Part shown: piece after piece, positions 1-29,813 of the stretch
Layout: each line of letters begins with the position of its first letter
Numbering within the stretch: position 1 is the stretch's first letter
Source of the DNA: an uncultured bacterium
GTDB taxonomy: Bacteria > Fibrobacterota > Fibrobacteria > UBA11236
DNA: 29,813 nucleotides
Direction of reading: 5' to 3'
Assembly (NCBI GenBank): GCA_966238865.1
Contig: CBILQL010000001.1
Coordinates: 1 to 29,813 of the forward strand
Notes under the pieces: generated by a model
Seen by the model: the letters and a program-made list of their open reading frames with translations, nothing else
Told to the model about the DNA's origin: nothing
Databases searched by the model: none
Made by a program: the position numbers and the translations under genes

Positions 1-290
1 GCGACCGGCAGCGGGCCGACGGTCTGTACTTCTTCGTAGAGGTTGCGGCCGGTCCAGGGCGATCCCTCCCCGATGACGAAATTGCCCTTCCGGCTGTCTA
101 TGGTCATGGTATCCGGCGTGTAGGTCTGGATCTTGATGGCGTCAGCGCCCGATTCCTTGGCGGCCCGCAGGATGGCCAAGGCCTGCGCGAAATCCTGGTT
201 GTGGTTGGCGGACATCTCCGCGATGAGGTAGGCCGGCTGTCCGGGCCCCACCTTGCGCTTCCCGATGGTTATGCTTTCGACGGCGGGCAT
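1..290 (-). CDS. pseI: Pseudaminic acid synthase (NeuB family), 5' part; runs off the left edge
   Basis: Manual translation from ATG at 290: MPAVESITIGKRKVGPGQPAYLIAEMSANHNQDFAQALAILRAAKESGADAIKIQTYTPDTMTID. The IAEMSANHN and ADAIKIQTYTPDT motifs are typical of PseI. An AAAGGA RBS lies upstream. Not in the ORF track because no stop falls in the window. Confidence 0.92.
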   Translation of the reverse strand, partial: MPAVESITIGKRKVGPGQPAYLIAEMSANHNQDFAQALAILRAAKESGADAIKIQTYTPDTMTIDSRKGNFVIGEGSPWTGRNLYEEVQTVGPLPV

Positions 291-304
291 GGGATGGCTT
301 CCTT

Positions 305-988
305 TCAACGCAGGCTCCGGATCAGCTCGAAGGGTTCGGCGGCGTGGAAGCCCGCGACGGAGCCCCAGCGCACCGCGGCGGCCTCGACGGCCTTCAGGGA
401 TCGGGGATGGGGGAATCCGCAGACCTCGGTCGGGTAGCGGGAGAGCGCCTCGAGCTTGGCCGCCAGGCTGCCGCCGATGTCCACGAACACCTCCGGGCGG
501 AAGGGAGCGCCGACGCGGCCGAAGCCCCACTCCGTCGCGGAGTGGATCTCGAAGGCCAGCACCTCCTTGACGCAATGGCCGGGCTTGGGCCGCGTGGCCG
601 TCAGCACGGCACGGGCGACCACCTGGTGATCGACGTTCAGGTCGCCGCCGTGATGGGTGTAGACGATCTCCGGGGACAGGTCGGCGACCAGCTTCTCCAC
701 CGCCTTGACTACGTCGAGGAGCGGCAGCGAATCGAAGCGGTTGTCGGGCAGGCCGCCGAAGAAAACCTCCTTGACCCCGAGCGCGTCCGCGGCCCTGCGC
801 GCATCGGCCTCCAGGCCCCTCACCTTGCCCATGTCGGCGGACTCCCGGCTTCCGGCGCGGGAGGTGGCCCCTTCGCCCAGGATGGCCACGTAGACCTCGT
901 CCCCGCCGGCCGCGTGCCGGGCCATGGCTCCGCCGCATCCCAGAACCTCGTCGTCGGGATGGGCGGCCACGGTCAGGATCCGTTTCAT
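305..988 (-). CDS. PIG-L/LmbE family N-acetyl-sugar de-N-acetylase
   Basis: C-terminal 227 aa of track ORF 305..1477. MKRILTVAAHPDDEVLGCGG, HHGGDLNVDH and FPHPRS motifs. ATG at 988 overlaps the upstream stop (ATGA) and follows a GGAGGAGGAG RBS. Confidence 0.9.
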   Translation of the reverse strand: MKRILTVAAHPDDEVLGCGGAMARHAAGGDEVYVAILGEGATSRAGSRESADMGKVRGLEADARRAADALGVKEVFFGGLPDNRFDSLPLLDVVKAVEKLVADLSPEIVYTHHGGDLNVDHQVVARAVLTATRPKPGHCVKEVLAFEIHSATEWGFGRVGAPFRPEVFVDIGGSLAAKLEALSRYPTEVCGFPHPRSLKAVEAAAVRWGSVAGFHAAEPFELIRSLR

Positions 989-1686
989 GTCTCCTCCTCC
1001 TCCGGAGGGATGGGGGTGATGGTCACGTCGGCGGCGATGCGCCCGTCGTAGAGGGCGGCCCGCTTGAACCGGTAGCGGAAACCCCCGTGATCCAGGTAGG
1101 CGGCGGGATAGCCTTCCGCGTCCAGCATGCGGATGAAATCGTGGAGCGCGGCCGGGCTCCCCAGGGGCGGGATCTCGCTCTCCGAAGGCTTGCGGCGGGC
1201 AAAGAGGACCGGCTCCCCGGACTGCGCCTCCGGAACGGGCTCGCGGGCCGCGAGGTCGCGGATCATGTCGGCGGCCAGGCAGGCGGCCCGGATGTAGATC
1301 TCCTCCGCTCCCCCCTCCAGGGACAGGGGCCGCTTGGCGTAGACGGCCCCGGCGTCCATGGCCTCCGCCATGCGCAGGGCGGTGAGCCGCGTCTCCCTGT
1401 GCCCTCGGACGATGAGGTTCTGCAAGGGGCTGCCGCCGCGCCCGTACGGCACGTCGGTCATGTGGAAGCAGACGCATTCATGTGCGCCGGTGACGGACGC
1501 CGGAACCTTCCAGGACCAGTGCAGGAAGAAGAGGTAACGGGGCCGGTACGTACCCAGGTCGAAACCGGCCAGGGCCCCGGGGGAGTCCAGGTACTGCCAC
1601 CGGCCGGGCAGCCCCGCCAACCTCTCCTCGAACACGCGGCGGTTCCAGGGCTTGCAACCCAGGACCAGGTAGTTCTTCCCCTCCAT
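985..1686 (-). CDS. Formyltransferase (Fmt-fold, sugar N-formyltransferase type B)
   Basis: FLHWSW, CFHMTDVPYGRGGSPLQNLI and MDAG motifs plus an Fmt C-terminal-like FIRMLDAEGYP region. Start overlaps the upstream stop (TGATG). Confidence 0.85.
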   Translation of the reverse strand: MEGKNYLVLGCKPWNRRVFEERLAGLPGRWQYLDSPGALAGFDLGTYRPRYLFFLHWSWKVPASVTGAHECVCFHMTDVPYGRGGSPLQNLIVRGHRETRLTALRMAEAMDAGAVYAKRPLSLEGGAEEIYIRAACLAADMIRDLAAREPVPEAQSGEPVLFARRKPSESEIPPLGSPAALHDFIRMLDAEGYPAAYLDHGGFRYRFKRAALYDGRIAADVTITPIPPEEEET

Positions 1687-2447
1687 CAGCCGTCCTCGCC
1701 GTATTCCAGGCCGAGGCGCAGGTAGACCTTGCGGCCGCCGACGCGGATATAGGCCCCTTTGTACGGGGGGAAGGTCCGGGCGCGGATCACGTCCAGCAAC
1801 TCCTTGCCGCTATACATGCGATCCGGATGGATTTCGTCCACCCCGTCCACGTCCCGGGTGCGATGGTAGGTGCCCTTTTCCCCGGTTTGGGGCTTCCTCG
1901 GGGCCGTCCCCGCCTTCAGGGAGGGCCAGGTATCCTGGATCAGGGACAGGGAGGCGCGCTCCAGCTTCCGGTACAGGGTCTCTCCCGTGTCCACGGGCTC
2001 CGCCTCCACGCGCCGCTGGGCGATGAGGTCCCCGGTATCGATGCCGGGGTCGATGTAGTGCAGGGTGGTCCCCGAAGGGGTCCCTTCGATGATGCTCCAG
2101 ACGTTCGGGTATTGGCCGCGGTTGTAGGGCAGCAGCGCGGGATGCAGGTTCACCACGCCGCGGGGGAACAGGGAGATGAACTCCGGCTTCACCACGTAGT
2201 CGAAGAGCACCGAGAAGGCCAGATCGCATCGCAAGGAACGGATCGCCTCCAGCACCCCGGGATCCCCCAGGCGCGAACCGTCGAACACCTGTCGATCGGC
2301 GCCCCGGAACTCCGAGCGCATCTCCGCGCCGAATTTCCGCTTCGGCTCCGGATGCCAGACCAGGCCGGCCACGTCCTCGCCGGACTCCTCGAGCCATTAG
2401 AGCGCTTGCCATCCCAACCAATTATTGCCCAGCAAGAGGAGGCGCAT
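1686..2447 (-). pseudogene. Formyltransferase (sugar N-formyltransferase type A) interrupted by an in-frame TAA at codon 17 (2397-2399)
   Basis: ATG at 2447 overlaps the pseG stop (TGATG) and reads MRLLLLGNNWLGWQAL*WLEESGEDVAGLVWHPE in one frame. It continues into VNLHPALLPYNRG and HYIDPGIDTGD, the canonical formyltransferase N/H/D motifs. The stop may be a true nonsense allele or a base-call error. Confidence 0.8.
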
Positions 2448-3547
2448 CAACCGCTTTCCTCGCCGTCCAGGGCGGCGGCCACCCGGGCCGCGCCCCGTCC
2501 GTCGATCAGATCCCGGCCTTTGCCGGCCATCGCAGCCCTGGCCGGAGCCGAGTCCAGGAGGTCCCGGATTTCCGCGGCTATGCGCTGCGGGAGGAGGTCG
2601 GCATGCCAACCGAGGTTCACGCCCATCCCGTCCAGATCCAGCCTGGCGGCGATTTCCCGCTGGTTCTCCGCCACCACCACCAGCAGGGAGGGCAGTCCCG
2701 CGTGCATCAGCTCCCAGACCGTGCTTCCCGCGGCGGATACGGCGATGTCGGCCCAGCCCATCAGGCCGGGCATGTCCCGGACCTCCCTCTGCAAGGCGAA
2801 GTCCAGGTCGGGACGATCGGCCACGGCGGCCTCCAGGGAGGCCAGGTTGGGATTCACCATGCCCACCACGACCTTGACGGCCATTCCGGGGAAGGCGATG
2901 CCCTGCAGGGCGCGGATCACCCGCAAGGTGGCATTGTCCGGATCGCCGCCGCCCATGGTGACCAGGATATTCCTGGGATCCTCCGACGGGTCCCGTGGCG
3001 CGGATCCGGCTCCGGACCCGGCGGGCGGGGCGAGGAACTCCTTCCGGAGCATGGCGAAGCGGCTGCCCAGCAGGAGCGCGGCTCCCGGACGCCGCTCCCG
3101 ATACCAGCCTTCCCGGGCATGGATGTTCTGGTTCAGGATCAAGTCCGCCTCATAGGGCGCGCACTCCCCGTTGTCGTCGATGACGAGGAGGCGGACGCCC
3201 CCCTCCTTCAGGATGCGCTGGTAGGGCCCGGTGAAGGGGTATCCGTCGGTCACCACCGCCGCGGCCCCGAGCCGACGGGCCAGCGCAAGCGACTCCTCCG
3301 CATCCTCCCGGGAAGCCGGGGCGGACCGGATCCGGCTCGCCTCCACGCCTTCGGATCGCAGTCGCGCCTCCAGGGAGCCGGAAGCCCCGCCCAGTAGGAA
3401 ATGGGCTTTCCCGCCCCTGTCCATCCAGGCCTGCGCCAGCGCCAGGCAGCGCATGACATGCCCCGCCCCGATCCCGGCCCACGCGTCGGCGCGGATCAGG
3501 ATGGGCTTCGCCTCCCGGCCGGCCCCGCCCACGATGGACGCGTTCAT
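2447..3547 (-). CDS. pseG: UDP-2,4-diacylamido-2,4,6-trideoxy-beta-L-altropyranose hydrolase
   Basis: C-terminal 366 aa of track ORF 2447..5419. IRADAWAGIGAGHVMRCLALA, ILVTMGGGD and DIAVSAAGSTVWE match the GT-B-like PseG/SpsG family. ATGA overlap at 3544-3547. Confidence 0.88.
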   Translation of the reverse strand: MNASIVGGAGREAKPILIRADAWAGIGAGHVMRCLALAQAWMDRGGKAHFLLGGASGSLEARLRSEGVEASRIRSAPASREDAEESLALARRLGAAAVVTDGYPFTGPYQRILKEGGVRLLVIDDNGECAPYEADLILNQNIHAREGWYRERRPGAALLLGSRFAMLRKEFLAPPAGSGAGSAPRDPSEDPRNILVTMGGGDPDNATLRVIRALQGIAFPGMAVKVVVGMVNPNLASLEAAVADRPDLDFALQREVRDMPGLMGWADIAVSAAGSTVWELMHAGLPSLLVVVAENQREIAARLDLDGMGVNLGWHADLLPQRIAAEIRDLLDSAPARAAMAGKGRDLIDGRGAARVAAALDGEESG

Positions 3548-5607
3548 GGCTTCCTGAACACCGGCTGCACCGCCTCGCCTTCGAGGAACTTCCCGATGTC
3601 GCCGTCGCGCATGGCGGCGGCCACCACCTCCATCGCCGCGCGGTAGACGCGCAAGGTGTAGTCGATATCCTCGGGTCCGTGGCTGAAGCAGATATTGTGG
3701 AACCCGAGCTGGAGCACGCCCCGCTTGAGGCATTCCTGCTGGAATAGGCTCTTCACGATCAGGGAGTCCGCGCCCGAGGGATCCTTGAAGGAGGCCACGG
3801 TGCGGGCGGGCAGGCCCTGGAGGAAAAGCCGGTCGGACAGGCCGTAATGCGCGGACAGGATCTTGAACCCGTCGGCGAGGCGGCCGCCCTGCTCCCGCAG
3901 ATGCCCGATGACGTTCTTCTCCCGCATCTCCTCGAGGGTGGCCTTGGCCGCGCACAGGGAGAGGGCCTCGCCGCCGAAGGTGAAGGAGAAGAAGATCCTG
4001 TCCATCAGGGCCATGAGGTCCCGGGGTCCGGCGATGGCGGCCAGCGGGAAGCCGTTGGCCAGGGCCTTGCCGAAGCAGGCCAGGTCCGGGGTCACGCCGA
4101 AATATTCCTGCGCGCCGCCCGGCGCGAGCCGGAAGCCGGTGATGACCTCGTCGAAGACCAGGAGCGCCCCGTTCCTGCGGGCGATGTCCTTCACCTTCCC
4201 GAGGAAACCCTCCGCGGGCGGGATGGCCCCGATGGGCTCCAGGATCACGGCGGCGATCCGCCCCGGATGCTCGGCGAAGAGCTTCTCCAGGCTGGCCGGA
4301 TCGTTGTAGTTGAAATGGTGGATGAGAGCTTGGGTGGATGCCGGGACGCCCAGGTTGCGGGTGGTGGAGCCGATGTACCAATCCTGCCAGCCATGGTAGC
4401 CGCAGCAGGCCACGTGCTCGCGGCCGGTATGCGCCCGCGCGATGCGGATGGCGCCGGCCGTCACGTCCGACCCGTTCTTCCCGAAGCGCACCATCTCGGC
4501 GCAGGGGACCATGTCCACGATGAGCTCGGCGACCTCCACCTCCAGGGGATGCGGGAGCGAATAGCTGACGCCCTTCTTGAGCTGCCTTTCGACGGCCTGG
4601 TTCACCCTGGGATATCCGTATCCCAGGATGACGGGGCCGAGGCCCAGGATATAATCCACGTATTCGTTGCCGTCCACGTCCTTGACGCGGCAGCCAGTCC
4701 CCTCCTCCAGGAAGATGGGCGCCACGCCCTGGACGAACTGGTTGTATCCCTTGCTGAAGGTCTGGGTGCAGGACGGGATCAGTGCCTCGGCCTTCCGCTT
4801 CCACGCCAGGCTCTTCGCCAGGGATCTTTCGAGCGGCTTCATGGCCGGCTCCGCGGCCAGAGACTTGTAATACCCTTCGTTGCGTACCGTGCCCATGTTC
4901 AACTCCTCGAGCGCCGGCTCCTTCGCCAGCAATGCCAGGACGTCCTCCATCCCGAAACCGTCGCCGCGGCCCAGCCGTCCGTATACCGCCCGCACGAACT
5001 CCAGATCGCCCGGGTCGTCCACGGTCCAGCGCAGGTCGCGGGCGGACAGGTCCTCGGGGCTCTCCACGTTGCGGATCCGGAACCGGCCCGCGTCCTTGAG
5101 GAAGGGGGTCACGTGCTCGCGCTCGGCCGGCTGCCGTGCCTCCTTCCAGGCCCTTTCCAGGGCCTCGAACGAGAAGACCTCGGTGTCCAGGCCGTCCGGG
5201 TAGGTGTAGCGGAGGGTATTGGAGACGTAGTCGAGGCCGCCGTCCAGGTAAACCCTCACCACCTTGTCCACCACGGACGGGTCGAGCAGCGGGCAATCGG
5301 CGGTGATGCGCACCACGACGTCCGCCCCTTGGGCCTTGGCCGCCTGATAGTACCGGTCCAGCACGTCCGTCTCGCTGCCGCGGTGGAATCCGTACCCCTC
5401 GGCGGCGCACCAGTCGCAAATGGGATCATCGGCTTCGGAACCCGTGGTGGCGACCACCACGACATCCAGCGACGGCGCCCGGCTGGCCCGGTCCAGCACA
5501 CGGCCCAGCATTGCGCGGCCGCCGACATCCATCAGCACCTTGCCGGGCAGGCGCGTGGAGCCCATGCGGGCCTGCACGACCGCGACGACTCTCGGTTTCC
5601 CGGGCAT
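3544..5607 (-). CDS. Fusion: SpsF/PseF-like cytidylyltransferase + class-III (GSA-aminomutase-like) PLP aminotransferase
   Basis: Start MPGKPRVVAVVQARMGSTRLPGKVL (ATG 5607, GGAGG RBS). The N-domain has RITADCP and RWTVDD. The C-domain has DVDGNEYVDYILGLG, FGKNGSD, FDEVITGFR and FGKALANG (PLP lysine). Confidence 0.9.
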   Translation of the reverse strand: MPGKPRVVAVVQARMGSTRLPGKVLMDVGGRAMLGRVLDRASRAPSLDVVVVATTGSEADDPICDWCAAEGYGFHRGSETDVLDRYYQAAKAQGADVVVRITADCPLLDPSVVDKVVRVYLDGGLDYVSNTLRYTYPDGLDTEVFSFEALERAWKEARQPAEREHVTPFLKDAGRFRIRNVESPEDLSARDLRWTVDDPGDLEFVRAVYGRLGRGDGFGMEDVLALLAKEPALEELNMGTVRNEGYYKSLAAEPAMKPLERSLAKSLAWKRKAEALIPSCTQTFSKGYNQFVQGVAPIFLEEGTGCRVKDVDGNEYVDYILGLGPVILGYGYPRVNQAVERQLKKGVSYSLPHPLEVEVAELIVDMVPCAEMVRFGKNGSDVTAGAIRIARAHTGREHVACCGYHGWQDWYIGSTTRNLGVPASTQALIHHFNYNDPASLEKLFAEHPGRIAAVILEPIGAIPPAEGFLGKVKDIARRNGALLVFDEVITGFRLAPGGAQEYFGVTPDLACFGKALANGFPLAAIAGPRDLMALMDRIFFSFTFGGEALSLCAAKATLEEMREKNVIGHLREQGGRLADGFKILSAHYGLSDRLFLQGLPARTVASFKDPSGADSLIVKSLFQQECLKRGVLQLGFHNICFSHGPEDIDYTLRVYRAAMEVVAAAMRDGDIGKFLEGEAVQPVFRKP

Positions 5608-5609
5608 TC

Positions 5610-6611
5610 TCAAACCTCCCCTTCCAGGCGGATGGCCCGCCCCTCGACGGACGATCGTTTCGCCGCCATCGCCACGTCGAGTACGCGCCGCGCCTCGAAA
5701 ACGTCCTGGCAGGACCTCGCGGCGCCCTCCAGGCAGTCCAGGAAATGCCTTAATTCGTCGAGGTACATCACGTTGGGGTTCCATCCTTCCGGGAGGGGGA
5801 AATCCTCCCAGGCCCCGGCGGCCTTGCGCCACAGGCGGACTCCCGAAGCGGCGTCCCACCGCAGCGTGCCTTCCGAGCCGATGATATGGCAGGTGCGGCT
5901 GTAGACCCGCTGGAGATAGTCCATGTGGACTTCGCCCACCGCGCCGCCGCGGAACTTGAGGATCAGGGAAGCCATGTCCTCGGTGTCGATTTCCAGGCAT
6001 CCGGTGCGCGCGGCGTGGCAGGACACCTCCGCCACTTCGCCGGCGAGCCAGCGCACATAATCGATCTCGTGGATGTCGTCCAGGATCACGCCGCCGCCCA
6101 GGCGGGCGTTTGCGCTGTACCCTTTGCGGTAATCCTCCCAGGGGTGCCAGTCCGGCAGGTACTGGCCGAACTCGGCCCGCACCGCCAGCGTGCGGCCGAT
6201 GGCTCCGGACTCCAGCAGCTCCTTCGCCCTGCGCAGGCCCGGATGGAATCGGAGGTTGCATCCGACCAGGGTGACCAGGCTCCTGGAGCGGACCTCGCGC
6301 AGCAGCTCGTCGAGCCCGGCCATTTCGTGCGCCAGGGGCTTCTCGATGAAGAGGGGGCAGCCCCTGCGCGCGGCGTCCAGGGCGGGCGCGACGTGGAAAC
6401 TGGTGGGCGTGGTGACGAAGACCGCCTCAGGCTCCGCGGCCCAGGCAGCGGCCGGATCGGCGAAAGCTTGCACGCCTAGCTTTTCCCGGATTTCGACGCA
6501 GCGGTCCTCCCGGGTATCCAGGGCGAGCACCTCCTGGCCCAGGGCGAGGAGGTTGCCCATGTGCCGCCTGCCGATGGAGCCGCCGCCGATGACGAGGAAC
6601 CGCCGCTTCAT
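5610..6611 (-). CDS. Gfo/Idh/MocA family NAD(P)-dependent oxidoreductase
   Basis: Rossmann GGGSIG, EKP, and GGGVILDDIHEIDY motifs. Confidence 0.9.
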   Translation of the reverse strand: MKRRFLVIGGGSIGRRHMGNLLALGQEVLALDTREDRCVEIREKLGVQAFADPAAAWAAEPEAVFVTTPTSFHVAPALDAARRGCPLFIEKPLAHEMAGLDELLREVRSRSLVTLVGCNLRFHPGLRRAKELLESGAIGRTLAVRAEFGQYLPDWHPWEDYRKGYSANARLGGGVILDDIHEIDYVRWLAGEVAEVSCHAARTGCLEIDTEDMASLILKFRGGAVGEVHMDYLQRVYSRTCHIIGSEGTLRWDAASGVRLWRKAAGAWEDFPLPEGWNPNVMYLDELRHFLDCLEGAARSCQDVFEARRVLDVAMAAKRSSVEGRAIRLEGEV

Positions 6612-6620
6612 TGTCGGGAC

Positions 6621-7826
6621 CTATCCGGCATGATCCGCGAGCACCCGGGTAACCGTCGTGACAACCCTTTCGACATCCTCATCCTGCATGCCGTGGTACA
6701 TGGGCAGACTCAGGATCTCCTCGTAAGCCGCCTCGGCGACGGGACATAGACCCTCCCGGGTGCCGAAAGCCTTGCGGTAGAAAGGCTGCAGGTGGACCGG
6801 AAAATAGTGGACATTGGCACCGATGCCGGCCTTGCGCAGCTCGGCGAAGGCGCCGGCGCGATCGATCGCCAGCCGGTCCAGCGCCAGCCGCACCACGTAG
6901 AGGTGGTAGGCATGGCGCGCCTCGGCGGACCCCGCGAGGGGCCGAAGCAGGGGCGCCGGCGAACCGGGGCTGGAGGCGAAGGCGCCGTCGTAGCGGCCGG
7001 CGATCCGCCGGCGTCGCTCAAGCCAGGCCGGCAGCTTGCTGAGCTGGCTGGCGCCCAGGGCGCATTGGAAATCCGTGATGCGGTAGTTGTAGCCCAGCTC
7101 CTCCATCGCGTAGGCGAAGGTCCCCTTCTCCGTGCGCTGCCGGTGATCGGTGGAGATGCCGTGGTTGCGGAAGCGCTTCATGCGCCGGGCCAGATCGGGA
7201 TCGTCGGTGACGGCCATGCCGCCCTCCCCCGTGGTCACGTGCTTGACCGGATGGAAGCTGAAGAGGGTGATATCGGCCAGCGAGCCCACCTTGCGGCCGC
7301 GGTATTCCGCGCCCAGGGCATGGCAGGCGTCGGCGATCAGCCGCAAGCCCCGGCGATCGGCCAGCGCCCGCAGGGCCTGGTAGTCGCAGGGCTGTCCGGC
7401 GTAATCCACCGCCAGGATGGCTTTGGTCCGGGGCGTGACGGCCGCCTCCACCGCGGCAGGATCGAGGAGGAGGGATCCGTCCAGCACGTCGGCGAACATC
7501 GGACGGCCCCTCTGGAACACCACCGCGTTGGCCGTGGCCACGAAGGTGATGGGGGGGACGATGACCTCGTCCCCCTCCCCGATGCCGATGGCCTCCATGG
7601 CCATGTGCAGGGCGGCGGTCCCGTTGCAGACGGCAACGCCGTGCCTGGCGCCGGAGAATTCCGCCACCGCCTCCTCGAATCGATCGACGCTCGGACCCGT
7701 CGTCAGCCAATCGCCTTCGAGGACCCGCACCACCGCTTCGATGTCGTCGGGCCCGATGCTCTGGCGTCCGTAGGGGATGGCCTTGGGAGGATCCGCCTTC
7801 CCACGCCCGGTGTTCTCATGCATCAT
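6621..7826 (-). CDS. pseC: UDP-4-amino-4,6-dideoxy-N-acetyl-beta-L-altrosamine transaminase (DegT/DnrJ family)
   Basis: IPYGRQSI N-terminus, DACHALGA, FSFHPVKHVTTGEGG (PLP lysine), GYNYRITDFQCALG; pseB/pseG/pseI context. Start could be 7823. Confidence 0.9.
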   Translation of the reverse strand: MMHENTGRGKADPPKAIPYGRQSIGPDDIEAVVRVLEGDWLTTGPSVDRFEEAVAEFSGARHGVAVCNGTAALHMAMEAIGIGEGDEVIVPPITFVATANAVVFQRGRPMFADVLDGSLLLDPAAVEAAVTPRTKAILAVDYAGQPCDYQALRALADRRGLRLIADACHALGAEYRGRKVGSLADITLFSFHPVKHVTTGEGGMAVTDDPDLARRMKRFRNHGISTDHRQRTEKGTFAYAMEELGYNYRITDFQCALGASQLSKLPAWLERRRRIAGRYDGAFASSPGSPAPLLRPLAGSAEARHAYHLYVVRLALDRLAIDRAGAFAELRKAGIGANVHYFPVHLQPFYRKAFGTREGLCPVAEAAYEEILSLPMYHGMQDEDVERVVTTVTRVLADHAG

Positions 7827-10800
7827 AGTACGTCCTGAAATTCGCCAGCAGGCCGGGGTCCACGGCTATCGCATCCGGGAACCGTGTAGGCTCCGCGTCG
7901 GACAGGCGCGTGGCGTACCGGCCGGTCACCCCGCAATGCACGCCGGTGCCGTCCATGCCGATGTTGTCGATGTGCGATACCGTGGGATAGATGAAATGCC
8001 CGCGGTTGAGGTAGACCGTCAGCACCCAGTTGAGGGTCCAGACGTCCTTTGTGGTCCCCTGCAGGATGCCGTTCAGGGTCAGGGGGATGTCGCTCCCCCC
8101 CTGTGCCAGATCGATGCCGCGATCCAGGGCCTCGCGGGTCGCTTTGCGCAGGTCGCGCTCCAGCTTGCTCCAGGCGCGCTTCCAGGTGGCCCAGCCCCAG
8201 CTGCCGATGCGCGGCAGGAAATACAGGTCGTAGGGATAGCGCGCCAGCAGGGGCTCCGGGACGTTGACGGTATATCCGGAAATCCCGAAGACCTCCTCCC
8301 GGTCCCGGTAATGGGTGAGGGTCTTCCGCATGAATTCGAAGAAGCGCTTCTGGGGCACGCAATCGTCCTCCAGGAGGATGACGGTCTCGTGGCTTTCCAG
8401 GAGGCCGTCCACGGCGCCCATGATCGAGCGGGCCAGCCCGCGGTTCTCGGAGGCCTCGTGGATTTGGGGCCGCGTCCAGTCCACCGCACGGCAGAGCTTG
8501 CGGGTCCTTTCGACGGCCTCGGCATCCGCCCCGTTCCTCGCGCCGTCGCAGAAGATGTGGATGTTCCTGGCCCCCGAGTCCTTCAAGGCCGCGAGGACGC
8601 GGGCGGTGTGCTCTGGCCGCTTGTAGGCGACCAGCGCCACCGGAATGTCGTCCAGATCCATCGGCAGGCCGCGGGAGACCGCCGGCGCGGAGGCGGCCGG
8701 GGACGGCGCAGCCTTCCAGCCGTCCTCCGCGGATCGCGGGGTGGACGGCGGCGGAGCCGCAGGGTCCTTGCCGCGCGCGGCGACGATGCGAACCTGGTAG
8801 TTCCCGTTCCTCGCGGCGTGCTCGCGGCAGGCGCGGTGGAAGCCCTCTTCCCCGCGGGATTCCCAGACGGAGGCGTAGTCTGGAGGCCATTGGTGCTGGA
8901 CGTTCTCCGCGGCGAGGACCTCGAAACCGGCCGTTGCGAAGAGGTTCCCCAGGGTCATGGGATTCCAGGTGTACAGGTGCTTGTTCACGTCGGCAGGGTC
9001 GTAGGCGATCTGCGGGCCATCATGGGGGACCACGAACACGGCCCTGCCGCCGGGCTTCAGCTTCCGGCGCAGCAGCCGGAGGACTTCGAGGGGGGATTCC
9101 ACGTGCTCCAGGGCATGGTTGGAGACGATAACGTCGGCGCAGGCGTCCGGCAGATCGGCGGGGCTCTCGACGGCGTCGATGCCGCGCTCGATGGAAGCCT
9201 CCTTGCGTGCGACCTCGTTGATTTCCACGCCCAGCTTGGCCGCCCCCGGAAGGTTGCGCAGCAGGTACCCTCCCCCGCTGCCGAAGTCTATCACGGTATC
9301 GCCGGTCTTGACGTGGTCCCGGAACTTGAACAGGTTCGCGGCGCCGCCGAAGGCTCCCACCGATTTCTGCCACCGGAAGTAATCCTTCCCGTAGTACCCG
9401 CCCCCGCCCCCGGTAGCGGATTCCGCGCGGGCTTCCCCGGCGGGGTCCGCGCCGCGCGGGGCCCGCGCCGGCGCTCCGCCCGAGTCCCCGCCGGAACGGG
9501 AGAGGTGATGCGATGCCTGATCGGGGTGCACGGGATAGGACACGCGCGTGGCCTCCTGGAACTCGACCCTCGCTTCGTCCCGCTTGTCCTGGGCCAGGAG
9601 CAGGATGCCGTTCCAGAGGTGCAGGTGGCCGTCCATGGCCGCGTCCTTCCCGAGCATGCAGCGCAGGGTGGTCGCCAGAGCCTCGGGCAGCCGGCCGATG
9701 ATCAGCTCCTGCTGCAGGATGCGTCCGCGCTCGGCGGCCGGGGCCGAGGCGAACCCCAGGCTGTCGCGCATGGCCTGGAAAAGGGCGCCGCCTTCCCGGT
9801 AGGTCCGGGACAGTTCGTCGATCCAATGCGAGGCGAAGGAGAAGCCGAGGCGCGTCCTCCCGCGGGCGAACGGGCGGCCGGGCACCTTGCGCCCGCAGGT
9901 GAGGGTTTCGACCTGCCTGTGATCGGCCAGCAGCGGGCCGGCATGCTCGAGCCAGACCCGCCAGGGGCCGGGCCACCCGGGCTCCACGTCATGGAAGGCG
10001 ATCCAGCCGCCGTCCTTGACGAAGGGGTAGATCAGCTCGAAATCCTTGAGCACGTCGATATATTCGTGCGACGCGTCGATGAAGACGAAATCCAGCATGG
10101 GCCGCGACGACCAGGTGGGAAGCACGTCGTAGGTGAACCCCTTGAGGCCCTCGCAATGCCCCTCCACGCCCAACCGCTTCAGGTTGCCGAGACATTCCTG
10201 GTAGAAGTCGTGGGACTTGCCCATGATGCCGTCGTTGCCGCAGAAGGTGTCGATGGAATAGATGCGCTTGTCGCTGCCCATGCAGGCCAGGGCCATTGCG
10301 CTGGTGGACCGGCCCCGGTCCGCCCCCATCTCCAGGATATGGCCACCCTCCGGAACGGCCTTGGCCATTTCGAAGAGGAACTTCTCCTGCCCTTCGAGGA
10401 GCCATCCGGAGACGCTCTCCACCAGGGGCCGCGCCTCCTCGTAGGTGGCGTAGACCTTCTCCCGCGCGAAAGGATTACCCGGGACCGCGGACCAGCCGGT
10501 GGTTACGGGCCGCGGAACGGGGGCGGAGGCGTGCTTGGCCTCGCCCCCGGCATTCCCCTTCCAGCCCATGCCTTCGGCCATCCCGCGGACCTCCGCGTCC
10601 CCGGAGTTCCGGTCCAGGTAATGGGCCAGCATGGACAGGGCGGTGTCGGAGTCCCCCATCTGGCGGAGGAGGTCGGCGCTCCCCAGGATGGAGACCCTGT
10701 CGTAGGGATCGCGTTCCAGCCTGTCCGCGTAGGTGAGGAGCGCCTCCTTCACGGCGAGGTCGTCGGCCGGCGCCGCGGCGCGCGCCTCCCCCGGGAGCAT

Positions 10801-11418
10801 GGCCGGCGCTGCCACGGACGGCGGGTGGATGGTCAGCTGGGGAAGCCGGGTCTTGTGCACGCAGCTGTTCTCCTTACGCTCGTAGAAGGTGTTGAAGAAG
10901 AGGGCCGAGAAGTCCGCGGGGGATTCCAGGGAGAAGGCGTCCATGTATTCGCACACCGTCTGCAGGAAGGCGCGCCGCATCACGAAGAGCGCAAGCAGCT
11001 GGCCCGGATCCCGGAGGGCCGGGAAAGCCCTCGTGGCGGAGTCGAAGTCGGCCATGTCGGCCGCTGCCGTGAGGATCTCCCCGACCACCCTGCCGCCGCC
11101 GTCCGCCAGGCGGGCCGCCCAGGCCACGACCTGGAGGTCGAGCTCCTCCGACGCGCCGAATATCCCCACACTGCGATCCAGCATGCCCTCGTCCACGTCC
11201 ACGTTGTCCGGGGCCACGTACACGAACTCCCCTTCGGCCCGCGCCATCCCGGATTGCAGCGCCTCCGAGATTTCCTTGGAACCCGCGCCGGGCGGGAAGG
11301 CGACCTCTATGAACTGCAGGTTCCTATGCCGCGAACGCCTCAAGCTCGCGGCGGAACGGGATTCGCCGCGCGTCCCGTTCCCGCCGGAAACCAGCAATAC
11401 CGATATCAGGGGTTCCAT
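7816..11418 (-). CDS. ~1200-aa multidomain protein: degenerate GT2-like domain, TPR-like segment, class I SAM methyltransferase, TPR-like segment, second SAM methyltransferase, C-terminal GT-A glycosyltransferase
   Basis: Likely start ATG 11418 (MEPLISVLL) after GGGAGG; the track start is 11463. MT1: ILEMGADRGRS, FIDASHEY, GGWIAFHD. MT2: VIDFGSGGG, NHALEHV, LKPGG. GT: PVALVAYKRPEH, IFCDG, NRGLARS, ILLEDD, FGISGY. Confidence 0.8.
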   Translation of the reverse strand: MEPLISVLLVSGGNGTRGESRSAASLRRSRHRNLQFIEVAFPPGAGSKEISEALQSGMARAEGEFVYVAPDNVDVDEGMLDRSVGIFGASEELDLQVVAWAARLADGGGRVVGEILTAAADMADFDSATRAFPALRDPGQLLALFVMRRAFLQTVCEYMDAFSLESPADFSALFFNTFYERKENSCVHKTRLPQLTIHPPSVAAPAMLPGEARAAAPADDLAVKEALLTYADRLERDPYDRVSILGSADLLRQMGDSDTALSMLAHYLDRNSGDAEVRGMAEGMGWKGNAGGEAKHASAPVPRPVTTGWSAVPGNPFAREKVYATYEEARPLVESVSGWLLEGQEKFLFEMAKAVPEGGHILEMGADRGRSTSAMALACMGSDKRIYSIDTFCGNDGIMGKSHDFYQECLGNLKRLGVEGHCEGLKGFTYDVLPTWSSRPMLDFVFIDASHEYIDVLKDFELIYPFVKDGGWIAFHDVEPGWPGPWRVWLEHAGPLLADHRQVETLTCGRKVPGRPFARGRTRLGFSFASHWIDELSRTYREGGALFQAMRDSLGFASAPAAERGRILQQELIIGRLPEALATTLRCMLGKDAAMDGHLHLWNGILLLAQDKRDEARVEFQEATRVSYPVHPDQASHHLSRSGGDSGGAPARAPRGADPAGEARAESATGGGGGYYGKDYFRWQKSVGAFGGAANLFKFRDHVKTGDTVIDFGSGGGYLLRNLPGAAKLGVEINEVARKEASIERGIDAVESPADLPDACADVIVSNHALEHVESPLEVLRLLRRKLKPGGRAVFVVPHDGPQIAYDPADVNKHLYTWNPMTLGNLFATAGFEVLAAENVQHQWPPDYASVWESRGEEGFHRACREHAARNGNYQVRIVAARGKDPAAPPPSTPRSAEDGWKAAPSPAASAPAVSRGLPMDLDDIPVALVAYKRPEHTARVLAALKDSGARNIHIFCDGARNGADAEAVERTRKLCRAVDWTRPQIHEASENRGLARSIMGAVDGLLESHETVILLEDDCVPQKRFFEFMRKTLTHYRDREEVFGISGYTVNVPEPLLARYPYDLYFLPRIGSWGWATWKRAWSKLERDLRKATREALDRGIDLAQGGSDIPLTLNGILQGTTKDVWTLNWVLTVYLNRGHFIYPTVSHIDNIGMDGTGVHCGVTGRYATRLSDAEPTRFPDAIAVDPGLLANFRTYYDA

Positions 11419-11461
11419 GCGCCTCCCATGGGGATGGGTACCATTCCAATGAATTCCATCC

Positions 11462-11491
11462 ATTCTATGAAATCGGGGATTTGGAATTCAA
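11462..11491 (-). promoter_or_regulatory. Putative sigma70 promoter for the glycosylation operon
   Basis: Minus strand TTGAAT (11491-11486), N18, TAGAAT (11467-11462), about 45 nt upstream of ATG 11418. Confidence 0.6.
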
Positions 11492-11623
11492 CGCGCGAGG
11501 CGGGCCCGCGGGATGGCGGTTCCCCGCTTAGGTTTTTTGAGGGCGGCCGCCCCTTCCCCAACTTCCTCAATCCCGGCGGACGCGGGCCTCTGCAGTCTCC
11601 GGTAGCGGATGGATCGACGGGCA

Positions 11624-11632
11624 TGCTATCCT
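11624..11632 (+). promoter_or_regulatory. Putative extended -10 element for pseB
   Basis: TGCTATCCT fits TGnTAnnnT, 36 nt upstream of ATG 11669. The same TGCTAnnnT pattern occurs before three other genes in the window. Confidence 0.45.
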
Positions 11633-11668
11633 AGGAAAATGAGCATGGAGCGAGGGAACGGAGAGTTC

Positions 11669-12793
11669 ATGGATCTGACCAACAAATCGATTCTCGTGAC
11701 GGGAGGAACAGGTTCGTTCGGCCAGAAGTTCCTGCGGATGACCCTGGAACGCTTCACCCCCGCCCGCGTCGTCGTGTATTCGCGCGACGAGATGAAGCAA
11801 TGGGACATGGCCAACGCCTTCAAGAACCACCCCAAGAAGGATCTGATCCGCTTCTTCATCGGCGACGTGCGCGACAAGGAGCGGCTGCACCGCGCCTTCA
11901 GCGGCATCGACTTCGTGATCCACGCCGCCGCCGTCAAGATAGTCCCGGCCGCGGAATACAACCCGTTCGAGGCCATCAAGACGAACATAAACGGCGCCAT
12001 GAACATCATCGATTGCGCCATCGACCAAAAGGTGAAGCGCGTGGTGGCGCTCAGCACCGACAAGGCGTGCAATCCCGTGAACCTCTACGGCGCCACCAAA
12101 CTCTGCTCCGACAAGCTCTTCGTCGCCGGCAACAGCTACGGAGGCCACGGGGAAACCCGCTTCGCCGTGGTCCGCTACGGCAACGTGATGGGCAGCCGCG
12201 GCTCTATCATCCCGCTTTTCCTGTCCCTGGCCCGCACCAGGGAGATCCCCATCACCGACACGCGCATGACGCGCTTCATGATCACCCTGGATCAGGGCGT
12301 GGAGCTGGTCTGGCACGCCTTGGCCAATGCCGTGGGCGGCGATATCTACGTGCGGAAGATCCCTTCCATGAAGCTTCCGGACATCGCCCAGGCCTGCGCC
12401 CCCGGCGCGAAGCTCCGGATCATCGGTGTCCGCCCCGGGGAGAAGCTGCACGAGCAGATGATCAGCGTCGAGGACGCGGAGCATACCTGGGAGTACAAAT
12501 CCCATTACAAGATCCTGCCCTCCATCAACGGATGGGACAAGGACCCCCGCCGCATCGGGAACGGACGGAAATGCCCGGACGGGTTCTTCTATACCAGCGA
12601 CAACAACACGCAGTGGCTGTCCATCCCGGAGCTGAGGGCCTGGATGATCAAGGAGGCCACCCACCCGCACGGCATCCTCAAGGCCGAGGCCGAACTGGCC
12701 AGGAAGCTGGGCGACCCCGGCGCCGAAGGCAAGGAGGACTGGTCGCCGGACGCAAAATCCGCCGCTCCGCAGGATTCCTCCCTGCCGCGTTGA
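11669..12793 (+). CDS. pseB: UDP-N-acetylglucosamine 4,6-dehydratase (inverting)
   Basis: MDLTNKSILVTGGTGSFG, HAAAVKIVP, STDKACNPVNLYGATKL, VRYGNVMGSRGS, GVRPGEKLHE. Start 11669 is preferred to the track start 11609. Confidence 0.92.
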   Translation: MDLTNKSILVTGGTGSFGQKFLRMTLERFTPARVVVYSRDEMKQWDMANAFKNHPKKDLIRFFIGDVRDKERLHRAFSGIDFVIHAAAVKIVPAAEYNPFEAIKTNINGAMNIIDCAIDQKVKRVVALSTDKACNPVNLYGATKLCSDKLFVAGNSYGGHGETRFAVVRYGNVMGSRGSIIPLFLSLARTREIPITDTRMTRFMITLDQGVELVWHALANAVGGDIYVRKIPSMKLPDIAQACAPGAKLRIIGVRPGEKLHEQMISVEDAEHTWEYKSHYKILPSINGWDKDPRRIGNGRKCPDGFFYTSDNNTQWLSIPELRAWMIKEATHPHGILKAEAELARKLGDPGAEGKEDWSPDAKSAAPQDSSLPR

Positions 12794-12838
12794 CGCCTCC
12801 CCGGGGCCCCGGGGAATTTGCTACGTTGACGCCTCCCC
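12788..12838 (+). repeat. 15-bp direct repeat enclosing an 18-bp perfect palindrome
   Basis: CGTTGACGCCTCCCC at 12788-12802 and 12824-12838; TCCCCGGGGCCCCGGGGA at 12798-12815. Confidence 0.9.
12819..12827 (+). promoter_or_regulatory. Putative extended -10 element for the RlmI-like gene
   Basis: TGCTACGTT, 11 nt before ATG 12839. Confidence 0.4.
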
Positions 12839-14017
12839 ATGGAAATCCCCACTGTCCAGATCAATGCCGATCGGACGAAAAGCATCCTGGCCGGCCATCC
12901 CTGGATCTTCTCCGGCGCCCTGGCCCGAAAACCCGAGGTCCCGGACGGATCCCTGGTCCGCGTCCTGGCGGGAAAAGGGTTCCTGGGCGTGGGCTATTAC
13001 AACAGCCGCACCGACATCGCCATCCGGCTGCTCACGCGTCGCGACGAGGCCGTGGACGCGGGATTCTTCGAAGGGCGTTTCCGGGAGCTCCGCCGCCGCA
13101 AGGAAGCCTGGCTGCCGCCGGACACCGACGCCTACCGCGCCGTCTTCGGCGAGGCCGACGGACTGCCCGGACTCGTGGTCGATCGCTACGCCGGCGTCCT
13201 GTCCGTCCAGTTCCATACCGCCGGCATGGAGGCGCTCAAACCCCTGGTGCTGCAGGGCCTGTTGGAAGCCCATTCGCCAGCCTCGGTGGTGGAACGCAGC
13301 GACGTCGGCGCCCGGCGGGCCGAAGGGTTGGAACCCCTGCCCCCGGCGCTCCTGCACGGGGCGCCCGTGCGCGAGACGGAGATCCGGGAGCAGGGCTTCA
13401 GGTTCGTCGTGGACGTGATGGAAGGCCAGAAGACGGGTTTCTTCCTCGACCAGCGCGAGAATCGCAAGGCGTTGACCCGCTTCTGCGTCGGCCGGAGCGT
13501 CCTCAATTGCTTCAGCTATTCCGGCGGCTTCTCGGTGTACGCCGCCTCGGCGGCCCGCCGGGTGGTGAGCGTGGACATCTCCAAGGCGGCGATCGGGCTC
13601 GCGCGCCGGAATTTCGCGCTGAACGGGTTCCCCGCGCCGGAGGGGGACTTCGTCGCCGCCGACGTGTTCGACCACCTGAAAGGGCTGGAGAAGGGCGCCT
13701 TCGATCTCATCCTCCTCGACCCCCCGTCCTTCGCCAAGAACCGCAGGCAATTGCCCAACGCCATCAAGGCCTATACCAGCCTCAACCAGTTGGCCCTGGA
13801 GAAGCTGCCCGAAGAGGGCATCCTCGTCTCCTCCTCCTGCACTTCCCATGTGGATCAGGGCACCTTCATCAAGATCCTGCACCAGAGCGGCGTGCTGGCG
13901 AAATGCTCGTTGCGCGTCCTGGATTCGCGGGAGCAGCCCTTCGATCATCCCTACCACCTCTCGTTCCCCGAAGGCCGCTACCTCAAATTCTTCGTGCTCC
14001 AGAAAAGCGCGCTTTGA
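12839..14017 (+). CDS. rlmI: RlmI/YccW-like rRNA m5C methyltransferase (PUA + class I SAM domain)
   Basis: GHPWIFS, FGEADGLPGLVVDRY, GQKTGFFLDQRENR, LNCFSYSGGF, LDPPSF, EGRYLKF. Confidence 0.85.
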   Translation: MEIPTVQINADRTKSILAGHPWIFSGALARKPEVPDGSLVRVLAGKGFLGVGYYNSRTDIAIRLLTRRDEAVDAGFFEGRFRELRRRKEAWLPPDTDAYRAVFGEADGLPGLVVDRYAGVLSVQFHTAGMEALKPLVLQGLLEAHSPASVVERSDVGARRAEGLEPLPPALLHGAPVRETEIREQGFRFVVDVMEGQKTGFFLDQRENRKALTRFCVGRSVLNCFSYSGGFSVYAASAARRVVSVDISKAAIGLARRNFALNGFPAPEGDFVAADVFDHLKGLEKGAFDLILLDPPSFAKNRRQLPNAIKAYTSLNQLALEKLPEEGILVSSSCTSHVDQGTFIKILHQSGVLAKCSLRVLDSREQPFDHPYHLSFPEGRYLKFFVLQKSAL

Positions 14018-14058
14018 AGGGTGCGCTCAATGTGTGCAGGGATTCCCCCGGAAGGGAA

Positions 14059-14087
14059 TTGAACCGGGCTCCCACCCCGGGTAGGAT
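14059..14087 (+). promoter_or_regulatory. Putative sigma70 promoter for the Kelch protein gene
   Basis: TTGAAC (14059-14064), N17, TAGGAT (14082-14087). Confidence 0.55.
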
Positions 14088-14132
14088 CGCCGCGGACCGG
14101 ATGCACCGGTCCGGAATCAACGGAGCCTACGA

Positions 14133-15695
14133 ATGGCATTTACTGGAACCCCATCCTGGCGGGCATTCCTGCTCGGAACCCTGCTGGCGACGAACCAGGC
14201 CCTCCCTGCCGACCTCGTCCAGCATCTCTTCCCGCACAAGGACGGGGAGATAGCCAATACCGGCAACAACCTGGATCCGCTCCTCGAAGTGGGGAACAGC
14301 GGAAGCAAGGCCTGGATCCTCTATCAGACGGGCGGCACGGACCTTTCCTCGACAACCGGAGCGAACCTGACGCTTTACCTCGACAGCGTCCATGCTTCCG
14401 GAACGCTCAAGGTGTTCGCCCTGGAAAGCGCCGTACCGGCCCCGGAGCTGGATGTCGCGAGCGGAGACCTCGTCTACGACGATCTGGATCCCTGGACGGA
14501 GGTCGGCGTGACGACCGCGGACGGCGAAAAAATCCTCCGCATCGACCTGGATTCCCTTCTGGCGTCAGGCCCCTTCCACGGCCTGGTCCTGGAGGCCGCC
14601 GACGGGCTGCGGGTGGATATCGGCTCCAAGGACGGGCATCTCCAGCCTCTCATCGAGCTGAAATACGCATCCGCGACGCCGGAACAGGTGAACGCGGCCA
14701 TCACCGCGGCCACCGACGCGGCCGCCGCGGCTTCCGCCATCCTCTTCACCACGAGCTCCACGACCCCTTCGGGATTCAGCAGCACCGGGGTCCGGATCAG
14801 CTCGGAATCCCCTTCACCCTGGAACGTCAAGACATCCCTTTCCCCGGCGCGGTTGAGCCTGGCCTCGGCGGTGCTGGCCGGGAAGCTGCACATCGTAGGC
14901 GGTCGGGCGAGCGGCGCGACCTTCTACGACACGCACCAGTCCTACGACCCCGCCACCAACGCCTGGACCACCCTGGCCGGCATGCCGGCCTCCTTGTCCA
15001 ACCTCACCCTGACCGAGGCCGGCGGTTACCTGTACGCCATCGGCGGGCGGGACAACTCGAGCACCAAATCCTCCGTCTACCGCTATGATCCGGGGACGAA
15101 CGTCTGGAGCACCATGGCTTCCCTGTCCATGGCGCGCATGGATCACAGGACGGTCTCCTACGCGGGGAAAATCCACGTCCTGGACGGCGACCCCAATGCC
15201 ACCGGGGTCGAGACCACGTCCCATGAAGTGTACGACATCGCCGGGAACTCCTGGAGCGCGGGCACCGCCCTCCCCACCGCACGGTACGGATTTTCCGCCT
15301 CCGAGGTGGGCGGCAAGTTCTACCTGATAGGGGGAGTGACGTCCGCCGGCAGCCCGTCGGCGCTGAACCAGGCCTACGTTCCCGTCTCGTCGACGTGGAG
15401 CACCCTGACGCCCATGGACAGGCCCCGCTATGCGCAGGCGACCGTGGTCGCGAACGGCCTCATCTACATGTTCGCCGGGAACCGGACCAGCGCGATCTCG
15501 GACTGCGAGCAATACGATCCGGTTTCCGACACCTTCACGCCGGTTTCGTCGGCGCCTTCGGCGAGGTCCTGGCTGGCCGGCGGGCTCATCGGAGGCAAGG
15601 CCCACATCGTCGGCGGGTACGACGGGAGCAATCCCCTGGCCACGCATGAGGCCTATTCCATTCCCGTGACCCTGTTCGGCATCCTGAGGGATTGA
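14133..15695 (+). CDS. Secreted protein with an N-terminal beta-rich domain, Ala-rich linker and six Kelch repeats
   Basis: Signal-like N-terminus (WRAFLLGTLLATNQA). Six repeats with the GG...Y/W Kelch spacing run from W at 14820 to the C-terminus. The N-domain ends in GSKDGHLQPLIELKY, reminiscent of DNRLRE/CBM96-like modules (low confidence). Confidence 0.85.
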   Translation: MAFTGTPSWRAFLLGTLLATNQALPADLVQHLFPHKDGEIANTGNNLDPLLEVGNSGSKAWILYQTGGTDLSSTTGANLTLYLDSVHASGTLKVFALESAVPAPELDVASGDLVYDDLDPWTEVGVTTADGEKILRIDLDSLLASGPFHGLVLEAADGLRVDIGSKDGHLQPLIELKYASATPEQVNAAITAATDAAAAASAILFTTSSTTPSGFSSTGVRISSESPSPWNVKTSLSPARLSLASAVLAGKLHIVGGRASGATFYDTHQSYDPATNAWTTLAGMPASLSNLTLTEAGGYLYAIGGRDNSSTKSSVYRYDPGTNVWSTMASLSMARMDHRTVSYAGKIHVLDGDPNATGVETTSHEVYDIAGNSWSAGTALPTARYGFSASEVGGKFYLIGGVTSAGSPSALNQAYVPVSSTWSTLTPMDRPRYAQATVVANGLIYMFAGNRTSAISDCEQYDPVSDTFTPVSSAPSARSWLAGGLIGGKAHIVGGYDGSNPLATHEAYSIPVTLFGILRD

Positions 15696-15722
15696 ATCGC
15701 GGGCATGGGCGGCTCCGTCCGC

Positions 15723-16133
15723 TCATGCCGTCCCGGCGGCGTAATAAGGCAGGGCGCCCGCGAGGCGGTACCCCTCCCCCGCCCTCTCCAGGTACCGCGT
15801 CACGGGTCCATTGGTGATCATCACGTATTCGCAAGGCACCCTGGCCAGGTAATGGGCCGCCTGCAGGGCCACGTCGTCGTCGAGGCGCACCCCCGGGGCC
15901 TTGCACTCGACCAGCAGCCAGGGGGCCAGCGCCCCGGCGCCCGGCTTCCAGACCACGATGTCCACCCGCCTGAAGTCTCCGGGCACCAGGGAGGACAGGG
16001 AGAACTCCACCCCGATGAGCCGCGGAGGCACCCGCAACGTTTCCATCAGGTAGCGCAGCACCGCCTGGCGCACCGCCTCCTCGGGGGTGGCCGGCACCTC
16101 GCGCCTGCGGATGGGGTCGTAGAGCGGGCTCAC
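15723..16133 (-). CDS. Stand-alone type I restriction enzyme HsdR N-terminal domain (HSDR_N_2-like, PD-(D/E)xK fold)
   Basis: LYDPIRRREVPATPEEAVRQ, RRVDIVVW, LLVECKAP, QAAHY, MITNG. GTG start. Confidence 0.8.
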   Translation of the reverse strand: MSPLYDPIRRREVPATPEEAVRQAVLRYLMETLRVPPRLIGVEFSLSSLVPGDFRRVDIVVWKPGAGALAPWLLVECKAPGVRLDDDVALQAAHYLARVPCEYVMITNGPVTRYLERAGEGYRLAGALPYYAAGTA

Positions 16134-16172
16134 CCCGGCGGCCTCACCGGGGGCCGCCGGTAGCGCGGGGGA

Positions 16173-17357
16173 TCATTGGGCGACGATATGGGCCACCACC
16201 ATGCGGTGGTCGGAGGCCAGGAAGGATTTCCCGTCCGCGGCGGTGAACGCGCCCTTGACCCGGGTGCGGCTGAGCACGCGGCCCACCAGGCCCCGGGCCA
16301 AGACGTAGTCGATGCGCCGGTTGCTGAACGTCGCCGTCGTGTCCGACAATTCGGCGTTCTCCACGCAGCATGTGAAGCCTTCGTCCTCGGCTACCGAGGC
16401 GTCGAAGGTGTCGGCGAACCCGACGTCCAGGAGCGCCTTGTGGCCCTCCGTCCCCGGCGCCGAATTCAGGTCCCCGAGAACCACCTGGAGCCTGCCCCGG
16501 GAGGCGCCTGCCCGCTGCGACCTTTCCTGGACGCTGTCGGCGAAGATCACCAGCTCCGAAGCCTGGCTTTTCCGGTAGCTGGTGATCACCTCGAGATGGG
16601 TGTTGAAGGCCTGGAACACGACGCCGCGCGGGCTCCTGAGCTTCAGGAGATCGACGGCACGCTCCGTCACGGTCCCCAGGGTGTCCAGCGGGAGCAGGTT
16701 GTAGTACATCTCGCGGGCGGAATCGAGGATGTCGAAGCCGGGTTTCACCAGGAAGGCGTTCCCCTCCCGGAAGCGCACGGTGATGCTGCTGTCCCCCTTG
16801 CGCCCCGTCAGGACGGTGTCGTTGAGGACGGTGCCGACCGCGGCATAGGCGGGCCCGCCCAGGGAGTCGACGGCGCGCACCAGCTCGGCCAGGAAGTCGT
16901 TCACCAGGACGCCCGACTCCCAGATGGTCATCACCTCCTGGAGGCCCACGACGTCCGGGTCCTCGGCGACGATCTCGCGGGCCATGGCCTTGACGCGTTC
17001 GGCCGGATATCCGCTCTTGAACTGGCCGTACATCTCCTGGATGGCATCGTAGGCCACGGCGGGCTCGTCCATCCGCAGGAATAGCAGTTGGGCCACGGGG
17101 AAGCCGATGCTCATGTTGAGGGAGGCCAGGCGCAAGGTGTCCGTCGGCAGGGCGGGGTCCGGGGCGACGAAAGCGGTGGTGTCCGCGTCGTAATCGACCT
17201 TTGGTCCGCCCGTGACGTCGCCGCTCTTCCCGCAACCCGCGGCCGCGAGCAACGCCGTCGCAATCCCGAAACGGAGCAGGCCGGACGCCGGGCGGCGCAG
17301 GGCGGCCGGAAGCCGCCGCAGCGCATCCGATCCCGGGGCATGCGAATACCGGTTCAT
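16173..17357 (-). CDS. Endonuclease/exonuclease/phosphatase (EEP) family lipoprotein
   Basis: Start ATG 17357 overlaps the upstream stop (ATGA). Lipobox LLAAAG-C. Catalytic motifs SLNM, GLQEV, NTHLE, LGDLNS, RIDYV, SDH are all present. Confidence 0.85.
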   Translation of the reverse strand: MNRYSHAPGSDALRRLPAALRRPASGLLRFGIATALLAAAGCGKSGDVTGGPKVDYDADTTAFVAPDPALPTDTLRLASLNMSIGFPVAQLLFLRMDEPAVAYDAIQEMYGQFKSGYPAERVKAMAREIVAEDPDVVGLQEVMTIWESGVLVNDFLAELVRAVDSLGGPAYAAVGTVLNDTVLTGRKGDSSITVRFREGNAFLVKPGFDILDSAREMYYNLLPLDTLGTVTERAVDLLKLRSPRGVVFQAFNTHLEVITSYRKSQASELVIFADSVQERSQRAGASRGRLQVVLGDLNSAPGTEGHKALLDVGFADTFDASVAEDEGFTCCVENAELSDTTATFSNRRIDYVLARGLVGRVLSRTRVKGAFTAADGKSFLASDHRMVVAHIVAQ

Positions 17358-18265
17358 AGATCCCTCCAGTACAGGTTGATCTTGAGGCTTACGAACCACC
17401 CGGTGAAGTCCCCCTGGACCAGGTGGAATTTGCTTTGATCGGCCTTGGCGCGTTTCGCGGCGTTCTCTTCGGTGCCGACATAGATCTCGTCCGGCAGCGC
17501 CGGGTTCGAGTATTTCTGGATGTAGAGGCGCGCGCCCTCCTCGGCGTCCGGGAAGACGACCTGGAAGATTTTGGAGGTGCCTTCGCGGTTCCGGAGCTCG
17601 AAGCCCTGCAACCCCGAGTAGCGCCAGCCGAAGCGGGTATTCAACCCCAGGAACCGCCAGGGCAGGTACTCGAGGTCGGCGAACACCTTCTGCACCGGGT
17701 TGATTCCCGGCCACACGTCGAAGCGCGTATTGTCGTTGGGGATGGCTCCCTCGCCGAAATACTCCGAGTTCAGCTCGATGGTCGCCGAACCGGCCATGAT
17801 CCCCAGCCCATAGCCGCCTTCGATGCGGAAATGCCGGCCGAGATCGGTGCCGTAGGAGACCTGGGCCGTGATGGGCAGGAAATTGAAGGTCTCCTTCGCA
17901 TCCACGCAGCCATACAGCCTGTCGCTCACGTAATTCGGGTCCCGCAACGTCGCGCAGGAGACGCGGTAGGATCGTCCCGCCTCCTTCAGGTCGAAAGGCA
18001 CCTCATCCTGGTGGAACTTCTCGACCCAGAACTCGGTCTCCAATCCCAGCCTCCAATGGCGGTTCTTCCATCCCACCATGAGGGCAGTCTGGGGGTGGCC
18101 GTCGAACTGGTTCACCTGGTAGGGGTTGAATCCCTGCTCCTTGGTAGTCTTCTCCATGAGCACCAGGATCTTGTTGAGGTCCGCGGCCCGGTAGTGGGTA
18201 TATCCCTCGGAGCCCGAGAGGAAAAGATCCCAGGCCGAGGGCCGCAGCCAGGAGCCCCATCCCAT
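17354..18265 (-). CDS. Putative outer-membrane beta-barrel protein; 5' end uncertain
   Basis: Alternating aromatic/Gly amphipathic strands (WRLGLETEFW, FRIEGGYGLG, LGLNTRFGWRY) and terminal strand FTGWFVSLKINLYW. No normal signal peptide in the annotated frame. Confidence 0.55.
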   Translation of the reverse strand: MGWGSWLRPSAWDLFLSGSEGYTHYRAADLNKILVLMEKTTKEQGFNPYQVNQFDGHPQTALMVGWKNRHWRLGLETEFWVEKFHQDEVPFDLKEAGRSYRVSCATLRDPNYVSDRLYGCVDAKETFNFLPITAQVSYGTDLGRHFRIEGGYGLGIMAGSATIELNSEYFGEGAIPNDNTRFDVWPGINPVQKVFADLEYLPWRFLGLNTRFGWRYSGLQGFELRNREGTSKIFQVVFPDAEEGARLYIQKYSNPALPDEIYVGTEENAAKRAKADQSKFHLVQGDFTGWFVSLKINLYWRDL

Positions 18266-18370
18266 GCGATGTTCTCAGAATTCCCCTCCGTGGCTGCCGG
18301 CGGCGCCCGTTGCAGCCATCCGCCGCATTGGCGGATGCGCAAGTGCGGCGGCACAGGCGCGTCCGCTGCA

Positions 18371-18376
18371 AATATA
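18371..18376 (-). promoter_or_regulatory. Possible -10 element for the barrel/EEP/HsdR-N operon
   Basis: Minus-strand TATATT(TG), the same hexamer as upstream of tatA, in an AT-enriched spot about 105 nt above ATG 18265. No clear -35. Confidence 0.3.
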
Positions 18377-18458
18377 ACGCCTGGGGTGCGCTTCTGGGCG
18401 TCCGGCCGCGGAGGTTTTCCGGGACGACGGCCCGCTGACGCGGGAATTGCCCGGTACC

Positions 18459-19172
18459 TTACCAGCGTTCCCGCAAATGCCACAACCAGCGGCGTCCGCC
18501 GGCCGCGGACATCCAAAGGGTGACCGGCAGCAGCACCACGTCGCGGATCAGGGAGAACCAGGTCTCGCCGGCGTCGGCGGCGCCGGCGATGTCGAAGCAG
18601 CCGCAGGCGATGCCGAGGCCGCGCGCCAGCGCCTGGGCCAGGGCGATGATGAACATGACCATGAGCAGGCCCGTCAGGGCCGAGTACTCCCGCTCCCAGG
18701 GCGTCAGGAGGAGGCCGACGGCGACCACGATCTCGAAGGACGAGAGCCAGAGGGAGAAGGGATTCACCAGGAAGGCGGGGAGGAACTGGTACTGCGCCAC
18801 CAGCAGGGCGAAATCCGCCGGGTCCGAGAACTTGGGCCAGGCCGCGGCGAGGAACATGACGGCGAGGCCGATGCGGAAGGCGGAGAGCAGGATCGGCGAC
18901 GCGGCGCCCCCGGTCTTCCGGGCATAGGCAATGGCGGCGGCCAGCACGGCGATCACTCCGAGGATAATCGCCTTGTGGGCCAGGAATCCCTTCCAGGCCA
19001 CCTTGAATCCGGCGGCGATGCCGTCCATGGCGCCCAGGGACGGCCAGCCCTCCGGCTTGGGCAGGATCTCCGGGCTGCCCACCCAGGCCACGGCGGAATC
19101 GTTGACGAGATTGTTGATCACGGCGAGGAGGACGCTGGCAATCAGGGCTCCCCAGAGCACGCGGATTTTCAT
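18459..19172 (-). CDS. MauE/DoxX family membrane protein with an N-terminal extension
   Basis: RIGLAVMFLAAAWPKFSDP, FEIVVAVGLL and GLGIACGCF motifs; several TM segments. Confidence 0.8.
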   Translation of the reverse strand: MKIRVLWGALIASVLLAVINNLVNDSAVAWVGSPEILPKPEGWPSLGAMDGIAAGFKVAWKGFLAHKAIILGVIAVLAAAIAYARKTGGAASPILLSAFRIGLAVMFLAAAWPKFSDPADFALLVAQYQFLPAFLVNPFSLWLSSFEIVVAVGLLLTPWEREYSALTGLLMVMFIIALAQALARGLGIACGCFDIAGAADAGETWFSLIRDVVLLPVTLWMSAAGGRRWLWHLRERW

Positions 19173-19235
19173 GGCTTCGATCTCTTCCTTCCCGGCCCCG
19201 TCGAAGGCCTTCGGCTGGCAAGGAAAGTACTTAAT

Positions 19236-19244
19236 TGCTAAGAT
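19236..19244 (+). promoter_or_regulatory. Putative extended -10 element for metF
   Basis: TGCTAAGAT, 13 nt before ATG 19258. Confidence 0.5.
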
Positions 19245-19257
19245 TCAAACCCATACC

Positions 19258-20145
19258 ATGGGCTTCTTCGACCGCCTCAGCCGGGGCATTCCGACCCTGT
19301 CCTTCGAGCTCTTCCCGCCCAAGAACCCGGCGGGCTGGGGTACCCTGTACGGCACCCTGGGCGAAATCTCGAAGCTGTCCCCGGACTTCATCTCGGTGAC
19401 CTACGGCGCCGGCGGATCCACGCGGTCAAAGACCGTCGACCTGGTGTCGCGCATCCAGGGCGAGCTCGGCATCGAAACCATGGCCCATCTCACCTGCGTA
19501 GGCCACAGCCGGACCGAGATCGGCGAGATCCTCTCGTCCCTGGAGGCTTCCGGCGTCCGCAACGTGCTGGCCCTGCGCGGCGATCCGCCCAAGGGCGACA
19601 AGGCCTTCAAGCCCCATCCCGAGGGATTCGCCCACGCTTCCGATCTCATCGCCTTCATCAAGGGCCGATACGGCCTCAATATCGGCTGCGCCTACTACCC
19701 CGAGAAGCACGTGGAGGCGGCGAGCCTCGAGCAGGACCTCGCCTACCTCAAGCTCAAGCAGGACAACGGCGGCCAGTTCACCGTCAGCCAGCTGTTCTTC
19801 GACAACGAGTCCTTCTACCGGTTCCGGGACAAGGCCCTCAAGGCCGGAGTGACCATGCCCCTGGTGGCCGGCATCATGCCGGTGCTGGAAATCGGCCAGC
19901 TCGGTCGTTTCAAGGAGCTTTCCGGCTGCGCCATCCCGGACAGCCTGGTGGCATCCCTCGGCGACGGCCGGAACGGCGACGTGGTGGATCGCGGCGTGGA
20001 ATACGCCACGAACCAATGCCTAGACCTGCTGAAGAACGGCATCGCCGGAATCCATCTCTATTGCCTCAACCGCAGCCACAGCGCCGCGCGCATCACCGGG
20101 AATCTACGCAAAGCCGGCCACTTCCCCGTTCCAGCCAAAGCCTGA
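19258..20145 (+). CDS. metF: 5,10-methylenetetrahydrofolate reductase
   Basis: LSFELFPPK, FISVTYGAGGS, MAHLTC, LALRGDPP, YPEKH, SQLFFD, GIHLY. Start 19258 is preferred to the track start 18931. Confidence 0.95.
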   Translation: MGFFDRLSRGIPTLSFELFPPKNPAGWGTLYGTLGEISKLSPDFISVTYGAGGSTRSKTVDLVSRIQGELGIETMAHLTCVGHSRTEIGEILSSLEASGVRNVLALRGDPPKGDKAFKPHPEGFAHASDLIAFIKGRYGLNIGCAYYPEKHVEAASLEQDLAYLKLKQDNGGQFTVSQLFFDNESFYRFRDKALKAGVTMPLVAGIMPVLEIGQLGRFKELSGCAIPDSLVASLGDGRNGDVVDRGVEYATNQCLDLLKNGIAGIHLYCLNRSHSAARITGNLRKAGHFPVPAKA

Positions 20146-20166
20146 ACGGGCTCCGAGGACCGGCCC

Positions 20167-21453
20167 TTGTTCTCCCGACGCTTCTCCCGCCCTACGGAGC
20201 ATAGTCCGCTATGGGCGGCCCGCGCGGCGCGCGAGGCCTCGGGCGCGCCGGTCCTCGATCTCACCCGCACCAATCCCACCGCCGCCGGCATCGCCTACCC
20301 TGCCGATCTCCCCTCCCTGCTGGCCCGCGACTCCGTGCTCCGCTACGATCCGTCCCCGCGCGGATCGCGGTCCGCCCGGGAGGCGGTGGCCGCCTACCTC
20401 GGCGGCGCGGACCCCGACCACATCCTCCTCACCGCCAGCACCTCCGAAGCCTACGGCTTCCTGTTCAAGCTGCTCTGCGACCCCGGCGACGAAGTCCTCA
20501 TCCCCACGCCCACCTACCCCCTGTTCGACGCCCTGGCCGAGCTGGACCACGTGTCCCTGGTCCGCTATCCGCTGCGTTACGGTGACCGCCGGGACGAGGG
20601 CCGGGGTCGTCAGGACGAGGGGCGGGGTCTCCGCGGCGATGGCGCCGGTGCCGGATCCGGATGGCGCGCCGATTCCGCCTTCCTCCGCCGCATCGTCTCC
20701 ACCCGCACCCGGGCCCTCATCCTGGTGACCCCGAACAATCCCACCGGCCACGCCGCCGATCCCGCCGAGATCGCCGTCTACCTGGAGCTGGCCCGGGAGC
20801 ATGGCCTGGCCCTCATCGTCGACGAGGTCTTCTCCGAATACCTCCTGGCCGGCGGCCGCACCCGTCCCGTGGTCTCGGACGGGCCCCTCGTGTTCACCCT
20901 GAACGGCCTGTCCAAGCTGGCCGGACTGCCCCAGCTCAAGCTCGGCTGGATCCATGCCCAGGGGGATCCGGCGGCGGTGCGCGCCGCCCTGGAGCATCTC
21001 GAATGGATCGCCGACGCATACCTGTCGGTGAACACGCCGGTGCAGGAGGCCTGCGCCGACCTGCTGGCCCGGGCCCCCGCCTTGCGGGCCCCCATCCTGA
21101 CCCGCCTGCGGGCAAACCTGTCCACGGCCCGGCGTCTACTCCCGGAAGGAAGCGCCTCGCCGGGAGGAGCGCCGGCACGCCTCCGGGCCCTGGTCCCGGA
21201 GGCGGGATGGTCCCTGGTGCTCGCTGCCGATCTCCCCCCCTCCCCGGGCTCCGCCCGCGGGGATGCCCCGGACGAGGATGCCTTCGCCCTGGGCCTGCTG
21301 GAGCGGGGTGTTTACGTCCATCCCGGCCACCTCTTCGGCTTCGAGGAGGAGGAAGGCCGCCTGCACCTGGTCGTCAGCCTGCTGGGGCCGGAAGCGGAAT
21401 TCGCGGAAGGATTGCGGCGCATCGCCGCCTACGTGGAGGAGTTGCATGCCTGA
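20167..21453 (+). CDS. PLP-dependent aminotransferase class I/II
   Basis: LDLTRTNP, TASTSEAY, PTYPLF, VTPNNPTG, IVDEVF, NGLSKLAGLPQLKLGW (PLP lysine). TTG start. Confidence 0.88.
   Translation: MFSRRFSRPTEHSPLWAARAAREASGAPVLDLTRTNPTAAGIAYPADLPSLLARDSVLRYDPSPRGSRSAREAVAAYLGGADPDHILLTASTSEAYGFLFKLLCDPGDEVLIPTPTYPLFDALAELDHVSLVRYPLRYGDRRDEGRGRQDEGRGLRGDGAGAGSGWRADSAFLRRIVSTRTRALILVTPNNPTGHAADPAEIAVYLELAREHGLALIVDEVFSEYLLAGGRTRPVVSDGPLVFTLNGLSKLAGLPQLKLGWIHAQGDPAAVRAALEHLEWIADAYLSVNTPVQEACADLLARAPALRAPILTRLRANLSTARRLLPEGSASPGGAPARLRALVPEAGWSLVLAADLPPSPGSARGDAPDEDAFALGLLERGVYVHPGHLFGFEEEEGRLHLVVSLLGPEAEFAEGLRRIAAYVEELHA
20592..20629 (+). repeat. In-frame 21-nt-period tandem duplication
   Basis: GGACGAGGGCCGGGGTC (20592-20608) and GGACGAGGGGCGGGGTC (20613-20629), 16/17 identical, encoding RDEGRGR/QDEGRGL. 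Confidence 0.85.
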
Positions 21454-22357
21454 ATCCGCCGCCCTGGAAACCGCCTTGGACTCCGCGTCTTCCCGGGCCG
21501 TGAAGGACAAAGTCCGGCGCTATTACCGCGCGGCCACCGAGGACTATCTCAAGTATTACGAAGCCGACTGGCATCATCACATGCATTACGGTTTCGAGCG
21601 CGATCTGCCGAAGGGCGGAAACCCCACCGAGAACCTCGTGCGCTATATGGCACGCCTGGCCGGCCTGCTGGACGACCGCGGCGCCGGCGCCGCGCCTCTC
21701 CAGGTGCTGGACGCCGGGTGCGGCGTGGGCGGCTCCTCCATCTGGCTGGCCCGGAACGCGCACTGCCGCTGCGTGGGCATCACCTTGATGGAAAGCCAGG
21801 CTCGCCTGGCCCGCGGCTACGCGGCCCGGGGCAAGGCATCGGGAGCGCGATTCGCCGCCAACGATTTCACCCTCCCCGCCTTCAAGCCGGAATCCTTCGA
21901 CGTGGTCTGGGCCCTGGAAAGCTTCGACCATGCCCCGGACAAGGCCGCCTGGCTTCGGGAGATGTATTCCCTGCTCAAGCCCGGCGGCCGCCTCATCCTC
22001 GCGGACGGCTTCCGCACGCAGGGGCCCATGGATCCGGCCCTGGCGAAGGACTACGCCCGCTTCCTGTCCGGCTGGGCGGTGCCCCACCTCTGCACCGTGG
22101 AAGAGCTGGAGGCCTGGGCGCGAAACGCGGGATTCGCAACCCTGCACGCGGAGGATATCAGCGCCGACGTGCTGCCCCATGCCCTGGCCATCTACCGCTT
22201 CGGTCTCCTCTTCATCCCCTGGCGCTGGGCCTTGCGCAAGCTCGGCCTCACCAGCGAGGAGAAGCTCGGCAACGCCTACGCCACCTTCCACCAATACCGG
22301 ACCCTGAAACGGCGGCTTTGGACCTACGGGGTCTATTGCTTCCGCAAGCCGGGCTGA
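21446..22357 (+). CDS. Class I SAM-dependent methyltransferase (tocopherol/sterol/RebM-like)
   Basis: HHHMHYGF, VLDAGCGVGGSSIWLA, FDVVWALES, LKPGGRLILAD. ATG 21446 follows GGAGGAG and overlaps the upstream gene by 8 nt. Confidence 0.85.
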   Translation: MPESAALETALDSASSRAVKDKVRRYYRAATEDYLKYYEADWHHHMHYGFERDLPKGGNPTENLVRYMARLAGLLDDRGAGAAPLQVLDAGCGVGGSSIWLARNAHCRCVGITLMESQARLARGYAARGKASGARFAANDFTLPAFKPESFDVVWALESFDHAPDKAAWLREMYSLLKPGGRLILADGFRTQGPMDPALAKDYARFLSGWAVPHLCTVEELEAWARNAGFATLHAEDISADVLPHALAIYRFGLLFIPWRWALRKLGLTSEEKLGNAYATFHQYRTLKRRLWTYGVYCFRKPG

Positions 22358-22402
22358 AACCGGCAGGATACCCGACCCGGCCGGACCTGGCTGGGAAAGC
22401 GA

Positions 22403-23572
22403 TCAGTCCGGAAAAAGCGATAACTGGTCCGATGCCGGGCGCGGCTTCCCGGCCTTCGCGCCGCGACCGGCCGCCCCGCGCGCCTGCAGGGCTTCCAGGT
22501 CCGCCAGGCCGTCCCGCATCGTGACTCCCGCCGTCGAGGCCCGGCCCCGCCCCTCCAGGGCCCGCAACTTCTCCCCCGCGTCGAATCCCAACCGGCGCGC
22601 GTGCACGGAGAAGATCTGCTCCACCATGTCCGCCATCTTGCCGGAGCCGCGCATGCGCGATCCCCATTGGGAGCGGTACCATTCGCCGTCCCGGGTCTCC
22701 CGGATATGGTGCGCGATCTTGCCGGCATGGTCGGGAAGGTCGCGGCGGATCCGCTCCAGGAACACGTCCTTGACCGCGCCGGGCAGGCGCAGCAGCACGT
22801 AGAAGGCGAAGGTGGCCCCGGCTTCCCGCGCGCGGGCCAGCAGGGCCGGGATGTCGCTGTCGGTGAGGCCGGGAATGACCGGGCCCAGGGAGATGCCGGT
22901 GGGCAGTCCGGCCCGGCTCAGTTTCTCCAACGCCCGGAAGCGCAGCTCCGGCGGGGGCGCGAAGGGTTCGATCACGCGGGCCACGCGGGCATCCAGGATG
23001 GGGATGGAAATCACCACCCCCGCTCCGGCGGCCCGGTCCAGGTCGGCGATCAGCTCCAGGTCCCGGAGGACCAGGGTGGACTTGGTGATGATGGACACGG
23101 GATTGGCGAAGTCGCGGCACACCTCCAGGCAGGCGCGGGTCAAACCCAGCTTGTGCTCGGCGGGCTGGTAGCAATCCGTGACCCCGGAGAAGGTGATGGC
23201 CTCCCCCGCCCAGGAGGGCGAAGACAGCTTCTTGCGGAGCAGCTCGGCGGCGTTCACCTTGGCGTAGATCTGGGTGTCGAAATCCGTGCCCGCGCCCAAC
23301 CCCAGGTATTCGTGGGAAGGACGCGCGAAGCAATAGGCGCAGGCATGCGCGCAACCACGGTAGGGATTGACGCTGTATCGGAAGGGGATGTCCGGACTCT
23401 CGTTCGCGGAGAGGATCGACTTCGCCCGCTCCTCGTGGATGCGCAGCGTCTGCGGCAGCTCCACCCCCTCCTCCCATTCCACCACGGTGGATTCGAAGCG
23501 GTTATGGAGGTTCGATTCCTGGCGCACGGAATATGCAGGCGCCTTGGGTCTTTCGGAAGGAAGACGGGACAT
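22403..23572 (-). CDS. PA0069/Rv2578c-family radical SAM protein (SPL-like)
   Basis: SPDIPFRYSVNPYRGCAHACAYCFARPSHEYL (CxxxCxxC), SGVTDCYQP, IITKS, EP..PPP..R. Start 23572 follows GGAG. Confidence 0.88.
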   Translation of the reverse strand: MSRLPSERPKAPAYSVRQESNLHNRFESTVVEWEEGVELPQTLRIHEERAKSILSANESPDIPFRYSVNPYRGCAHACAYCFARPSHEYLGLGAGTDFDTQIYAKVNAAELLRKKLSSPSWAGEAITFSGVTDCYQPAEHKLGLTRACLEVCRDFANPVSIITKSTLVLRDLELIADLDRAAGAGVVISIPILDARVARVIEPFAPPPELRFRALEKLSRAGLPTGISLGPVIPGLTDSDIPALLARAREAGATFAFYVLLRLPGAVKDVFLERIRRDLPDHAGKIAHHIRETRDGEWYRSQWGSRMRGSGKMADMVEQIFSVHARRLGFDAGEKLRALEGRGRASTAGVTMRDGLADLEALQARGAAGRGAKAGKPRPASDQLSLFPD

Positions 23573-23628
23573 GGATGAACTCCTCCGGTCCGATTCGGCG
23601 GAGAGGAGCGCATCCTCTCCGCCGCGAT

Positions 23629-24246
23629 TCAAATCATCCCCAAGGCCGGATCCCGCTGGTACAGGTAGTCGAGGTCGCAGGCTTCCGCCGGCATCCAGTG
23701 CTTCTCCTTGTCCCACCATTTCACGTTGCAGCCGATGGCGTCGGTGCGGTCCAGGCGCGCCGGGCGGCCGGCCAACATGTCCTCGACCGCCTCCTCCAAT
23801 TCGCGGGTCTGCACCTTGGACGCGTCGCGGGGGCTGTTGTCCATGCGTCCGCTGTAGACGAGCCGGTCGTCCGGGCCGAAGAGGAAATAATGCGGGGTGC
23901 GTTCCGCGCCGTAGGACCGGGCCACCAACTGGGACTCGTCCCGGAGGGACAGCCAGCCGAAGCCCTTCTCGGCCATGCGCGCCTTCACGTGATCGAAGTC
24001 GTCGGCGGGGTGATCCTTGGTCTCGTTGCTGTGGATGGCGGTCATGGAAATGCCCAGGCTCTTCAGCCTGTCGAACAGGGCCACCATGCGATCCTCGCTG
24101 CCCACCACGTAGGGGCAATGGTTGCAGGTGAAGAAGATCAAGGTGCCCTTCGCGCCCTTCACGTCCGCGAAGGTGTGCGTGCCCCCGGTATGGCCGGGAA
24201 GCTTGAAATCCGGGGCCTGGGCCCCCGTGGGAAGTACGAAGCTCAT
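23629..24246 (-). CDS. Thioredoxin-family (AhpC/TSA, redoxin) protein
   Basis: APDFKLP, FTCNHCPYV (CxxC), YGAERTP, YSGRMDN, AIGCNVKW. ATG 24246 follows GAGGAG. Confidence 0.88.
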   Translation of the reverse strand: MSFVLPTGAQAPDFKLPGHTGGTHTFADVKGAKGTLIFFTCNHCPYVVGSEDRMVALFDRLKSLGISMTAIHSNETKDHPADDFDHVKARMAEKGFGWLSLRDESQLVARSYGAERTPHYFLFGPDDRLVYSGRMDNSPRDASKVQTRELEEAVEDMLAGRPARLDRTDAIGCNVKWWDKEKHWMPAEACDLDYLYQRDPALGMI

Positions 24247-24289
24247 GGTCGCGTCTCCTCGTTTTTCGATTGGCGTCGATGTCGTTGGT

Positions 24290-25285
24290 TCATTCGATTC
24301 CGATGGTCTTCCGGATCCGCTGCAGGAAGGGCGCGGCCTCGCTCCGGGCCCGGTCCCGCCCCTGCCGGAGCGTCGCATCCAGGTGGCCCGGATCGGCCAT
24401 GAGGCGCTGGTATTCCCGGCGCGGGCCCGCGAGCCTGGCGTTCAGGGCTTCGAAAAGCGCCTTCTTGGCCGCTCCCCAGCCCATGCCGCCGGCACGATAC
24501 GTCACCCGCAGGCGTTCCTCCTCCGGGCCTTCCACGAACAGCCGGTGCAGGGCGAAGACCGAGCTTTGATCCGGGTCCTTGGGCTCCTCCGGCGTCTGGG
24601 AATTGGTCACGATCTGGTTGACCCGCTTCTGCAGGGCCTTCTCCTCCAGGAAGAGGGGAATGGTATTGTCGTAGCTCTTGCTCATCTTGCGCCCGTCCAG
24701 GCCCAGGATGATCTTCACCTGATCGTCGATGCGCGGCTCCGGCAGCACGAACAGGTCGGCGCCATAGGCGTGGTTGATGCTGGCGGCGATGTCCCGTGCG
24801 ATTTCCAGGTGCTGCTTCTGATCCTGCCCCACCGGAACCACGTTGGCACGGAACATGAGGATGTCAGCGGCCATGAGCACGGGATAGGAGAAGAGACCCA
24901 TGTTGACGTTGAAATCCGGATCGTTCTTCGCCTCCTCGTTCTTGGCCACCGCGTCCTTGTAACTGTGGGCCCGGTTCATCAGGCCCTTGGGCGTGAAGCA
25001 GGCCAGGATCCAGGCCAGCTCCAGGATCTCGGGGATGTCGCTCTGGCGATAGAACACCGAACGCCGGGGATCGAGCCCCATGGCCAGGTAGGTAGCGGCG
25101 ATGCTGCGGGAATGCCCGCGCATCTTCTCCGCGTCGTGGACGGCGTTCAGGGCATGGTAATCGGCGATGAAATAGTAGGTGTCGAATTTCTCAGCCAGGG
25201 CCAGGGCGGGCTTGATGGCACCCAGCCAGTTGCCGAGATGGGGTTCACCGGTGGGTTTGATGCCTGTCAGCGCCCGCAATGCCAT
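24290..25285 (-). CDS. trpS: Tryptophan--tRNA ligase
   Basis: LTGIKPTGEPHLGN (HIGH), YPVLMAADI, VPVGQDQKQH, KMSKS. ATG 25285 follows AAGGAGG. Confidence 0.96.
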   Translation of the reverse strand: MALRALTGIKPTGEPHLGNWLGAIKPALALAEKFDTYYFIADYHALNAVHDAEKMRGHSRSIAATYLAMGLDPRRSVFYRQSDIPEILELAWILACFTPKGLMNRAHSYKDAVAKNEEAKNDPDFNVNMGLFSYPVLMAADILMFRANVVPVGQDQKQHLEIARDIAASINHAYGADLFVLPEPRIDDQVKIILGLDGRKMSKSYDNTIPLFLEEKALQKRVNQIVTNSQTPEEPKDPDQSSVFALHRLFVEGPEEERLRVTYRAGGMGWGAAKKALFEALNARLAGPRREYQRLMADPGHLDATLRQGRDRARSEAAPFLQRIRKTIGIE

Positions 25286-25573
25286 TCTCCATCCTCCTTG
25301 GCCGCAGGCCGCTCGCACGGCCTCGCTCCTTCGCCCCCATTCTGTCAGGGGTTCTTAAATCTAAAAAAAAGGGTGCTGTGCAAATGGGCAGGTGACTTGA
25401 AAGGAACTCATGGCGCCAGGTTTTTTCCGCCCTGCCGGGGGGATATTTTGTACCTTTGGAAAAAGCCTCCCGGACCATTTCCGGGCTGGCGCCGCTTTTC
25501 TTAAGTACTTGAATAACATGATCTTATCCCCAACGAATACAGTGCTTTCGAGGCTCACTGCGGGGCAACGGAT

Positions 25574-26884
25574 ATGAGCGTTCCCTCGCAACCCGAGTAC
25601 GGCATCGAGTACCTCGACACCCAGGAAGCCCTGGAAAAGCTGCTGGGCGTCCTCGATGGCACGGACACCGTCTTCCTGGACCTGGAAGCGGACAGCATGC
25701 ACCACTACTATGCCAAGATCTGCCTCATCCAGATCCTGGTCGGCGACACCTGCTATCTCGTCGATCCCCTCAGCAATATCCCCCTGCAGGGTGTCCTGGA
25801 CCGGCTGTCCGGGAAAATCCTGGTGCTCCACGGCGCGGATTACGATTTGCGCATGCTCTACCAGAGCTCGGGATTCCGTCCCCGCCAGGTGTTCGATACC
25901 ATGCTGGCGGCTCAGCTCCTGGGCAAGCCCGGCTTCGGCCTGGCGGCCCTGGTGCAATCCTATTTCGGCATCACCCTCAAGAAGGACCAGCAGAAGGCCG
26001 ATTGGTCCCAGCGGCCGTTGCCCGCGGGGATGCTCGAATACGGGGCCCAGGACACGTTCTTCCTGCCCGGCCTCTACCAGTCCCTGACCCGGGAATTGCA
26101 GGAGAAGAACCGGCTGTCCTGGCATGAAGAATGCTGCCGCGAGCTGGTGAAGGCCACCGCCACCAGGAAGGAGGTGGACCTCGAGAACAGCTGGCGCATC
26201 GAAGGCTCCTCCAAGATGACGCCCCGGCAGCTGGCGGTGCTCCAGGCCCTTTGGAAATACCGGGACGCGGCCGCCAAGGCGCAGGATCTCCCCAGTTACA
26301 AGATCCTGCCTTCCGATCTGCTGCTGCGTTTTTCCCTGGCCGTGCCGCCCTCCGGCGATCCTCCCCTATTGCCGGGACTTCCCTCCCGCCTCAATCCCAA
26401 GTTCAAGGCGGGATTCATGGAAACGCTCCAGGCGGCCCTCGAACTGCCCGCGGAGCAATGGCCGCAGCCCTTGAAAATCCCCCGCCGGACCACGCCCAGC
26501 CCCAGCCCTATCGTCCTGACCCATCTCAAATCCGTGCGCGATCGCATCGCCAATGAATTGGCCCTGGACCCTTCCCTGCTGGCCACCAAGTCCACGCTGA
26601 CCAATGTGGCCTTGACCGGTGCGGGATCGCGGCAGAAAATCGTGCATGCGGCGAAGTGGATGAAATGGCAGGAGGATCTCCTGCTGGAGCCCTGGCTGGC
26701 CAGGAGCGGTGACAGGATGTCAGAGAAAACCCCGGAGAAAGCCGCGGAGAAGCCTGTCGAGCGGGTCGTGGACAAGCCGGAGCGCATGGCGGATCGGGCC
26801 GGCGAAAAGCCGGAACGGAATGCAGTCCGTGCTCCGGAAGCCCCGAATACGGGCCGGGCCTGGGGCCGCCGTTCGCGCCCCTGA
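25574..26884 (+). CDS. rnd: Ribonuclease D family 3'-5' exonuclease with HRDC domain and a charged C-terminal tail
   Basis: LDLEAD (ExoI), LHGADYDL (ExoII), FDT, QKADWSQRPL, YGAQD (ExoIII), HRDC WKYRD...DLPSYKIL. Confidence 0.85.
   Translation: MSVPSQPEYGIEYLDTQEALEKLLGVLDGTDTVFLDLEADSMHHYYAKICLIQILVGDTCYLVDPLSNIPLQGVLDRLSGKILVLHGADYDLRMLYQSSGFRPRQVFDTMLAAQLLGKPGFGLAALVQSYFGITLKKDQQKADWSQRPLPAGMLEYGAQDTFFLPGLYQSLTRELQEKNRLSWHEECCRELVKATATRKEVDLENSWRIEGSSKMTPRQLAVLQALWKYRDAAAKAQDLPSYKILPSDLLLRFSLAVPPSGDPPLLPGLPSRLNPKFKAGFMETLQAALELPAEQWPQPLKIPRRTTPSPSPIVLTHLKSVRDRIANELALDPSLLATKSTLTNVALTGAGSRQKIVHAAKWMKWQEDLLLEPWLARSGDRMSEKTPEKAAEKPVERVVDKPERMADRAGEKPERNAVRAPEAPNTGRAWGRRSRP
26723..26818 (+). 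repeat. Degenerate 12-nt-period coding repeat (EKTP/EKAA/EKPV/ERVV/DKPE...EKPER)
   Basis: GAGAAAACCCCG, GAGAAAGCCGCG, GAGAAGCCTGTC, GAGCGGGTCGTG, GACAAGCCGGAG in tandem from 26723. Confidence 0.7.
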
Positions 26885-26997
26885 GCGCAGTTCGCATCCA
26901 GCGCCGCCTTCACCCCCAGAATGGCCGACTGGCCTCAAACCACCCCCAACAGCCCAAAGCCGCCGCCCAGGCTCCGGAAGCGGCAACCGCGTTCCTT

Positions 26998-27006
26998 TGC
27001 TATATT
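26998..27006 (+). promoter_or_regulatory. Putative extended -10 element for the tat operon
   Basis: TGCTATATT, 29 nt upstream of ATG 27036; GGAGGT RBS between. Confidence 0.6.
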
Positions 27007-27035
27007 TGAGTGGACTAATTCTCCGGAGGTCGCAC

Positions 27036-27245
27036 ATGCCGCATATCGGACCCATGGAACTTCTCCTGATTTTCCTGGTGGTTGTGCTGCTGTTCGGAGG
27101 CAAGAAAATCCCGGAAATCGCCAAGGGCCTGGGCAAAGGCATCCGCGACTTCAAGTCCTCGCTGGCCGGCGAAGACAAGGACGAGGCCAAGAACCTGGCC
27201 AAGCCCGAACAGAAGACCTCCCAGGATTCCGGCGCCAAGGGCTGA
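27036..27245 (+). CDS. tatA: Twin-arginine translocase subunit TatA/E
   Basis: MPHIGPMELLLIFLVVVLLFGGKKIPEIAKGLGKGIRDFK; GGAGGT RBS. Confidence 0.95.
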   Translation: MPHIGPMELLLIFLVVVLLFGGKKIPEIAKGLGKGIRDFKSSLAGEDKDEAKNLAKPEQKTSQDSGAKG

Positions 27246-27259
27246 GAAAGCGCCTTGCT

Positions 27260-27294
27260 TTCGCCCTCTTCTCCCGGGCGGGACGGAGGGCGAA
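27260..27294 (+). other. Stem-loop between tatA and tatC
   Basis: TTCGCCCTC (27260-27268) pairs with GAGGGCGAA (27286-27294), with an inner TCCC/GGGA stem. No U-tract follows. Confidence 0.6.
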
Positions 27295-27332
27295 GGTCGG
27301 ATTGACGCTTCCGGATCAACCTCCTTTCCGCC

Positions 27333-28118
27333 TTGCCCGTGACCTCCCCCGTGTCCCAGACTCCCTCGCCGACCAGCCTCCCGGATAGCGCCCCGGAGAT
27401 GACGTTCTGGGACCACGTGCAGGAGCTCCGGTCCCGCCTCATCCGCATCCTCATCGGCCTGGCCGCGGGATCGGGCGTGGCCTATTTCTACTGGGAGAAG
27501 ATCTGGGCCCTTCTGGCCCAGCCCATCACCAAGCAGCATCTTGAGGTCGGCTTCATCGCCACGAGCCCGATGGAGACCCTGGTCACCAGCCTCAAGATGT
27601 CGCTGATCTCAGGCGCCATCCTTTCCATCCCCTTCACCATGTGGCATGTCTGGCGCTTCCTGGCCCCGGCCCTGTTCAGCAACGAGCGCAAGCTCTTCCT
27701 CATCGCCTTCTTCTCCTCGGTGGTGATGTTCGCCGTGGGCGCCGCCTTCGCCTATTTCGCCGTGCTTCCGGCCGGGCTCTCCTTCCTCGCCAACTACGCC
27801 CAGGGCGGCGTCACCCAGAGCTGGAAGCAAGGGGACTTCGCCGCCTTCATCAGCCAGTTCATGCTCGCCTTCGGGGTGATCTTCGAGCTTCCCGTGGCCG
27901 CCTTCGTGCTCAGCAACATGGGGCTCATCACCGCCAAGGGCATGTGGAGCTTCTTCCGCTACGCCGTCATCATCATCTTCATCGTCGCGGCCCTGCTCAC
28001 CCCCGGCCCCGATCCCGTATCCCAGCTCATGATGGCGGCGCCGCTCCTCGTCCTCTACCTCCTCTCCATCGGCATCTGCGCGCTGTCGGAGAGGAAGAAG
28101 GCGGAGGCCGAGGCGTGA
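27333..28118 (+). CDS. tatC: Twin-arginine translocase subunit TatC (start uncertain: 27333 TTG or 27399 ATG)
   Basis: MTFWDHVQELRSRL, WRFLAPALFSNER, FGVIFELPV, AALLTPGPDPVSQLMMAAPL. Confidence 0.95.
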   Translation: MPVTSPVSQTPSPTSLPDSAPEMTFWDHVQELRSRLIRILIGLAAGSGVAYFYWEKIWALLAQPITKQHLEVGFIATSPMETLVTSLKMSLISGAILSIPFTMWHVWRFLAPALFSNERKLFLIAFFSSVVMFAVGAAFAYFAVLPAGLSFLANYAQGGVTQSWKQGDFAAFISQFMLAFGVIFELPVAAFVLSNMGLITAKGMWSFFRYAVIIIFIVAALLTPGPDPVSQLMMAAPLLVLYLLSIGICALSERKKAEAEA

Positions 28119-28984
28119 TTTTCGATTCCCTGGGCCTCGGCGAGCTGGGCGTCATCGCCGTGCTCATCATCCTCCTGGTCGAGCCCAAGCAGCTGGGGCG
28201 CATCATGAAGGCCCTGGGGCGCTTCAAGCGCAAGGTGGGCCAGATCCAGAACGAGGTGAAGTCCCAGCTCGACGCCATCGCCGCGGTGGAGGAGGCCAAG
28301 GAGGCCGAGGACAAACGGCATGCGGACAAGGACGCCATGCGGCGCTGGGCCCGGGAGCAGGTGCAGGGGCTCACCGCCGCCGCCAAGGACGAAGCGGCCC
28401 TGGCCATCGCCAACACCCTGGCCGAATGGCCCGGCTACCGGCATGCCAAGGTGGTGTCCTGCTTCGTGGGAACCCTGGACGAGCTCGATACCCTGCCCAT
28501 CCTGCGCCGCATCCTCGCGGACGGGAAGACCCTGCTGGTGCCCTATGTCCGGCCGGCGGGCAGCGAGGGCATCCCGGGCAAGAGCCTGGGGATGGCCGCC
28601 ATCGTCGACCCGGACGCCGATTTGACCGAAGGTGCCTTCCGCATCCTGGAGCCCCGGGAGGAGTTGCGGGACAGCGGGACGACCCCGGCGCCCGATCTGG
28701 TGCTGGTTCCAGGGCTTTGCTTCGATCCCCGGGGTGGACGGCTGGGCAAAGGCTTGGGATTTTATGACAAATACCTGTCCGCCCCGCCGGGGATGGACGC
28801 GGCCAAGGTAGGCCTCTGCTTCGACGTGCAAATCAGCCAGAAAAATTTAGCTTTGGAATCCCATGACCAGCTGCTGGACGCCGTGCTCTCCGAGAAACGT
28901 TTCCTTGTCCTGGCGCCGCCCCGACCGGAATGGGCGGGCCACTCCCCCGCCCCATCCGCTTCGGGGAGCGCTTCCGGGGCCTGA
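28115..28984 (+). CDS. In-frame fusion: TatB-like N-terminal module + 5-formyltetrahydrofolate cyclo-ligase
   Basis: GTG 28115 overlaps the tatC stop (GTGA). Residues 1-~55 (FDSLGLGELGVIAVLIILLVEPKQLGRIMKALGRFKRK) are TatA/B-like. From ~K72 the sequence is YgfA/MTHFS-like (KDAMRR, ELDT, LLVP, GAFRILEP, DLVLVPGLCFDPRGGRLGKGLGFYDKYL, HDQLLD). No stop lies between the two parts. Confidence 0.85.
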   Translation: MIFDSLGLGELGVIAVLIILLVEPKQLGRIMKALGRFKRKVGQIQNEVKSQLDAIAAVEEAKEAEDKRHADKDAMRRWAREQVQGLTAAAKDEAALAIANTLAEWPGYRHAKVVSCFVGTLDELDTLPILRRILADGKTLLVPYVRPAGSEGIPGKSLGMAAIVDPDADLTEGAFRILEPREELRDSGTTPAPDLVLVPGLCFDPRGGRLGKGLGFYDKYLSAPPGMDAAKVGLCFDVQISQKNLALESHDQLLDAVLSEKRFLVLAPPRPEWAGHSPAPSASGSASGA

Positions 28985-29017
28985 CGCAATCCATACGCTG
29001 TCCGGCGGGAGGGCGGC

Positions 29018-29813
29018 ATGAAGGCCATACTCGCGCTCGAGGACGGATCCGTCTTCGAAGGGGAAAGCTTCGGCGCCGAGAAGGAAGGCGCGGGCGAGGT
29101 CTGCTTCAACACCTCCATGACCGGATACCAGGAGATCCTCACCGATCCCTCCTATTCCGGCCAGATGGTCTGCCTCACCTATCCCGAGATCGGCAATTAC
29201 GGCATCAACCTGGAAGACGTGGAAAGCAAGCGTATCCAGGCCGCCGGGCTCATCGTCAAGAACGTCTGCGACTACCCCTCCAATTGGCGGGCCGGCTCCG
29301 GCGAGGCCGCCGCCGGCAAGACCGTGCGGCTGTCCGACTACCTGAAGTCGCAGGGCATCCCGGGGATTTCCGGCATCGACACCCGGCGCCTGGTGCGCAT
29401 CCTGCGGGAGACCGGCGCCAAGAACGGCGTCATCGTGATCGGCGAGGTGGACGCCAGGGCCGCCGTGGCCAAGGCCAAGGCCGTGCCCGACTTCTCCGGC
29501 TTCGATTTCGTGCGCAAGGTCACGGTCTCCGGCACGGAGAACTGGTCGGAGCGGGAGCATGCCCTGAGCTTCCGCCCCATCCCGGACCGCAAGCCGCGCT
29601 ATACCATCGCCGCCATCGACTACGGCGCCAAGTACAACATCCTCCGCAAGCTCCGCACCCTGGGCGCCGAGGTGGTGCGCTTCCCGGCGGACGCCAAGCC
29701 CGAAGAGGTGCTGGCCTGCAATCCCGACGGCGTGTTCCTCTCCAACGGCCCCGGCGATCCGGCCCAGCTGGACTACGCCGTGGACACCATCAAGGATCTC
29801 CTGGGCAAGCGGC
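29018..29813 (+). CDS. carA: Carbamoyl-phosphate synthase small subunit, 5' part; runs off the right edge
   Basis: Manual translation: MKAILALEDGSVFEGESFG, GEVCFNTSMTGYQEILTDPSY, GISGIDTRRL, IDYGAKYNILR, FLSNGPGDP. GGAGG RBS. Confidence 0.96.
   Translation, partial: MKAILALEDGSVFEGESFGAEKEGAGEVCFNTSMTGYQEILTDPSYSGQMVCLTYPEIGNYGINLEDVESKRIQAAGLIVKNVCDYPSNWRAGSGEAAAGKTVRLSDYLKSQGIPGISGIDTRRLVRILRETGAKNGVIVIGEVDARAAVAKAKAVPDFSGFDFVRKVTVSGTENWSEREHALSFRPIPDRKPRYTIAAIDYGAKYNILRKLRTLGAEVVRFPADAKPEEVLACNPDGVFLSNGPGDPAQLDYAVDTIKDLLGKR

Follow-up and report, generated by a model that had tools for sequence, protein, structure and literature searches.

The first 12,793 positions of the window (the whole 29,813-nucleotide stretch of DNA analyzed here) hold a real operon for a surface sugar of the pseudaminic acid (Pse) type, with three tailoring modules. 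Since each of the modules is found again in many uncultured bacteria, and one of them has already been characterized, the operon is a fairly common variant. We think it probable, though well short of certain, that this modular operon (1-12793) specifies a CMP-activated Pse-type nonulosonate that would be formylated at N7, deacetylated and re-acylated at N5, activated by an SpsF-type enzyme and given an extra amine, and that the TAA codon interrupting one of its genes is not fixed. The features are as follows.

3-290, minus strand: 5' part of pseI, first 96 codons, cut at position 1 by the contig end
305-988, minus strand: PIG-L/LmbE-family de-N-acetylase, 227 aa
985-1686, minus strand: fmtB, 1ZGH-family formyltransferase-like protein, 233 aa
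1686-2447, minus strand: fmtA, predicted PseJ-like sugar N-formyltransferase, 253 codons if read through
2397-2399, minus strand: in-frame TAA at fmtA codon 17, seen directly in the sequence
2447-3547, minus strand: pseG, UDP-sugar hydrolase, 366 aa
3544-5607, minus strand: CTP_transf_3::Aminotran_3 fusion (SpsF-type cytidylyltransferase plus class-III PLP aminotransferase, AT3)
5610-6611, minus strand: Gfo/Idh/MocA NAD(P) oxidoreductase, 333 aa
6621-7826, minus strand: pseC, UDP-4-amino-4,6-dideoxy-N-acetyl-beta-L-altrosamine transaminase
7816-11463, minus strand: gene for a 1215-aa multidomain protein
11609/11669-12793, plus strand: pseB, inverting UDP-GlcNAc 4,6-dehydratase, likely start 11669

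The core pathway and its conservation

Profile searches recovered all the genes named in the original prediction: pseB, pseC, pseG, pseI and a cytidylyltransferase domain, together with two formyltransferases, a PIG-L protein, a Gfo/Idh/MocA oxidoreductase and a class-III aminotransferase. The four stop/start overlaps that it listed are also real (ATGA at 985-988 and 3544-3547, TGATG at 1686 and 2447); pseB is divergent from the remaining operon genes. PseB, PseC and PseG exceed the cut-offs of their NCBIfam equivalogs (TIGR03589, 497 bits versus 407.75; TIGR03588, 448.1 versus 423.5; TIGR03590, 205.3 versus 153.55), and the PseI N-terminus, which also matches PF03102, scores 90 bits over positions 2-67 of TIGR03586 versus 32 bits for NeuB. 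The contig begins at window position 1 and so truncates pseI to 96 codons; the rest of the gene is missing from the assembly, and no other PseI fragment occurs anywhere in the genome. Judging from family membership, PseB and PseC would make UDP-4-amino-4,6-dideoxy-beta-L-AltNAc, PseG would remove UDP and PseI would condense the sugar with PEP.

The order pseB-pseC-gfo-fusion-pseG-[slot]-pseI is found in most of 80 related loci from many phyla, so that chance is a very poor account of it. The complete gene set is also present in two unrelated metagenome-assembled genomes (L062 and L075), and its sub-modules are spread across hundreds to thousands of genomes. With the PseJ route already described for the N7-formyl step (PMC11040635), the set loses the unusual character first attributed to it.

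Probable N7-formylation in place of PseH

The fmtA product combines PF00551 with PF18216, has the "formyltransferase PseJ" structures 6CI2/6CI4 as its best solved relative (E 8e-27) and retains the catalytic motifs NLHP...DTGD (Asn/His/Asp). Full-length homologues of 253 aa occur in four related loci (L027, L040, L061 and L102). Relatives have a GNAT domain in the pseG-pseI interval, usually as a fusion with PseG: most of their PseG reading frames are about 500 aa long with a C-terminal GNAT, whereas PseG here is the short form without it. Among the 55 loci having a contiguous pseG-pseI stretch, 40 carry the GNAT, eight carry fmtA and none carries both. As had been claimed, the window holds no PseH-type GNAT; neither PseH nor a GNAT of the cluster type is present in the genome assembly, which is 84% complete. 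With pseI cut short and the genome at that level of completeness, the absence of PseH, like that of PseF (see below), rests partly on relatives. The possibility that a pseH lies just past the left edge is unlikely, the relatives' GNAT being placed between pseG and pseI and never alongside fmtA. PMC11040635 cites PseJ as the enzyme of the Pse5Ac7Fo pathway. The proposal that formylation replaces the PseH step in a Pse-type pathway is supported by the PseJ match, the slot and the exclusion of GNAT. By homology and position, N7-formylation by a PseJ-like FmtA that would stand in for the PseH acetyltransferase, giving the known Pse5Ac7Fo route, is well supported.

A de-N-acetylase paired with a variant formyltransferase

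The PIG-L protein matches PF02585 with 95.7 bits (cut-off 28.2) and has the AHPDDE motif; as BshB or MshB it falls far under the respective equivalog cut-offs. FmtB matches PF21553 (75.5 bits) and PDB entry 1ZGH (E 2.5e-54), and scores only 27.7 bits for the fmt profile TIGR00460 (cut-off 201.5). Its active site is a variant, C-V-C-F-H...D, in which Cys-x-His replaces Asn-x-His; Cys73, His75 and Asp111 are kept in 97-100% of 120 homologues. PIG-L adjoins fmtB in all eight fmtB loci of the 55-locus set, and the two also occur together in three independent Pse clusters without Gfo or AT3, one of which lies within a flagellar locus; in these eight loci and three further clusters, fmtB was never seen without PIG-L. 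In our reading, PIG-L would remove the GlcNAc-derived N5-acetyl group and FmtB would re-acylate the freed amine, most simply with formyl, or the amine would stay free. Lacking the canonical Asn, FmtB may use another acyl donor or catalyze another reaction. A pairing of deacetylase and formyltransferase has a precedent in Ca. Kuenenia, where it has already been tied to a nonulosonate with a free amine and an N-formyl group (bioRxiv 10.64898/2026.04.20.719630).

Proposed CMP activation and a possible third amino group

The fusion protein consists of an SpsF-type cytidylyltransferase (aa ~1-240; PF02348, 99.8 bits; PDB 6OEW, E 6e-37) and a class-III aminotransferase resembling GSA aminomutase (aa ~255-687; PF00202, 173.4 bits; GSAM, E 4e-60), in which the PLP lysine (FGKA) and the FDEVITGFR motif are conserved. 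About 8000 homologues of the fusion, at 60-65% identity, are distributed across phyla, and Gfo and the fusion occur together in at least 573 species. The Gfo gene, whose product contains PF01408, PF22725 and PF02894, lies directly upstream of the fusion gene in 61 of the 80 loci; in one case (P0108) the two are joined as a single chain. As PseF the cytidylyltransferase domain is rejected (20 bits versus a TIGR03584 cut-off of 205.7), and no PseF was found in the genome or in five other fusion-bearing genomes, one of them a complete chromosome. The SpsF-type domain would replace PseF as CMP-nonulosonate synthetase, much as Caulobacter finishes its Pse pathway with FlmC, a cytidylyltransferase that is no relative of PseF (PMC7591256).

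The Gfo/Idh/MocA enzyme would oxidize a secondary hydroxyl to a ketone, C8 being the most plausible site, and the fused aminotransferase would turn the ketone into an amine, the third amino group. An 8-amino-3,5,7,8,9-pentadeoxy-manno-nonulosonate is known from the O-antigen of Flexibacter maritimus (PMC3210612). We found no literature assignment of a reaction to Gfo and the fusion, nor published assays of the enzymes of this module or of the PIG-L/FmtB module; we infer the target position of the Gfo/AT3 pair, its preference for the free or CMP-linked substrate and, indeed, that a nonulosonate is its substrate at all.

The 1215-aa protein

According to Pfam, this protein comprises a GT2-like GT-A domain, TPR, Methyltransf_24, Methyltransf_23 and a GT13 (GnT-I)-like GT-A domain. 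Both GT-A domains are of the metal type, with DxD/EDD motifs (EDD in the GT13-like one). The AF2 model of the C-terminal domain (pLDDT 88) matches POMGnT1/GnT-I (E 1e-10 to 4e-12), and the N-terminal model matches the GT2 folds of SpsA, TarP and WrtF. The C-terminal module is common to many giant glycosyltransferase/methyltransferase proteins, and the whole protein is found in none of the 80 related loci. With GT-A domains of the NDP-sugar type and no link to a CMP-nonulosonate, it makes a poor candidate for the nonulosonate transferase that it was proposed to be, and no other transferase for the product was identified in the window.

Alternative interpretations

A sugar more modified than Pse5Ac7Ac, as originally predicted, is still the likeliest product, because the de-N-acetylase and an oxidizing/aminating pair are present; the N7-formyl step of that prediction has already been described (PMC11040635). 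It seems quite improbable that only Pse5Ac7Fo or a close N-acyl variant is made while PIG-L/FmtB and Gfo/AT3 have their targets elsewhere, for instance on an acyl side chain or a different sugar of the glycan, and share the locus only by virtue of serving one surface structure. The substrates of the four tailoring enzymes are unassigned, and the adjacent 1215-aa protein, with GT-A domains of the NDP-sugar type and methyltransferases, two of each, implies that other sugars are built here. However, fmtB and PIG-L lie between pseG and pseI with overlapping stops and starts, here and in unrelated clusters; AT3 is fused to the sole candidate CMP-nonulosonate synthetase; and, from phylum to phylum, both modules stay with the Pse core whereas the glycosyltransferases around it change. 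Very improbable, in our view, is a real and fixed nonsense codon in fmtA, which would leave N7 acylation missing, the nonulosonate unfinished and the pathway off. The TAA does stand in the window sequence, and the next start, GTG 2372, would delete the first beta-strand of the fold. Yet independently assembled Logan contigs from three public runs (X1, X2 and X4), the probable source sample included, have T at plus-strand position 2399, hence AAA (Lys), albeit at low depth (2.8-4.9). In homologues this codon encodes K, R, Q, E or T, and the remaining operon genes are intact, with coding-type GC3 (0.78-0.89). Because three other public assemblies read AAA, the TAA probably reflects an error of assembly or a rare or minor variant and not a fixed knockout.

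A third alternative, unlikely but deserving thought, is that Gfo and the class-III PLP domain alter stereochemistry or move a group, so that the product would be a 5,7-diamino stereoisomer and not a triamino sugar. This could involve epimerization by oxidation and reduction at C8 or C4, in the manner of EpaA/EpaB, or a PLP-dependent reaction of the epimerase or aminomutase kind at a carbon that carries an amine. AT3 need not add nitrogen, since GSA-aminomutase-like enzymes include mutases, racemases and epimerases; its closest solved relatives are aminomutases, and the fold includes racemases and 6'-epimerases. Moreover, EpaA (CTP_transf_3 plus reductase) converts Pse to 8-epi-Pse together with EpaB, and a Moritella Pse cluster has at the equivalent position an SpsF::aldo-keto-reductase fusion with a dehydrogenase. 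On the other hand, one or two oxidoreductases suffice for epimerization via a ketone, and the simplest reading of an intact, conserved PLP enzyme fused to its partners is ketone transamination. PLP chemistry at N7 and N5 is blocked by the acyl groups that these normally bear, and of the 80 loci having AT3 just 17 also have the PIG-L that would unblock N5.

Comparison with known systems

The canonical route to CMP-Pse5Ac7Ac in Campylobacter jejuni and Helicobacter pylori proceeds through PseB, PseC, PseH, PseG, PseI and PseF. The present locus shares with it equivalog-level PseB, PseC and PseG and the PseI N-terminus, begins from the same substrate and takes the core steps in the same order. 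In contrast, it has a formyltransferase instead of PseH, an SpsF-type cytidylyltransferase::aminotransferase instead of PseF, and four extras (PIG-L, FmtB, Gfo and AT3). The predicted enzyme FmtA resembles PseJ (6CI2/6CI4), its nearest solved relative, in the Asn-His-Asp motifs, and it occupies the PseH slot; it differs in an extra VioF-type C-terminal dimerization domain (PF18216) and, in this assembly, in the probably spurious stop.

In Ca. Kuenenia stuttgartiensis, CMP-nonulosonates have been observed in which one amine is free and another formylated (bioRxiv 10.64898/2026.04.20.719630, SugarBase preprint). Its nonulosonate cluster likewise has a de-N-acetylase and a formyltransferase, the pairs being likened by gene content and not by sequence; however, it is Leg-type (legB/legC/legG) and not Pse-type, with no Gfo/AT3 reported. 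The flm pathway of Caulobacter crescentus (FlmA, B, H, D, NeuB and FlmC; PMC7591256) and SpsF of Bacillus subtilis provide precedents for a functional Pse pathway with a PseF-unrelated cytidylyltransferase beside a PseG homologue. FlmC, likened to the domain studied here by role and not by sequence, is a stand-alone protein without an aminotransferase, and Caulobacter uses a GNAT (FlmH).

Further analogies come from EpaA/EpaB of Acinetobacter baumannii prophages, which remodel C8 of Pse (PMC12053666), and from the SpsF::aldo-keto-reductase fusion of Moritella/Aliivibrio Pse clusters (PMC7371886). All join CTP_transf_3 to a tailoring enzyme, with a second redox enzyme and a Pse-type sugar. The Moritella/Aliivibrio fusion follows pseC, as here, whereas epaA-epaB reside on prophages outside the K locus. 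In the present operon the cytidylyltransferase is joined to a PLP aminotransferase and paired with a redox enzyme of the Gfo/Idh/MocA family; amination, and not epimerization, would therefore be expected.

Results

The stretch is the opening 29.8 kb of contig C1, which belongs to a metagenome-assembled genome (G000; 902 contigs, 84% complete), position 1 being the contig end, and the public runs that hold its sequence are rhizosphere and soil metagenomes. Operon genes were called from GC3-supported ORFs and HMM scans. Housekeeping genes occupy the stretch right of 12.8 kb.

Genes of the pseudaminic-acid (Pse) operon, with window coordinates and strand
3..290, minus: pseI, first 96 codons only, cut by the contig end
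305..988, minus: PIG-L/LmbE-type de-N-acetylase
985..1686, minus: fmtB, 1ZGH-family formyltransferase-like protein
1686..2447, minus: fmtA, PseJ-like sugar N-formyltransferase
2447..3547, minus: pseG
3544..5607, minus: CTP_transf_3::Aminotran_3 fusion, 687 aa
5610..6611, minus: Gfo/Idh/MocA oxidoreductase
6621..7826, minus: pseC
7816..11463, minus: multidomain gene, 1215 aa
11609/11669..12793, plus: pseB, divergent from the minus-strand operon

The four stop/start overlaps that the original prediction had reported between operon genes are indeed present. Three core enzymes score above the NCBIfam equivalog cut-offs of their families: the inverting UDP-GlcNAc 4,6-dehydratase PseB (TIGR03589, 497 bits against 407.75), the aminotransferase PseC (TIGR03588, 448.1 against 423.5) and the UDP-sugar hydrolase PseG (TIGR03590, 205.3 against 153.55). 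The 96 codons of pseI that precede the contig end, for which a full-length score is impossible, give 90 bits with the PseI profile versus 32 with that of NeuB. Two canonical steps are missing. The best match to the PseH GNAT family (TIGR03585) in this 84% complete genome reaches 23 bits, the cut-off being 93.1, and a tblastn search of the genome with the GNAT domains of related clusters yields no match. For PseF (TIGR03584, cut-off 205.7) the fusion scores 20 bits and a KdsB-like gene 41.6 in the genome-wide search, and PseF is likewise below the cut-off in five other genomes carrying the fusion. These sub-threshold matches, the only ones obtained, speak against a PseH or PseF hidden elsewhere in the genome.

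The fusion joins an SpsF-type cytidylyltransferase (CT) to a class-III aminotransferase (AT3). Databases list some 8000 relatives of it, spread over many phyla and 60-65% identical, and a relative is encoded in at least 573 species-level genomes. Among 80 fetched loci encoding such relatives, the neighbours are pseC (72), pseG (69), pseB (68), pseI (65) and gfo (61), and the order pseB-pseC-gfo-fusion-pseG-slot-pseI, in which the slot is a variable gene position, is widely kept. Where pseB is found in these loci, it is mostly the gene immediately before pseC, in the same orientation. In the window (7816-12793) pseB is inverted and a 3.6-kb multidomain gene separates it from pseC, a layout suggestive of an insertion or inversion at this site. 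The CT domain (PF02348, 99.8 bits) is of the SpsF/COG1861 type, its nearest structures being SpsF-type enzymes (PDB 6OEW cytidylyltransferase, E 6e-37, residues 7-234); neither this genome nor the five other carriers have another candidate for the CMP-nonulosonate synthetase. AT3 retains the PLP lysine as well as the fold. One fusion relative, P0108 (1038 aa), contains Gfo/Idh/MocA, cytidylyltransferase and class-III aminotransferase in one chain, which is fusion evidence that the members of this trio would act together.

A separate 2.7-kb contig of the same genome, C744 (locus L098), carries at 1069-2675 a second SpsF-type cytidylyltransferase gene, which the contig end truncates, and after it a gene of the Gfo/Idh/MocA family; this pair may be a piece of a second sugar cluster.

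The fmtA product has the Formyl_trans_N fold (PF00551, 74.5 bits). Its closest solved structure is the formyltransferase PseJ (6CI2/6CI4, E 8e-27), with which the NLHP and DTGD motifs align; it has the catalytic residues Asn-His-Asp, lies in a Pse cluster and takes the position of PseH. PseJ is cited in PMC11040635 as the enzyme completing the Pse5Ac7Fo pathway. Slot occupancy, counted by ORF-length and tblastn censuses, shows the same substitution elsewhere. In the 55 of the 80 loci where pseG and pseI are contiguous, a GNAT is found 40 times, mostly fused to the C-terminus of a PseG of about 500 aa, and fmtA follows a short PseG, as in the window, 8 times; the two never occur together (0/55). 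By these sequence comparisons fmtA is PseJ-like and would stand in for PseH, its predicted reaction being the transfer of formyl from N10-formyl-THF to UDP-4-amino-4,6-dideoxy-L-AltNAc. The possibility, raised with the original prediction, that pseH lies just past the left edge is unlikely given this mutual exclusion. The check proposed there, to obtain sequence left of position 1, leads no further, as the window begins at the contig start and the 902-contig assembly contains no other fragment of PseI. Other slot occupants, in loci L018, L016 and L038, are WbqC-like proteins and class-I methyltransferases.

As assembled, fmtA reads MRLLLLGNNWLGWQAL*WLEESGEDV, with an in-frame TAA at 2397-2399. 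Taken at face value this would make fmtA a pseudogene, a main reading that we reject because plus-strand position 2399 is T and not A, giving AAA (Lys), in Logan contigs from three runs: one probably of the source sample itself, one of its sister sample and one, from another study, of a strain further removed. The depth of these contigs is low (2.8-4.9). In homologues of fmtA, several of them 253 aa long, this position is occupied by K, R, Q, E or T. Since three runs read AAA and homologues have an amino acid there, the likeliest source of the TAA is a fault of the assembly or a rare variant. A second mismatch lies 34 bases from the TAA, at 2433, where the contigs of two of the runs, X1 and X2, have plus-strand G and not C, changing fmtA codon 5 from Leu to Phe. 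Such close spacing of two changes hints at a mixture of strains or at an assembly fault confined to this spot.

The fmtB product matches PF21553 and PDB 1ZGH (E 2.5e-54). A comparison of 120 homologues (60-74% identity) shows next to no variation in the motif C-V-C-F-H-M-T-D-V-P-x-G-R-G-G-S-P-L-Q-N-L or at Asp111; Cys replaces the canonical Asn in 97%. The adjacent PIG-L/LmbE protein (PF02585, 95.7 bits) contains VAAHPDDEVLGCGG, with the metal-binding AHPDDE motif, in its translation and falls below the BshB and MshB equivalog cut-offs. All eight loci with fmtB also have PIG-L (8/8); where PIG-L occurs without fmtB, its companion is a methyltransferase or a WbqC-like protein. Three independently fetched Pse clusters combine fmtB, PIG-L and NeuB/PseI with a stand-alone SpsF-type cytidylyltransferase and lack Gfo and AT3. 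One of the three, a metagenomic flagellar locus (L102, 8243-14818), has the order fmtA-fmtB-PIG-L-neuB-CT-pseG-flagellin-fliD-fliS, which, in at least one organism, ties the block of two formyltransferases and a deacetylase to the glycosylation of flagellin.

Models of the 1215-aa multidomain protein, built with AF2 and alignments, place a GT2-like GT-A domain at the N-terminus and, at the C-terminus, a GT-A domain that resembles GT13/GnT-I and has an EDD motif without variation (pLDDT 88; E 1e-10 to 4e-12 against POMGnT1 and GnT-I). TPR segments and two methyltransferase domains lie in between, and close homologues have some 540 additional N-terminal residues. Known CMP-nonulosonate transferases are Maf/MptE-like or FlmG-type GT-B enzymes. 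Both GT domains here are GT-A folds with DxD/EDD, neither Maf/MptE-like nor GT-B. Flagellins are present in the genome, and no Maf (PF01973) is found in it. The idea that this protein attaches the sugar is thus not supported: its modelled folds are of the GT2/GT13 type, none of the 80 related loci encodes it, and many unrelated giant GT/MT proteins, diverse in architecture, share its C-terminal module. The argument is one of fold class and falls short of proof.

Two further features of the window are recorded here. Two genes downstream of pseB (14133-15695, plus strand) is a 520-aa Kelch beta-propeller protein whose N-terminal part of about 230 aa is non-Kelch; it reaches 38.8 bits, below the cut-off of 45, with PF24996, the family of the sialic-acid mutarotase NanM. 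A role in nonulosonate binding or processing is possible, as is a coincidental nearness to pseB. A methylenetetrahydrofolate reductase and a protein with a 5-formyl-THF cyclo-ligase domain, at 18931-20145 and 27641-28984, share the window with the two folate-type formyltransferases, by co-location only.

Discussion

Sugars of the Pse type decorate flagella, S-layers and polysaccharides and shape phage and host recognition. The stretch studied here is a real, intact-looking modular Pse-type operon. The operon is not rare, and its gene set is not unique to the window: the full set recurs in the same order in a Ca. Sulfotelmatobacter genome (L062, a MAG) and rearranged in Ca. Australimonas (L075). 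A comparable CT and AT3 are found in only 3 of 18 genomes of the window's own family, at 41-51% identity, whereas relatives in other phyla reach 61-65%. This distribution points to patchy, probably horizontal inheritance.

Database names would assign two of the tailoring enzymes to other pathways. Naming fmtB a methionyl-tRNA formyltransferase conflicts with its score against the Fmt equivalog (TIGR00460, 27.7 bits; cut-off 201.5) and with a canonical Asn-x-His that lacks its Asn; the simplest reading of fmtB and PIG-L together is that PIG-L would remove the GlcNAc-derived N5-acetyl group, to be followed by re-acylation. AT3 bears the name glutamate-1-semialdehyde 2,1-aminomutase. It stays under the HemL cut-offs (TIGR00713, 265.6 bits against 527.3; NF004856, 430.9 against 486), and it is encoded among sugar genes, not with those for making haem. 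One could still envision an aminomutase-type exchange between N7 and an oxidised C8; this is unlikely since N7 would be acylated ahead of the PseG and PseI steps. We prefer a mechanism in which Gfo would oxidise the sugar and AT3 then transaminate the ketone, probably at C8. This preference comes from three precedents and a known sugar: in Caulobacter, a reconstituted Pse pathway is completed by FlmC, which is unrelated to PseF (PMC7591256); EpaA, a CTP_transf_3 domain fused to a reductase, remodels C8 of Pse together with EpaB (PMC12053666); a comparable SpsF::reductase fusion follows pseC in Moritella (PMC7371886); and the sugar, an 8-amino-pentadeoxy-manno-nonulosonate, has been described chemically in Flexibacter maritimus (PMC3210612). 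A paper on the O-antigen cluster of this species (T. maritimum) leaves the genes behind the 8-amino sugar without assignment. Searches of the literature for a characterised example of the Gfo/CT::AT3 trio or of the 1ZGH family gave context papers only. It is tempting to speculate, though we would not wager on it, that the trio is the genetic basis of 5,7,8-triamino nonulosonates (8-amino-8-deoxy Pse-type) in many phyla, and that the PseJ-like N7-formylation and the PIG-L/fmtB exchange at N5 in the window would turn such a sugar into an undescribed N-formylated triamino derivative.

With a gene set that is not unique, in a fragmented assembly and with the cluster cut by the contig end, the value of this particular window is modest. 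Its interest lies in presenting the Pse pathway of environmental bacteria as a series of exchangeable modules: the choice of the N7 acyl group, deacetylation and re-acylation at N5, and oxidation and amination fused to the activating enzyme. Two of the three are very common and have no assigned reaction. Assigning them would provide annotation for thousands of genes mislabelled 'methionyl-tRNA formyltransferase' or 'glutamate-1-semialdehyde aminomutase' and could also explain the origin of 8-amino nonulosonates. Set against known systems, the tailoring steps differ from one another. That of Gfo and the CT::AT3 fusion is common and without an assigned reaction; that of PseJ is known already; and that of PIG-L and fmtB has a published parallel in Ca. 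Kuenenia, whose Leg-type cluster contains a deacetylase and a formyltransferase and whose CMP-nonulosonates carry one free and one formylated amine (bioRxiv 10.64898/2026.04.20.719630).

Follow-up and report, generated by a model that had tools for sequence, protein, structure and literature searches.

Two formyltransferases and a PIG-L deacetylase in a pseudaminic acid operon: a candidate route to a di-N-formyl pseudaminic acid

We examined a window of 29,813 nucleotides, the entire contig C1 of an uncultured bacterium, and found PseB, PseC, PseG, PseF, and a PseI cut by the contig end, which together identify a pseudaminic acid operon (Table 1). On the minus strand, the order runs from pseG through formyltransferase A, formyltransferase B, and a PIG-L/LmbE deacetylase to pseI. 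An earlier note on this DNA had placed two formyltransferases and a deacetylase between pseG and pseI, and domain hits and motifs confirmed all three genes. The translational coupling that it claimed for them was likewise read from the sequence, with stop and start codons overlapping by 1-4 nt. The pseG TGA and the A ATG have one nucleotide in common (position 2447), as do the A TGA and the B ATG (position 1686), and B and the PIG-L gene overlap in a 4-nt ATGA (988..985). A 14-nt spacer separates the PIG-L gene from pseI, while the pseG ATG overlaps the stop of its upstream gene, again as ATGA (3547..3544).

Table 1. Features of the pseudaminic acid operon in the window
Feature	Coordinates	Strand	Remarks
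pseI N-terminus, 96 codons	1..290	-	TIGR03586 93.8 bits, model positions 2-68
PIG-L/LmbE-family de-N-acetylase	305..988	-	227 aa; PF02585 95.7 bits
Formyltransferase B, 1ZGH/PF21553 family	985..1686	-	233 aa; PF21553 75.5 bits
Formyltransferase A, PseJ-like	1686..2447	-	253 codons; Formyl_trans_N and N_formyltrans_C
In-frame TAA, codon 17 of formyltransferase A	2397..2399	-	read from sequence
pseG (UDP-2,4-diacetamido-2,4,6-trideoxy-beta-L-altropyranose hydrolase)	2447..3547	-	366 aa; TIGR03590 208.6 bits, cut-off 153.6
pseF cytidylyltransferase::class III (GSA-aminomutase-like) aminotransferase fusion	3544..5607	-	687 aa; PRK06209 430.9 bits
Gfo/Idh/MocA oxidoreductase	5610..6611	-	NCBIfam iolG-like and UDP-GlcNAc 3-dehydrogenase-like models
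pseC aminotransferase	6621..7826	-	TIGR03588 448.1 bits, cut-off 423.5
pseB-type 4,6-dehydratase, divergently transcribed	11609..12793	+	Polysacc_synt_2 317 bits

Compared with the canonical PseB-PseC-PseH-PseG-PseI-PseF pathway of Campylobacter and Helicobacter, PseB, PseC, PseG, PseI, and PseF are recognizable here, several of them above equivalog cut-offs. However, the window lacks PseH, and beyond the canonical set it encodes a deacetylase, an oxidoreductase, and two enzymes of the Fmt fold; its PseF is also fused to a class III aminotransferase. The fusion gene holds CTP_transf_3 and Aminotran_3 in a single frame and was also found in loci L004 and L005, and in related loci the Gfo/Idh/MocA oxidoreductase and the class III aminotransferase co-occur. 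The PseG product carries no fused GNAT domain. Neither the window nor the remainder of the metagenome-assembled genome (MAG) yielded a PseH above the cut-off, although an 84%-complete MAG does not prove its absence. Three weak GNAT matches elsewhere in the MAG were rejected as PseH, since they scored 21-23 bits where the cut-off is 93.

Formyltransferase A matched Formyl_trans_N (PF00551) with 74.8 bits and N_formyltrans_C with 57 bits, and both motifs previously claimed for it, NLHP and DTG, were found. Its catalytic triad, Asn100, His102, and Asp137, is invariant in 12 orthologues. Its relatives among characterized sugar formyltransferases were ranked by PDB scores, and the top match was PseJ (6CI2/6CI4; E 9e-27, 97 bits, about 45% identity over 128 residues). 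This was followed by 4NV1 (WbtJ-like), 6NBP, 6V2T, Rv3404c, and VioF, which formylate the C4 amines of NDP-4-amino-4,6-dideoxyhexoses. The 3-N-formyltransferases ranked below these enzymes. Like PseJ, A has the Asn-His-Asp core and lies in a pse operon without PseH, but it differs in length and architecture. It comprises 253 aa with a C-terminal PF18216 dimerization domain of the WbtJ/VioF type, compared to 192-217 aa for PseJ chains, and the PseJ match stops before the PF18216 domain. The copy of A in this assembly also differs in having an in-frame stop.

Across a comparison set of 80 loci from many phyla, it was noted that B and the PIG-L gene travel together. In 70 of the 72 loci over which the pair was counted, no more than 2.5 kb separates PIG-L from B, and in 61 the two are direct neighbors. 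The ATGA overlap is retained across phyla in 62 of the 70 pairs. A fusion of B to PIG-L, which would have served as Rosetta-stone evidence, was encountered in none of the 80 loci. The placement of B between pseG and pseI is near-universal. The slot directly upstream of B, following pseG, is variable among the 74 loci counted for it. This slot holds a GNAT/PseH acetyltransferase in 47, and an A-type enzyme in 13 (10 directly upstream of B and 3 with pseI between), while in 7 it is taken by a B-like domain joined to PseG. A B-type domain of this fused kind occupies the PseH slot in Opitutae operons lacking any further N-acyltransferase. Thus, B and PIG-L form a constant pair, and A occupies a variable slot in which it is interchangeable with PseH. 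The three genes of the coupled trio are real, but their arrangement is better described as a variable slot beside a constant and widespread pair.

Taken together, the closeness to PseJ, the PseH slot, and the lack of PseH make the earlier proposal that one enzyme replaces PseH on the PseC amine well supported by comparison, with A as the predicted PseJ-type formyltransferase of the 4-amine (future N7). That proposal had overlooked that such an enzyme is already characterized. PseJ is the enzyme of the CMP-Pse5Ac7Fo route, according to Reimer et al. 2018 as cited in PMC11040635.

Formyltransferase B is a more divergent protein, for which PF21553 was the sole Pfam match (cut-off 27 bits). The CFHMTD and DAG motifs attributed to B were both found. 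Its closest structural counterpart is PDB 1ZGH (E 2.5e-54 over 179 residues, about 50% identity), which was deposited as 'methionyl-tRNA formyltransferase' and has in common with B an FHMTD..GRGGSPLQNLI core and a C-terminal PF21553 domain. More than 7500 homologues of B were counted in sequence clusters, and B is about 65% identical across phyla. Using hhalign, Cys73, His75, and Asp111 of B were aligned with the Asn, His, and Asp of A, so that B departs from the canonical Asn-His-Asp triad of Fmt, PurN, and ArnA in having Cys for Asn. This position is Cys in nearly all aligned family members and Val in protein P0113 and, unlike B, in 1ZGH. Throughout the aligned family, the His, the Asp, and the folate-loop motif do not vary, and in B His75, Asp111, and the H-x-T-x-V-P-x-G-R-G loop match the catalytic cores of Fmt and A in the alignment.

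These features leave some room for B not being a sugar N-formyltransferase at all (it might hydrolyze formyl-THF, act as a binding subunit, or be a pseudo-enzyme), or for the pair acting on a finished glycan or acceptor. The replacement of the catalytic Asn by Cys or Val points in this direction. In addition, the N-terminal half of B is shortened, Formyl_trans_N (PF00551) gave no match to B at E 0.01 or better, and NCBIfam matches were weak (27-32 bits). We found no paper on the function of 1ZGH, so membership in its family names a fold and not a reaction, and we know of no assayed enzyme in the B (1ZGH) family or in this PIG-L subfamily. However, the invariant His, Asp, and folate-loop motif argue against this alternative, as do the near-universal placement between pseG and pseI and the coupling to PIG-L. 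A further argument comes from Ca. Kuenenia stuttgartiensis, in which it was CMP-sugars that were observed to carry such modifications (SugarBase preprint, 10.64898/2026.04.20.719630). We consider this alternative improbable, and B is the predicted formyltransferase for the amine exposed by PIG-L.

The PIG-L protein belongs to the LmbE/PIG-L zinc de-N-acetylases (MshB, BshB1, TT1542 1UAN, and diacetylchitobiose deacetylase), as indicated by PF02585, AHPDDE, and a downstream D-H with its metal-binding His. Both AHPDDE and D..N.DH are retained among 71 orthologues, with AHPDDE and D100-H101 invariant. The closest relatives were BshB1-like proteins and TT1542, but the protein fell below the cut-off of every NCBIfam equivalog tested (BshB1, BshB2, MshB, and Mca), the best being BshB1 with 57.1 bits against 182.5. 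It differs from the known enzymes in that the usual H-P-D-H is N-x-D-H in its subfamily, and its predicted substrate is a 2-acetamido precursor of pseudaminic acid in place of GlcNAc-inositol or GlcNAc-malate.

In combination, these assignments suggest that the operon segment is the tailoring part of CMP-pseudaminic acid synthesis. A, acting with N10-formyl-tetrahydrofolate, would formylate the C4 amine of UDP-4-amino-4,6-dideoxy-beta-L-AltNAc, the amine installed by PseC, which becomes N7. The PIG-L protein, as a zinc deacetylase, would take off the UDP-GlcNAc-derived acetyl group at the C2 nitrogen (the future N5), and B, co-translated with it as a fixed pair, would then formylate the freed amine. 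The expected product would be 5,7-di-N-formyl pseudaminic acid, which the neighboring oxidoreductase and aminotransferase may further modify. By our calculation, the monoisotopic mass of Pse5Ac7Ac is 334.138, and it would fall to 320.122 with one formyl group in place of acetyl and to 306.106 with two. Here, the substrates, the step order, the formyl donor of B, and the product are what we infer from sequence comparison. We give about even chances to this reading, in which both usual N-acetyl groups of pseudaminic acid are replaced by N-formyl through A, PIG-L, and B. Within it, an acetyl-to-formyl swap at N5 by PIG-L and B is the favoured role of the pair. To our knowledge, neither 5-N-formyl nor 5,7-di-N-formyl pseudaminic acid has been reported. 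A precedent is provided by 5-N-formyl-legionaminic acid, which occurs in Halorubrum (PMC6137143).

A second precedent comes from the Kuenenia preprint, the only literature found on a deacetylase/formyltransferase pair in the synthesis of such sugars. It describes CMP-nonulosonates with one amine formylated and one free, the formylated and deacetylated CMP-sugars being detected by mass spectrometry (10.64898/2026.04.20.719630). As in the window, a deacetylase and a formyltransferase lie within the nonulosonate operon. However, the Kuenenia cluster is described as Leg-like, its enzymes were assigned by position only, and its product retains a free amine, which counts against the di-N-formyl reading in that deacetylation need not lead to re-formylation.

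The in-frame stop in A, missed by the earlier note although the gene that it described is real, was counted against the di-N-formyl reading. Codon 17 reads TAA (2399..2397) inside an N-terminal segment conserved in 13 orthologues, which show Q, R, K, D, A, or E in this column. A start at GTG 2372, which would give the longest open frame, was rejected since the 25 upstream codons are conserved with the 13 orthologues and since the ATG at 2447 shares a nucleotide with the stop codon of pseG. Logan contigs of X1 and X2, two public metagenome runs from the rhizosphere, are identical to the window over 2066..3744 except for two bases (plus strand, 2399 A>T and 2433 C>G), so that the coding strand reads AAA (Lys) for TAA at codon 17 and Phe for Leu at codon 5. 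The TAA allele was found in none of the runs compared, X1 and X2 both having AAA, and recoding or an alternative genetic code was rejected on the same ground. For the sample of origin, no independent run confirmed or excluded the allele. As near-identical contigs read AAA, the TAA would be either a variant of this strain or an error of the assembly, and we take it to be a minority allele or such an error and not the state of the population.

Were A truly broken in this strain, B might formylate the PseC amine (N7) while PIG-L frees N5, giving a Kuenenia-like sugar. The assembled TAA and the ability of B-type domains to occupy the PseH slot are consistent with this, as is the product described for Kuenenia, which combines a single formyl group with a free amine (10.64898/2026.04.20.719630). 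We judge it very unlikely, because the two otherwise identical runs read AAA, and because the N7 amine is already taken wherever PseH accompanies B.

The oxidoreductase and aminotransferase raise a different question, as they may create a third amine for which the window has no dedicated acyltransferase, and this was also counted against the di-N-formyl reading. PIG-L could then leave N5 free while B caps the third amine that the oxidoreductase may form together with the class III aminotransferase of the PseF fusion, both of which share its operon. Loci with the aminotransferase average one acyltransferase more than loci without it, as would be expected if an additional amine were formed there and then acylated, and the window carries no extra GNAT. 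Free-amine CMP-nonulosonates exist (10.64898/2026.04.20.719630), and a pentadeoxy, i.e., triamino, nonulosonic acid was reported from Flexibacter maritimus (PMC4052302). Nevertheless, 37 complete loci without a class III aminotransferase keep B and PIG-L with the same 4-nt coupling, so the conserved role of B cannot depend on a third amine, and the cap that had been offered as one option is disfavored as its general function. Minimal operons were also found, consisting of pseB, pseC, pseF, pseG::GNAT, B, PIG-L, and pseI, in which the presence of PseH and the lack of an extra aminotransferase leave only the PIG-L-exposed amine for B. The roughly 65% identity of B across phyla also argues for a single conserved substrate. 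We consequently assign a low probability to the third-amine cap and retain the N5 swap as the preferred role of the pair.

Pseudaminic acid is a sialic-acid-like sugar that coats flagella, pili, capsules, and O-antigens, and the N-substituents of pseudaminic acids determine antigenicity and recognition. The origin of the N7 variants is known (PseH, PseJ, and PseA). The N-modification enzymes have been termed 'largely unknown' (PMC11040635), and B with PIG-L is the most widespread candidate for changing the N5 group inherited from UDP-GlcNAc. A broader proposal is that the pair is a general N5 acetyl-to-formyl module in thousands of soil and aquatic bacteria, which in the window, with a PseJ-type enzyme and the oxidoreductase and aminotransferase, would yield an undescribed di-N-formyl and possibly triamino nonulosonate. 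We advance this whole only tentatively and regard it as rather unlikely. If the general-module reading were true, 5-N-formyl pseudaminic acids would be a common, unreported sugar class, and the orphan structure 1ZGH would gain its first function.

The B/PIG-L pair itself is common, and the window is one more copy of a variant widespread among thousands of uncultured bacteria. The pair was also found in cultured strains, namely Brevifollis gellanilyticus NBRC 108608, Pseudanabaena biceps PCC 7429, Lusitaniella coriacea LEGE 07167, and Moorena bouillonii PNG. The window adds little beyond the other carriers and is useful as a clear case, with formylation predicted at both nitrogens. Within its own phylum, B was found in 2 of 201 genomes.

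The window is one complete 29.8 kb contig (G+C approximately 68%) of a metagenome-assembled genome comprising 902 contigs (5.35 Mb, 84% completeness), and its pseudaminic acid (Pse) operon is transcribed on the minus strand in the order listed below, with a divergent pseB-type gene. It was noted that one base is common to pseG and formyltransferase A (TGATG) and likewise to A and formyltransferase B, that an ATGA overlap joins B to the PIG-L deacetylase gene, and that 14 nt separate the latter from pseI. The coupled row of A, B, and PIG-L between pseG and pseI described in an earlier note was borne out at each junction, and all of its quoted motifs were found (NLHP and DTG in A, CFHMTD and DAG in B, AHPDDE in PIG-L). 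The final residues of the truncated pseI frame are unlike PseI. Across positions 1..33, Logan contigs from two public metagenome runs (X1 and X3) depart from the window before position 34; this end of the contig may have arisen as an assembly artefact.

Features of the Pse locus in the window
Feature	Position	Strand	Match
pseC	7826..6621	minus	TIGR03588, 448 bits
Gfo/Idh/MocA oxidoreductase	6611..5610	minus	
pseF cytidylyltransferase fused to class III aminotransferase	5607..3544	minus	
pseG	3547..2447	minus	TIGR03590, 209 bits
formyltransferase A	2447..1686	minus	
formyltransferase B	1686..985	minus	
PIG-L/LmbE deacetylase	988..305	minus	
pseI, first 96 codons, cut by contig end	290..1	minus	
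pseB-type dehydratase, divergent transcription	11609..12793	plus	

The longest open frame of A starts at GTG 2372. In frame with it lies the ATG at 2447, which overlaps the stop of pseG, and a TAA at 2399..2397 breaks the stretch of 25 codons that separates the two starts. Thirteen orthologues (252-258 aa) conserve this N-terminal stretch, with variable residues (Q, R, K, D, A, or E) at the TAA column. Contigs from two rhizosphere metagenome runs (X1 and X2) were identical to the window over 2066..3744 except for two plus-strand bases, 2399 A>T and 2433 C>G, which on the coding strand change TAA to AAA (Lys) and Leu5 to Phe, the latter also found in several orthologues. The remaining two runs yielded no contig covering this interval, so the TAA allele was seen in no independent data. 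If A were truly broken, B might serve N7, the nitrogen of the PseC-added amine, with PIG-L leaving a free amine; however, the AAA at codon 17 in the X1 and X2 contigs speaks against this. We took the TAA as a minority allele or assembly error and handled A as a 253-residue protein, reading TAA through as lysine for searches only.

A combines a Formyl_trans_N domain with the dimerisation domain found at the C-terminus of sugar N-formyltransferases, and its Asn100, His102, and Asp137 are shared without exception by 12 orthologues. Among solved structures, the best match to A is PseJ (6CI2/6CI4; E 9e-27), which completes the Pse5Ac7Fo route as cited in PMC11040635. Next among its PDB matches were enzymes formylating the C4 amine of NDP-4-amino-4,6-dideoxyhexoses (4NV1, 6NBP, 6V2T, Rv3404c, and VioF) and ArnA, with 3-N-formyltransferases ranking below the C4-amine enzymes. 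The proposal that one enzyme takes the place of the acetyltransferase PseH on the PseC amine is well supported for A, as predicted from homology and from the genes occupying this position in other loci; replacement of PseH by a PseJ-type enzyme is already known.

We fetched 80 genome loci encoding a B homologue and used tblastn to map the window proteins, together with two GNAT references, onto each. Where enough downstream DNA was available, PIG-L lay within 2.5 kb of B in 70/72 loci and immediately adjoined it in 61, with pseI nearby in 67; the 4-nt ATGA overlap was found in 62 of the 70 pairs. Upstream of B, the slot held a GNAT of the PseH type in 47/74 loci (usually as a PseG fusion), an A-type enzyme in 10 (plus three more with pseI in between), and a B-like domain fused to PseG in seven. 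The supposed trio therefore stands as three genes in a coupled row and not as a unit of three: a slot whose N7-acyltransferase varies precedes a two-gene module that stays constant (B and PIG-L). A-type genes were found in at least seven phylum-level groups, and at least eight loci repeat the order pseG-A-B-PIG-L-pseI exactly. The window arrangement is thus a recurrent variant, a clean and ordinary member of a widespread Pse pathway variant.

The PseG-fused B-like domain, carried by Opitutae, matched the B family with an hhalign probability of 99%. These operons, including some from other groups, continue with a stand-alone B and PIG-L, giving two B-type domains and no GNAT. Such C-terminal 1ZGH-type domains in place of the PseH GNAT were observed at L015:8211-9947 and in loci L016, L017, L042, L057, L072, and L089. 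One Planctomycetales locus (L079:9174-9950) has a SAM methyltransferase and no N-acyltransferase between pseG and B.

The sole Pfam match of B was PF21553, and B is approximately 50% identical (E 2.5e-54) to PDB 1ZGH, a structural-genomics entry labelled methionyl-tRNA formyltransferase; a search of the literature on 1ZGH found no functional paper. The family comprises >7500 clusters at E below 1e-5, with members approximately 65% identical between Polyangia, Verrucomicrobia, Chloroflexi, Planctomycetes, Acidobacteria, and Cyanobacteria. Profile-profile alignment placed Cys73, His75, and Asp111 of B onto Asn100, His102, and Asp137 of A. Of these residues B retains His and Asp, together with the H-x-T-x-V-P-x-G-R-G loop, and lacks the canonical Asn, a position that is Cys in nearly all aligned members and Val in 1ZGH and one homologue (P0113). 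B could also be something other than a transferase. PIG-L scored 95.7 bits on PF02585, under the cut-off of every characterised equivalog, and its AHPDDE and D..N.DH motifs are conserved in 71 orthologues. The B/PIG-L module is biochemically uncharacterised yet very common. In one short X1 contig, the PIG-L gene carries a 3-nt deletion (window 891..894); both contig ends are unmatched, and it may derive from a related organism.

Minimal operons comprise pseB, pseC, pseF, a pseG::GNAT fusion, B, PIG-L, and pseI (L003 and several others). Here the sugar would have two nitrogens, one already acetylated from UDP-GlcNAc and the other acetylated by PseH, and B would gain a substrate only if PIG-L frees one of them; it would be futile to remove the acetyl newly added by PseH. 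The characteristic substrates of LmbE enzymes (MshB, BshB, PIG-L) are 2-acetamido sugars, and the 2-acetamido group would become N5. By this elimination and the LmbE preference, the most likely role of the B/PIG-L pair is to replace the N5 acetyl with formyl. Together with A, the product would be a 5,7-di-N-formyl sugar. Such chemistry is plausible by analogy with 5-N-formyl-legionaminic acid in Halorubrum (PMC6137143) and with the CMP-nonulosonates of Ca. Kuenenia, in which one amine is formylated and another is free and whose gene cluster has a deacetylase and a formyltransferase (preprint 10.64898/2026.04.20.719630). We give the whole predicted scheme, with A at N7, the PIG-L/B swap at N5, and the di-formyl product, about an even chance.

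Alternatively, a third nitrogen might be introduced by the oxidoreductase and the PseF-fused aminotransferase and then capped by B. In the window (3544..6611, minus strand), the pseF frame continues into that of a class III (GSA-aminomutase-like, PRK06209) aminotransferase, preceded by the oxidoreductase; this module, fusion included, also occurs in Acidobacteria and Cyanobacteria loci. Loci with it average one more GNAT, suggesting that the sugar gains a third amino group; the window lacks this stand-alone gene. However, 37 complete loci that have no such aminotransferase carry the same B and PIG-L, which rules out third-amine capping as the conserved role of B.

B was found in just 2 of 201 genomes sampled from the window's own phylum, and its nearest relatives are in Polyangia (67-74% identity), which points to a putative horizontal acquisition of the operon. 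Just upstream of pseC (7816..11463, minus strand), a 1215-aa protein has two methyltransferase domains, Methyltransf_24 (residues ~377-493) and Methyltransf_23 (~719-851), with N- and C-terminal regions of approximately 370 residues each without a Pfam match; it could be a transferase or modifier for the sugar. Outside the operon, 18459..24441 holds unrelated genes for a MauE-like protein, MTHFR, a class I/II aminotransferase, a methyltransferase, a radical SAM protein, and a redoxin.

Follow-up and report, generated by a model that had tools for sequence, protein, structure and literature searches.

Why should a pseudaminic acid (Pse) operon that already has the pathway's normal C4 aminotransferase carry a second aminotransferase, joined to a cytidylyltransferase and placed directly after a sugar oxidoreductase? 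The window analysed here, a 29,813-nucleotide stretch of DNA from an uncultured member of the Fibrobacterota, presents this arrangement within a tight minus-strand operon that reads pseC, a Gfo/Idh/MocA oxidoreductase gene (Gfo), a cytidylyltransferase–class-III aminotransferase fusion (CT::AT3), pseG, two formyltransferase genes (FT1 and FT2), a PIG-L deacetylase gene and pseI, with neighbours overlapping or sitting no more than 14 nt apart. The end of pseC lies 9 nt from the start of Gfo, only 'ga' separates the TGA stop of Gfo (5612-5610) from the ATG of the fusion at 5607, a gap of 2 nt, with a GGAGG Shine-Dalgarno sequence just 5' of this start, and the ATG of pseG shares an ATGA with the TGA of the fusion. 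The contig end truncates pseI, and pseB is found on the opposite strand, pointing away from the operon. Open reading frames and Pfam matches thus bear out the original prediction that Gfo is followed, after 2 nt, by an SpsF-type cytidylyltransferase joined to an intact class-III aminotransferase. That this is a second aminotransferase likewise holds, since PseC scores above its equivalog cut-off and AT3 is separate from it.

Table 1 Features of the pseudaminic acid locus (positions in the window)
Feature	Position	Strand	Evidence and role
pseC	6621..7826	-	TIGR03588 448 bits (equivalog cut-off 423.5); the pathway's normal C4 aminotransferase
Gfo/Idh/MocA NAD(P) oxidoreductase, 333 aa	5610..6611	-	PF01408, PF22725, PF02894; candidate C8-OH dehydrogenase of the nonulosonate
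CT::AT3 fusion, 687 aa	3544..5607	-	both domains matched by Pfam; frame free of internal stops
CT domain core, residues 8-172	5092..5586	-	PF02348; candidate CMP-nonulosonate synthetase
AT3 domain (class-III, GSAM-like), residues 258-686	3550..4836	-	NF004856; candidate transaminase of an 8-keto intermediate
pseG (UDP-sugar hydrolase), no fused GNAT domain	2447..3547	-	TIGR03590 208.8 bits (cut-off 153.55)
FT1, sugar N-formyltransferase	1686..2372	-	PF00551 and PF18216
FT2, second formyltransferase-like protein	985..1686	-	PF21553; formyltransferase models match weakly
PIG-L family deacetylase, 227 aa from internal ATG	305..988	-	PF02585
pseI (pseudaminic acid synthase), 5' part only	1..290	-	TIGR03586, positions 2-67 matched
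pseB	11609..12793	+	TIGR03589 497 bits (cut-off 407.75)

The fusion is not an artefact, as it has thousands of full-length relatives at 59-65% identity, encoded in at least 545 species genomes (pattern matches, 545 of the 600 listed), and the linker between its domains is conserved in an alignment of these relatives. A 905-aa frame (3544-6261) was rejected as a gene, being a mere in-frame upstream extension across Gfo. The N-terminal half, named SpsF in the JGI annotation, matches CTP_transf_3 (PF02348) with 100.5 bits; its whole fold reaches approximately residue 234, with the cytidylyltransferase 6OEW aligning to residues 7-234 (E 9e-38), and it carries RLPGK and DCP motifs. Against the PseF model it scores only 21.5, where the cut-off is 205.7. 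The C-terminal half matches Aminotran_3 (PF00202) over residues 296-588 with 174.5 bits, and its pyridoxal phosphate (PLP) lysine is Lys514 (nt 4066-4068).

The names given by the source, together with the best NCBIfam and PDB matches, would make this half the cell's glutamate-1-semialdehyde aminomutase (GSAM, HemL), with which it shares a fold subgroup, about 208 bits to the solved enzymes and, when aligned to GSAM 3FQ8, the PLP lysine and the aspartate of the DEV motif. However, the GSAM-specific Glu406 is absent and the lid loop is shorter by nine residues, the GSAM-like model NF004856 gives 432 bits against a cut-off of 486, and TIGR00713 gives 266-268 bits against 527.3, so that AT3 falls below every hemL cut-off. 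Four other fusion-bearing genomes each encode a canonical, above-cut-off hemL elsewhere, in the window's own metagenome-assembled genome another contig ends in a hemL fragment, and the fusion gene sits in Pse operons throughout the 80 loci surveyed below. We therefore regard a HemL function as virtually dismissed, as had been anticipated, and conclude that the fusion is neither HemL nor a canonical PseF.

Gfo is matched by PF01408 (63 bits), PF22725 (86.5 bits) and PF02894 (52.6 bits), contains Lys91 in an EKP motif and His181 in a DxxH motif, and finds 3EZY as its top PDB match (94.6 bits). The 80 species loci with CT::AT3, drawn from many phyla, usually run pseB, pseC, Gfo, CT::AT3, pseG, pseI. 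Of these, 71 have a Gfo relative as the fusion's immediate upstream neighbour, 67 contain pseG and 55 pseI, and it is the slot between pseC and pseG that the fusion nearly always fills; oxidoreductase, CT and AT3 are thus a conserved unit of Pse operons. Open reading frames in which all three are joined were also found, as Gfo-CT-AT3 and AKR-CT-AT3. Together these observations establish a real and widespread three-enzyme module inside the pseudaminic acid operon. Our literature search found no characterisation of any of its members.

What the survey adds to the original prediction is that the parts can be exchanged. Where Gfo is missing, an aldo-keto reductase (AKR) adjoins the fusion instead (loci L020, L048 and L050), and, over the best 120 listed members of another fusion family, CT::AKR, of about 555 aa, the AKR domain shows 58-65% identity to the L048 enzyme. 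These related fusions, each with an SDR, fill the same slot; one of them does so in loci that run pseB, pseC, CT::AKR, SDR and, further on, NeuB. Between the window's CT and that of a CT::AKR fusion, identity is only 30%. In the 80 CT::AT3 loci, an SDR of the EpaB type (described below) has matches in only two (L027 and L042), both distant and not next to the fusion, a rarity that makes SDR and AT3 look like alternatives to each other. Given an AKR in place of Gfo, its roughly 60% identity to the AKR of CT::AKR and the same slot shared with an SDR, it is most likely that a common oxidoreductase makes a C8 ketone, which the SDR then reduces or AT3 aminates.

Two studied systems give this idea its chemistry. 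EpaA (CTP_transf_3 and Aldo_ket_red, 542 aa) and the SDR EpaB, from Acinetobacter baumannii prophages, convert Pse5Ac7Ac to 8-epi-Pse5Ac7Ac, as followed by NMR (PMC12053666). By the published description they resemble the window in fusing a non-PseF CTP_transf_3 domain to a tailoring enzyme, in the NAD(P) oxidoreductase partner and in acting on Pse at C8, as we propose here, and in related loci it is EpaA-like CT::AKR and SDR pairs that follow pseC in this slot. They differ in that the window's CT is joined to a class-III aminotransferase rather than an AKR, its oxidoreductase is of the Gfo/Idh/MocA family, there is no SDR reductase, and the expected outcome is an amine and not an epimer. In the A. 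baumannii KL49 locus for 8-epi-legionaminic acid (ElaA, ElaB and ElaC), the Gfo/Idh/MocA protein ElaA is proposed, from docking, to form 8-keto CMP-Leg with Lys91 and His181 as catalytic residues, and the SDR ElaC to reduce it (PMC13656337). The window's Gfo has these two residues at the same numbers as described for ElaA and shares 3EZY as nearest solved relative; both loci place a Gfo/Idh/MocA enzyme beside a cytidylyltransferase and a second enzyme proposed to resolve the ketone. In contrast, the substrate there is legionaminic acid rather than Pse, ElaB is a PseF/NeuA-type cytidylyltransferase and the second enzyme is an SDR reductase.

By comparison with these relatives, we propose, with a probability of about one half, that Gfo and CT::AT3 tailor and activate Pse through three activities, the carbon changed and the amino donor being, like each step, our reading of the families involved. 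The Gfo/Idh/MocA enzyme would oxidise the nine-carbon sugar at its C8 hydroxyl with NAD(P)+, giving a methyl ketone, the PLP domain would transaminate the 8-ketone to 8-amino-8-deoxy Pse, a 5,7,8-triamino nonulosonate, and the SpsF/FlmC-type CT domain, as sole CMP activator, would yield the CMP-sugar donor, with CMP attached either before oxidation or after amination. Class-III transaminases typically take methyl ketones, and an 8-ketone beside the C9 methyl would be of that shape. There is a familiar parallel in KdnB and KdnA of Shewanella, which make Kdo8N by alcohol oxidation followed by PLP transamination, turning a hydroxyl on the terminal side of an ulosonic acid into an amine; unlike our module, they act on an eight-carbon sugar via a primary alcohol and aldehyde, with another oxidase family and no CT fusion. 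The likeness to EpaA/EpaB and ElaABC strengthens the original prediction of amination at C8 while leaving its reaction and carbon inferred.

The free hydroxyls of Pse are those at C4 and C8 only, so the same enzymes could in principle act at C4 and give a 4-amino nonulosonate; C4-OH is, in the established structure, the sole other free secondary hydroxyl, and no sequence feature names the carbon. We consider this very improbable. The studied relatives of the parts, EpaA/EpaB and ElaA/ElaC, all concern C8, a 4-ketone beside the 3-deoxy position would be expected to favour loss of the C2 substituent, and C8 also bears the amine in the one sugar of this class known to have an extra amino group: the O-polysaccharide of Tenacibaculum maritimum contains 8-amino-3,5,7,8,9-pentadeoxy-manno-nonulosonic acid (PMC3210612), in line with the original prediction's mention of an 8-amino nonulosonate in a bacterial O-polysaccharide.

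Unfused genes of these kinds are found in cultured bacteria: the subgroup IA islands of Aeromonas, which serve polar-flagellin glycosylation, contain pseB, pseC, an AKR gene, pseF, a class-III aminotransferase gene, pseG and pseI (PMC7874193). As described, the order from pseC through oxidoreductase, CT ('pseF'), aminotransferase and pseG to pseI is that of the window, except that each part is a gene of its own, with an AKR in the place of Gfo. Aeromonas hydrophila AH-1 is a member of this subgroup, and its Pse-like flagellin sugar has a mass of 403 Da, with some fragments one m/z unit off those of a Pse derivative (PMC4691044). By the nitrogen rule, this odd nominal mass implies an odd number of nitrogen atoms, where Pse5Ac7Ac (316 Da) has two. 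Plain 8-amino-Pse5Ac7Ac would account for 315 Da, leaving 88 Da of the AH-1 sugar unaccounted for.

The odd mass bears on whether AT3 aminates at all. Together with the oxidoreductase it might instead epimerise or shift an amino group that is already there, or exchange an amine for a hydroxyl, and so yield a deaminated nonulosonate or a stereoisomer. Racemases and epimerases share the class-III fold, as does the aminomutase GSAM, AT3 is best matched by aminomutase sequence models, and its PDB matches include a C-6' epimerase/aminotransferase and an isoleucine 2-epimerase. AKRs, moreover, are usually reductases, as are many Gfo enzymes (ketoreductases), which counts against an oxidative role. 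We nevertheless judge such an outcome unlikely, because Glu406 and the lid loop of GSAM are not kept, the AH-1 mass points to an extra nitrogen, and the AKR in common with EpaA-type loci is best explained as an oxidation step.

The missing 88 Da could also suggest that the oxidoreductase and AT3 leave the nine-carbon sugar itself alone and either work on a hexose intermediate or build an aminated side chain or precursor for later attachment, with only the CT serving Pse. Consistent with this, a genome of the window's taxonomic family has CT and AT3 beside a split transketolase, SDR, HAD phosphatase and NeuB, with no pse genes within 20 kb; this different cassette suggests amination of a smaller sugar there and indicates that the AT3 family is not tied to one substrate. 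In most loci, however, no enzyme for linking a side chain of this sort is present. The oxygen that ends up on C8 would still be part of the ring in the UDP-sugar, and amination at the future C6 would keep the pyranose from forming. The tie to CT, including the triple open reading frames, suits enzymes that work on the substrate or product of the CT itself. These points leave such a role with little likelihood beside the proposed amination of Pse at C8.

As for activation, there is no PseF-level match in the window's own genome, nor in four of the five further large-contig genomes that carry the fusion; the remaining one has two NeuA-like matches, both below cut-off. Since fusion-bearing genomes mostly have no PseF, the CT half is most likely the pathway's only CMP-activating enzyme rather than an additional one, a choice on which the original prediction took no side. 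Genetics links non-PseF cytidylyltransferases of this kind to CMP activation of Pse or Leg: in Caulobacter, flmC directly precedes flmD/pseG, just as the fusion precedes pseG in the window, and a six-gene set including FlmC sufficed for flagellin glycosylation in Escherichia coli (PMC7591256), while a Bacillus subtilis spsF mutant accumulates Leg, which is not transferred (PMC7439481). Unlike the fusion, FlmC and SpsF stand alone, with no aminotransferase or oxidoreductase partner. EpaA-bearing strains also have a canonical CMP-Pse synthetase (psaA-F), which suggests that tailoring may precede activation.

The 80 loci share no universal acyltransferase that could serve a third amine; only 19 have a second GNAT. 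In loci with FT1 the PseG open reading frame is short and its GNAT domain absent, and FT1 is probably the substitute for PseH, the acetyltransferase that is missing. With FT1, FT2 and the PIG-L deacetylase located where PseH normally sits, the window's sugar is probably N-formylated rather than N-acetylated.

The window is a complete 29.8-kb contig from a MAG that is 84% complete, and its G+C content of about 68% means that it holds numerous spurious ORFs; genuine reading frames were told apart by third-position G+C. The original prediction drew attention to a Gfo/Idh/MocA oxidoreductase gene (Gfo) followed, after two nucleotides, by a single ORF joining a cytidylyltransferase (CT) to a class-III aminotransferase (AT3). 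This arrangement is real: the domains are those described, and the coordinates and the gap agree with the sequence as read, in which the junction between the two genes is TGA-ga-ATG. The module lies within a single tight minus-strand operon that runs from a 1215-aa ORF through pseC, Gfo, CT::AT3, pseG, genes for a sugar N-formyltransferase (FT1) and a second, formyltransferase-like protein (FT2), and a PIG-L deacetylase gene to pseI. The start of pseG overlaps the stop of CT::AT3 (ATGA), pseI is truncated by the contig end, and pseB lies on the opposite strand, pointing away from the operon. PseB, PseC and PseG each score above the NCBIfam equivalog cut-off, and the window's pseudaminic acid (Pse) gene set contains no PseH-type GNAT. 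The 1215-aa ORF immediately upstream of pseC (7816-11463, minus strand) shows a G+C bias of the coding type and carries two SAM-methyltransferase domains (residues 377-493 and 719-851), with about 700 residues that match no family; it could be a multi-domain enzyme that modifies or transfers glycans.

Coordinates of the oxidoreductase gene, the fusion gene and the domains of the fusion protein
Feature	Position	Strand	Description
Gfo	5610-6611	minus	333 aa, Gfo/Idh/MocA protein
CT::AT3	3544-5607	minus	687-aa ORF
CTP_transf_3 domain	CT::AT3 residues 8-172		Pfam
Class-III aminotransferase domain	CT::AT3 residues 296-588		Pfam
Class-III aminotransferase domain	CT::AT3 residues 258-686		GSAM-like, NF004856

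The AT3 domain exceeds the gathering score of PF00202 (174.5 bits vs 30.5), and its PLP lysine (Lys514, in an FGK motif) and Asp486 (in a DEV motif) align with the catalytic residues of glutamate-1-semialdehyde aminomutase (GSAM, HemL). Its nearest curated model is NF004856 (PRK06209, itself named ‘GSAM’), which is covered almost in full, although the scores of 431.9 and 434.8 bits miss the cut-off of 486. An identity as HemL is nevertheless rejected on several counts. The scores against TIGR00713 are 266.5 and 268.2 bits, compared with a cut-off of 527.3. When AT3 is aligned to Synechococcus GSAM (3FQ8), the position of Glu406 is taken by a non-conserved Gln, a six-residue deletion lies beside it, and the lid (gating) loop is nine residues shorter. 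Furthermore, a canonical hemL (612-640 bits) is encoded elsewhere in all four of the other fusion-bearing genomes searched, and one contig of the window's own MAG ends in a hemL fragment.

The CT domain has a complete CTP_transf_3 fold (PF02348, 100.5 bits; PDB 6OEW matches residues 7-234 with an E value of 9e-38) and keeps the nucleotide-binding motifs RLPGK and DCP. It is not a canonical PseF, as its score against TIGR03584 is 21.5 bits for a cut-off of 205.7, and its description as an SpsF/FlmC-type enzyme rests on the SpsF name given by JGI and on a gene position like that of flmC next to flmD. The Pse pathway requires a CMP-activating enzyme. Neither the window's own MAG, at 84% completeness, nor four of the five other fusion holders with large contigs gave a PseF-level match, and the fifth has two NeuA-like matches, both under the cut-off. 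The need for an activator and the general lack of PseF-level matches leave the fused CT as the sole candidate for a CMP-nonulosonate synthetase in holders with a full Pse pathway. Cytidylyltransferases of this non-PseF kind have genetic support elsewhere. Caulobacter FlmC, which is encoded just upstream of flmD/pseG and has ‘no homology to PseF’, belongs to a set of six genes that together suffice for E. coli to glycosylate flagellin (PMC7591256), and a B. subtilis spsF mutant accumulates legionaminic acid (Leg) without transferring it (PMC7439481).

Full-length relatives of CT::AT3 are abundant in the protein collection at 59-65% identity, where they are named ‘GSAM / SpsF’ (JGI) or ‘aminotransferase class III-fold’ (NCBI), and at least 545 are encoded in the one-genome-per-species data (545 of the 600 pattern matches listed). 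The best 80 of these holders span many phyla, with Acidobacteriota contributing the largest share alongside Thermodesulfobacteriota, Dehalococcoidia, Verrucomicrobiota, Planctomycetota, Omnitrophota, Bdellovibrionota, one cyanobacterium and one Clostridia MAG; the sole cultured holder among the 80 is Desulfatibacillum alkenivorans DSM 16219. Within the window's own phylum AT3 occurs in two of 296 genomes, so the module was probably acquired there by transfer. Searching the best 80 loci with the window proteins by tblastn showed that the commonest gene order is pseB, pseC, Gfo, CT::AT3, pseG, pseI. The original prediction had called for a survey of how often the fusion and the oxidoreductase occur together, and in 71 of the 80 loci the fusion has Gfo immediately upstream. 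The ESM Atlas also contains unfused relatives of about 430 aa in several phyla. The protein matches include single ORFs that join all the parts (P0111, 1038 aa, Gfo-CT-AT3; P0230, 1030 aa, AKR-CT-AT3, where AKR is an aldo/keto reductase); the latter two are represented by one sequence each and could be read-throughs of adjoining genes.

Perhaps the most telling comparison is with systems that act at C8 of nonulosonic acids. In three loci without Gfo (L020, L048 and L050) an AKR gene adjoins CT::AT3, and the AKR of L048 shares 58-65% identity with the AKR domains of the top 120 CT::AKR fusions listed (about 555 aa), in which the CT domain precedes the AKR domain. Contigs that encode one such fusion, P0133, read pseB, pseC, [CT::AKR], [SDR], x, x, NeuB, so that the fusion fills the slot held by the window's module. 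Judged by reported domain make-up, this CT::AKR plus SDR architecture is that of EpaA (CTP_transf_3 plus Aldo_ket_red, 542 aa) and EpaB (SDR, 262 aa), which, as NMR showed, turn Pse5Ac7Ac into 8-epi-Pse5Ac7Ac in A. baumannii (PMC12053666). The window's module shares with EpaA/EpaB a CTP_transf_3 domain fused to a tailoring enzyme within, or acting on, the Pse pathway, but differs in having neither an AKR domain nor an SDR partner. Neither an AKR nor an EpaB-like SDR is present in the window, and such an SDR has distant, non-adjacent matches only, in two of the 80 CT::AT3 loci. The module is therefore not a member of the EpaA/EpaB system, while appearing to resemble it in mode of action. A second point of comparison is the A. 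baumannii KL49 system for 8-epi-Leg, in which ElaA (Gfo/Idh/MocA) is proposed to form the 8-ketone of CMP-Leg and ElaC (SDR) to reduce it (PMC13656337). The window's Gfo has both the N-terminal Rossmann and the C-terminal domain, together with Lys91 of the EKP motif and His181 of the DxxH motif, a catalytic pair also found in ElaA; PDB 3EZY, the nearest solved relative of ElaA, is likewise the best PDB match of Gfo, which is suggestive of kinship, with ElaA judged by its description.

The EpaA/EpaB-like pairs are of interest in their own right. Loci L088-L090 (8001-10476) encode a 550-aa CT::AKR and then a 276-aa SDR on the chromosome, such pairs are common in Pse loci of soil metagenomes, and nearly all of the best 120 relatives listed have the CT::AKR architecture. 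The prophage-borne A. baumannii genes thus belong to a far larger family. A search of the phage collection for EpaA, with the CT domain as query, gave just a marine virus match and kdsB genes.

We tentatively propose the following mechanism for the module. In the simplest reading, the step common to both types of locus would be oxidation of the C8 hydroxyl by the AKR or Gfo, and the enzyme encoded next door would set the outcome: an SDR would reduce the resulting ketone to the 8-epimer, and AT3 would transaminate it to the 8-amine. We infer that C4-OH and C8-OH alone are free on Pse, that the future C8 oxygen sits in the ring at the UDP-hexose stage, and that an 8-ketone next to the C9 methyl would be a methyl ketone, the classic substrate shape of class-III transaminases. 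Where CT would act in this sequence depends on the system taken as the guide. The ElaA study docks CMP-Leg, so CT would act first; the strains into which EpaA introduces a CT possess a CMP-Pse synthetase of their own, which argues that CT activates the tailored sugar and acts last. The fusions themselves are compatible with either order.

Tailoring of a nonulosonate at C8 via a ketone, with an aminotransferase replacing the reductase of known systems, is partly supported. The predicted amination gains from the exchange of parts with C8 systems and from the existence of an 8-amino sugar, and we infer the reaction and the carbon on which it would fall. That the module provides a route to 8-amino-8-deoxy-pseudaminic acids (5,7,8-triamino nonulosonates), with AT3 as the first known case of a class-III aminotransferase acting on a nonulosonate, is a reading to which we give slightly under even odds (about 0.45). 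Our literature searches found neither a triamino nonulosonate nor a characterised class-III aminotransferase in Pse pathways.

The fate of the amines may differ between holders. About half of the pseG genes in the 80 loci encode proteins of about 500 aa, one of which, when examined, proved to carry a fused GNAT (PseH) domain. Loci with FT1 have a short pseG, so FT1 appears to stand in for PseH. In the window FT1, FT2 and the PIG-L deacetylase occupy the interval between pseG and pseI (305-2372, minus strand), and since they are present and a PseH GNAT is absent, the Pse product is probably N-formylated; FT2 and PIG-L are candidates for additional editing of N-groups. In Kuenenia, a cluster that encodes a deacetylase and a formyltransferase is reported to yield CMP-nonulosonates bearing one formyl group and one free amine (SugarBase preprint). 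As a second GNAT occurs in just 19 of the 80 loci, the new amine may be left unmodified or receive an acyl group from an enzyme whose gene lies elsewhere.

Two cultured bacteria offer candidate products. The 8-amino nonulosonate that the original prediction mentioned from a bacterial O-polysaccharide is borne out by T. maritimum, whose O-polysaccharide contains 5,7-diacylamido-8-amino-3,5,7,8,9-pentadeoxy-manno-nonulosonic acid (PMC3210612). The O-antigen paper on the type strain reports no genes for NeuB, a CT or a class-III aminotransferase (PMC9796276), and we found no other paper linking Tenacibaculum to pse genes. Flagellin glycosylation islands of Aeromonas subgroup IA comprise pseB, pseC, AKR, pseF, a class-III aminotransferase, pseG and pseI, the AKR and the aminotransferase being the ‘only’ extra genes (PMC7874193). 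A. hydrophila AH-1 is listed under this subgroup. Under the nitrogen rule, odd residue masses denote odd numbers of nitrogens. The polar flagellin of AH-1 carries a single Pse-like sugar, unsolved and with a mass of 403 Da (oxonium ion at m/z 404), and certain of its fragments lie one m/z unit off those of a Pse derivative (PMC4691044). The odd mass of 403 Da therefore implies an odd nitrogen count, as opposed to two in Pse5Ac7Ac (316 Da); with 88 Da of the sugar left over, this fits an added amine and does not prove it. The module is a concrete candidate for the genes that underlie both the 8-amino sugar of T. maritimum, a fish pathogen, and the AH-1 flagellin sugar.

Nonulosonic acids influence how hosts, phages and antibodies see bacterial surfaces, flagella and capsules. 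If the proposal holds, hundreds of species, mostly uncultured and from many phyla, would make triamino sialic-acid-like sugars, some of which could bear a free, positively charged amine, with the window's sugar as a formylated variant, and thousands of database entries called ‘glutamate-1-semialdehyde aminomutase’ would be misnamed. It also suggests a rule for reading such clusters, in which the shared oxidoreductase would indicate a C8 ketone, an SDR neighbour an epimer and a class-III aminotransferase neighbour an amine.

Several genes in other loci deserve mention. In a complete genome from the window's taxonomic family (G279), a differing cassette (L086, G279:C1:3538000-3557900, at about 7470-13800, minus strand) encodes an SpsF-like CT, a transketolase split into N and C halves, a class-III aminotransferase 51% identical to the window's AT3, an SDR, a HAD hydrolase, NeuB and a fatty-acid-hydroxylase-like protein; the 20-kb stretch analysed contains no pse genes, and the cassette may serve the synthesis of a different ulosonic acid. 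In three Pseudobdellovibrionaceae loci (L025, 8443-9987; L030, 3812-5398; L032, 7977-10010) neither Gfo nor AKR precedes the fusion, and the gene in that position encodes a protein of 515-678 aa that matches no Pfam family. A second protein of about 620 aa, also of unknown kind, is encoded 3' of the fusion, immediately after it in L032 and, in L025 and L030, beyond a reverse-strand pseI that separates the two. Finally, 35 of the 80 loci have an ORF of about 585 aa without a Pfam match a few kb downstream of the module (e.g., L079, 7601-9373), and EpaA-like loci contain an unannotated ORF of like size, 542-584 aa (L088, 10625-12253; L089 and L090, 10499-12253); the ORF of about 585 aa may be a transferase for the sugar.

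What the first reader, a model, noticed from the sequence alone, without database searches (positions are those of the whole stretch)
28115..28984. TatB fused in frame to 5-formyltetrahydrofolate cyclo-ligase
Seen: in a tatA-tatC-X operon, gene X starts with a TatA/B-type TM helix + amphipathic helix. It continues through a charged helical linker (AVEEAKEAEDKRHAD) with no stop into a complete 5-FCL domain with the RLGKGLGFYD motif. Established: TatB normally has a disordered cytoplasmic tail, and 5-FCL (YgfA/MTHFS) is a soluble folate-salvage enzyme with no known role in protein export. Inference: the enzyme is tethered to the cytoplasmic face of the Tat translocase, either a passenger fusion of neighbouring genes or a real link between one-carbon status and export. 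An in-frame ATG at 28337 with a weak AAGGA upstream could also yield a free enzyme isoform. I do not recall this architecture being described but cannot exclude database examples.
Basis: partly seen in the sequence, partly recalled or inferred. Interest (0 to 1): 0.75.

Follow-up and report, generated by a model that had tools for sequence, protein, structure and literature searches.

The report
TatB subunit fused to folate-repair enzyme
The third gene of a tatA-tatC operon really does join a TatB-type membrane subunit of the folded-protein export machine to a complete folate-repair enzyme; the fusion is conserved across the phylum Fibrobacterota but looks like two independent functions on one chain, not a new coupled mechanism.

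Summary
Observation confirmed. ORF 28115-28984 (289 aa, GTG overlapping the tatC stop, GGAGG 7 nt upstream) has three parts. Residues 1-56 are a TatA/B-type transmembrane helix, hinge and amphipathic helix. Residues 57-71 are a poorly conserved charged linker. Residues 72-260 are a full 5-formyltetrahydrofolate cyclo-ligase (5-FCL) with the ATP and folate motifs intact.

It is not an assembly error. An independent sample carries the junction unchanged, and hundreds of database proteins share the architecture, all labelled only "5-FCL". The fusion occurs in nearly every family of Fibrobacterota, always directly after tatC. None of 80 5-FCL loci sampled elsewhere (79 from other phyla) has it.

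Natural split forms decide the reading. In several genera a stand-alone 55-60 aa TatB-like gene stays after tatC while a free 5-FCL sits elsewhere, and genomes without tatC have an unfused enzyme. So the N-terminus is most likely the phylum's TatB and the enzyme the housekeeping 5-FCL, fused without obligate coupling.

The internal ATG at 28337 is not conserved and would remove the conserved Lys72.

No paper describing the fusion was found. First readers of this scan noted the same fusion on two other genomes.

The parts
27036..27245 (+). tatA (69 aa), first gene of the operon
   Evidence: PF02416 E 3e-18 and TIGR01411 E 2e-17. GGAGG lies upstream of the ATG.
27333..28118 (+). tatC (the longest ORF starts at TTG 27333; ATG 27399 is an alternative start)
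   Evidence: PF00902 E 8e-64 and TIGR00945 at 209 bits. T223 and Q231 align with E. coli TatC T208 and Q215 and are invariant in the phylum alignment A3.
28103..28107 (+). Shine-Dalgarno-like GGAGG, 7 nt before the GTG start of the fusion gene
   Evidence: Read directly from the sequence.
28115..28984 (+). the fusion gene, 289 codons plus stop; its start overlaps the tatC stop (GTGA)
   Evidence: In 40 related loci the 5-FCL ORF lies directly after tatC. Starts were placed in 25 of them (19 phylum-wide): overlap of 4, 1 or 8 nt or a 1-nt gap in 21, larger gap or overlap in 4.
28115..28282 (+). TatB-like module, residues 1-56: transmembrane helix 8-21, helix break at E23-P24, amphipathic helix from residue 24
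   Evidence: The AlphaFold2 model places helix 8-21, a break at 22-23 and a helix from 24. The hydrophobic moment is 1.4-1.9 over residues 25-58. The module aligns without gaps to solved TatA and TatB chains. G7 and E10 are invariant across the phylum; D4, P24, K40 and Q45 are invariant within the order. Mean pairwise identity is 0.67 for residues 1-26, against 0.59 for the enzyme core.
28283..28327 (+). charged helical linker, residues 57-71 (AVEEAKEAEDKRHAD)
   Evidence: It is the least conserved segment, with mean identity 0.31 in the order and 0.12 in the phylum. Its length varies from almost nothing to more than 60 residues in other families.
28328..28894 (+). 5-formyltetrahydrofolate cyclo-ligase domain, residues 72-260
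   Evidence: PF01812 E 2e-35 and TIGR02727 at 117 bits, above the cut-off. Solved 5-FCL structures 1sou, 2jcb and 3hxt match at E 1e-30 to 1e-32, with K72 and R76 aligned to human K10 and R14. It is the only 5-FCL in the genome.
28739..28768 (+). signature motif RLGKGLGFYD, residues 209-218
   Evidence: R209, G211, G213 and D218 are invariant across the phylum. The motif aligns with GNRLGRGKGYYD of human MTHFS.
28337..28339 (+). in-frame internal ATG (Met75), with AAGGA 4 nt upstream
   Evidence: Present in the sequence. The residue is M, L, W, E or T in relatives, and a start here would delete the conserved K72.
28895..28981 (+). non-conserved Pro/Ala/Ser-rich C-terminal tail, residues 261-289
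   Evidence: Mean identity is 0.37 in the order and 0.16 in the phylum, and the model confidence is lower here.

Best explanation
One polypeptide carries two independent functions.

Residues 1-56 are the TatB subunit of a TatA-TatC-TatB twin-arginine translocase. The short transmembrane helix would sit against TatC, with Glu10 bonding to the TatC polar site (T223 and Q231, equivalent to E. coli T208 and Q215). The amphipathic helix would lie on the cytoplasmic face of the TatBC cup.

Residues 72-260 are the cell's only 5-formyl-THF cyclo-ligase. It would use ATP to convert the inhibitory 5-formyl-THF back to 5,10-methenyl-THF while tethered a few nanometres below the membrane.

The fusion probably arose near the base of Fibrobacterota, when tatB was joined to a downstream 5-FCL gene. 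It was tolerated because the part of TatB after the amphipathic helix is disordered and dispensable in model systems. It was later undone several times.

What is shown: the domain content, conservation, synteny, the split forms and the intact motifs. What is inferred: TatC binding, enzyme activity, and the absence of cross-talk between the two halves.
For: 1. The fusion gene is start-stop coupled to tatC here. In all 40 related loci where 5-FCL follows tatC it carries the TatB-like N-terminus; starts were placed in 25, mostly overlapping the tatC stop.

2. tatB (TIGR01410) is the most frequent Tat-family match among fused members: 16 of 19, best E 2.6e-11.

3. E10 is invariant, and the TatC residues that bind TatB E8 in the cryo-EM structure (PMC13323110) are invariant too.

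4. The transmembrane helix and hinge are at least as conserved as the catalytic core: 0.67 against 0.59. A generic membrane anchor would not be expected to be that constrained.

5. Natural fission forms exist. In genera g19, g40 and g48 a stand-alone 55-60 aa TatB-like gene stays directly after tatC, and no 5-FCL lies in the DNA fetched beside it. For g40 and g48 the free 5-FCL was located on other contigs.

6. Every tatC-lacking genome inspected has an unfused 5-FCL.

7. Free 5-FCLs within the phylum nest among fused ones in the enzyme tree. Starred branches force at least 5 changes of state.

8. The own genome has no other TatB-like gene, nor do 5 complete or near-complete genomes with the fusion. 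The own genome also has a single 5-FCL, as do most genomes of the phylum.

9. The enzyme scores above its equivalog cut-off and keeps K72, R76 and the G-x-G-x-G-x-YD motif.

10. In E. coli a TatB of about 50 residues still supports export (PMC9436932, citing Lee 2002). Only TatB residues 1-63 are ordered in (TatBC)3 (PMC13323110).

11. The genome encodes at least one protein with a canonical SRRKFLK signal, a pirin.
Against: The window's own N-terminus falls below the curated Tat family cut-offs.

In this order the hinge Gly is replaced by Glu, Lys, Asp, Gln or Asn.

TatA-TatC systems without any TatB exist, so TatB function is not forced. The Fibrobacter-like genus g21 runs tatA-tatC alone.

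That genus keeps a transmembrane remnant on its 5-FCL even in genomes without tatC. This hints that membrane anchoring may matter to the enzyme in its own right.

Conservation across a whole phylum could also reflect a selected coupling. No binding, export or enzyme assay exists.
Confidence: 0.65

Rival explanations
1. Anchor only. The N-terminus descends from TatB but no longer works in export. It simply tethers 5-FCL to the inner membrane, and the translocase runs as a TatA-TatC system.
For: The hinge Gly is lost in this order, and the Pfam and NCBIfam scores are below their cut-offs. The Fibrobacter-like genus g21 keeps a transmembrane helix and FGS hinge remnant on 5-FCL in genomes with no tatC. 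TatAC-only systems are known.
Against: Stand-alone mini-TatB genes are retained after tatC once the enzyme has left. The N-terminal module with its amphipathic helix was never seen away from tatC. E10 and its TatC partner residues are invariant. Conservation of the transmembrane helix and hinge equals that of the catalytic core.
Confidence: 0.12
2. Functional coupling. The enzyme domain is a working part of the translocase. It could replace the chaperone-like quality-control tail of TatB, or it could let ATP and folate status modulate substrate binding under the (TatBC)3 cup.
For: The fusion is retained across nearly all families of a phylum. In E. coli the membrane-extrinsic part of TatB contributes to folding quality control (PMC9436932). 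The enzyme starts only about 15 residues after the amphipathic helix, and the model shows one continuous helix 24-84. 5-FCL is also listed among the neighbours of tatCy in Bacilli (PMC3827258).
Against: There were repeated natural fissions, and both parts were kept. The linker is the least conserved segment, and its length varies from almost nothing to more than 60 residues. The catalytic motifs are those of an ordinary 5-FCL, and it is the only copy. Tat transport needs no nucleotide (established knowledge).
Confidence: 0.12
3. The main enzyme form is free. Internal initiation at ATG 28337, or proteolytic release, yields soluble 5-FCL plus a short TatB.
For: An in-frame ATG with AAGGA 4 nt upstream exists. 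Natural split forms show that both products are viable.
Against: Met75 is not conserved. A start there removes K72, which aligns with the ATP-binding K10 of human MTHFS, and unfused relatives begin upstream of that Lys. The 4-nt spacing is short. No data support cleavage.
Confidence: 0.08
4. Assembly or annotation artefact: a lost stop codon or a frameshift between two separate genes.
For: The genome is an 84%-complete metagenome-assembled genome in 902 contigs.
Against: Contigs from a second sample are identical across the junction. More than 200 database protein clusters (90% identity) and roughly 45 representatives of 50%-identity clusters show the same architecture. The architecture also occurs in complete single-contig genomes.
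Confidence: 0.01

Closest known systems
TatB of the E. coli-type TatABC translocase (TIGR01410; NMR structure 2MI2; cryo-EM (TatBC)3 structures 9DZZ, 9E01 and 9E02, described in PMC13323110)
   Same: It has an N-terminal short transmembrane helix with a conserved Glu (E10, equivalent to E8), a helix-breaking Pro, and a long amphipathic helix. It is encoded in the tat operon. The TatC partner residues equivalent to T208 and Q215 are conserved.
   Different: The gene order is tatA-tatC-tatB. In this order the hinge Gly is replaced and the Pro is shifted (VEPKQLG in place of FGSKELP or LGPQRLP). The disordered C-terminal tail is replaced by a folded 21-kDa enzyme. The score is below the curated family cut-off.
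5-formyltetrahydrofolate cyclo-ligase / MTHFS (E. coli YgfA; TIGR02727; structures 1SOU, 2JCB and human 3HXT/3HY3)
   Same: The domain is full length, scores above the equivalog cut-off, keeps the K-x-x-x-R and G-x-G-x-G-x-YD motifs, and is the sole copy in the genome.
   Different: It carries a membrane-anchoring TatB module in front, whereas characterised 5-FCLs are soluble monomers.
Stand-alone mini-TatB genes of sister Fibrobacterota (L070, L071, L073, L075, L076)
   Same: They have the same N-terminal module and the same position, start-stop coupled to tatC.
   Different: They end just after the amphipathic helix (about 55-60 aa), and 5-FCL is encoded elsewhere. They are the natural split version of this gene.
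Other 5-FCL fusion proteins
   Same: 5-FCL is a frequent fusion partner, and it can be membrane-attached.
   Different: The partner here is a protein-export subunit with no known folate link, not a folate transporter or folate enzyme.

Membership tests
TatA/TatB family (Pfam PF02416; TatB = TIGR01410) | Score above the curated family cut-off | tested here: not met
   The window protein scores 14.8 bits on PF02416 against a cut-off of 21, and 26.5-30 bits on TIGR01410 against 56.5. Fused relatives score better (tatB E 2.6e-11, PF02416 E 3e-7), but I did not check whether they reach the cut-offs.
TatA/TatB family (Pfam PF02416; TatB = TIGR01410) | N-terminal single short transmembrane helix with a conserved polar residue near its start (E8 in E. 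coli TatB) | tested here: met
   The model places a helix at residues 8-21. E10 is invariant in alignments A1 and A2 and aligns with the polar residue of solved TatA and TatB chains.
TatA/TatB family (Pfam PF02416; TatB = TIGR01410) | Gly-Pro or FG hinge followed by an amphipathic helix | tested here: inconclusive
   The Pro (P24), the helix break and a strongly amphipathic helix 25-58 are present. The hinge Gly is replaced by E, K, D, Q or N in this order. Other classes of the phylum keep FFGSKELP or LFGPKG.
TatA/TatB family (Pfam PF02416; TatB = TIGR01410) | Genomic and evolutionary association with tatC | tested here: met
   The gene is start-stop coupled to tatC here. In all 40 related loci where 5-FCL follows tatC it carries this N-terminus; starts placed in 25, mostly overlapping the tatC stop. 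The module is absent from 5-FCL in the tatC-less genomes inspected. It is kept as a separate gene after tatC in the split lineages.
TatA/TatB family (Pfam PF02416; TatB = TIGR01410) | Binds TatC and is needed for Tat export | not testable with these tools
   The complex prediction gave no answer. Biochemistry or genetics is needed.
5-formyltetrahydrofolate cyclo-ligase (PF01812; TIGR02727) | Score above the curated equivalog cut-off over the full domain | tested here: met
   TIGR02727 scores 117 bits against 84.9, covering model positions 1-182 of 182. PF01812 scores 122.7 bits against 27.
5-formyltetrahydrofolate cyclo-ligase (PF01812; TIGR02727) | Conserved nucleotide and folate motif residues (N-terminal K-x-x-x-R; G-x-G-x-G-[FY]-Y-D) | tested here: met
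   K72 and R76 align with human K10 and R14. R209 to D218 align with R145 to D154. R76, R209, G211, G213 and D218 are invariant. The residue roles come from my knowledge of the MTHFS structures.
5-formyltetrahydrofolate cyclo-ligase (PF01812; TIGR02727) | ATP-dependent conversion of 5-formyl-THF to 5,10-methenyl-THF | not testable with these tools
   An enzyme assay or ygfA complementation is needed.

The most novel reading that the evidence does not exclude
The enzyme domain is a functional part of the translocase. Three 5-FCL domains would hang under the (TatBC)3 receptor. They would either take over the substrate quality-control role of the TatB tail or make Tat export responsive to ATP or one-carbon status. 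That would be the first nucleotide- or metabolite-binding module built into a Tat core complex.
Probability: 0.08. Interest if true: 0.85.

Novelty: new variant of a known kind. Interest (0 to 1): 0.5.

Why it matters
TatB is normally a small protein with a disordered tail. Here nearly every family of a phylum builds its candidate TatB with a folded 21-kDa enzyme starting about 15 residues after the amphipathic helix. That is exactly where the new cryo-EM structures show substrates docking.

This gives Tat researchers a natural test of how much bulk the cytoplasmic face of (TatBC)3 tolerates. It also tests whether the TatB tail is needed for quality control, because fused, split and TatB-less relatives are all available for comparison.

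For annotation, hundreds of database entries called only "5-formyltetrahydrofolate cyclo-ligase" hide what is probably the TatB of these organisms. Pathway reconstructions for Fibrobacterota would therefore wrongly report TatB as missing.

If the two halves are independent, as I think, this is a tidy example of a long-lived neutral fusion with repeated fission. It would not be new biology.

Tried and rejected
Complex prediction of TatC with residues 1-70 of the fusion, using my own alignments, returned "no answer" (score 0.00). It is not evidence for or against binding.

The Rfam scan of 24000-29813 found nothing real. In particular there is no 6S RNA, which precedes ygfA in E. coli. The promoter and terminator scan was uninformative.

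The search for related loci with the phylum-wide alignment A2 failed because it had no conserved stretch. With A1 it returned 79 unfused 5-FCL loci from other phyla and one free-form Chitinispirillia locus. None of the 80 had tatC, a TatA/B-like N-terminus or a hydrophobic extension. That is a useful negative sample, not an exhaustive search.

The representative search lists only the best 150 hits. It shows about 45 fused clusters, and every fused sequence inspected was of the Fibrobacterota type. It cannot exclude weaker-scoring fusions elsewhere. The listing of cluster members gave no organism names.

The crude twin-arginine scan (36 RR hits against 2 KK) is biased by the high G+C content. 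Only the SRRKFLK pirin and a GRREFLG lipoprotein-like signal look convincing.

A 304-nt skip (28034 to 28339) appeared in one low-depth contig of run X5. Only 23 letters lie on one side of it, so I rejected it as a probable graph artefact or a different organism.

The artefact reading and the internal-start reading were both considered and are ranked low (see rival explanations).
Full report
**1. Observation**

The window holds tatA (27036-27245), tatC (27333-28118) and a third ORF, 28115-28984, on the + strand. The third ORF starts at a GTG that overlaps the tatC stop (GTGA), with GGAGG 7 nt upstream. Its 289-aa product (P0001) divides as follows.
- Residues 72-260 match 5-FTHF_cyc-lig (PF01812) at E 2e-35. 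They also match the NCBIfam equivalog TIGR02727 at 117 bits, above its 84.9-bit cut-off.
- The first ~60 residues match the Tat families only below their curated cut-offs. PF02416 gives 14.8 bits against 21. TIGR01410 (tatB) gives E 5e-7 and 30 bits against 56.5.
- Even so, the N-terminus aligns without gaps to solved TatA and TatB chains. E10 falls on their conserved polar residue and P24 falls at the hinge.
- The AlphaFold2 model (pLDDT 88) has a helix at 8-21, a break at 22-23, and one long helix 24-84 that runs straight into the first helix of the enzyme.
- Residues 25-58 are strongly amphipathic.

**2. It is not an artefact**

Contigs from a second sample of the same study span 27900-28489 with no difference or indel. 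About 90 protein clusters at 42-87% identity share the full-length architecture. All are named only "5-formyltetrahydrofolate cyclo-ligase" and come from Fibrobacteria or Fibrobacterota MAGs.

A distant fused member from a Chitinivibrionales-type genome finds more than 1000 proteins. The best 120 all carry both PF01812 and PF02416. The ESM Atlas holds a cluster that was automatically named with both domains. At 50% clustering, about 45 fused representatives appear among 1.84 billion proteins.

**3. Distribution**

In 296 species genomes of the phylum, near-full-length matches occur in most families of all classes.

I fetched 60 loci and scored them with profiles built from the two halves.
- All 40 loci in which 5-FCL lies directly after tatC carry the TatB-like N-terminus on the same ORF. 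I placed start codons in 25 of them (19 from across the phylum). In 21 the start overlaps the tatC stop by 4, 1 or 8 nt or follows it by 1 nt. Three show gaps of 216-292 nt, which probably reflect ORF-boundary error, and one start was placed 34 nt inside tatC.
- All 20 loci in which 5-FCL is not beside tatC lack the module.
- One of the 40 fused loci (L009) comes from the unpublished genome G253.

The tatC-less genomes that I inspected all have an unfused enzyme. These include G084, G089, G015, G018, G042, G044, G055, G228 and the Fibrobacter-like G190, G164 and G107.

None of 80 further 5-FCL loci has tatC nearby, a TatA/B-like N-terminus or a hydrophobic extension. Of these, 79 come from other phyla (Bacteroidota, Planctomycetota, Verrucomicrobiota, Omnitrophota, Spirochaetota, Bacillota and others) and one from a Chitinispirillia genome carrying the free form.

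**4. What the N-terminus is**

Several lines of evidence point to TatB.
- Across the phylum the module is either close to the canonical pattern (GLGFSEIL...FFGSKELPxFIRE, or GFQEIL...LFGPKG) or, in the window's order, remodelled to IFDSLGxGE...LVxPKxLG.
- tatB is the commonest Tat-family match among fused members: 16 of 19, best E 2.6e-11. TatA/E models match fewer.
- G7 and E10 are invariant.
- In the recent (TatBC)3 structures, TatB E8 bonds to TatC T208 and Q215. Only TatB residues 1-63 are ordered there (PMC13323110). The equivalent TatC residues here, T223 and Q231, are invariant in the phylum.
- The transmembrane helix and hinge (mean pairwise identity 0.67) are at least as conserved as the enzyme core (0.59). 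The linker is far less conserved at 0.31. A generic anchor would not show this pattern.
- No other TatB-like gene exists in the window's genome or in five complete or near-complete genomes that carry the fusion.

**5. The decisive natural experiment**

In three genera the 5-FCL is free while tatC is still present: g19 of family f6, and g40 and g48 of family f13. In each, a stand-alone gene of about 55-60 aa sits directly after tatC. It has the same N-terminal sequence as the fused proteins and stops just after the amphipathic helix. No 5-FCL remnant lies downstream in the DNA fetched, although one g19 contig ends shortly after the gene. For g40 and g48 the free enzyme was located on other contigs.

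So when the fusion breaks, the TatB-like piece is kept beside tatC and the enzyme is kept elsewhere. Two conclusions follow.
- The N-terminal piece has a Tat-linked function of its own.
- The enzyme does not need the tether.

A maximum-likelihood tree of the enzyme domain (79 rows) places the free forms of the phylum inside clades of fused forms. Well-supported branches force at least five changes of state. The tree does not resolve whether the fusion arose once or once per major clade.

Two free copies group with other phyla and may be acquired genes: the second copy in G238 and the f14 form.

**6. What the enzyme half is**

The enzyme half matches solved 5-FCLs (1sou, 2jcb and human 3hxt) at E 1e-30 to 1e-32 over the whole domain. 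K72 and R76 align with human K10 and R14. R209 to D218 align with the GNRLGRGKGYYD loop. These residues are invariant or nearly so.

It is the only 5-FCL in this 84%-complete genome, and most genomes of the phylum show a single match. I therefore infer an active housekeeping enzyme that works while membrane-tethered.

**7. The free-isoform idea**

Met75 is replaced by L, W, E or T in relatives. Unfused relatives start upstream of the conserved Lys. A product starting at Met75 would lack K72. A minor isoform cannot be excluded without protein data, but it is not a conserved feature.

**8. Coupling versus independence**

Evidence for coupling:
- the fusion has been retained across the phylum;
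- the TatB tail has a reported role in folding quality control in E. coli (PMC9436932);
- 5-FCL is listed among the neighbours of tatCy in Bacilli (PMC3827258).

Evidence against coupling:
- fission has happened repeatedly;
- the linker is variable, ranging from almost nothing in genera g20 and g22 to more than 60 low-complexity residues in f5-type proteins;
- the enzyme is an ordinary, sole-copy 5-FCL;
- an E. coli TatB of about 50 residues still exports substrates (PMC9436932, citing Lee et al. 2002).

One observation remains unexplained. The Fibrobacter-like genus g21 has moved its 5-FCL away from tatC. It has lost the amphipathic helix, the linker and the first enzyme helix. Yet it keeps an N-terminal hydrophobic helix ending in LLIFGS, even in genomes with no tatC. 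In the tree this form nests inside fused f6 proteins with 99/93 support. It may be a leftover, or the enzyme may have come to depend on being anchored.

**9. Novelty**

Full-text searches found no description of this architecture. The databases hold it in quantity but label it as the enzyme only. First readers of this scan noted the same fusion on two other genomes.

It is a new variant of known parts, not a new kind of system.

My odds are:
- 0.65 for a TatB plus an independent enzyme;
- 0.12 for an anchor only;
- 0.12 for functional coupling;
- 0.08 for a mostly free enzyme;
- 0.01 for an artefact.

Noticed in passing
L016-L020 (genomes G190, G107, G164, G166, G110; Fibrobacter-like genus g21): The 5-FCL here is 194-206 aa and lies away from tatC. 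It keeps an N-terminal hydrophobic helix ending in LLIFGS(S/R)P, which looks like a TatB transmembrane-helix and hinge remnant. It lacks the amphipathic helix, the linker and the first enzyme helix with the K/R motif. The remnant is present even in genomes with no tatC.
   Followed up: partly
L070, L071, L073, L075, L076 (directly after tatC): These loci carry stand-alone 55-60 aa TatB-like genes that end right after the amphipathic helix. They are natural split forms of the fusion, and gene callers are likely to miss them because of their size.
   Followed up: partly
L074 and L053 (genome G238, family f7): This genome has both a fused tatB::5-FCL with a very divergent enzyme half (branch length 2.2) and a second, free 5-FCL that groups with other phyla. 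This may be a replacement in progress.
   Followed up: no
L060 (genome G278, family f8): The 5-FCL here is preceded by about 245 residues of low-complexity Pro/Ala/Val/Glu-rich sequence in place of the TatB module. No tatC was found in this 92%-complete genome.
   Followed up: no
window 28181-28198 (residues 23-28): In the window's order the canonical hinge G-[ST]-K-E-L-P reads E-P-K-Q-L-G. The Gly is lost and the Pro and Gly positions are effectively swapped. The effect on the TatB hinge is unknown.
   Followed up: partly
window 28034-28339, run X5: One low-depth contig from a soil metagenome skips 304 nt, from the end of tatC to the internal ATG. Only 23 letters lie on one side of the skip. 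It is probably an assembly-graph artefact or a related organism.
   Followed up: no
G000 contig C17:9103-10269 (-) and C3:816-1232 (+): These are candidate Tat substrates in the same genome. One is a pirin (two cupin domains) with an SRRKFLK signal. The other is a small protein with a GRREFLG...AGC lipoprotein-type signal.
   Followed up: partly
window 25574-26884 (+) and 29018-29813 (+): The flanking genes are an RNase D-like protein (3'-5' exonuclease plus HRDC domain) upstream and carA (carbamoyl-phosphate synthase small chain) starting 34 nt downstream of the fusion gene. carA may belong to the same transcript.
   Followed up: partly
literature, PMC3827258: A 2013 survey of tatC neighbourhoods lists 5-formyltetrahydrofolate cyclo-ligase among the genes near tatCy in Bacilli. 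That would be an unexplained second association of the two genes in an unrelated phylum.
   Followed up: no
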